DNA of 64,000 nucleotides from Macrostomum lignano (GCA_002269645.1 NIVC01000063.1:62001-126000); one strand, 5' to 3'; positions 1 to 64,000 are shown, counted from the stretch's first letter. Numbers and translations: made by a program. Notes: generated from the letters alone by a model not told the origin.

Positions 1-15400: not shown

Positions 15401-18400
15401 AATGAGGTGCCATGAGGTGAGCAATGAGGCGCCATGATGTGAGCAATGAGGTGCCATGAGGTGAGCAATGAGGCGCCATGAGATTAGAAATGAGGTGCTA
15501 TGAGATTAGAAATGAGGCGCCATGAGATTAGAAATGAGGCGCCATGAGATTAGCAATGAGGTGCCATGAGGTGAGCAATGAGGCGCCATGAGGTGAGCAA
15601 TGAGGCGCCATGAGGTGAGCAATGAGGCGCCATGAGGTGAGCAATGAGGCGTCATGAGATTAGAAAAATGAGGCGCCATGAGATTAGAAATGAGGCGCCA
15701 TGAGGTAAGCAATGAGGCGCCATGAGGTGAGCAATGAGGCGCCATGAGGTGAGCAATGAGGCGCCATGAGGTGAGCAATGAGGCGCCATGAGGTGAGCAA
15801 TGAGGCACCATGAGGTGAGCAATGAGGCGCCATGAGGTGAGCAATGCGGCACCATGAGGTGAGCAATGAGGCGCCATGAGGTGAGCAATGAGGCGCCATG
15901 AGGTGAGCAATGAGGCGCCATGAGGTGAGCAATGAGGCGCCATGAGGTGAGCAATGAGGCGCCATGAGGTGAGCAATGAGGCGCCATGAGGTGAGCAATG
16001 AGGCGCCATGAGGTGAGCAATGAGGCGCCATGAGGTGAGCAATGAGGCGCCATGAGGTGAGCAATGAGGCGCCATGAGGTGAGCAATGAGGCGCCATAAG
16101 GTGAACAATGAGGCGCCATGAGGTGAGCAATGAGGTGCCATGAGGTGAGCAATGAGGCGCCGTGAGGTGAGCAATGAGGTGCCATGAGGTGAGCAATGAG
16201 GCGCCGTGAGGTGAGCAATGAGGTGCCATGAGGTGAGCAATGAGGTGCCATAAGGTGAACAATGAGGCGCCATGAGGTGAGCAATGAGGCGCCATGAGGT
16301 GAGCAATGAGGTGCCATGAGGTGAGCAATGAGGCGCCATGAGGTGAGCAATGAGGCGTCATGAGATTAGAAAAATGAGGCGCCATGAGATTAGAAATGAG
16401 GCGCCATGAGATTAGCAATGAGGCGCCATGAGATTAGAAATGAGGCGCCATGAGATTAGAAATGAGGTGCCATGAGATTAGAAATGAGGCGCCATGAGAT
16501 TAGAAATGAGGCGCCATGAGATTAGCAATGAGGTGCCATGAGGTGAGCAATGAGGCGCCATGAGGTGAGCAATGAGGTGCCATGAGGTGAGCAATGAGGC
16601 GCCATGAGGTGAGCAATGAGGCGTCATGAGATTAGAAAAATGAGGCGCCATGAGATTAGAAATGAGGCGCCATGAGATTAGCAATGAGGCGCCATGAGAT
16701 TAGAAATGAGGCGCCATGAGATTAGAAATGAGGTGCCATGAGATTAGAAATGAGGCGCCATGAGATTAGAAATGAGGCGCCATGAGATTAGCAATGAGGT
16801 GCCATGAGGTGAGCAATGAGGCGCCATGAGGTGAGCAAGGAGGTGCCATGAGGTGAACAATGAGGCGCCATGAGGTGAGCAATGAGGCGTCATGAGATTA
16901 GAAAAATGAGGCGCCATGAGATTAGAAATGAGGCGCCATGAGGTGGGCAATGAGGTGCCATGAGATTAGCAATGAGGCGCCATGAGATTAGCAATGAGGC
17001 GCCATGAGATTAGAAATGAGGCGCCATGAGATTAGCAATGAGGTGCTATGAGATTAGAAATGAGGCGCCATGAGATTAGAAATGAGGCGCCATGAGATTA
17101 GCAATGAGGTGCCATGAGGTGAGCAATGAGGCGCCATGAGGTGAGCAATGAGGCGCCATGAGGTGAGCAATGAGGCGCCATGAGGTGAGCAATGAGGCGT
17201 CATGAGATTAGAAAAATGAGGCGCCATGAGATTAGAAATGAGGCGCCATGAGGTGGGCAATGAGGTGCCATGAGATTAGCAATGAGGCGCCATGAGATTA
17301 GCAATGAGGCGCCATGAGATTAGAAATGAGGCGCCATGAGATTAGAAATGAGGTGCCATGAGATTAGCAATGAGGCGCCATGAGATTAGAAATGAGGCGC
17401 CATGAGATTAGAAATGAGGTGCCATGAGATTAGAAATGAGGCGCCATGAGATTAGAAATGAGGCGCCATGAGGTGAGCAATGAGGCGCCATGAGGTGAGC
17501 AATGAGGCGCCATGAGGTGAGCAATGAGGCGCCATGAGGTGAGCAATGAGGCGCCATGAGGTGAGCAAAGAGGCGCCATGAGGTGAGCAATGAGGCGCCA
17601 TGAGGTGAGCAATGAGGCGCCATGAGGTGAGCAATGAGGCGCCATGAGGTGAGCAATGAGGCGCCATGAGGTGAGCAATGAGGCGCCATGAGATGAGCAA
17701 TGAGGCGCCTTGAGGTGAGCAATGAGACGCCATGAGGTGAGCAATGAGACGCCATGAGGTGAGCAATGAGACGCCATGAGGTGAGCAATGAGGCACCATG
17801 AGGTGAGCAATGAGGCGCCATGAGGTGAGCAATGAGGCGCCATGAGGTGAGCAATGAGGCGCCATGAGGTGAGCAATGTCCGCAAAAACTATCAGGACAA
17901 AAGTCTCAATAACTCTCATGCAAAAAGACAATCCTATTATTGCACGCATTTACACATCTAAGTGTGAGACCCGGCAACCCTCCACTGTCACTCCGGGCCT
18001 TATAATAACTAATAAAAGGCCAAGTGAGGTCAGCCGAAGCTAAGCAGCTTAGGTTTTTTGTTATAAATTTCGTCGCGGTGGGTAACAGCGGTGGAAGAGA
18101 TTCCAACTATAACGACTGTATTCTCTGCCTGCCTGCCCTGTCAATCACTGCAGGGCTGCCCCACATGTGTGTGTTAAATTCAACTATGCAGTGCTTACTT
18201 GCACTTAGAAAACCATGACTCACTTACAGGGGGGGGGTACTCATACACTTCTCAAAAAACGATTCTATTGTCTGGCAGTCAAGTGCGGATTAGCGACTGT
18301 TTTATTGTCTAGAACTGGGGGGCGCTGGATCGGAAAGCAAGAAGCAGTTGCTGGTGAAGCGGTGAGGGGCAGGAAATGCACGTGACTGGAAGACTAATAT

Positions 18401-21400
18401 CTTGTCTATACTTCCTATAAAGAATGGATTGAAAATATTCAATTTGAGAGAAAGAAGAAAGAGAGTAGTAGAGATAAGATAGTAAAGATGAGAGAGAGTA
18501 AAGTTGAGAGTAGATTAGAGAGTAGAGTAGAGGGGTAGAGAGTAAATTTGCGAGTAGAGATAAAAGAGTAGAGATGAGAGAAAGCAGATTTTAGAATAGA
18601 GAGTAGAGATAAGAGAGTAGAGATGGGAGAGAGTAGATTTTTTAGTAGAGAGTAGAGATGAGAGAGTAGAGATGGGAGAGAGTAGATTTTTGAGTAGAGA
18701 GTAGAGATGAGAGAGTAGAGATGGGAGAGAGTAGATCTAAGAGTAGAGAGTAGAGATGCGAGATTAGAGATGGGAGAGAGTAGATTTTTTAGTAAAGAGT
18801 AGAGATGAGAGAGTAGAGATAGGAGAGAGTAGATTTTTGAGTAGAGTAGAGATGAGAGAGTAGAGATAGGAGAGAGTAGATTTTTGAGTAAAGAGTAGAG
18901 AGTAGAGAGTAGAGATAGGAGAGAGTAGATTTTTGAGTAGAGAGTATAGATGAGAGAGTAGAGATAGGAGAGAGTAGATTTTTGAGTAGAGAGTAGAGAT
19001 GAGAGAGTAGAGATGGGAGAGAGTAGATCTAAGAGTAGATAGTAGAGATGAGAGAGTAGAGATGGGAGAGAGTAGATTTTAAAGTATGGGGGAGAGAGTT
19101 AGGGAGAGGGAGAGAAGTAATTTAGAGATATTTTATTCCAAAGGGAAACCACACCGACATTTATATCTACCCTGCATGCGGTAAAGAAGTACAGAGAGCG
19201 CTTATCTAAATCTGTAATCAATGGGAGTCGACAGACAACCAGCGCGCATCAAAGGTGCTTCAAAACTTGATTGTCAAACTCTGCTGGGCGAACGGCGTTA
19301 ATTAACACAGAACTGATGCTCGCGGTCTCTGCACGCGGCTTGATTCCGAATCAAGAGGCTGAGTAACGCGATGCTGGGGGAAACTGCACAGCCAGCTTGA
19401 TTGATGGCGATGAGTCACACGATCTTCGTGGCTTTGAAGTCGGTCTCATAATAAAAAACCGAGCTTAAAACCGAAGCCTAGCTCGTTAGAGGATTGCGGA
19501 TAGGGATAAAGGTAGGGGGGAGCTTAGGTAAGGTTGCGTGGATGAGATCCGGGTCGTTGGAGCATTAATCCATGATACGGTTCGGGGCGGGGCGGGGGTG
19601 TGACGCAACCGCTGCATACGAGACTCTTTGTCCTCAAACTGTATACTGACTGATCACTTGATCTCTTTTGTAACCTGTTCAGGTTTTTGTAAAGCCGCCT
19701 TTTGAAATATGATATTTTTCTATTCATTTTCATTTATTGCCGATTTCAAAGCATCTATATTTATATTGAGATAGGAGCGTAAAAGAAAGGGATTCTGTAT
19801 TTCTTAGCATGCTACAAAGGTAATCCTATATTGATTTCACAGAATATTGTGCACTGGATTCATTGATTCTGTACATTATTGGATTCTGCACACATGACTT
19901 TGTACACATGATTCTTTAAACATTCTGTACGCATGGTTCTGTACACATGTTTTTTTACACATTAATACGTACACATGACTGTACATATGACTGAACACAT
20001 GGTTCTGTACACATGTTTGTTGACTGTACACGTGACTGTACACATGATTATTTGATATTATCTTATATCATATCAAATATCATAGCATCTTAGCGGACCT
20101 CGAGAAAGCCATACTAATCTTGCTTATCTGTGCAGCACCCGAGGTTGAAGCAAGTAATACAACAGATTATCCTGGATACAAAGAAGTAAATGAGAGTCAT
20201 CTGAGGATCCCCTGGGGACTGGAGTAAAAGGTGACGAGTGATAGGGGCTGTAGCCAATCGCTAATTGCTAGATCAAGATAAGGAATGCCAAAGGATGTTG
20301 AACTTTCGTCATTCATTTGTGGAAACCTGAGCTTACCATATAATTCTCAATGCACCATAAGAATAATACGAACTATTGATTATCTACAGTTCTGTCCCAT
20401 TCCTAATAAAGTCGGACCAAGCCGCAGATTTTTCGTGACCTGAACAACCGACCAACTGGTCGTGTGCCCTGAAGGGATTTTTTGTAAGAAAAAAATGGGG
20501 GGGGAAGAATTAATGAGCGAAGATAAAAAAGTGTTTTGCACCGCTTATTTTTTTGTGTCTTGGTAGGTTACAAAGTTAAGACACAAGAAGACATTTATTT
20601 GAGAAGTTTTGTCAATTTTTGATCCACAGACACTAGACTCCTATCGCAGACACAACAGACTCCTATCGCAGACACAACAGACTCCTATCGCAGACACAAC
20701 AGACAATGAATTGCAGACACAACAGACTCCTATCGCAGACACAACAGACAATGAATTGCAGACACAACAGACTCCTATCGCAGACACAACAGACAATGAA
20801 TTGCAGACACAACAGACTCCTATCGCAGACACAACAGACTCCTATCGCAGACACAACAGACTCCTATCGCAGACACAACAGACTCCTATCGAAGACACAA
20901 CAGACTCCTATCGCAGACACAACAGACAATGAATTGCAGACACAACAGACTCCTATCGCAGACACAACAGACAATGAATTGCAGACACAACAGACTCCTA
21001 TCGCAGACACAACAGACTCCTATCGCAGACACAACAGACTCCTATCGAAGACAACAACAGACGATCAATTGCAGACACAACAGAATCCTATCGCAGACAC
21101 AACAGATTCCTATAGCAGACACAACAGACTCCTATCGCAGACACAACAGACTCCTATCGCAGACACAACAGACTCCTATCGAAGACACAACAGACTCCTA
21201 TCGAAGACACAACAGACTCCTATCGAAGACACAACAGACTACTATCGCAGACACAACAGACTCCTATCGCAGACACAACAGACTCCTATCGCAGACACAA
21301 CAGACTCCTATCGCAGACACAACAGACTCCTATCGAAGACACAACAGACTCCTATCGCAGACACAACAGACTCCTATCGAAGACACAACAGACTCCTATC

Positions 21401-23213
21401 GCAGACACAACAGAATCCTATCGCAGACACAACAGACTCCTATCGCAGACACAACAGAAATCTATCGAAGACACAACAAACTCCTATCGCAGACACAACA
21501 GAATCCTATAGCAGACACAACAGACTCCTACCGCAGATACAACAGACTCCTATCGCAGACACAACAGAATCCTATCGCAGACACAACAGACTCCTATCGC
21601 AGACACAACAGACTCCTATCGCAGACACAACTAAACCCAAGAATACATCATGAAACCAATTCCAGGTGAGCAGGTGTACGAGCTGGCGATGCTGCTCAGC
21701 CTGCTGCACCAGGGCACATATCCGGGATGGTCAACCGTGTTCGCAATTGCCGAGCGAAGCCTCGAGCTGGTTAAGGAGGCCGACCCAGAGTTTCACGCCC
21801 ACCTGATCGACATCGCCACAAAGAACATCGACGCCAATTTGAAAGATTTCATGGTCCAAGTGATTCACGAAGAATTCGAACGGGCCAGAGTCTGCTCCGG
21901 ACACATTCGGACAGTCCGAGGCAGCAGAGGCTGTCAAAAAATGTGCTCGTTAATCCGGCTATCTTCTTGCGCAAGTGGATCGGAGAGGTGAGGCCACTGG
22001 GTTGCTGTGGGGTTAATGAAGGCAGGTTGCATGTGAAAGTCGTAGGAGGGGTCAAGACAGAAGTCAATCTAGGGGTCAGTGAAGTGGTTAATTGAGGGGT
22101 CAATTGGTGTTTGATAAAGTATTGTAATTAGCGTAGGAGACATATCGTAGAAAGACATAAAGATAAAAGACGAGGGTTAGTGCCAATAGTGCCCTTAGCG
22201 AGCATCTTTGGAGGGGTTGGAGAGGTCACTGGAGGGGATAGAGAGGTCCACTGGAGGGTAGGAGAGGTCACTTGAATTGGGGGAAGGGCACTGGAGAGGT
22301 CAATGGAGGGGTCACTGGAGAGGTCAATGGAGGGGTCAATGGAGAGGTCAATGGAGAGGTCACTGGAGAGTTCAATGGAGGGGTCACTAGAGAGGTCAAC
22401 AGAGGGGTCACTAGAGAGTCAAGTGAGTTTTTAAGTTCAAGGTCAGAAGCAGGCTTTGCATACCATTTATTAATCCGTGGTCTTTTTATTGCACGGGCAA
22501 TCAGCCCTCAAATAAGATCGTCGCTTTTTTGTCTACTTCCCCAGTTCGTCCCAAACTAACGAGTATATACGAGTGTATTTAAGCTTCTAGCTCAGATCTG
22601 GGAAATCTCTCTATGCAAAAGCTGCCCCCCCCCCCCCCCTGATATTGATCTCATTGCGGAGTTAGCCTAGAGGCAGGGCGATTCCCCAGGGTGACTGTAG
22701 CCCTAAATTTCAAAACAGCCGACTGACTTGCCTCCGAGCTGGACGTATTTCCACGAAACGAATTTGTTTATTGCCAGAGGCCAAATTAAACTGCTCGGAG
22801 GAGTTCTGTTTCAACTGATTCTTTACGCGTGCGATGCTCTGATGGCTCTTAAAGGGACATGATCTACACCTTCCCTGGTCTATACCCTCCTTGTCTACTC
22901 GCTGTCCTCTCTACTTTATCTTCTCCCCCTCTTCTTTCTACTCTCTCTCGTCTCTTCCCTCTCTCTTCTCTCTCTTCTGTACTGTCCTCTTTTTCTTTTC
23001 TCTCTTTCTCCACTCTCTCTCCTCCTCTTCTCTCCCCTCTCTTCTCTTTCCTGTCTTCTCTCCCCTCTCTTCTCTTTCCTGTCTTCTCTCCCCTCTCTTC
23101 TCTTTCCTGTCTTCTCTCCCCTCTCTTCTCTTTCCTGTCTTCTCTCCCCTCTCTTTTTTCCCTCTCTTCTCTCTCCTCCTCTTCTCTCCTCTCTCTCCCC
23201 TCTCTTCTCTTTC

Positions 23214-23252
<39 letters not shown>

Positions 23253-26200
23253 ATTCTCTCCCCTCTCTTCTCTCCCCTCTATTCTCTCCCCTCTCTTCTC
23301 TCCCCTCTATTCTCTCCCCTCTCTTCTCTCCCCTCTATTCTCCCCTCTCTTCTCTCCCCTCTCTCCCCTCTATTCTCTCCCCTCTCTCCCCTCTCTTCTC
23401 TCCCCTCTATTCTCTCCCCTCTATTCTCTCCCCTCTCTCCCCTCTCTTTTCTCCCCTCTCTTCACTCCCCTCTCTTCTCTCCCCTTTATTCTCTCCCCTC
23501 TCTCCTCCCCTCCTCTCCAGGTGCCCCCTGTGTCAATCTCATTTTGTAATCTTATTCTGTAAATGAGTGTAAACCCGCACATTTTTTGCGCGTTTTTCCT
23601 CGCGATACTTCATTCACATTGGCAATTGACGCATTCTCTGTGTCCAGAGTGGCGCACAGCACATAGTGAGTTTACGATACTCTTAGAATTTTCAACAAGT
23701 TAGCTTATCCGCAAAACAGCTTTATTTACCATTTTATTGACCAAAAAGAGACGAGAAAGTTCTCCTTTATAATTCTCTCTTCCTGTGTCCTCAAGGCATG
23801 GTTCGATAAGCTGGCCAACTCGAATTGAATCTTCATCTGTGTTTACCTGGCCAGCATCCGACCCATTAGTCACCTGCGCTCATTAAGAGAATTCTAATTT
23901 TCTTGTTCTTCCGCTTTTCAGTTGCTTAGCGGCGCAGTATAACTGAAACTGAGAGCTGAGATAAGCAGCTTGCAAAACAGCGATGCTGAAACACTGGTAT
24001 CGGGTTTCTTTTAGGAGTCACGGGAGAGAGAGAACAGACAGGCCATTTCTGTTACAGGGTCAATGGAATTCGGCTCTTAAATAGCTTTGTAGCCTTGTAG
24101 TTCCCTACCTGCAAAGATGGGGAAAAGGATGGTGAAGATGAGGTAATGATGAAGAATAGGGAGAAGAATGGGGGGAGGATGAGGAGGAGGATGAGGAGTA
24201 TTGGGGAGGAGAATGGGGAAGATGTGGGAAGGATGGAAAATAGAGAGGAGGATGGGAGAAGGATGGGAAGGAGGATGGGGAGGAAGATAGGGAGAAGGAT
24301 AAGGAGAAGGATGGGATGAAGATGGGAAGGAGGATGGAGAGGAAGATAGGGAGAAGGATAAGGAGAAGGATGGGATGAAGATGGGAAGGAGGATGAGGAG
24401 GAGGATAGGGAGAAGGATGGGGAGGGGGATGGGGAGGAGGATGGGGAGGAGGATGGGGAGGAGGATGGGGATGAAGATGGGAATGAGGATGGGAAGGAGG
24501 ATGGGGAGGAGGATAGGGAGGAGGATAGGGAGGAGGATGGGGAGGAAGATGGGGAGGAGGATGGGGAGGAGGATGGGGAGGAGGATGGGGAGGAAGATGG
24601 GGAGGAGGATGGGGAGGAGGATAGGGAGGAGGATAGGGAGGAGGATGGGGAGGAAGATGGGGAGGAGGATGGGGAGGAGGATAGGGAGGAGGATAGGGAG
24701 GAGGATGGGGAGGAGGATGGGGAGGAGGATAGGGAGGAGGATAGGGAGGAGGATGGGGAGAGGATGGGGATGAAGATGGGAATGAGGATGGGGAGGAAGA
24801 TGGGAATGAGGATGGGAAGGAGGATGGGGAGGAGGATGGGAAGGAAGATGGGGAGGAGGATGGGGACAATGGGGAGGAGAGTCAAGTATAAATTAAGCAA
24901 GGAAGCAGATAAGAAATCAAACAGGGAAGCAGAGCGGGAATGAGCCAGAAAATCAGACATCTTGAACACCGTCGCTCCCCAGGGCTTCGTCGGTGTCCTG
25001 GGCTTGCACGCGGCCATGTTCTACTGGGACCAGTGCTTCCTGACCGACTTCGCCTCGGCGACCATCGAGGACGCGGCGCTGGCCGCCCTGTTCCTACTGC
25101 GCGACCGGTTCATGTCCGCCCAGGACTACCCGCAGATGAAGTCGGTCTTTCTCAACGGGCCGCGCGAGATTTATACGGCCGATTTCATCCGGGCCTGGTG
25201 CCACCTGCAGGATCGCGGCGATCCCAGCCTGGTGCCGGAAATGAACCGGCGCAAGCTGGAGGAGCCGCCGCCGCCGGACCCGGAAGTCGGCTCCCCGACG
25301 CCCGTGCCGGCGACGCCGCTGCAGCCGATTCCGCTGCCGGGACTCTGGATCGACTTGGTGTCGCTGAAGCTGCAGCTGATGAAGGACGGGGCTAGACAGG
25401 TACTTACTGGGCTGGTTGCTGTGAGGAATCTCATTTTCGATACATATCGGTAGTCTACCAGCATACAATGGTTGCTAAAACAAAACTACGATACATATCG
25501 GTATAGATAGATAGATAGATAGATAAGTCTACCAGCATACAATTGTTGCTAAAACAAAACTACGATACATATCGGTAGTCTACCAGCATACAATTGTTGT
25601 TAAAAAAACTTCGATACATATAGGTAGTCTACCAGCATGTAATTGTTGCTAAAACAAAACTTCGATACATATCGGTAGTATAACAACATGCAATTGTTGC
25701 TAAAAAAAGCTTCGATACATATCGGTAGTCTAACAACATGCAATTGTTGCTAAAACAAAGCTTCGATACATATCAATAGTCTACCAGAATACAATTGTTG
25801 CTAAAACAAATTTTCGATATCGGTATGCTCCACTTGCAAAAGCGGTCCCACTGATAAAATCAATGTGCATGTAGGTAAAAACCGTCCTTTGAAGTTTACC
25901 GCTCTTTTCTCAACTTCATTTTTTGTATGAGAAATAATTTAATAATCGATTGCACCTGCCCCAACTGGGCCAGATGTGCAACCGACAGCTCAGCCGCAGC
26001 TATTGCGCGGCGCATCTGAAGGCTGCGTACGGCTGTTTGGACGCCACACGCCCTCAATTATCCCAGCTAATGCTGGCACCCATTTTACAGCTGGGTGAAC
26101 TGAAGCAATGCAGAGTTAAGTGTCTTGCTCAAGAACACACATTTTTCAGTGGGATCAGGAATCGAACCCCCGACCTTCAAATCATGAGTCCGACGCTCTA

Positions 26201-29200
26201 ACCACTAGGCTAGAACCCTCTCTTGTATGAAAAATAAAATGAAAGAAATGAATATATTGGTGTCCTTGAGCTAGTCAAGGTCAACGATTAATATAAATAT
26301 TAGAGCAGTTTATTAAAACTTCTTCGGTTTAGTTTCAAATTCTATTAGCGGCGTTTGTATTTTTTCCCGCATATTATATCCAATCCATTGAAGTTAAGAA
26401 CAGAAAAGGAAATAACTGGTCTGCACTTGACACAAAATAGTTTAACAAGGTTTACAATAAAAAGTGTGTACTTTTTTCTGAAGATAAAAAAATTAAGGTT
26501 CTTTCTAATTTTTTTTTAAGAAAAGTGTTCTTTCCTAAAGCAAATTCTTGGTTCCTGATTAGTCTCCATCAACACCTCAAATCTATGAAAACTAAAAATT
26601 AGAAAGCTAAAAAACCACTCAACTCAGCCCCTGACCAGCTTGACCCACTCAGCCCCTGACCAGTCTGACCCACTCAGCCCCTGACCAGCTTGACCCACTC
26701 ACACCCTGACCAGCTTGACCCACTCAGCCCCTGACCAGCTTGACCCACTCAGCCCCTGACCAGCTTGACCCACTCAGCCCCTGACCATTCTGACCCACTC
26801 AGCCCCTGACCAGCTTGACCCACTTACACCCTGACCAGCTTGACCCACTCAGCCCCTGACCAGTCTGACCCACTCAGCCCCTGACCAGCTTGACCCACTC
26901 ACACCCTGACCAGCTTGACCCACTCAGCCCCTGACCAGCTTGACCCACTCACACCCTGACCAGCTTGACCCACTCACACCCTGACCAGCTTGACCCACTC
27001 ACACCCTGACCAGCTTGACCAACTCAGCCCCTGACCAGTCTGACTCACTCAGCCCCTGACTAGCCTGACTCACTCAGCCCCTGACTAGCCTGACTCACTC
27101 AGCCCCTGACTAGCCTGACTCACTCAGCCCCTGACTAGCCTGACCCACTCAGCCCCTGACCAGCTTGACCCACTCAGCCCCTTACCAGTCTGACCCACTC
27201 AGCCCCTGACCAGCTTGACCCACTCAGCCCCTGACCAGCCTGACCCACTCAGCCCCTGACCAGCTTGACCCACTCAGCCCCTGACCAGCTTGACCCACTC
27301 AGCCCCTTACCAGCTTGACCCACTCAGCCCCTGACCAGCTTGACCCACTCAGCCCCTGACCAGCTTGACCCACTCAGCCCCTGACCAGCCTGACCCACTC
27401 AGCCCCTGACCAGCTTGACCCACTCAGCCCCTGACCAGCTTGACCCACTCAGCCCCTGACCAGCCTGACCCACTCACACCCTGACCAGCTTGACCCACTC
27501 ACACCCTGACCAGCCTGACCCACTCACACCCTGACCAGCTTGACCCACTCACACCCTGACCAGCTTGACTCACTCAGCCCCTGACCAGCTTGACCCACTC
27601 ACACCCTGACCAGCCTGACCCACTCACACCCTGACCAGCTTGACCCACTCACACCCTGACCAGCCTGACCCACTCACACCCTGACCAGCTTGACCCACTC
27701 ACACCCTGACCAGCTTGACTCACTCAGCCCCTGACCAGCTTGACCCACTCACACCCTGACCAGCTTGACCCACTCACACCCTGACCAGCTTGACCCACTC
27801 AGCCCCTGACCAGCCTGACCCACTCAGCCCCTGACCAGCTTGACCCACTCAGCCCCTGACCAGCTTGACCCACTCAGCCCCTGACCAGTCTGACCCACTC
27901 AGCCCCTGACCAGCTTGACCCAGTCCGGGCTGCTCTTGATTTCCGGGTCTACCGGAGCGTCGGCGAACTGCAGCAGGCGGCAGGCGGCCAGCCGGCTGTT
28001 GTACAGAGCGCTGCGGCACCTGCTGCCGCCCAGGGAGGCTCTGATCAGACAGGCTTTCAGCGAGTCCACCGGCTGCAGCTCCTTGTGGCAGTAGTACGTG
28101 TCGTTCCGGGTTCTCTTGAACTCAATTGGAGTCCAGTAGCCGGCCGACTTGTTGGCGGCAGGCGGCTTCACGAACTGGCAGACGAAGCCGAGCAAATGGC
28201 TGCAGGCTCTGTCGCCGAGGCCCCGATTCGTTGCAAAACGAATGCAGTTCTGCTGATAGCCGTCGCTTGGCTCACCACAGCACCAGAGCGAGTCATTTCT
28301 AGGAAACTCGCCGCCGCCGTTGACTCTCTGCCAGCCTGTCCTGTTCTTTCCAACTTCGTAGCCCAGATCGGTGAGTCCAGTCCACATGTCAACCGTGATG
28401 TTGTCAACCAGATTCGAGGCAAGCAGCGCAACGATGGACTCCGGCGAGCTGATAAGTTCTCCGCCCAGCTCATCGCACCTTCGGTTGGCGGAGCACCAGC
28501 TGTAGCTCTCGCTGGACTCGATGAGCAGGCACAGCTGGGTGGCTGAGTGCAGCTGGAACGGAGCTGGGCAGTTCTGGTCAGACATCACCGGGCCGATTGT
28601 CAGCAAGAAAACTGCGGACCAGATCGCAGACAGCACAGTCAGATGCATGGATATGCTTGGGATAGGATGCAGCACTTTTTTAGCGGAGTCGGAAATCTTC
28701 TGAGAGCGCCTAAGGTCCTCTCTCTGTGGAGCGCAGGCTCTCAATTAAAAATTGTTTGAGAAATTCTTTCCGGAGAAGAGGAACATAGCTTTCGTTGCTA
28801 TTGGTAACAGGTAAACAGAGCTTTCAGGGGAATGCAGTTTCTGAATAGAGCGGCAAACTTTATTCCATAGCGGGCTCTATGCGAGGATGAAGCAGGCACA
28901 TAGCGACAGAGGTTGGTGGGGGCTAGGAGAAGTTAGCACAGGACCCAGCTATAGTCGCGGTTTTCCTCAACTGCCTTGGCCTTTCCAATTAAGGCGTCCC
29001 TCTGCCAGGCTGCTTGCATCATGCAGTACTTGTAGCTCCAAACCAGCTCTCAATTTCTAACTTCCTTAACGTATTCATATGTGGTTAGCCTTTTTTATCA
29101 GGCACTTTCAGTTTAAGCGACATTGTCACACAACCGGCGATAGGCATTGCTGCCCATTCCGCCGACTCCCCTGAGCAGGCACACAAGCAGATGAGTACGC

Positions 29201-32200
29201 AGTCATACGCACAGGAGTGTACAGCAGCCCTGACTTTATTTATCGTTAGGCATGTACACTTCACTGTTTTCCCGTGGCTTTAAAAGCTTTTATAAAATGG
29301 TAAACATAAAAGCTGAGACATGGATAATTGCACTAGCTGAGAAGGAGATTATTTCACTATCTAAGAAAATGATTTTAATAAAGTATTCAAAAAAAGGTTG
29401 CGTCATTTCAAACGTGTCGAATGTCAAGGCTTACGGGGGGAATTGCTGAGATGTCAAGGCAAAAAGGATTCACAAAAATAATTTTTGTTTCTTGTTTATT
29501 TGGTCACAATATTGTTAGTTGGCACAAAAAAACAAATCTTCGATACATATCGGCAGTCTACCAGCATACAATTCTTGATAAAAACAAATATTCGATGCAT
29601 ATCGACAGAAAGCAGTGAATTGAGAATTTATAAAAGCTTATTGAACTTTTTTAATACATATCGGTAGATAGATAATCGCTAAATCAAAAGAACGCTCAAA
29701 TGACAGTCTACAAAAAAGTCCAAATTTCTAAAAAACAACCACATTCTAATTTTATTACTGTTAGTACAAAAATGCATTTTTTATCACATTTTTCTCAAAA
29801 CACCCGTCAGAAACTACTGGCGAGCTCGTTCTCCGAGAAGCACCTGACAGTTGAAATTCGAAGGCGCTACGGAGCCGTGGGAATTAATTCTCATTTGCTT
29901 CGCCAGCGGGGCGAGTTGAAACCAATCGAGGACCAAACCGAGTTTCGAACGTTGCAGCTGCCCTATGATGATAAATGCGATTTTCCGGAGGTCGATGTGG
30001 CTCAATACGATTTGGAGTCTGACCTGGGCGCCCTGCCCTACCTGCTGGTGCAGCTGCGCTATGAGCCCCCCGACTCAGATCCGGGTTTGTTGGGCACTCT
30101 GGGGATTGAGCACTCTGGGGATTGAGCGCTCTGGGAATTGAGCACTCTGGGGATTGAGTGCTCTGGGAATTGAGCACTCTGGGGATTGAGCACTCTGGGG
30201 ATTGAGCGCTCTGGAAATTGAGCACTCTGGGGATTGAGCACTCTGGGGATTGAGCACTCTGGGAATTGAGCGCTCTGGGAATTGAGCACTCTGGGGATCG
30301 AGCACTCTACAAGGGTTGAGCACTCTGGGGATTGAGCACTCTGGGGATTGAGCGCTCTGGGAATTGAGCACTCTGGGGATTGAGTGCTCTGGGAATTGAG
30401 CACTCTGGGAATTGAGCACTCTAGGGATTGAGAACTCTAAACGGGTTGAGCACTCTGGGGATTGAGCACTCTGTGGATTGAGCACTCTAAGGATTGAGAA
30501 CTCTGAGGATTGAGCACTCCTGCAATTGAGCATTATGTATCAACTCACTTATGCCCATCATCCGCAGTAATTCTCGGCTGGGCCAGAGTGACCCCCTACG
30601 AGCGCCTTAGCAACGGTCAGTTCGACGCTGTCAAGCGATTCCGCATCACGTGCCCGATTTATCCCGGACACCTGCCGGACGATCCGCTCGGCTGGCAGCC
30701 CGGGGAGCTGCCGGACTTTGACGGTGGGATATAATGGAAGAAGGGGAAAGGAAAGATAAGGGGAACATGATGGAGAATAAAGGGATGGGAAGAAAGGATC
30801 GGATTGAGGAAATGTGATCAGGAAGGGAAATGCGATCAGGATGGGGAATGGGATCAGGATGGGAAATGGGATCAGGATGGGAAATGAGATCAGGATGGGG
30901 AATGGGATCAGGATGGAAAATGGGATCAGGATGGAAATGGGATCAGGATGGGAAATAGGATCAGGATGGGAAATGGGATCAGGATGGGGAATGGGATCAG
31001 GATGGGAAATGGGATCAGGATGGGGAATGGGATCAGGATGGAAAATGGGATCAGGATGGGAAATGGGATCAGGATGGGAAATGGGATCAGGATGGGAAAT
31101 GGGATCAGGATGGGAAATGGGATCAGGATGGGAAATGGGATCAGGATGGGAAATGGGATCAGGATGGGAAATGGGATCAGGATGGGGAATGGGATCAGGA
31201 AGGGAAATGGGATCAGGATGGGGAATGGGATCAGGATGGGAAATGAGATTAGGATGGGAAATAGGATCAGGATGGGAAATGGGATCAGGATGGGGAATGG
31301 GATCAGGATGGGAAATGGGATCAGGATGGGAAAAGGGATCAGAATGGGAAATGGGATCAGGATAAGAAATGAGACATGAGGAAGGTAGGAATAGGTGTGA
31401 ATATGATCAGGTAGACAGGAGAGAAAGATAATCGTAGGTAGAGACAAAAGGTGAGAGGTAGACAAGAATGGAAAGATTCAGTCAGGCATTTTCTCACCGT
31501 GTTGTAGAAGACGACCCAGAAGAGCGGCAGCAGGCAGCGGATTACAGGGACGGCTTAGTGAATGGTGAGCGACCACTGCTGCATTGCTGTTTGTCGAAAC
31601 GTGAATGGTGGGATCTCTAATTAGGGATTCATACCTTGAATGATGGGATCTCTAATTAGGGATTCATACCTTGAATGGTGGGATCTCTAATTAGGGATTC
31701 ATACCTTGAATGATGGGATCTCTAATTAAGGATTCATACCTTGAATGATGGGATCTCTAATTGGGGATTCATACCTTGAATGATGGGATCTCTAATTAGG
31801 GATTCATACCTTGAATGATGGGATCTCTAATTAGGGATTCATACCTTGAATGATGGGATCTCTAATTAGGGATTCATACCTTGAATGATGGGATCTCTAA
31901 TTAGGGATTCATACCTTGAATGATGGGATCTCTAATTAGGGATTCATACCTTGAATGATGGGATCTCTAATTAGGGATTCACCTAAATGACAATAAATGA
32001 TAAATGAATGATGACAAACCGGCTATAAAAAATCATTCCCAGCCTACCTGGGCGACTTCTCCGAGATCAGCTTGCACGGCTACCCCATCGGCGAGTCCCC
32101 CAGCCCGCTGGTGATTCTGCCGCCGCCTCAAAAAGAGCCCGCCAAGGAGAAGACTCCCAGCCCGCTGCCACCGCCTCCGGAGACCCCGCCGCCTGCGGAG

Positions 32201-35200
32201 GAGCCCGAGTGAGCCATAACTGACCCCCACTGATTCCCCCATTGACCCCCTCATTGCCTCCCTCGTTGACTCCCCCATTGACTCTCCCATTGACTCTCTC
32301 ATTGACTCCCCCATTGACTCCCCTATTGACTCCCCTATTGACTCCCCCATTGACTCCCTCAATGCCTCCCCCATTGACTCCCCCATTGACCCCCCCATTG
32401 ACTCTGTCGTTGACTCCGTCATTGACTCCCCCCACCCCAGACTGACTCCTAGATAGCTCCCTCATCAATCCCCCATCAATCACTCAATAATTCCTCCTTA
32501 ATCCCCATAGGTTACTCCTTAATCCCTCACCAATCCCTCATTAAAATCTCTCCTCTCCGCCCTCCCAGGCCGGTCCGACAGCCAAAGAACATACCCAGGC
32601 GGCATTGGACGATTCACGACCCCGCCATCGAGAAGACCTACCCGCAAGCCACTGCCACGAATCAGCCTTTCGACGTGTACATCGACCAGATTCGGTACAT
32701 GTTCGATGGAATCACTATTGTGAAGGTGAGGAACTGCGTTAATTGATCTAATTCATTTGATTGACCTTAATTGACCTCCTAGCATCGACAATGTCAACAA
32801 CGCTTGACCTCAGTTGACCTCAGTATCTAAATAGATTGACTGACCTCAGTTGACCTCAGTATCTAAATAGATATATATCTAAATAGATATATATATCTAA
32901 ATAGATTGATATATATAATATATATCTAAATAGATTGACTGACCTCAGTTGACCTCAGTATCTAAATAGATTGATTGACCTCATTTGACCTCAGTATCTA
33001 AATAGATTGATTGACCTCAGTTGACCCCAAGTATCAATACATCTAAATAGACTTTTTACCTCAGTTGATTCCAGTTTATAAATGTTTTGGCTGACCTTAT
33101 TTGACCTCCTCGACCTCGACTTCGCAGCTCACCGGCAGATTTTTAAACACGGGCCACGACACGGAGATCCCAGACATCCTGCTGGTCCCAAATCCCAAGC
33201 TATCGCCAAGAAATTTAAATTTCTTTGCTGGCCAGCGGGTTCAGATTACCGCATCCGACGCGATGAACCTCGGCAAGGACAGCGCGCTGGTGATCAGGGT
33301 GTACACTTTGATCAAGCCAGATCTGGAAATGGTGGTGGTTGGAACCTGCGTGCTGCCGATATTCGACAATAAGGTGCGTGCAATTGGGCTGTCTGGTAGA
33401 TTCTGGTGGATTTTAGTGCAGTCTGGTAGGTTCTGGTAGATTTTAGTGCAGTCTGGTAGCTTCTGGTAGATTTAAGTGCAGTGTGGTAGGTTCTGGTAGA
33501 TTTGAGTGCAGTCTGGTAGGTTCTGGTAGATTTGAGTGCAGTCTGGTAGCTTCTGGTAGATTTAAGTGCAGTCTGGTAGGCTCTGGTAGATTTGAGTGCA
33601 GTCTGGTAGGTTCTGGTAGATTTGAGTGCAGTCTGGTAGGTTCTGGTAGATTTGAGTGCAGTCTGGTAGGTTCTGGTGGATTTGAGTGCAGTCTGGTAGG
33701 TTTTGGTAGATTTGAGTGCAGTCTGGTAGGTTCTGTTAGGTTTGAGTGCCGTCTGGTAGGTTCTGGTAGATTTGAGTGCAGTCTGGTAGGTTTTGATAAA
33801 TTTGAGTTCAGTATCGTAGATTCTGTCTGGTAGATTTGAGTGCAGTCTGGTAGGTTTTATGAGTGTCTTGTAAGTTTTATCAGCGTCTGGTAGGTTTAAT
33901 CAGTGACTGGTAGGTTTATCAGTGTCTGGCTCGGGATTGAACCAGTGGGGGCAAACGAACGGTTTTATTGATCAACCCACAGGGTCGCCTACTCACCGGC
34001 GGTCATCAGCTCCGGCTTCGAGAGCACGCCTCCATGGTGGCAGCGGGCCAGCAGCGGGCCTCTCTCGCCACCAGCTTGGACTCCATCAAGCAGGCCAAGT
34101 CTCTGCCCTGCGTGACCGGCTTGTTCCGCCTGCTCCCGCAAAGTGCTCGGCCAATCGACGCTCCGGACTACACCAGCGGCTACTATCGCTCTGAGGAGTG
34201 CCGGCCAACGGACGCTGAGCTGCGAGTATTTCGCGAGCACGACAGATACGAGAGCTACCCGGAGACGTTCGCCCCGTTGGTTAACTATGTGCAGAGCCAG
34301 GACACTGTGAAAGTGGCCGCCAATGACTATAACCAGGTGTGTTGCAACTCTGTTGATAAATCTTGTCACTCTGTTGATTATCCCTGTCACTCTAATGTTG
34401 ATAAATCTTGTCACTCTAATGTTGATAAATCTTGTCACTCTAATGTTGATAAATCTTGTCACTCTAATGTTGATAAATCTTGTCACTCTAATGTTGATAA
34501 ATCTTGTCACTCTAATGTTGATAAATCTTGTCACTTTAATGTTGATTAATCTTGTCACTCTAATGTTGATAAATATTGTCACTCTACTGTTGATAAATCT
34601 TGTCACTCTACTGTTGATAAATCTTGTCACTCTAATGTTAATAAATCTTGTCACTCTAATGTTGATAAATCTTGTCACTCTAATGTTGATAAATCTTGTC
34701 ACTCTAATGTTGATAAATCTTGTCACTCTAATGTTGATAAATCTTGTCACTCTTTTGATGATTGATCTTGTCACTCTTTTGATGATAAATCTTGTCACTT
34801 TAATGTTGATTAATCTTGTCACTTTAATGTTGATTAATCTTGTCACTCTAATGTTGATAAATCTTGTCACTCTACTGTTGATAAATCTTGTCACTCTAAT
34901 GTTAATAAATCTTGTCACTCTAATGTTGATAAATCTTGTCACTCTAATGTTGATAAATCTTGTCACTCTAATGTTGATAAATCTTGTCACTCTAATGTTG
35001 ATAAATCTTGTCACTCTAATGTTGATAAATCTTTGTCACTCTACTGTTGATCAATCTTGTCTCTCTAATAAATATTCTTGATGTTACTCCAACAAAAGGT
35101 GATGGCCTACGTTCCGACTCGAATGGACCCGGCAAGGTGCCTGCCGCCCAACACGGCCCCGAGAGCGATGCCGCAGGAGCTGCACTTTCACTATCGGGAC

Positions 35201-38200
35201 TTGTCCGGCGCCTTCGTCCGGCTTGAGGCCGCCTACGGATTGCCGAAGCCGAATTCGGCAGCTTCGGCTGATCTCATTTTTGGCGTTCTCATGACCATCG
35301 TCGGGGCCAAGAAGCTGGAATCCTTGCCTAGCAAAGCTCTGGGCATCGGCTTTGATACCATGGCCGTGTTTGTGCAGTCTGGTAGGGGCTGGGGTGACCT
35401 ACTAACCCTACACTGTCTAGTAGGGCTGGGGTGACCTACTAACCCTACACTGTCTAGTAGGGCTGGGGTGACCTACTAACCCTACACTGTCTAGTAGGGC
35501 TGGGGTGACCTACTAACCCTACACTGTCTAGTAGGGCTGGGGTGACCTACTAACCCTACACTGTCTAGTAGGGCTGGGGTGACCTACTAACCCTACACTG
35601 TCTAGTAGGGCTGGGGTGACCTACTAACCCTACACTGTCTAGTAGGGCTGGGGTGACCTACTAACCCTACACTGTCTAGTAGGGCTGGGGTGACCTACTA
35701 ACCCTACACTGTCTAGTAGGGCTGGGGTGACCTACTAACCCTACACTGTCTAGTAGGGCTGGGGTGACCTACTAACCCTACACTGTCTAGTAGGGCTGGG
35801 GTGACCTACTAACCCTACACTGTCTAGTAGGGCTGGGGTGACCTACTAACCCTACACTGTCTAGTAGGGCTGGGGTGACCTACTAACCCTACACTGTCTA
35901 GTAGGGCTGGGGTGACCTACTAACCCTACACTGTCTAGTAGGGCTGGGGTGACTTACTAACCCTACACTGTCTAGTAGGGCTGGGGTGACCTACTAACCC
36001 TACACTGTCTAGTAGGGCTGGGGTGACCTACTAACCCTACACTGTCTAGTAGGGCTGGGGTGACTGTCTGGTAGACACTGTCTAGTAGGGCTGGGGTGAC
36101 TCTCTGGTGGACACTGTCTAGTAGGGCTGGGGCGACTGTCTAGTGGACACTGTCTAGTAGGGCTGGGGTGACCTACTAACCCTACACTGTCTAGTAGGGC
36201 TGGGGTGACTGTCTGGTAGACACTGTCTAGTAGGGCTGGGGTGACTGTCTAGTAGACACTGTCTAGTAGGGCTGGGGTGACTGTTTGGTAGACACTGTCT
36301 AGTAGGGCTGGGGTGACTGTCTAGTAGACACTGTCTAGTAGGGCTGGGGTGGCTGTCTGGTAGACACTGTCAAGTAGGGCTGGGGCGACTGTCTGGCAGT
36401 GTCTCGTAAGGGACTGCTCAGGGCCAGAAGACTCAGGTAGCCAACCCCACCTCCGCCCCACCCCAGGCGCCGGCAGGTTCACCCGCCGGGCGGAGCAGCT
36501 GAACCCGCGGTCGGACCCAGCCAACACCCTGCTTGTGCAGTTCTTCCGCCTGCCCGGAGTTGCCCATCGCGACGGCAAGCTCTTCGAGGGCGAGCAGGAA
36601 GTGACGGAGCTGAAGAAAGATCATTTTGTTGCCTGGGCCGTGTGCCCGCTGTTGAACCAGTGAGCAACTTGATATAACTGACTATTTTTGAGTATAAACA
36701 AGTGATTATTCAGTAATTTGTTCACCCACTGACTCAGGGAGTACACCTACAATGGCCGTCACCGGGTGCCCGTGTTCAGCCAGTCCGACTTGCCGCTGAC
36801 CACCAACAGAGTGCGCACCATCCGCTCTCGGGGCCTGACTGGCGCGCTCAAGGTTGACGGCGCGCTGGCCACCCATGTGGTACGCTTGGGGCGATTCTGG
36901 GGGGCGATTCTGGGGGGCGATTCTTGGGGGGATTCTTGGGGGGATTCTTGGGGGGATTCTTGGGGGATTCTTGAGGGGGATTCTTGGGGGGATTCTTGGG
37001 GATTCTTGGGGGGGTTCTTGGGGGGTTCTTGGGGGATTCTTGGGGGGATTCTTGGGGGGATTCTTGGGGGGGATTCTTGGGGGGATTCTTGGGGGGATTC
37101 TTCGGGGGGATTCTTAGGGGATTCTTGGAAGGGATTCTTGGAAGGGATTCTTGGGGGATTCTTGGGGGTTCTTGGGAGGGATTCTTGGGGGGTTCTTGGG
37201 GGGTTCTTGGGGGGGGTTCTTGGGGGATTCTTGGGGGATTCTTGGGGGGATTCTTTGGGGGGTTCTTGGGGGTTTCTTAGGGGGGTTCTTGGGGGGGGTT
37301 CTTGGGGGATTCTTGGGGGGATTCTTGGGGGGGATTCTTGGGGGGATTCTTGGGGGGATTCTTAGGGGGGATTCTTAGGGGATTCTTGGAAGGGATTCTT
37401 GGAAGGGATTCTTGGGGGGATTCTTGGGGGGTTCTTGGGAGGGGGGTCGAAGCTTGGGAAGGGGCGATTCTTGGGAAGGGGCGCTTCTTGGGAAGGGGCG
37501 CTTCTTGGGAAGGGGCGCTTCTTGGGAAGGGGCGCTTCTTGGGAAGGGGCGATTCTTGGGGGCGATTTTCATGGGTAGCAATTTTGGGAGCAATTCTTGG
37601 AGGCGATTGTTGAGGGGGTGATTTCTCGGGGCGATTTTTCGGTGGGCGATTACCGGAGGTAATTTTTCGTTGGGACGATTTTCGACGGGCTGAGCGTAGC
37701 GGATTTTTGGCGGAATGATTCCGAAAGATCGGCACTCAGAAAGGATGTTGGCTCCCGGAAGTTCCCAACTAAAATTTATCATTCTTCTGACACAAATATT
37801 TGACTGCTTTGTGACAACAGGCAACCAGCAGCGCTCTGCTATCGGTGGTCGACGGTCACCTGAGCTACAAGGAGGCTCCAGAAAACGCAAAGGTATGCGC
37901 AGAGCTTATGGCCGTCCTTATTGAATTAGTAGTGTAATTAAAACGATTCGAATCCCCGCCCACAAACAGATTCACACCTCTGTGTACGAGCACCTGCCCA
38001 AGACCACAGCGGCTGACTATCAACCTGCGATCGACTCTGCTCAGCTTGAGCAGTCCAGTTTCGGTCAGAATTGTCAGGAAGCCATCGAAAATGCGATTGT
38101 GAGATTCCTGCTGAATATCCTACTGAGCACTCTACCTCTCCCTGCCTCCCACTCTGCACCCTACCTCTCCCTGTCTCCCTCTCTGCACCCTACCTCTCCC

Positions 38201-38763
38201 TGTCTCCCTCTCTGCACTCTACCTCTCACTGCCTCCCTCTCTGACCCCTACCTCTCCCTGTCTCCCTCTCTGCACTCTACCTCTCACTGCCTCCCTCTCT
38301 GCATCCTAACTCTCACTGCCTCCCTCTCTGCACTCTACCTCTCACTGCCTCCCTATCTGCATCCTAACTCTCACTGCCTCCCTCTCTGCACTCTACCTCT
38401 CACTGCCTCCCTCTCTGCATCCTAACTCTCACTGCCTCCCTCTCTGCACTCTACCTCTCACTGCCTCCCTCTCTGCACTCTACCTCTCACTGCCTCCCTC
38501 TCTGCATCCTAACTCTCACTGCCTCCCTCTCTGCATCCTAACTCTCACTGCCTCCCTCTCTGCATCCTACCTCTCCCTGTCTCCCTGCCTCCTTTTCTGC
38601 ACCCTACCTCTCACTGCCTCCCTCTCTGCACCCTACTTCACCGTCTCCCTGATTAAATAAGGATAAATTCCCGAACGCTGAGTCCATAATTAACAAATCG
38701 TAAACATATTTTCAGAGCGGCACAAAGCGCAATCAGTACCAGCCTCTGTTTGTGCCTGCTTAA
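9440..38763 (+). CDS. Large multi-exon protein, TBC/Rab-GAP-like N-terminal region plus C2-like C-terminal regions; 5' end unresolved. Exons: 9440-9683, 11415-11538, 13456-13630, 21666-21987, 24983-25399, 29811-30084, 30568-30723, 31508-31564 (candidate), 32043-32208, 32569-32725, 33128-33373, 33983-34336, 35099-35381, 36467-36659, 36738-36879, 37821-37892, 37970-38098, 38716-38763
   Basis: All exons have AG/GT ends and the intron phases chain to a TAA at 38761-38763, except for a single missing base in exon 21666-21987. TBC-like motifs: GRRLPQALRQFVW, RVLNVLYVYDRSY, FLRKWIGE|GFVGVLGLHAAMFYWDQCF. C2-like beta-strand motifs: LGWARVTPY, LVIRVYTL, VVGTCVLPIFD, FVAWAVCPLL. About 3.56 kb of coding sequence. 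Domain names come from motif recognition, not a search. Confidence 0.8.
9700..10092. repeat. ~37-bp minisatellite GAGCCTGATGTCTATGGCCTGGGTGGCTTGGCTTTAT
   Basis: About 9 degenerate units starting 16 nt after the donor at 9684. Confidence 0.9.
10648..11140. repeat. 15-bp GC-rich minisatellite CTGGCGCCCCTGGTG
   Basis: About 33 near-perfect units, intronic. Confidence 0.95.
11915..12335. repeat. CT-rich low-complexity repeat (CTCTC/CACCT)
   Basis: Directly visible. Confidence 0.9.
13112..13400. repeat. 21-bp minisatellite GGGTGTGGGTTAGTTGATTTC
   Basis: About 13 units ending shortly before the acceptor at 13455. Confidence 0.95.
13687..17878. repeat. 4.2-kb 22-bp satellite with two unit types (GAGGTGAGCAATGAGGCGCCAT / GAGATTAGAAATGAGGCGCCAT) and higher-order structure
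   Basis: Directly visible; recurring ORF starts give 266-, 310- and 992-bp super-periods. Confidence 0.97.
18470..19085. repeat. AG-rich minisatellite (AGAGTAGAGATGAGAG...AGTAGATTTTTG)
   Basis: Directly visible. Confidence 0.9.
20625..21632. repeat. 22-bp minisatellite CAGACTCCTATCGCAGACACAA with a 23-bp variant
   Basis: About 45 units ending ~30 nt before the acceptor at 21665. Confidence 0.95.
22215..22420. repeat. 12-bp degenerate repeat GGAGAGGTCA(C/A)T
   Basis: Directly visible. Confidence 0.8.
22900..23515. repeat. Polypyrimidine (CTCT/CCCCTCT) low-complexity array
   Basis: Directly visible. Confidence 0.9.
24115..24880. repeat. Polypurine 12-bp repeat GGGGAGGAGGAT
   Basis: Directly visible. 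Confidence 0.9.
25436..25822. repeat. ~51-bp minisatellite TTCGATACATATCGGTAGTCTACCAGCATACAATTGTTGCTAAAACAAAAC
   Basis: About 7 units after the donor at 25400; related units recur at ~29538-29670. Confidence 0.9.
25940..26212 (-). mobile_element. tRNA-derived SINE with CORE-like central domain (intact copy A)
   Basis: Minus strand: A box TAGCCTAGTGG, B box GGTTCGATTCC, then CTTGAGCAAGACACTTAACTCTGCATTGCTTCAGTTCACCCAGCTGTAAAATGGG, resembling the MIR/CORE block; AT-rich tail; second copy at ~56.65 kb. Confidence 0.85.
26622..27922. repeat. 25-bp minisatellite CCCACTCAGCCCCTGACCAGCTTGA overlapping the lectin stop codon
   Basis: About 52 units; the terminal unit encodes WVKLVRG* on the minus strand. 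Confidence 0.95.
27899..28648 (-). CDS. Secreted C-type lectin domain protein with a C-terminal PAN/apple-like Cys module (249 aa), intronless, nested antisense in an intron
   Basis: Signal peptide MHLTVLSAIWSAVFLLTIGPVMS. CTLD pattern CPAPF..CLL..SWCSANRRC..GGEL..MWTGL..W..GEPSD..NC..LGDRAC..FVCQF. C-terminal C..C..CRSALYN..ACRL. Confidence 0.9.
   Translation of the reverse strand: MHLTVLSAIWSAVFLLTIGPVMSDQNCPAPFQLHSATQLCLLIESSESYSWCSANRRCDELGGELISSPESIVALLASNLVDNITVDMWTGLTDLGYEVGKNRTGWQRVNGGGEFPRNDSLWCCGEPSDGYQQNCIRFATNRGLGDRACSHLLGFVCQFVKPPAANKSAGYWTPIEFKRTRNDTYYCHKELQPVDSLKACLIRASLGGSRCRSALYNSRLAACRLLQFADAPVDPEIKSSPDWVKLVRG
30095..30525. repeat. 16-bp minisatellite ATTGAGCACTCTGGGG
   Basis: Starts 10 nt after the donor at 30085. 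Confidence 0.95.
30815..31365. repeat. 18-bp minisatellite GGGAAATGGGATCAGGAT
   Basis: About 30 units. Confidence 0.95.
31602..31981. repeat. 35-bp minisatellite GAATGATGGGATCTCTAATTAGGGATTCATACCTT
   Basis: About 11 units. Confidence 0.95.
32222..32432. repeat. 12-bp repeat ATTGACTCCCCC
   Basis: Starts ~13 nt after the donor at 32209. Confidence 0.9.
32808..33070. repeat. Degenerate repeat TTGACCTCAGTATCTAAATAGA
   Basis: Directly visible. Confidence 0.8.
33391..33860. repeat. 30-bp minisatellite GTCTGGTAGGTTCTGGTAGATTTGAGTGCA
   Basis: About 15 units. Confidence 0.95.
34350..35058. repeat. 24-bp minisatellite TTGATAAATCTTGTCACTCTAATG
   Basis: About 29 units filling nearly the whole intron 34337-35098. 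Confidence 0.95.
35377..36398. repeat. 37-bp minisatellite GTCTAGTAGGGCTGGGGTGACCTACTAACCCTACACT
   Basis: About 18 near-perfect units, then shorter variants; the first unit overlaps the exon donor at 35381/35382. Confidence 0.95.
36887..37565. repeat. G-rich 12-13-bp repeat GGGGGATTCTT(G)
   Basis: Starts 7 nt after the donor at 36880. Confidence 0.93.
38127..38640. repeat. 29-bp minisatellite CTCTCACTGCCTCCCTCTCTGCACTCTAC
   Basis: Fills most of the last intron. Confidence 0.92.
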
Positions 38764-39359
38764 ACCGGGATCAAAGAAGATTGCAGGACATTTGCACTTT
38801 GAGTTTCACACTGATTTTAATATTTGTTATACTGATTCACTTCTCTTTACTTCTTTCTCGCGTCACAGGTCGTTTATTAACACTTATAATGCACCTCTGA
38901 ATAGTACGTCTTTTTTATATCGCATAATTATTAATGTTTATTTCCAGTTATCTATTTCGATTTTAAATACTTGATATTTAAATACTTTTTTTAAATTACT
39001 ATCCAGAATCTTCTGTGTATTTTCTGTCAAAATATTCAAAATAGAAAATAAAATAAAAAGCGTGCTGAATTTTCCGTAATATTTAAAGGTCTGAAACTTG
39101 TTAGGTGGTAAAAATATGGAATTTTTCTTTTAAACATTATTTAATGAGCATTAGTAGCACTAGAAATAGAAAAGTTTCCTCGTAATATGAAATAATTTAT
39201 ATTGTTTGCAATAAGTACATTTGAGGTATGAAACAGAAAAAATGAACTAAATAATATTAATAATAAAAATCTTCATAACAATAAGAAACTGAATAAAGCT
39301 AAAATTATATAAAATTAATTGGAATAATTTTATGGTCCACGCGGTTGACAAAACCGTAG

Positions 39360-39745
39360 CGACTGTGACCTTGAAAATCCGGGGTGATCATCAATCGTGA
39401 CCTTGAGAATCTTGGGGATCCCCAATCGTGACCTTGAGAATCTGGGTGGAAAGATCACCAATCGTAACCTTAGGGAATCCCCAGTCGTGACCTTAATAAT
39501 CTTGGGGATCCCCACTCGTGACCTTGGAGAATCCCCAGTCGTGACCTTAAGAATCTTGGGAATCCCCACTCGTGATTTTGAGAATCATTTGGATTCCCAA
39601 TCGTGACCTTGAGTATCAGGGTGGAAAGATCGCCAATCGTAACCTTGATAATAATGGATATCCCTAATCCTAACCTTAAGAATCTTGGGGATTCCCAATT
39701 GTGACCTTGAGAATCTGGAGGACCCCAACCGCGGCCTTGAGAAAC
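39360..39745. repeat. Degenerate minisatellite CGTGACCTTGAGAATCTTGGGGATCCCCAAT
   Basis: Between the convergent 3' ends of two genes. Confidence 0.8.
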
Positions 39746-39837
39746 TGGAGCGATCACGAACCGTATAAACAATCCTGGCCGTAAAAACCATTTAGGGCTT
39801 GTAACTAAAAACTCTCATGCTTTAAAAGATTCTCAAA

Positions 39838-42800
39838 TCAAAGCGCAGCAGCAGCACCGCTTCGATTCCACCGCCACCCGTCGCCGCGAACTCTCGCATT
39901 CCTCGCCCGCATCCGAGCTCTGTGCCGCTGGATGCCTCCTTCAACTACTCGATTCAAAGCGGCCAGCTGTGGATTCTTGACACTTCTTGGCGGCCCCCGT
40001 CTGGCCGTTGGCTGCCGGGATCTGGCTGACCAGCTCAGCTGATTGGCACCAGTTCCAGCTACCGTCACCGACATTGGGACAGCAACAGCACCCGCGATCG
40101 CGACTGTGTCGTCTTCTACCGCGTCAGCGTCGTTAGCAACCGTTTCTATAGCAACAGAGTTGACGACTGCTTCGGGCGTTACAGTGGCGGTTGACTTCGA
40201 GTTGCACAGCAGAATTATGGGCCTGACGATTGTGCACCAGCAAATGCAGGACAGCACGATAGCTGACAGCAGTGCAAGGGAAGCTGCGGTCAGTGCTTGG
40301 ACCAGCGATGGAGTGGAGCTTGAGACGCTAGCAGGGGAATTTTGCGGTTCTGATGTTGCCGGCTGGGCTGTTGCTTGTTGCTCCGTTGTTTGCATATTTG
40401 GTGTTGCTTTTGACTGTGTTTGCGATGTTTGTGAGGCTATTGATTGTGACGTTGGCTGTCCTGATGTGAGTTGCGGTGTTGTTGGTTGTGCTGTTGTTGG
40501 TTGCGCTGTTGTTGGTTGTGCTGTTGTTGGTTGTGCTGTTGTTAGTTGTGATGTTGTTGGTTGCGATGTTGTTGGTTGTGCTGTTGTTGGTTGCGATGTT
40601 GTTGGTTGCGCTGTTGTTGGTTGTGCTGTTGTTGGTTGCGCTGTTGTTGGTTGTGCTGTTGTTGGTTGTGCTGTTGTTAGTTGTGATGTTGTTGGTTGCG
40701 ATGTTGTTGGTTGTGCTGTTGTTGGTTGCGATGTTGTTGGTTGCGCTGTTGTTGGTTGTGCTGTTGTTGGTTGTGACGTTGTTGGTTGTGCTGTTGTTGG
40801 TTGCGATGTTGTTGGTTGCGCTGTTGTTGGTTGTGCTGTTGTTGGTTGTGCTGTTGTTGGTTGTGCTGTTGTTGGTTGCGCTGTTGTTGGTTGTGCTGTT
40901 GTTGGTTGTGCTGTTGTTGGTTGTGCTGTTGTTGATTGTGCTGTTGTTGGTTGTGCTGTTGTTAGTTGTGCTGTTGTTGGTTGTGACGTTGTTGGTTGCG
41001 ATGTTGTTGGTTGTGCTGTTGTTGGTTGTGCTGTTGTTAGTTGTGCTGTTGTTGGTTGTGCTGTTGTTAGTTGTGCTGTTGTTGGTTGTGCTGTTGTTGG
41101 TTGTGACGTTGTTGGTTGTGCTGTTGTTGGTTGCGCTGTTGTTGGTTGTGCTGTTGTTGGTTGTGCTGTTGTTAGTTGTGATGTTGTTGGTTGCGATGTT
41201 GTTGGTTGTGCTGTTGTTGGTTGCGATGTTGTTGGTTGCGCTGTTGTTGGTTGTGCTGTTGTTGGTTGCGCTGTTGTTGGTTGTGCTGTTGTTGGTTGTG
41301 CTGTTGTTAGTTGTGATGTTGTTGGTTGCGATGTTGTTGGTTGTGCTGTTGTTGGTTGCGATGTTGTTGGTTGCGCTGTTGTTGGTTGTGACGTTGTTGG
41401 TTGCGATGTTGTTGGTTGTGCTGTTGTTGGTTGTGATGTTGTTGGTTGCGCTGTTGTTGGTTGTGCTGTTGTTGGTTGTGACGTTGTTGGTTGCGATGTT
41501 GTTGGTTGTGCTGTTGTTGGTTGTGCTGTTGTTGGTTGTGCTGTTGTTAGTTGTGATGTTGTTGGTTGCGATGTTGTTGGTTGTGCTGTTGTTGGTTGCG
41601 ATGTTGTTGGTTGCGATGTTGTTGGTTGTGCTGTTGTTGGTTGTACTGTTGTTAGTTGTGATGTTGTTGGTTGCGATGTTGTTGGTTGCGATGTTGTTCG
41701 TTGTGATGTTGCAGGTTGTGATGTTGTTGGTTGTGATGTTGTTGGTTGTACTGTTGTTGGTTGTGATGTTGTTGGTTGTGATGTTGTTGGTTGTACTGTT
41801 GTTGGTTGTGATGTTGCTGGTTGTGTTGTTGCTGGTTGTGATGTTGGTTGTGATGCTGTTAGTTGCGCTGTTGTTGGTTGTGCTGTTGTTGGTTGTGATG
41901 TTGTTGGTTGTACTGTTGTTGGTTGTGATGTTGGTTGGGATGTTGTTGGTTGTGCCGTTGTTGTTTGTAATGCTGCTGGTTGTGTTGTTGCTGATTGTGA
42001 TGTTGGTTGTGATGTTGTTAGTTGCGATGTTGTTGGTTGCGGTGTTCTTGATTGTGCTGTTGTTGGTTGTACTATTTTTGGTTGTGCTGTTGTTGGTTGT
42101 GTTGTTGCTGGTTGTGATGTTGCTGGTTGTGCTGTTGTTGGTTGTGCTGTTGTTGGTTGTGATGCTGCTGGTTGTGTTGTTGCTGTTTGTGATGTTGGTT
42201 GTGATGTTGTTAGTTGCGCTGTTGTTGGTTGCGGTGTTGTTGATTGTGCTGTTGTTGGTTGTGTTGCTGCTGGTTGTGATGTTGTTGGTTGTGCTGTTGC
42301 TGGTTTTGCTGTTGTTGGTTGTGATGTTGTTGGTTGTGACGTTGTTTGTTGCGCTGTTGTTGGTTGTGCTGTTGTTGGTTGTGACGTTGTTTGTTGCGCT
42401 GTTGTTGGTTGTGCTGTTGTTGGTTGTGAAATTGTTGGTTGTGATGTTGTTGGTTGTACTGTTGTTGGTTGTCTTGTTATTAATGTTTGCTTTGTTGTTG
42501 GTTGCATGGTTGGTAGTGTCGTCGATTGTTTTGTTGGTTGCATTGTTAACTGTTTGTCAGTTGTTCGCTGCGCTGTTGCTATGAGTGTTATCGTTGCTCT
42601 TAATTGCTGCGTTATTGTGTGTGGATCTGTTGTTCGTGACGTCGTTGATGAATCCGCTGATGCTCCTGATGTTGTTTTTAGATTTATCGTTTTTCCTGGC
42701 ATTGTCAGTCGATTTGTTGTTACCCCTGTTGTTGTCAGTGGATGTGTTGTTGCCCTCGTTGTCGGTGGATCTGTTGTTGACCTCGTTGTTGTCCTCGTTG

Positions 42801-43804
42801 TTGTCAGTGGATCTGTTGTTGTCCTCGTTGTTGTCAGTGGATCTGTTGTTGTCCTCGTTGTTGTCAGTGGATCTGTTGTTGTCCTTGTTGTTGTCAGTGG
42901 ATCTGTTGTTGTCCTTGTTGTTGTCAGTGGATATGTTGTTTCCCCCATTGTTGTTAGCCGATCTGTTGTTTCCCCCATTGTTGTTAGCCGATCTGTTGTT
43001 TCCCCCATTGTTGTTAGCCGATCTGTTGTTGCTCCTGATGTTGTTAGTGGAGCTGCAGTGACCAGCAAATGTGTAGTCGGCGGTACTCTTAATTGCGTTT
43101 CTGCTGCTAATTGAGACGTTGTACTTAGCGCAGTATTAGATGCTGTACTGGCTACTGCAATCGGCTCATCAGTAGTATCCTTTGCGCTGGTTACGACATC
43201 CGAAATAGTTGTGGAAAATAATCCTGGAGCGTTGACAGTCGCTGGATGCAAACCACTTTCAGTAGTTGTCGGGACAGCATTATCGCGTAGAGCAGTTGTC
43301 TGTTGGGCCGTGGTGATCTGCTCTAAAATTATGTGGAAATAATTAATACAGATATTACAGTGATATTACAGCCTTTGGCGTTATCATTCTTCAAACAGGC
43401 TGCAGCACGCACTCGTGCACACGCTCACACGGGGTGCACAGTGGCCCTTAGTTTAATCTGTGCTCGTGGGTGCAATCGATGGGGTCCGTGGCGCGATAAA
43501 TCATTTTTGGGGGGTTTCGGCCATAGACAATTTGGACTCAAAGAAAAGCGAGATCTACACTTCTTAACACAAAAAAGGAAATGATAGATGCCTAAAGGAT
43601 AAATCAGATATTTTATGCAACGTATAACATACTAACGGCATCATCACTAATTACGACTATTCAGTTCGACTATTTCAACTCACCTGTTGACCCGGCCTCG
43701 AGAGTAGCTGGCGCAGCTGTTGCACAGTTGAAATAGGAGGCAAAGAAAACAATGAAGCCTATAATTAGTGCATTATTAGCCACTGTTGTACCTACTAATT
43801 GCAT
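39838..43804 (-). CDS. Mucin-like Thr/Gln/Pro-rich type I membrane protein (~1201 aa); exons 43804-43684 and 43322-39838
   Basis: Exon 1 (121 nt) reads MQLVGTTVANNALIIGFIVFFASYFNCATAAPATLEAGST (signal-peptide-like) and ends CAG|GTGAGT in phase 1. The acceptor TTTTAG|AG CAG ATC at 43322 matches that phase. Downstream are QPTT[A/S] repeats, a TM segment LTAASLALLSAIVLSCICWCTIV and a basic cytoplasmic tail. Confidence 0.85.
40480..42480 (-). repeat. Coding 15-bp repeat encoding QPTT[A/S]
   Basis: Directly visible in ORF 39838-43251. Confidence 0.95.
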
Positions 43805-44261
43805 AATCCTATTGACAAAGACCTTACTGTCTGCATGCAAACTAGATTTTGCGGCCCAGTCTCTGGACTATAACCGTGACAGACCTAATATAAATGTTAG
43901 GAATCAAGAACTTCACCTTTGTGAACATTTTCCGTTGCTAAGCAACCCTTCAAAGCCATTCTATTCTATACAGCTAGATAAGATGCGGTCGCCATGACAA
44001 CAAACAAAAATACGAAAGGAAACTGATTTAATTGCTCGACATCAGTGGCAAGCGCGGGTCTCAAATGCAAATATTCAGCTGGGCTATTGAATAGTGCGAG
44101 TTTGCCATGCATAATGCATGCGATAACCTCGCCTGCTTCCTGCTGTGAGCTGTCACCCACTATTGGTCTGGAGTTCTTTCTTAGAAATGCACCGGAAATT
44201 ATCGTGTGTTTCTTAATATAGCATACAGAATTACAGATCAATGAGCATTTGAGAAGTGGAT

Positions 44262-45055
44262 TTTGAGAAACCGGTAATGTAGATTTTAGAAATCGGTAAT
44301 GTGGATTTGAGAAACCGGTAATGTGGATTTGAGAAACCGGTAATGTGGATTTGAGAAACCGGTAATGGGGATTTGAGAAACCGGTAATGTGGATTTGAGA
44401 AACCGGTAATGAGGACTTTAGAAATCGGTAGAGGATTTGAGAAACCGGTAATGAGGATTTGAGAAATCGGTAATGTGGATTTGAGAAACCGGTAATGTGG
44501 ATTTGAGAAACCGGTAATGGGGATTTGAGAAACCGGTAATGTGGATTTGAGAAACCGGTAATGGGGATTTGAGAAACCGGTAATGTGGATTTGAGAAACC
44601 GGTAATGGGGATTTGAGAAACCGGTAATGTGGATTTGAGAAACCGGTAATGAGGACTTTAGAAATCGGTAGAGGATTTGAGAAACCGGTAATGAGGATTT
44701 GAGAAATCGGTAATGTGGATTTGAGAAACCGGTAATGTGGATTTGAGAAACCGGTAATGGGGATTTGAGAAACCGGTAATGTGGATTTGAGAAACCGGTA
44801 ATGGGGATTTGAGAAACCGGTAATGTGGATTTGAGAAACCGGTAATGGGGATTTGAGAAACCGGTAATGTGGATTTGAGAAACCGGTAATGGGGATTTGA
44901 GAAACCGGTAATGTGGATTTGAGAAACCGGTAATGGGGATTTGAGAAACCGGTAATGTGGATTTGAGAAACCGGTAATGGGGATTTGAGAAACCGGTAAT
45001 GAAGATTTGAGAAATCGCTAAAATGGATTTGAGAAACGAGGATTTAAGAAATCGG
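44262..45055. repeat. 22-bp minisatellite GAGAAACCGGTAATG(T/G)GGATTT
   Basis: About 35 units upstream of the second mucin. Confidence 0.95.
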
Positions 45056-45909
45056 TAATAAGGATAAAGAATAGAGGAAAAAAGCCGACAAAACACCTTA
45101 ACAATTAAATGTAGCACTCTGTCAGAGTCCACAACATGTCGACACCGAGACAGACGCACTGAATTGACATTGATCAGGTGCCACTGATCATATACAATTT
45201 CAATGCATCAAATGTGCAGAAATAGGCATGTATATTTATATATTTAGAAATGTGTAAATTTATGATTATTAATTAATAACTTACATAAACTGCGCCAAAC
45301 CAAAGCGAATTTACAAATTGTTTTTTTTTGTTTGAATTCACAACAAATTTGGATTCTAAATTTTTTAATTAACACATTGGTGCATGCATATGCGCGGATA
45401 AATGAAAGCTAAATAAACACACAAAAAGCACAGGTTAGCATACTAACAGATACAGGCTACTTATAGTAAGGTGATACAATATAATTACAAACAGTGCTGA
45501 TTAGTTAATAAATAATAATTCAGCAATTGTAGGGCTAGTGAATTATTACGAGTTATTGAACAAACGAACAAACAAACAAACAAGGTGACGAGTAGGCAAT
45601 CAGAGGAGGGAATTCAGAATCAAGCAAGTTAGGTAAATAGATGTGAAATAAAAATTGGAATAGGGGCAGGTGAAAAAAAAACAATGAATTATCGAATTAC
45701 TACTAGAGTTACAGTCGGTACTAAGTAGTATGTTTTAATTGCTTTTTTAATGAAACTGATTTTTCAAGTTACTAACTAGTAATTGTTACCAATATTATTA
45801 TTATTACTACTACTTTACAAAAAAGCGTTGGATTATAAAATTGGAGACAGAACGCAACAAGTTCAATTTTCAATTCAGGAGTCACTGCACAGCCAAGGAC
45901 AAGCATTTT

Positions 45910-47687
45910 TTACTTTTTACCAGGCGGCTGCTGCGGCTGGGAGGCGGCGCTCATAGCCGACCAGAGGCTGGTGGGATTAAATCCCATATTTTGTCGCATA
46001 GCCTGCTGCAGCATAGTCAAATAGTTAGCCGGCATAGTGTAGGGATAAGAGCTGGCGCTGGCGCCTCCGGCAGCCGGGTATAGCTGGGATATGGCCTGCA
46101 GCTGGGCGTGCAGGAACTGCTGGCGTTGAATCTGTTCAACAGCGGCTGCGGTGGCGGCAGCCTGAGAAGCGGCGGCGGCAGCGGCGGCCTGCTGCTGCTG
46201 CTGCTGCTGAGTGGTGGCAGCAAGGCGGCTGGCACTGGAGCCCGAGAGGCTGTGCAACGAACTGGATGACCTGTGCGCAGAGCTTAGCGAAGACATGCCA
46301 TGCAGAGAATGATGCTGCTGCTGGTGATGATGCTGCTGCTGATGCTGCTGAGCCTGAGGCTGAGGCGGCGGCGGAAGCAGATGCGGAAAAGCTTGAGCAG
46401 CCAGCTGCGGATTAGCCGAATAGCGTTTGAATTCTTTTTCAATTTCTTCCTCTTGTTTGAGCGCTTTAACAAAAGCGGCCTTGAGCCTGGCCGTGTGATC
46501 CTTGCGAATGGCGTTCTTCTGATTGACGGACACGCACTGTTCGCAGATGACATTCTTAGAGCCGGGCTTGTCCCGCTTCCACACAGGTGTATAGTCTGTG
46601 CCGCACTGCACACAGGTGAACGGGTGGAATACGTACTTGACTTCGGTTGGCTTGCCGCCCTTCAGTACGGCATCGTATTCGCTGATATTGCGGACAACTT
46701 CCTCTAGGCCTACTAGAGCAATGAACTCGTTAGTAACCGTGCTCGGTATGAAGTTCAACTCAGACGGCGGCGGCTGGGGATTGGGAATCTCCAGCAGGGA
46801 TTTCTCCAACTGTTTGCGCAACGCCAGCTTCTTCTGAGCCTTCTGGGCGTCTAGCTGAGCCTGGCTAATCTGTGGCGGCGGCGGCGGCGTAGCTTTCGTA
46901 GTGGAAGCCTGGCCGCTGCTGACGCTGGCCGACGTTTTCATTGGCAGCGCGGCGGCCGACTGCGACCGGCCAATTGCCGAAGATGGCGACTGATGATGCG
47001 ACAGCTTCTGGCTGCCGACAGCCGCTGCGCCAGCGGAACGGCCTTGAGCTGCAGCTGAGGCGCCCGACCGACTGGCACCAGATTGAGTGGCTCCAGCGAC
47101 GGCGCCATTCTCCTTCTGTTGCTGATGATGGAGACTGGAGCCGGGCGCCGAGGCGGATCTCTGCTGAGAATGGCGCATAGCCTTCAATAGGGCCAGTTTG
47201 CACTCTTCGCTGCGCAGACTTTCGCGTAGTTTACGCAGCACCACGGCCTGCTCCTTCACCAGGGCCATGGCGGCGTCTGAATCAATGTCAGATTCGGCTA
47301 GCTCAGCCTGCTTAGCAACTAGCTTCTGGATTTCCTGCTCTTCATCGTCTGGCAGCACAATGATCTCATCGCTGCCAGCAGTTGCAGCGCTAGCAGCAGC
47401 GGGGGCAGAAGCAGCAAGGCTGCCAGTTCCACCAGAACTTGTCAGGGCGGGCGCTTTCTTTCGGCTAAGATCCATGGGCGCCAAGCCGACTTGAGAAGAA
47501 GACTCAGTAGAGTTAGACGAAGCAGCAGCAGCAGCAGCAGCAGCCGCTTTCGAACGTTTCAACAGCACATCGGAGGTCTCGGGCAGTAGCCGTTTCCGTT
47601 GTTGCTGAGCAGCGGGCTGCATTGCTTTAATAGTTTTAGCTGTTGCTACTAATGCTGATTCTGTTGAACACTTCTTGATTGGCGACA
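45910..47687 (-). CDS. GATAD2: Transcriptional repressor p66 / GATAD2 orthologue (NuRD subunit), large coding exon
   Basis: CR1 coiled coil LRKLRESLRSEECKLALLKAMRHSQ. CR2 with KLALRKQLEKSLLEIP, EFIALVGLEEVV, C-X2-C-X19-C-X2-C and HTARLKAAFVKALKQEEEIE. The exon is preceded by branch/acceptor CTGACTAAT..TTTCAG|TG (phase 1), so the true start lies upstream or is the internal Met (MQPAA). Confidence 0.93.
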
Positions 47688-47849
47688 CTGAAATGTTGAA
47701 TTAGTCAGATAACACGGGCGCTAATTACAGGGAAATAATTAAACTCTGGCCATAGACAATTAGACTCTGTGTATACAGTACATAGAACTGCTAGCAGTAC
47801 AAAATAAATGAATTTTAATAAGCAAACTTATGACAGTCCCTAACCAATC

Positions 47850-48103
47850 TATCTACTCGTATCTATCTACCTATCTATTTATGTATCTGTCTATTATATA
47901 TGTTGTATGTATGTATCTATTGTATCTGTGTATCTATCTGTCTATTATCTATGTTGTATGTATGTATCTATTGTATCTGTGTATCTATCTGTCTATTATC
48001 TATAAATGTATGTATCTATGTAATCTATGTATGTATGTATCTATCTATCTATAATCTATCTATCTATCATCTATCTACCTATCTATCTATTTATGTATCT
48101 ATC
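47850..48103. repeat. (TATC/TATG)n degenerate microsatellite
   Basis: Directly visible. Confidence 0.85.
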
Positions 48104-48200
48104 TTTCGCCAAAACTCAAGAATGAAATTGATTTATATTAATTTTGCTGTTAAGACCTGTCAAGGCTGTTGTTTTCAGCTTACTTTAAGAACTTAACAAT

Positions 48201-48527
48201 TTACAATGATTTCGATTTACCAATCTCGCTAACCAAATCATTGTACTCTTTTAGACGCAGATGCCCATTGCCGATTTTATCCGGACTAGTCCAGGAGAAC
48301 AGCCAAGGCGCATAGTCCACGTGATTCGGATCGTTAACCGGGGCCCCGGTTAAAAAGTGACAATCGCACACCCGCGAATTCGGATTGGGCTGCCACGGCT
48401 CGCCGCGGCGCAGCGCCACTATCCATTTCTGTCGCCTGGCCGGCGGTCCAACCGGTATGCGAAACATTTTCGGCATACCGGCACCGCCGCCCCTGCGTTT
48501 ACAGTTGACTACGCAACAGCTGGGCAT
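48201..48527 (-). CDS. THAP-type (C2CH) zinc-finger ORF; possibly exon 1 (48527-48221) of the GATAD2 gene
   Basis: MPSCCVVNC...FRIP...RRQKWIVALRR..WQP...RVCDCHF..G......HVDYAPWLF contains the conserved C, C, P, W, C, H, F residues and an AVPT-like box. Confidence 0.85.
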   Translation of the reverse strand: MPSCCVVNCKRRGGGAGMPKMFRIPVGPPARRQKWIVALRRGEPWQPNPNSRVCDCHFLTGAPVNDPNHVDYAPWLFSWTSPDKIGNGHLRLKEYNDLVSEIGKSKSL

Positions 48528-49231
48528 GCCGCGGGAATATTGTATTGAGACCACAGAGCACCCTGGCTGCGACAGGTAGCCCAGGTTGAAATAATGGAGG
48601 CACAGGGCCAGATCATGATGGAGAGGAGAGAAGTAAAGAGGGGGAGGCAGACAGTCACACTAAGGGAAGAAGAGGGAAGAGACAAGCCATCTACCACCCC
48701 CCATAGGCGTCCGTCCGGTTTTTTTCAAAGCTAAAATTTCTCGTCCCTCTGCATCCAAGGTGAGTCTGACACTGCTTCTGCCAGCGAAGCTCTCTACTCG
48801 GTGAGCACACGCCATGAAGCCTCCCTCCCCTTCTCACCTTCCCCAGGTCTGCTCTCCCCTCCTTTCCCGGCTCAAACCCACATATCCTGCCCAATTTCTC
48901 TGTATCATCTGGCTCAATCTCTTGCCTGCCTATCACCTGTGTCCCGGCTCCAATTGATTTTTTTTGCAAACCGTAGACCACCTACCTCACTTTCTAGCCA
49001 GATATTCTCAGGACTAGCAATAGGGGAAGAGGAAAGACAGGAAAAATACTATAATCCTCTTTCCTATTTTTCACTGTCAATGCCAAAACAGGAGGAATAG
49101 GAAAGGACAGGGATAGCTTTTAAAGTTATACAAAGCCCCAGCAAGAGACATCTGGATTCTGAACAAAACAAAGAAACGACTGGGATTCTTCAGTGGAAGC
49201 TTTTAGAAAACTCCCTACCATGCTTGGGCGC

Positions 49232-49379
49232 AACCTAGGGATTCACCCGGCCGTTTCTATTGGCAACACACACATGTAAGTCGCTATTGGACGGAATAGT
49301 ACTCACGTGACTGCTCTTAGCTAATAGCGACTTACATGTGCGCGTTGCCATTAGAAACGGCCAGGTGATTCCCAAGGTT
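49232..49379. mobile_element. Short foldback element / MITE with ~59-bp imperfect inverted arms and a 30-bp spacer
   Basis: Left arm AACCTAGGGATTCACCCGGCCGTTTCTATTGGCAACACACACATGTAAGTCGCTATTGG pairs with the right arm at 49321-49379. Confidence 0.75.
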
Positions 49380-50099
49380 AGGGTTAGGAGTCCCTACTTA
49401 CAGAAAACAAACTGAAACTGGCAAGACGGACTATTCTTGGGGCAGTAATTGCTAACATTATTCACTGGATGCGGGCTTAACAGTAAATGATGATATTAAC
49501 ACAACCACAATGAGGACGCAACACAAAGAATTTAAGACATGAAGGAAAGACAGACTAGACAAGAGTATGACAAAATCCAACCCTTCCACCCTATCTTTTT
49601 ATAAAGTAATTGGAAGAGAAAGTAGAAATAGTTTAAACGATTGTTAGTAGAAACCAGAAAAATTGTTAGTAGAAAAGAACTCTTTTAAGCTACTGAGCTT
49701 AAGCTACTAATCGTCTTCAAATTTGACGCAAACAATCTTCAACTATTTTAAGACAATCGTGTAAAATTTCGAGGCTTAAAGTTAATTCTGAACGGCACTG
49801 TGTACTTTTAAAGTTAGTCTGATTTTGTCAGCGTAGCAACCACCTCAACCTCCGCCTCTCTCCTTGCCTTATTTGGCGAGATATGGAAAAGGAGTTTTAA
49901 AATTGACTAAACTTTGGCGCTGCTATAAGTTTGCTTCACATAAATGATTGACTTCAAACTTGACAAAATACTTCATTGACTCATTCACTGTCATATCTCT
50001 AAATGTAAAGTCTCAGCTCTGTAACTCTGTTTTTTGCCTAGATGTTTTTGCCGCTCATTCATTCCCCCAAGAGGAAGGGGTCGGGCGATAGGGCTCAGT

Positions 50100-53000
50100 G
50101 AACATAGATGTGCTGTGTTGTGGAATAACTTTAGTTATATAGCCTTCTTTGCAAGAGACTATGTTTAGCCATGACAGTTTAGTGAGAAATTCTTAACACT
50201 TGGCCTATTCTATAAAGCCACCATAAGATAAGTTTGTTCTTAGCTCCTATCTCCACAGTGTAAAAGTTCCAACGTACAATTGAACTTATGCTACAACAGC
50301 TTTATAGTACAACTACAACCCCTCTGTACTACTATCTGATTGAGAGACAAGAGTATTCTGTGCCACAAACTGGCTTTTGAAGCAACTTCAGCTCACACTA
50401 AAGGATCTGCACTGAAAAAAATATCTTAACATTAATAAGTATTATCCTGATACTCTATTTTAAATTTTCACAACATTCTAATCATCAATCATATGAACTT
50501 TTAAATGATGTCAGAACACAAAGGCTTAGGGACATGGCTTTTAAGGTTGTAAATATACTTAAAGACATGGCAAATTATAACAGTCAATACTTAATACTAA
50601 GTGGCATTGCATTTCTTATATCTTTAACTTACCTGACATAATTGTATAAAAATGTGCATCTTAAAGAGTATCTTGAAAGACACTGAAAACTTTTAAATTT
50701 AGTGTATTTTTGCCATTGAGACAACCACTGTAATCTCCATCTACCTCTTTTTCCCTTATCTGGCCAGATATATACACAAGGGTTTTAAAATTGACTAACT
50801 TATGGCTACCATAACATGCATGCACAACACCCCACTAAGCTAGCCAATCTAGCTGGCTGGCAAAGAGCCTAGCCAAGGTAAGTTGCATAAATGCCCATTC
50901 AAAAATTATAGTCATGATACTAATTAGATGATAAGGCAGGCATTTAGCCTTAATAATACAGTTAGTTACTCTTGTCATTTACTCAAATTAGCATAATTTT
51001 TGCTTAGGTATCTTTCATAGGTAATTTGCATTTTTGGTCAAAATGTAAGATGCATAGCTAGTATATAACTCAGAGGGAGTGCTCATGTATCTGTAAGTTT
51101 ATTCCATATAAAACAATTAGCCTTAAACTTGATATAATTCTTTATTAACTTATTATCTATCTAAGTATAAAATCTTACTCTAATTTAATTAAAATTAGGC
51201 GCACAATTGGTTACAAGAAAAAGAGCACAAATGGGCAATCACTCTAATCAGGAGGTGGCAAATTGTACAAATATATTATAAAATGTAAATTTATAAAGCA
51301 CACAAGATGCCCATATTGTGGATTGTGTTATATATATGCCAGAAAGTATCTGACTATCTAGTAAAGTGCACGCCAATAAAGTATGCCAATTAAGATAGTC
51401 TTCTAATTCTAGTAAATTGTATGCCAATTAAAAATGTGTGATTAACAAGCAAAAAATCTAACAATCAAGCTTAGGCATAGCAAATAATTTACAATAAAAA
51501 ATTAAATTGAAAACATATATCATTTGAAAAAATGAAAAGAATTGGTAAAACAGAATAGTTACATTTATTATTGATTAAGGTATATTTCTGAAAGAAAGAA
51601 AGAAAAAAACTTTCTATAGTTTTCTTTCTTCTTTCTTTCTATAGTTTTCAAACAATATACTAAAACTATAGAAAGTTTTAGTATATTGTTTGAAAATCTA
51701 ATTTATTGTCATGACTTTGCAAATTAACTCTATAGCAAAGATTGTTTAGCATAATTCATATAATTCAATGCTTTTGTACACTGCATCAAAAGCTTGAACA
51801 AGTATAGTTAAGAATTATAAGCTAATGATTGTGCTTGAAGGTTGTATTTCCTCCTTCAATGCCAAATAAATGCTAGATAAAGCACTTGAACGCCAGATGT
51901 ATGCTAGCTAAAGTGTTTGTATGCCAGAATTTTCTGGTATATACTATACTTTCTGCAATATGGTAAAGATGCTAATGCAGGGGCATAAGTGCCCATTGCT
52001 ATTATACATCTACATACTTACACTGACATTATACGCATAAGATGCATAGCGCATGCTGCGTATATACCATGCACCTTATGCGCAAATAGAAATTTCTTTC
52101 TCTGTAGCCATGCAGGCAATTTTTCACAAGCATACCAGATACTATTTGTAAAAAACCCTATTTGCTCCAATGGGAATCTTAGTCAACCTAGTAGAAAAGA
52201 CTATAATCTACTTTAGTAAGACACTAGTAATAGCTATAATTGTGGTAACAAACTAGATTCATAACTATTAATTTAATAATAAATACATCAAATACTTTAT
52301 TGCCAAAAATAGTTCCATTTTCTAAATAAATATAATTTGTTTAAACTTTCATTTTGACTTTGTAAAAAAATAAACACACACTAGGTACATTTTTATTAAA
52401 TATTGAAATAACTAATGAAAAATTAATTAGATTATATTATAATATCAAGTCACTAACTTAGAGATTCTAGTATATACAATTTTCAGTCATTATAGATAAT
52501 ATTTGGAACATATATAGTTAGAAAATAAAATGGATTGATTAAAACACTTGAATAATTTCAATATCTTATAATATATAATATAGTTTTTACATCAATCTAA
52601 ATCTTTCAATATATAAAAGTATAGGCTTATCTTAATTTTTTTCTCTTTTTTAAAAAGTTTATTTGCTTTTTTAGAATATAATTCTATAAGCATATACATG
52701 CGCAACTGCTGGCTGACCTGGCCAATCTGGCCATTGTAAATTGTGGTGGACCAGGGGAAAGTTGCAAAAATGCCCAGCCTAAATAATACAGACATAGTAC
52801 TAATTAGATAATGAGGCATTTAGCCTTTATAAGACAGTTATAGTTACTCCTGTCATTTACCTAAAATTGTATTAGGGTTTCTTTTACAGGTAAGTTGCAT
52901 TTTTGGTCGCATGGCTAGTATAAATCAGGGGGTTGCGCATGTATGTATAAGCATATTAATCATTATATGCAATTATTCTTATTTGTTACTAGTAGGCCCT

Positions 53001-56000
53001 ATCTATTACTAAAGTAGCTAATATTACCACAATAGCTATTATTGGAATGGCTATTACTAAAACAAAATGGACTAGACCTATTAATTTATAGTAGAAAAGG
53101 CTTAGTTGGAATTTTTTAAATAAACTAAGCCTATCATAGGTTATCCAACTAATATTTTGGTCCATATCTATAATACAGATATGATGATTTTTGAAAAAAA
53201 AACAATATAGTTCTATTTTTAATTAACAAACATACATGCCTAACACTCATCTGTCTTGTCCAAACTAGACAGGTGAAATGGCTGCTGGCCAAGGTAAGTC
53301 ACAAAATCAAAAACACAAAAATTTGAAGAAAGGAGAGGAAGAGAAAAGGAAAAGAAAGGAAGGAAAAGAGAGTGAGGATTGAGGAGAAAGAAGAGAGAGA
53401 AAGAGAAAAAGAAGAAAAAAGAAAAAAGCAAGAAAAGTCATATACAAAATGAAAATTAAGTCACAATTGGGGCGAACTAAATTGCAATTAAGAGGAACTG
53501 AGTTGCAAATCTGGACAAAACTAAGTTGCACCAGACAGGTGAAATTGGTATTGGACCAAGACCACCACATACCAAGACTGCTATACTTGGGGGATCTAGT
53601 AGAGAAATTTGGCTTCATGTTTTATTAGATAGTGCTAGAATTAAAAGGAGACAAATAGATAGGAAAGCCAATAAGACAAGGCTACAAGAAAGAAACTTAT
53701 TAAAGGAATTGCAATGCTAGAAAATTGGTAATTCTATCTTAATACTATACCAAAAGCCAATAATAGCTGTGGCAGTCTTAGTATGTGGCAGTTTTAGTCA
53801 TAGGCCTATGCCATAAAATTGTAAGGTTGGGCATGTATGTTAACAAAGAAAATTTACTAGAAACTTTTGCTTAATATAACTTTGTATTGATTTAATAGTG
53901 CAATTTATTTTTAATTAGTTTCTATTTGGTTTAATGATAAATAAGTAAGTCTATTACATCTGTCCTATTATATTACCTAGGCCTAGGCTTAATAGAGGTT
54001 AGACAATATCTCATAGGCCTATATTTATAAGATTTTTTAGTCTTAAGATCTATACTTTTAAAATAATAGAGATTCAATTAATATTCAAGTTAAGTTTAAT
54101 TGGGATCTAGCCATTTAATAAGCCTTCTTACATTATTCTATCTTATTTAGCTTAGTAGGCCCTACTAATAATAGATATTATTATTTATTTATTAAATATA
54201 CATAATGATAATAGGCCTAATAGAGGAAAAAACAATTAATACATAATATTAAGCTTGTTAGTAACTTGACATATATCAAATATAAATAATATGATGAAAT
54301 AATATTAATATTAATATCATCTCATCATAGTCAACATTAGTCACATCACATAGTCCTAGATTTTGAGATCTCAAAACCAAGATCAAGATTGAGAAAAGTG
54401 CCAAGATCTTGTCTTAACAATTGAGATCAAGATTGAGATCTGGTTTAACCCCTACTGACTAGTCTGGGTTTACCCACCAGATTGATAGTCAGACTGTGCT
54501 AGAGACAAATCTTTCAAGCCATACCATTCTGCGCCCATTTTAATTAGATTTCTAAGAAAATAAGTAAAATTTTAAAATGTGCAACAGTAAAAGATCGCTA
54601 TTTTTGTTACTACTACTACTGGGCCTACTCATCTCAAGCTTAACTCAAATAAGTAATATGCTAGACTCGTTAGGACTCTACGACTACATGGTACAATTTT
54701 AAGCCACGTCTTATTGGGTCAGCCCCCCTAGCCACATCTAAAAAAGATAGGCCTAAGCAGACAAATTTTCAAAACACGACTCTATTGAAGGCGGATATTG
54801 AAGATTTTCTATAAGAAACAACTTTGCTGCATCTAGTCGTAGTTACAGAAGCGATCAAAATCCATCTAAAATGTAATCTAGACTCTAGACTAAATTCAAG
54901 ATCTAAACAAGACGAAAAGTACAAAATCAAGTCCTAGACTAGGTCAAGGTGTCAAACAGACAAAACTAACTTCACATGACAGTGTTGAATATAGACCTAC
55001 TGGTACTTTTTTGTGCCTCGCTTTTGTCAATAGGTGATATCTACTTTTAGCTGAGGTAGGTGTAAGATGATATACCAAAACTAATTAATATAATTTCATA
55101 ACTAATACACGTTTTAAAATTATGCTGAAATACTTTTGTTCAAATAAAAGCATGAATGCTGGGTAAAACAAAGTAGAAACTTTTCTTTAAAGGTAATTTG
55201 TGATGCATATTGTTTTTTGTTTTGTTTCTTTTTTTAAAACATTAATTATTAAAGCAGTTGCATTTTATTAAAAACGAAAAAATAAACATTTTCACATTTG
55301 TATTAGCGTCATGGAACTTTTAATCGTTTAAAATCAAGGCACTTTTACGATTTTATCGAAAATCAATTCTTAATCTTAGCTTAGCTAATTACTATCTGAC
55401 TAAATTACAAGGAAAAAACCTACATATTTTTAAAAAAATTCTTGTATGGTTAATTCTATATGTCTGTTTAAAAGCTTATTTCATTTACATGCACCACAGT
55501 AGCTAGTGACTAGTGTTGTCAGTTGTCTACAACATAAACGACTACCCGTCCCTGGGCTGTTGCTGCTGTATGGTGTTCTGTACCCAGAATGGTTTTATAA
55601 AAAAACCACTTGACACAGCTTCAATGTGTTTTACTTGCTCGTAACTAGACCTAATTTGATATGATAGGCCTGTAGGCTAGGCTATGAGTATGTATGTCAT
55701 CAATTAATATAACTTTAAACTTTTTAATCATTTATTAGGTGCACTTTGTATTTATTATACAATTTAGTCTAAGTATGGTTTTATGTTATGTTTTTTAATT
55801 AATAATTAGTATATTACTTTTTTATTCATATTATAAGCTATAATTATCTTATAATTTAATACTTATACTTATAGACCTATTTGTATTAATTTAATTTTTA
55901 AAATGACTATAGCTAAATAGAGAACAAGAGTGAGAATGCAAGAGCTAATGCTCAAACCAAGGTATAAAAACCCTTAGCAAGTAGAAGAGGAGGGCTATTG

Positions 56001-57280
56001 TAAACAAAAGAATAGAAAGAATATAATGCACATTCCCCACAAATACCATTTATTTACAAAAGTGCAAAAGTATACCCTCTAGTAGAGCCTCGTAGGGTAA
56101 CTAAAGCTTGTTTGCAAATTGGTCATTGGTGCGCCTTAATGCAAACTGAGGCATCTATAGCTTTTTTCTAAGAATAAGAACATTGAAAAATATAATTAAA
56201 AATACCAATTATGTATGCATCTTAGACAAAACTTAAGGTTTAGATTGAAATGAATACAATATATTATTGAATAACTAAAGAGTGATTATAGGAAGTATTT
56301 TACTTTTACTTTATTAAAACAACTTTTTTCCATTTTTCTTTTTCTAGAATATATAAGTAATTTAGTTTAGGGGTTTTTATAATTTAATTTTTTGATTTAG
56401 ATGATAAATCATTAGGGGCAAAAAGACAAAAAGTTTATGTCTATATTTTAGAAAAAAATATCTTAATTGTATTTTTATAGGTCTTTAATTATAGGTTTTC
56501 TAGAAAGAAAAAGCTAACCCCTTCTTTTTTCTTTATAATTAAAAATAAAATTATTTTTAAAGTATATAGTATAATATATCAAAGAAATTATCTAATCAGT
56601 TTATTGATACAAAAACAAAGCAATAATTTAATAAAGATTAAAGAAGAAGATTGAAGGTTCAATTCCCAATTCTATTAGAACAATTTATGTCCTTGAGCAA
56701 GACATTTCACAATAATTTACTCTACATTGCTTTAGTTCACCTAACTATAAAATGGGTAACAATATTAGCTAGGATAATTGAGGATATATGGGCACCCTAT
56801 AGTCCCTAGACTAAACAGCCATATGCAGCCTTCCTATGCACTACTCAATAACTGTAGCTAAACTATTAATTGCATATCTGGCCTAATTACATATCCACTT
56901 GTAAAAGCAGAGTTGATTAAGCACAAGCATAGCTTATTGTAAATCTTAAATAATAATCAATAAGGATTAATTTAATAGCAAGAAATCATCTATGCATGAT
57001 TGAACTTGATGCTTCCTTTTTTCTTATCTACTACATGCTTGTTTCATATGCTAAGAATAAAATGCTTAATAAGTCTATCTGAACTGCCAGCCATAGGCCA
57101 TGCACATGTCAAGTAATTGAAGAAATTATTATTATATATGAATTTTCAAGCAAGCCACCTCACCTTGCTGTATTGGCCCAATTTGCAGAAATACTGTGCT
57201 TAAATCTTGAACGTGGAACTTGTAGTGTGAGAAACCTGTCACCTGCACACTTGGCCCCCCCCATACTCACCCTCCCTTAC
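50100..57280. other. AT/TpA-rich, CpG-depleted intergenic domain of decayed repeats (C>T/G>A hypermutated)
   Basis: Near absence of CpG over kilobases (except ~54500-55400), abundant TAG/CTA/TAGGCCTA, and the directional SINE comparison described in the findings. Confidence 0.7.
56650..56890 (+). mobile_element. Decayed copy B of the CORE-type SINE
   Basis: B-box remnant GGTTCAATTCCC; CTTGAGCAAGACA...CTATAAAATGGG aligns to copy A over ~150 nt. Confidence 0.85.
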
Positions 57281-57333
57281 TGGCATTATCGAATCTCTTT
57301 AAATCGGCGCCCACTCTGCTAAAACCAGCTGCA

Positions 57334-58801
57334 ATGGCTGACGAGGCCGGGCCAAGCGAGAAGGCCAAGTTTACTAAAGACACCGAGGAAGTGGACATCG
57401 ATCCAATTAGCGGAAAACGTCGAGTAGAAGGCGGCGGTGGCCGTCAAGGACGCCGACTGACACTATTCGATCGTTCCTCTGGTTCGGTTTTGAATCCCTG
57501 CTTTGCATCGAGCGTGCTGGAGGCTCACTATCAGAGAATCAGCTACCAGCAGTCGGTGGGCAGGCTGAGATGTGCCTGCGCCTACCTGGCCCTGTGCTCT
57601 CTGGTCTGGCTTATCTATTTTGCTATTCGCCAAACTCCAATGTGGTGGGGTTTGGTGCTAACTGAGGTCGCTACTATTCTCGTCTTTGTCCTACTACTTG
57701 GAGCTACTTACGTTCGAGCGCTATTTCCGCGATTTTCTCTTGTATTGTCGCTGATTGCCGTGGTGGTTAAAGGCGGCCTACTACTGGCCAATATGGCCGC
57801 TTTGAAAGGCGATGAGGACTATGGATATTTGCCGATTTTCGATTTTGCCGGAGTTTTACAGGTGAGGCTGGACATAGACTTACAGTCTATGACAGACGAT
57901 TGCAATCTCCATTCATTATTACCGTGAAGACGAGGAATGCCCTTGAAAACAAATAGATGTCTATTTAGAATGACCTTGAAAACCATTAGGCTTCCATTTA
58001 GAATGACCTTGAAAACAAATGGGTTTCCGATTTAAATGACCTTGAAAACAATTAGATTTCCATTTAGAAGGACCTTGAAAACCATTAGGCTTCCGTTTAG
58101 AATGACCTTGAAAACAAATGGGCTTCCGTTTAGAATGACCTTGAAAACAAATGGGCTTCCATTTAGAATGACCTTGAACACAAATGGATTTTTAATTTAA
58201 AATGACCTTTAAATCACATTTTCCATTTAAATGCCCTTAAAAACAAATATATGTCTATTTAGGATGACCTTGAAAACCATTAGGCTTCCATTTAGAATGA
58301 CCTTGAAAAATAAAACAAATGGGTTTCCGATTTAAATGACCTTGAAAACAATTAGCTTTCCATTTAGAATGACCTCGAAACCATTAGGCTTCCGTTTAGA
58401 ATGACCTTGAACAAAAATGGATTTTTAATTTACAATGACCTTTAAATCACTTAAATGACCTTAAATTTTCCATTTAAATGACCTTGAAAACAAATGGAAT
58501 TTTCTCTTGGAATGGCCTTGGAAAGACGAAAAGGATTTCCTCTCGCAAGAGCTATCTATATTCGAAAAAAATTCAACCTTTTAACTTGCGATTTCAACTC
58601 CAACAGGTGGTAATGGTATCGTACACCCTGATACCAATACCCTTGTACCTTTGCCTTCTTTACGGCATACTGCTGAGCGGCTTGTACATACTCTGCCTAG
58701 TGTTCTTCATTGGAGTTGAGACGCCACTGATTCTAACTTCTCACGCTATGATGCTAATTGGAGTGCAAATTGTTGGATTTCAGTTGCACATTATGTCGCA
58801 G
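57334..58801 (+). CDS. ADCY9: Adenylate cyclase type 9-like, first two coding exons (57334-57861, 58607-58801); 3' exons not found in the window
   Basis: LFDRSSGSVLNPCFASSVLEAHY..RLRCACAYL..LVWLIYFA resembles the AC9 N-terminus/TM1. Exon 2 YTLIPIPLYL..GFQLHIMSQ resembles the end of the AC9 M1 region. Phase-0 CAG|GTGAG donors on both exons. Confidence 0.8.
57938..58505. repeat. ~33-bp degenerate minisatellite AATGACCTTGAAAACAAATGGGCTTCCATTTAG
   Basis: In ADCY9 intron 1. Confidence 0.9.
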
Positions 58802-58904
58802 GTGAGTTTTAATTCTGTAAATTTAAACTGACTGATGAGAGTTCTGCGACTGTAGTTTGCATTTACTATGTACTATACAGGGAGGTTGTGTCTAGGGTAA
58901 GTGC

Positions 58905-59232
58905 TACTGTGTCTATAGATATTGAGGGCCAGTGTATTCTATTGATATTGGATGTCAGGCTGTCAGTGTGTCTATAGATATTGAAGGCCAGTGTATCTAT
59001 AGATATTGAAGGCCAGTGTGTCTATATATATTGGAGGCCAGTGTATCTATAGATATTGTAGGCCAGTGTGTCTATAGATATTGAAGGCCAGTGTGTCTAT
59101 ATATATTGTAGGCCAGTGTGTCTATATATATTGAAGGCCAGTGTGTCTATGTATATTGGAGGCCAATGTGTCTATATACGAGTATATTGAGGGTCAGTGT
59201 GTCTATATATATTGGAGGCCAGTGTGTCTATA
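58905..59232. repeat. 25-bp minisatellite CCAGTGTGTCTATAGATATTGAAGG
   Basis: In the ADCY9 intron after exon 2. Confidence 0.9.
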
Positions 59233-59919
59233 TAGAAGTCCTTTTGCTCACAATATAAGTTTTTCTGCGTGTGGGAGTTTTTATTTGAAGAAGATAGTTG
59301 CTTTTTCCACTTTATATTGTTTAATTAACATTATAGAATTCATTATTGAGTTTATTTCATCATCATTGATTTCTACTTAACTAAGTGTTGATGCCAATCC
59401 TGTTATCCAGATTGCATTGTACCCTGATAAATTAATAATAAGAGCTGAGGTCACTAGTTGTGTATACAAGAATATACATATTGTACAGAGAGCATCGCAC
59501 AAACTGAATAATGCATAGTTAATCATCTGTGTACTCACAGACAGTGTGTGGACTTGGGCTTGCAAGCTTATAAGTATAGACAATTGTGTGTTGGGGACAC
59601 GGTCAGCAGATCTGCCTTTCAATCTGCCTTTCTGTCTAAAAAGAGAGAAATTCTGTCTTTTCTGTCTGTCTCTCTTAGTCCTTGACTCGTGTTGTCCTTC
59701 AGCTGGGCCACGCTTGATTCCTGTATGAAATCTATTAATTACTTCACCCAACGTTTGGCTTGGGCACGAGTCGATTTTAAGGACACAGTAGGAATTGCAC
59801 TAAATAAGTTGCTGATTGAGTGCTAATGTCTTAGGCAGTGGCAGCAATTAATATGTATCGCTTAGTAGCAATGGCAAGAATTGGAGGAGTAAACTACACG
59901 GGTGCGGGGGAGAGGAAGT

Positions 59920-61745
59920 GTTAAGAGGGAGAGGAAGAGGGATGAGAGGGAGAGAAAGAGAGGGATGAGAGGGAGAGGAAGAGAGGGATGAGAGGAAGAG
60001 GGATGAGAGGGAGAGGAAGAGAGGGATGAGCGGGAGAGGAAGAGAGGGATGAGCGGGAGAGGAAGAGAGGGATGAGCGGGAGAGGAAGAGAGGGATGAGC
60101 GGGAGAGGAAGAGAGGGATGAGCGGGAGAGGAAGAGAGGGATGAGCGGGAGAGGAAGAGAGGGAGAGGAAGAGAGGGATGAGCGGGAGAGGAAGAGAGGG
60201 ATGAGAGGGAGAGGAAGAGAAGGATGAGAGGGAGAGGAAGAGAGGGATGAGCGGGAGAGGAAGAGAGGGATGAGAGGGAGAGGAAGAGAGGGATGAGCGG
60301 GAGAGGAAGAGAGGGATGAGCGGGAGAGGAAGAGAGGGATGAGCGGGAGAGGAAGAGAAGGATGAGCGGGAGAGGAAGAGAGGGAGAGGAAGAGAGGGAT
60401 GAGCGGAGAGGAAGAGAGGGATGAGCGGGAGAGGAAGAGAGGGATGAGCGGGAGAGGAAGAGAGGGATGAGCGGGAGAGGAAGAGAGGGATGAGCGGGAG
60501 AGGAAGAGAGGGAGAGGAAGAGAGGGATGAGAGGGAGAGGAAGAGAGGGATGAGCGGGAGAGGAAGAGAGGGAGAGGAAGAGAGGGATGAGAGGGAGAGG
60601 AAGAGAGGGATGAGAGGGAGAGGAAGAGAGGGATGAGAGGGAGAGGAAGAGAAGGATGAGAGGGAGAGGAAGAGAGGGATGAGCGGGAGAGGAAGAGAGG
60701 GATGAGCGGGAGAGGAAGAGAGGGATGAGCGGGAGAGGAAGAGAGGGATGAGCGGGAGAGGAAGAGAAGGATGAGCGGGAGAGGAAGAGAGGGAGAGGAA
60801 GAGAGGGATGAGCGGGAGAGGAAGAGAGGGATGAGCGGGAGAGGAAGAGAGGGATGAGCGGGAGAGGAAGAGAGGGATGAGCGGGAGAGGAAGAGAGGGA
60901 TGAGCGGGAGAGGAAGAGAGGGAGAGGAAGAGAGGGATGAGAGGGAGAGGAAGAGAGGGATGAGCGGGAGAGGAAGAGAGGGAGAGGAAGAGAGGGATGA
61001 GAGGGAGAGGAAGAGAGGGATGAGAGGGAGAGGAAGAGAGGGATGAGCGGGAGAGGAAGAGAGGGATGAGCGGGAGAGGAAGAGAGGGATGAGAGGGAGA
61101 GGAAGAGAAGGATGAGAGGGAGAGGAAGAGAGGGATGAGCGGGAGAGGAAGAGAGGGATGAGAGGGAGAGGAAGAGAGGGAGAGGAAGAGAGGGATGAGA
61201 GGGAGAGGAAGAGAGGGAGAGGAAGAGAAGGATGAGAGGGAGAGGAAGAGAGGGATGAGCGGGAGAGGAAGAGAGGGATGAGCGGGAGAGGAAGAGAGGG
61301 ATGAGCGGGAGAGGAAGAGAGGGATGAGCGGGAGAGGAAGAGAGGGATGAGCGGGAGAGGAAGAGAGGGATGAGCGGGAGAGGAAGAGAGGGATGAGCGG
61401 GAGAGGAAGAGAGGGATGAGCGGGAGAGGAAGAGAGGGATGAGAGGGAGAGGAAGAGAGGGATGAGAGGGAGAGGAAGAGAGGGATGAGAGGGAGAGGAA
61501 GAGAGGGATGAGCGGGAGAGGAAGAGAGGGATGAGAGGGAGAGGAAGAGAGGGATGAGAGGGAGAGGAAGAGAGGGATGAGAGGGAGAGGAAGAGAGGGA
61601 TGAGAGGGAGAGAAAGAGAGGGATGAGAGGGAGAGGAAGAGAGGGATGAGAGGGAGAGGAAGAGAGGGATGAGTGGGAGAGGAAGAGAGGGATGAGCGGG
61701 AGAGGAAGAGAGGGATGAGAAGGAGAGGAAGAGAGGGAGAGGAAG
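59920..61745. repeat. 23-bp polypurine satellite GGGAGAGGAAGAGAGGGATGAG(C/A)
   Basis: About 1.8 kb, directly visible. Confidence 0.97.
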
Positions 61746-62374
61746 ATAGAGAGAGGGGGGGGGTGAGTAAGGAAAAGGTGAGGAGTAGGGAGAAAAAATA
61801 TGTGAGTCTTAATTTTTAGCTAACCGTTACCAAGATTTTAATAGTTGCATCACAGTTTATAATTATTTAATTAAAATAGAAATCCTCTAAGCATGTGTTG
61901 CAATATTAGCCTGCAGCATCTGTGCCTATATTTATAAACCTCTCGCGCACCCCAGAGAGCGTGAAAAATGCTATACTGCTAAGCTAGTACAAAGTCTGCC
62001 AGATTAATATTAGCCTTCAGGCAGAACCTGCGGAGACTGAATATATTGGTCCTGGCATTCGCTCCCTACCAACTTTCTCTCTCAGTAGTTCGGCTTTCTG
62101 CCTTCCCGGGGCGAAATCGGATTTTCCAACCGTGCACTTTTGGTGCTCCTCTAGGGAGGACCCCTGAGGGCTGAAAGAATTTACGACCAACCAGCCGTAT
62201 TTTCGCTCCTTGTTCCGCTACTCTCCCCTCCCATTCATTCTTTGTCACGTTTCAAGGACTTTTAAAAAAACGGAATCTGGAATGGAAGGCGCAAATATTT
62301 ATTTGTTTGTGTTTCTTAAACTTTATTAAGTCAAAAGTCAAAGTTTATTCGGCTTAAACTTTGACGGTTTGAAT

Positions 62375-63525
62375 TTTCGAGCTTGTGAGGATTCGAGGTT
62401 GTAGAGCTTCGAGCTTGGGAAGATTCGAGCTTGTGGAGTTTCGAGCTTTTGAAATTTTGAGCTTGTAGAGCTTCGAGTTTGTAATGATTCGAGTTTGTGA
62501 AGATTCGAACTTGTGGAGCTTCGAGTTTGTGGAGCTTCAAGCTTGGGAAGATTCGAACTTGTGGAGCTTCAAGCTTGTGAAGATTCGAGCTTGTGAAGCT
62601 TCAAGCTTGTGAAGATTCGAGCTTGTGAAGCTTCAAGCTTGTGAAGATTCGAGCTTGTGGAGCTTCAAGCTTGTGAAGATTCGAGCTTGTGGAGCTTCAA
62701 GCTTGTGAAGATTCGAGCTTGTGGAGCTTCAAGCTTGGGAAGATTCGAGCTTGTGGAGCTTCAAGCTTGTGAAGATTCGAGCTTGTGGAGCTTCAAGCTT
62801 GGGAAGATTCGAGCTTGTGGAGCTTCAAGCTTGTGAAGATTCGAGTTTGTGAAGCTTCAAGCTTGTGAAGATTCGAGCTTGTGAAGCTTCAAGCTTGTGA
62901 AGATTCGAGTTTGTGAAGCTTCAAGCTTGTGAAGATTCGAGCTTGTGAAGCTTCAAGCTTGTGAAGATTCGAGCTTGTGGAGCTTCAAGCTTGGGAAGAT
63001 TCGAGTTTGTGAAGATTGGAGCTTGTGAAGATTCGAGTTTGTGAAGATTCGAGCTTGTGAAGATTGGAGCTTGTGAAGATTCGAGTTTGTGAAGATTCAA
63101 GCTTGTGAAGATTCGAGCTTTTGAAGATTCGAGTTTGTGAAGATTCGAGCTTGTGAAGATTCGAGCTTGTGAAGATTCGAGCTTGTGAAGATTCGAGTTT
63201 GTGAAGATTCAAGCTTGTGAAGATTCGAGTTTGTGAAGATTCGAGCTTTTGAAGATTCGAGTTTGTGAAGATTGGAGCTCGTGAAGATTCGAGCTTGTGA
63301 AGATTCGAGTTTGTGAAGATTCGAGCTTGTGAAGATTCGAGCTTGTGAAGATTCGAGTTTGTGAAGATTCAAGCTTGTGAAGATTCGAGTTTGTGAAGAT
63401 TCGAGCTTTTGAAGATTCGAGTTTGTGAAGATTGGAGCTTGTGAAGATTCGAGCTTGTGAAGATTCGAGTTTGTGAAGATTCGAGCTTGTGAAGATTCGA
63501 GTTTGTGAAGATTCAAGCTTGTGAA
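62375..63525. repeat. 16-bp minisatellite GAAGATTCGAGCTTGT with a 32-bp dimeric form in its 5' half
   Basis: Directly visible. Confidence 0.95.
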
Positions 63526-64000
63526 AGTGACTCGACTGACTCTGTGCTTTCTGGTTTCCAATATTTCAGTCCTATCGATAAACTTATAGTCAGTTAATAA
63601 TTTACAAAAAGAATTTGAAAATGTGCCACAGCGATTTAGCGGGGTGAAGTCTCCATTTTTTCAGGCTTGGAAAAGATTCTATTGACTAAACCTAATCCAG
63701 AAAAATGCCCCAGTTTCTAATCCAGATTTCTATCCAGACAGGCGTCCATGGTCACACACTTCCTGTCCTTGGATGACTGATTCAGTATATTAAGCAAAAC
63801 GCGGGCTCTTAAGTCCGGGAATTTCTTAAGCCTAATTTGCAGCTGCAACTGCCTATATTTTCTTTCTCCAGCTCTTTCTAGTATCGTGTTTCTATGCTTG
63901 AATATGTTTTCTGAGCCAACAGGATTTATAATTTATTTTGTGGAATAAATGATGCTTAAATATGCTAGACTTACAGGCTCCAGAACTGTTTGACTCCTTT

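What the first reader, a model, noticed from the sequence alone, without database searches (positions are those of the whole stretch)
50100..57280. RIP-like, double-stranded C>T hypermutation domain in an animal genome
Seen in sequence: SINE copy B (56650-56890) aligns to intact copy A (minus strand of 25940-26212). In two ungapped blocks totalling ~150 nt I counted by hand 35 differences. Of these, 31 are C>T or G>A from A to B, 4 are transversions, and none is T>C or A>G. Contexts: 11 CpG, 13 CpA/TpG, 5 CpT/ApG, 2 CpC/GpG. Example: CCCAGCTGTAAAATGGGTGCCAGCATTAGCTGGG becomes CCTAACTATAAAATGGGTAACAATATTAGCTAGG. Several CG become TA, implying two successive hits. C>T and G>A are interleaved in one copy, so both strands were targeted. 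The surrounding ~7 kb is TpA-rich and almost CpG-free. Established knowledge: ordinary 5mCpG decay hits mainly CpG; fungal RIP (RID/Masc1 family) gives CpA>TpA on both strands; APOBEC-type editing of retro-intermediates is typically strand-coordinated. Inference: a region-restricted cytosine modification/deamination process (non-CpG methylation or RIP-like) has acted here. CpG-rich tandem arrays elsewhere in the window (10648, 13687) and SINE copy A are untouched, so position rather than repetitiveness appears to be the trigger. The domain ends within a few hundred bp of the ADCY9 start codon.
Basis: partly seen in the sequence, partly recalled or inferred. Interest (0 to 1): 0.88.

Follow-up and report, generated by a model that had tools for sequence, protein, structure and literature searches.

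The report
AT-rich block with regional cytosine decay
A 7-kb stretch just upstream of a gene's first coding exon in a marine-invertebrate-type (spiralian) genome has lost its cytosines by C-to-T change several times faster than the rest of the window, which looks like a long-standing methylated compartment rather than a fungal-style repeat-killing system.

Summary
SINE B (56646-56889) differs from intact SINE A (26230-25930, minus strand) by 51 substitutions in 216 aligned columns. Forty are G>A or C>T, two are T>C, none is A>G, and nine are transversions. G>A and C>T are interleaved, and all 11 CpGs of A are lost in B.

The surrounding block (50091-57210) has GC 0.30, CpG o/e 0.22 and TpA o/e 1.0. 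Non-tandem background has GC 0.43, CpG o/e 0.80 and TpA o/e 0.78. The block borders are sharp.

Three new tests support a position effect:
- A second repeat pair straddles the left border. Transitions run 36:16 towards AT in the inside copy (P=0.008), while transversions are symmetric.
- Rare variants in 21 tandem arrays outside the block give a per-site GC>AT:AT>GC transition ratio of only 1.9, with no CpG or CpA effect. In B the ratio is about 17.
- Applying B's spectrum to background sequence reproduces the block's GC, CpG and TpA values.

The RIP-like label is not supported. Copy A is untouched, unique DNA in the block is affected, CpG is hit hardest, and the CpA-depletion index is normal.

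The likeliest cause is a persistent germline-methylated compartment with spill-over to CpA. The evidence rests on two repeat pairs in one window, and the species' genome was not available. "ADCY9" was not confirmed.

The parts
50091..54500 (.). Core 1 of the AT-rich, CpG-exhausted block
   Evidence: GC 0.30, 12 CpG in 4.4 kb (o/e 0.12), TpA o/e 1.02, no strand skew. The left border follows from CpG positions: 26 CpG in 49200-50090, then 4 CpG in the next 1.9 kb.
54501..55650 (.). CpG-retaining island inside the block
   Evidence: GC 0.32 but 20 CpG (o/e 0.67) and TpA o/e 0.89. It is either a later insertion or an unmethylated patch. No terminal repeats or coding remnant were found.
55651..57210 (.). 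Core 2 of the block, containing SINE B
   Evidence: GC 0.27, 2 CpG in 1.56 kb (o/e 0.07). There is no CpG between 56132 and 57212, followed by 42 CpG in the next 720 bp.
56646..56889 (+). SINE copy B, decayed (homology probably extends to about 56920)
   Evidence: 68% identical to A in four letters and 86.5% in purine/pyrimidine space. nhmmer E=2.3e-24. 40 of 51 substitutions are GC>AT transitions.
25930..26222 (-). SINE copy A, intact reference copy outside the block
   Evidence: tRNA-like head (Rfam RF00005, 29.1 bits). About 15-nt target-site duplications ATTT(T/C)TCATACAA flank it. GC is 0.54 over the aligned part, with 11 CpG retained.
49735..49992 (+). Old duplicated segment, copy 1, just outside the left border (CpG-replete)
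   Evidence: Matches 50620-50830 and 51077-51161 at 84-89% in purine/pyrimidine space (187 and 104 bits, above the shuffle null of 81-100). Keeps 7 CpG.
50620..51161 (+). Copy 2 of the same segment inside the block, interrupted at 50814-51040 by another repeat
   Evidence: No CpG is left. Relative to copy 1 there are 36 GC>AT transitions against 16 in reverse (P=0.008), and transversions are 7:6.
52692..52909 (+). In-block repeat, partner of 50814-51040
   Evidence: 75% identical. Differences are symmetric (11 vs 15 transitions, 24 transversions), as expected when both copies lie inside the block.
57334..57861 (+).
   Evidence: ORF starting at ATG 57334. Segment 57211-57930 has CpG o/e 0.89. 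Only a faint Pfam AC_N match, E=0.28, and no database homologues.
48250..48765 (+). CpG-island-like region with a consensus splice donor, possibly the promoter and non-coding exon 1 of the downstream gene
   Evidence: Dense CpG at 48250-48560 and CCAAG|GTGAGT at 48759/48760. A polypyrimidine tract plus CAG lies just before the ATG at 57334. Sequence reading only; no RNA evidence.

Best explanation
The block (50.09-57.21 kb) is a long-standing chromatin compartment defined by position. It probably lies in intron 1 or the upstream spacer of the downstream gene.

Inside it, cytosines on both strands are converted to thymine several-fold faster than elsewhere in the same window. Per-cytosine loss in SINE B is 59% at CpG, 39% at CpA and about 21% at CpC and CpT. 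A/T sites changed by only about 5%.

The most likely cause is germline DNA methylation of this compartment in a mosaically methylated spiralian genome. Deamination of 5-methylcytosine would act at CpG and, more weakly, at CpA (non-CpG methylation as a by-product of de novo methyltransferase activity). Easier strand opening in DNA that is already AT-rich may reinforce it.

Any GC-rich sequence that lands in the block, such as SINE B, is driven towards the block's composition. The process depends on position, not on repetition, and it is gradual rather than a burst.

What is shown: the directional spectrum, its contexts, its restriction to the block, and its quantitative fit to the block's composition. 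What is inferred: methylation as the chemical cause, and the intron-1 position.
For: - Directional spectrum in SINE B against A: 40 GC>AT transitions vs 2 AT>GC, interleaved on both strands.
- A second repeat pair across the left border: 36 vs 16 transitions towards AT in the inside copy (P=0.008), transversions 7:6, with the excess at CpA (17/32 vs 3/28) and CpG (5/14).
- CpR against CpY contexts, both pairs combined: 50/106 vs 26/103, P=0.0015.
- Baseline outside the block from 21 arrays: per-site ratio 1.9, no CpG hypermutability (0.71% vs 0.83%), and flat C>T rates across contexts. This means the outside is unmethylated and its mutation bias cannot produce B (P=3.5e-5, 2e-5, 3e-5).
- B's spectrum applied to background sequence gives GC 0.29, CpG o/e 0.30, TpA o/e 0.99 and TpA/ApT 1.12. 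The block shows 0.30, 0.22, 1.01 and 1.09.
- CpG o/e falls from 0.74 to 0.09 across about 200 bp on the left and rises from 0.07 to 0.89 on the right. This is the classic footprint of a methylated compartment next to an unmethylated one.
- Non-tandem DNA downstream of the exon is also CpG-depleted (o/e 0.44-0.73), against roughly 0.8-1.0 upstream of 48 kb. That fits a methylated transcription unit.
- B's flanks are already at GC 0.20, so the regime predates B.
- Mosaic methylation of gene bodies, and in some species of transposons, is documented in annelids, molluscs and cnidarians (PMC11292947, PMC4378273, PMC8857917).
- The dependence of CpG deamination on local GC content through DNA melting is discussed in PMC2265638.
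- The neighbouring gene encodes p66/GATAD2 with its MBD2-interaction coil. This is weakly consistent with a working 5mC-reading system.
Against: - No methylation data exist for this organism.
- Two thirds of the changes in B (27 of 40) are at non-CpG sites, more than CpG methylation alone explains. Appreciable CpA methylation has not been established for spiralian germlines (my knowledge).
- The block-wide trinucleotide census shows strong NCG loss but no clear NCA loss, and (CpA+TpG)/(ApC+GpT) stays at 1.23 where the B-based simulation predicts 1.04.
- GpC o/e of 1.62 in the block is not reproduced by the model.
- The in-block pair 50814-51040 / 52692-52909 has ts:tv of about 1, less transition-rich than B, so the regime is not uniform in time or space.
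- The 1.15-kb island is AT-rich yet keeps its CpGs, so AT-richness and CpG loss are partly uncoupled.
- The evidence comes from two repeat pairs in one 64-kb window, and copy A is only a proxy ancestor.
- The array baseline could be distorted by intra-array conversion or assembly error.
Confidence: 0.5

Rival explanations
1. There is no regional process. B is simply an old copy, or a member of a more AT-rich subfamily, sitting in the only stretch of old, unconstrained DNA in a window otherwise made of genes and young arrays. Genome-wide AT-biased mutation plus time explains everything.
For: - The mutational equilibrium implied by the array baseline is GC about 0.34, close to the block's 0.30.
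- A and B differ by 10-, 9- and 7-bp indels, so A is not B's direct parent.
- No coding or transposon remnant is recognisable in the block, as expected for old junk.
- The rest of the window is 41% arrays plus several ORFs.
Against: - A/T sites of B are 95% conserved while 40% of G/C sites changed. With a 1.9:1 bias, B could not fall from GC 0.54 to 0.35 without saturating its A/T sites.
- The ts:tv ratio is 42:9 in B against 116:115 in the arrays (P=2e-5).
- The border-straddling pair shows the asymmetry between two copies of the same age.
- CpG hypermutability is present inside the block and absent outside.
Confidence: 0.2
2. Non-enzymatic, self-reinforcing decay. Once a stretch is AT-rich it opens more easily, so spontaneous cytosine deamination is faster in every context, most of all at weakly stacked CpA/TpG steps. 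Lack of GC-biased gene conversion lets the changes fix. No methylation is needed.
For: - C>T is raised in all four contexts in B (21-59%), against about 0.8% flat in the arrays.
- B's flanks are at GC 0.20.
- There is no strand skew.
- The link between local GC content, DNA melting and deamination rate is discussed for human CpG sites in PMC2265638.
Against: - The reported effect sizes in mammals are modest (my knowledge), whereas the excess here is at least 3-7 fold.
- CpG is specifically hit hardest, with CpG o/e falling to 0.07-0.12. Context-free deamination cannot do that, as the reasoning checked by simulation shows.
- Other AT-rich segments keep their CpGs: 38651-39364 has GC 0.29 and CpG o/e 1.3, and the island 54501-55650 keeps o/e 0.67.
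Confidence: 0.15
3. Dedicated enzymatic hypermutation. An AID/APOBEC-like deaminase, or a RID-like methylase-deaminase, is recruited to this chromatin domain and deaminates cytosines on both strands.
For: - The spectrum is transition-only, on both strands, with a CpA preference and CG>TA double hits.
- The borders are sharp.
- AID/APOBEC-like deaminases exist in invertebrates, including a brachiopod (PMC5956068, PMC5889660).
Against: - There is no TpC or CpC preference (ApC 52%, CpC 33%, TpC 32%, GpC 27%) and no strand-coordinated runs.
- Copy A is untouched and unique DNA is affected, so the trigger is not duplication.
- The RIP index (CpA+TpG)/(ApC+GpT) is not lowered (1.23).
- The flanks were already AT-rich before B decayed, which argues against a burst.
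- My literature searches found no report of RIP in animals.
Confidence: 0.1

Closest known systems
Mosaic (compartmentalised) CpG methylation of invertebrate genomes, with CpG decay in the methylated compartment (annelids, oyster, cnidarians, Ciona; PMC11292947, PMC4378273, PMC8857917, PMC3827831)
   Same: - A kilobase-scale block with CpG o/e about 0.1 abuts DNA with o/e about 0.8-1, with sharp borders.
- CpG is the most mutable context.
- The block is linked to a transcription unit and contains transposon-derived sequence.
   Different: - Two thirds of the inferred changes are at non-CpG cytosines, with a CpA preference.
- GC drops by 13 points, more than CpG decay can give.
- The coding exon next to the block is not CpG-depleted.
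- Methylation itself is untested.
Fungal repeat-induced point mutation (RIP; RID / Dim-2 dependent) and the AT-rich blocks it creates (e.g. Leptosphaeria, PMC3105345; kingdom-wide survey PMC12543289)
   Same: - C>T and G>A on both strands.
- CpA>TpA is enriched.
- TpA-rich, GC-poor blocks with sharp borders lie next to normal DNA.
   Different: - RIP is triggered by duplication and hits both copies. Here copy A is intact and unique DNA is affected.
- CpG is the top target here.
- The CpA-depletion index is normal.
- The decay looks gradual.
- No RID-type enzyme is known in animals (my knowledge).
APOBEC3-type editing of retroelement intermediates in vertebrates; AID/APOBEC-like deaminases of invertebrates (PMC5391955, PMC5956068, PMC5889660)
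   Same: Many C>T/G>A changes in one retroelement copy relative to its relatives.
   Different: - Editing of intermediates is on one strand, has a 5' TpC or CpC motif, and stops at the element's ends.
- Here both strands are hit and interleaved, there is no such motif, and the flanks are affected even more.
GC-content-dependent deamination and regional substitution bias (DNA-melting model; PMC2265638, and Fryxell & Moon 2005 as cited there)
   Same: Faster C>T in GC-poor surroundings, a local effect over a kilobase or so, and self-reinforcing.
   Different: The known effects are modest and were described mainly for methylated CpG in mammals. Here the excess is several-fold and includes CpA.

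Membership tests
Fungal-type RIP | C>T / G>A transitions on both strands dominate the differences between repeat copies | tested here: met
   40 of 51 substitutions between A and B are of this kind, and they are interleaved (runs test P=0.79).
Fungal-type RIP | Triggered by duplication: both copies of a repeat are mutated and unique DNA is spared | tested here: not met
   Copy A keeps 11 CpG, GC 0.54 and a tRNA-like head. Non-repeated flanks of B are at GC 0.20-0.35 and the whole 7 kb is affected.
Fungal-type RIP | CpA is the preferred target: (CpA+TpG)/(ApC+GpT) below about 1.03 and TpA/ApT above about 0.89 (Neurospora criteria, my knowledge) | tested here: inconclusive
   In the repeat pairs CpA is hit more than CpC or CpT (39% vs 21%; 17/32 vs 3/28), but CpG is highest at 59%. 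Block-wide, (CpA+TpG)/(ApC+GpT) is 1.23 (not met). TpA/ApT is 1.09 (met), but background is already 0.88.
Fungal-type RIP | RID/Masc1-type cytosine methyltransferase homologue in the genome | not testable with these tools
   The species' genome and proteome are not in the collections. The best relative of the neighbouring p66 gene is only 43% identical.
Methylated compartment of a mosaically methylated invertebrate genome | CpG o/e strongly depressed in a block with sharp borders against CpG-replete DNA | tested here: met
   CpG o/e is 0.12 and 0.07 in the two cores, against 0.74 (49200-50090) and 0.89 (57211-57930) on either side. Arrays outside show no CpG hypermutability.
Methylated compartment of a mosaically methylated invertebrate genome | CpG>TpG/CpA is the main mutational footprint | tested here: inconclusive
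   CpG has the highest per-site rate (13/22) and all 11 CpGs of A are lost. However, 27 of the 40 transitions are at non-CpG sites.
Methylated compartment of a mosaically methylated invertebrate genome | 5-methylcytosine actually present in germline DNA of the block | not testable with these tools
   Needs EM-seq, bisulfite or nanopore data from the organism.
Methylated compartment of a mosaically methylated invertebrate genome | Lies within a transcription unit (gene body) | tested here: inconclusive
   A consensus splice donor at 48759/48760 and an acceptor-like site before ATG 57334 would place the block in intron 1. Downstream non-tandem DNA has CpG o/e 0.44-0.73. There is no transcript evidence.
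APOBEC/AID editing of retroelement intermediates | Strand-coordinated runs of G>A or of C>T | tested here: not met
   26 G>A and 14 C>T fall in 21 runs, indistinguishable from random order.
APOBEC/AID editing of retroelement intermediates | 5' TpC or CpC (or WRC) target motif | tested here: not met
   Converted fraction by 5' neighbour: ApC 12/23, CpC 9/27, TpC 7/22, GpC 12/44.
APOBEC/AID editing of retroelement intermediates | Changes confined to the element, with flanks unaffected | tested here: not met
   The flanks are more AT-rich and CpG-poorer than B itself.

The most novel reading that the evidence does not exclude
This spiralian animal has a chromatin-targeted cytosine modification or deamination system: heavy non-CpG (CpA) methylation, or a recruited deaminase. 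It converts whole kilobase-scale domains, including any element that inserts into them, into AT-rich, TpA-rich DNA. That would be an animal counterpart of the AT-block formation known from fungal RIP, but triggered by position instead of duplication.
Probability: 0.12. Interest if true: 0.85.

Novelty: new variant of a known kind. Interest (0 to 1): 0.42.

Why it matters
If the excess C>T at non-CpG sites is real and recurs genome-wide, the local mutation spectrum in an invertebrate can differ about ten-fold between neighbouring kilobases. That would reshape base composition and erase inserted elements.

This bears on four questions:
- how AT-rich blocks and composition heterogeneity arise in animal genomes;
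- whether DNA methylation acts as a mutagenic genome defence outside vertebrates and fungi;
- how repeat ages are estimated, since a copy like B looks far older than it is;
- how to read CpG o/e maps.

If instead it is ordinary methylated-compartment decay, it is a clean textbook example but not new biology.

Tried and rejected
- **More SINE copies for a family consensus.** There are none in the window. Three pattern scans of public viral and metagenome contigs found nothing.
- **Same-species data.** The protein database holds no close relative, so a genome-wide test was impossible.
- **Further decayed repeats with partners outside the block.** I searched in purine/pyrimidine space. Two candidates (54363-54707 / 33586-33235 and 52889-53086 / 43075-43267, at 91-93 bits) fall within the shuffle null of 81-100 bits and were dropped. 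The polypurine tract at 53262-53560 matches polypurine arrays only as low complexity.
- **Decayed transposon or mitochondrial genes in the block.** These would have given protein-based polarisation.
- **Trinucleotide census of block against background, to recover the target motif.** Only NCG loss is clear.
- **Terminal repeats around the CpG-retaining island.** None were convincing.
- **tRNA and Rfam scans.** These found only the head of SINE A.
- **Considered and rejected:**
  - ADAR-type A>G editing of copy A (reverse polarity). A is the intact, CpG-rich, tRNA-like copy, and B shares its flanks' composition.
  - Transcription-coupled asymmetry. There is no strand skew; G>A and C>T total 41 vs 35 over both pairs.
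  - Nuclear mitochondrial insert. Stop-codon density is random and there are no Pfam hits.
Full report
**Observation.** They are the only copies in the window (blastn; nhmmer and purine/pyrimidine-space search).

Copy A (26222-25930, minus strand) is intact:
- tRNA-like head (Rfam tRNA, 29.1 bits);
- about 15-nt target-site duplications visible;
- GC 0.54 and 11 CpG in the part that aligns to B.

A gapped alignment and an independent MAFFT alignment agree. In 216 aligned columns there are 51 substitutions: 26 G>A, 14 C>T, 2 T>C, 0 A>G and 9 transversions, of which 6 also go from G/C to A/T. Three insertions of 7-10 bp in B show that A is a proxy for B's ancestor, not its parent.

Fractions converted, scored on A:

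| Context | Converted |
|---|---|
| CpG | 13/22 |
| CpA | 15/38 |
| CpC | 6/27 |
| CpT | 6/28 |

All 11 CpGs are lost, four of them to TpA. G>A and C>T alternate at random (runs test P=0.79).

**The block.** Per-kb profiles, TRF-masked segments, CpG positions and sub-block statistics define an AT-rich, CpG-poor block from about 50091 to 57210.

| Segment | GC | CpG o/e |
|---|---|---|
| Core 1, 50091-54500 | 0.30 | 0.12 |
| Island, 54501-55650 | 0.32 | 0.67 |
| Core 2, 55651-57210 | 0.27 | 0.07 |
| Left neighbour, 49200-50090 | 0.40 | 0.74 |
| Right neighbour, 57211-57930 | 0.51 | 0.89 |

TpA o/e is about 1.0 in the block against 0.78 in non-tandem background. There is no GC or AT skew. No protein-coding remnant is detectable in any frame.

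**Is it position-specific?** Three tests were possible inside the window.

*Test 1: a second repeat pair.* An old duplicated segment has one copy just outside the left border (49735-49992, 7 CpG kept). The other copy is 0.9 kb away, inside the block (50620-50830 plus 51077-51161, no CpG). The homology is well above a shuffle null.
- Transitions run 36:16 from G/C in the outside copy to A/T in the inside copy (binomial P=0.008).
- Transversions are symmetric, 7:6.
- The excess lies at CpA (17/32 against 3/28 in the reverse direction) and at CpG (5/14).
- A pair with both copies inside the block is symmetric, 11:15.

*Test 2: a baseline from outside the block.* The 21 tandem arrays elsewhere in the window supply a polarised baseline. 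Rare variants are scored against each array's consensus.
- GC>AT transitions: 78 per 9524 sites. AT>GC transitions: 38 per 8934 sites. The per-site ratio is 1.9.
- ts:tv is 116:115.
- CpG is not hypermutable (0.71% against 0.83%).
- C>T is flat across CpA, CpC, CpG and CpT (0.7-0.9%).

SINE B departs from this baseline in four ways:
- direction (P=3.5e-5);
- ts:tv (42:9, P=2e-5);
- non-CpG direction (27:2, P=4.5e-4);
- non-CpG C>T relative to change at A/T sites (27:5 against 72:89, P=3e-5).

A/T sites of B are 95% conserved while 40% of its G/C sites changed. A 1.9:1 bias cannot do that.

*Test 3: simulation.* Applying B's context-specific conversion fractions to the non-tandem background gives the values below.

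| Statistic | Simulated | Block |
|---|---|---|
| GC | 0.29 | 0.30 |
| CpG o/e | 0.30 | 0.22 |
| TpA o/e | 0.99 | 1.01 |
| TpA/ApT | 1.12 | 1.09 |

The whole block therefore has the composition expected if it had gone through what B went through.

**What does not fit a simple story.**
- The simulation predicts a drop of (CpA+TpG)/(ApC+GpT) to 1.04, but the block stays at 1.23.
- GpC o/e is 1.62 against a predicted 1.14.
- A trinucleotide census shows strong loss of NCG only, not of NCA.
- The in-block repeat pair has ts:tv near 1.
- The island is AT-rich yet keeps its CpGs.
- B's flanks are at GC 0.20, lower than B at 0.35. The block was therefore AT-rich before B decayed, and B is still on its way down. 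This indicates a persistent regime, not a burst.

**Setting.**
- The neighbour on the left is a single-exon p66/GATAD2 gene (45910-47688, minus strand; P66_CC and GATA domains).
- Its best relatives are only 43% identical: a nemertean, annelids and a brachiopod.
- A CpG-island-like stretch (48250-48560) is followed by a consensus splice donor at 48759/48760.
- A polypyrimidine-CAG acceptor sits just before the ATG at 57334. The block may therefore be most of intron 1 of the downstream gene.
- Non-tandem DNA further downstream is moderately CpG-depleted (o/e 0.44-0.73), unlike DNA upstream of 48 kb.
- The gene's identity as ADCY9 is not confirmed.

**Interpretation.**
- *Best-supported reading: a methylated compartment.* The block is a position-defined compartment with a persistently raised rate of cytosine-to-thymine change. 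The most likely cause is that it is methylated in the germline of a mosaically methylated genome, a pattern documented for annelids, molluscs and cnidarians (PMC11292947, PMC4378273, PMC8857917). The decay would spill over to CpA. Low local GC may reinforce it (melting model, PMC2265638).
- *"RIP-like" fails.* It fails on RIP's defining feature, dependence on duplication. It also fails on target order and on the CpA-depletion index.
- *APOBEC-type editing of retro-intermediates fails.* It fails on strand coordination, motif and confinement to the element.
- *Plain age plus general AT bias is disfavoured.* The array baseline and the border-straddling pair argue against it. It is not excluded, because the baseline is indirect and only two repeat pairs are available.
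- *A dedicated enzyme recruited to the domain cannot be excluded.* This is the most novel reading left open.

**Verdict.** The finding is a real, locally well-supported regional mutational regime. Its CpG component is ordinary. Its non-CpG component is unusual but thinly sampled. It deserves a genome-wide follow-up in the source assembly rather than a claim of a new system.

Noticed in passing
window 1-64000 (e.g. 13688-17878, 40451-42472, 59924-61738): 41% of the window (26.4 kb) is minisatellite arrays with periods of 12-51 bp, many strongly strand-skewed. Their rare variants give a local mutation baseline with ts:tv about 1, a GC>AT:AT>GC ratio of 1.9 and no CpG hypermutability.
   Followed up: yes
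window 45910-47688 (-): Single-exon ORF encoding a p66/GATAD2-type NuRD subunit (P66_CC MBD2-interaction coil plus GATA finger). Its best database relatives are only 43% identical (nemertean, annelid, brachiopod), so the source is a spiralian lineage with no close relative in the protein collection.
   Followed up: partly
window 48250-48765 and 57300-57334: A CpG-island-like stretch is followed by a consensus splice donor, CCAAG|GTGAGT, at 48759/48760. A polypyrimidine tract plus CAG lies just before ATG 57334. The AT-rich block may therefore be intron 1 of the downstream gene.
   Followed up: partly
It gives only a faint Pfam AC_N match (E=0.28, below threshold) and no homologues in the protein database, so the gene's identity is unconfirmed.
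   Followed up: partly
window 54501-55650: A 1.15-kb island inside the block is AT-rich (GC 0.32) but keeps CpG (o/e 0.67). It could be a younger insertion or an unmethylated regulatory patch.
   Followed up: partly
window 49232-49379: CpG-rich inverted repeat with 57-nt arms (89% complementary, 34-nt spacer) just outside the block. It could be MITE-like or a hairpin element.
   Followed up: no
window 27899-28744 (-); 1018-2724 (-); 39838-43251 (-): A C-type lectin ORF (Pfam Lectin_C, E=5.8e-7) and two long Thr-rich, mucin-like ORFs with a C-terminal membrane anchor, built on tandem arrays.
   Followed up: no
window 53320-53440: A-rich polypurine tract inside the block, flanked by direct repeats AGACAGGTGAAAT(T)GG at 53264 and 53530. 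It resembles the G-rich polypurine arrays elsewhere (59924-61738, 24159-24866) only at the purine/pyrimidine level. It could be a G>A-decayed array, but this cannot be shown.
   Followed up: partly
window 58447-64000 (non-tandem parts): DNA downstream of the first coding exon is moderately CpG-depleted (o/e 0.44-0.73) compared with DNA upstream of 48 kb (about 0.8-1.0). This suggests that the whole transcription unit is in a different methylation state.
   Followed up: partly
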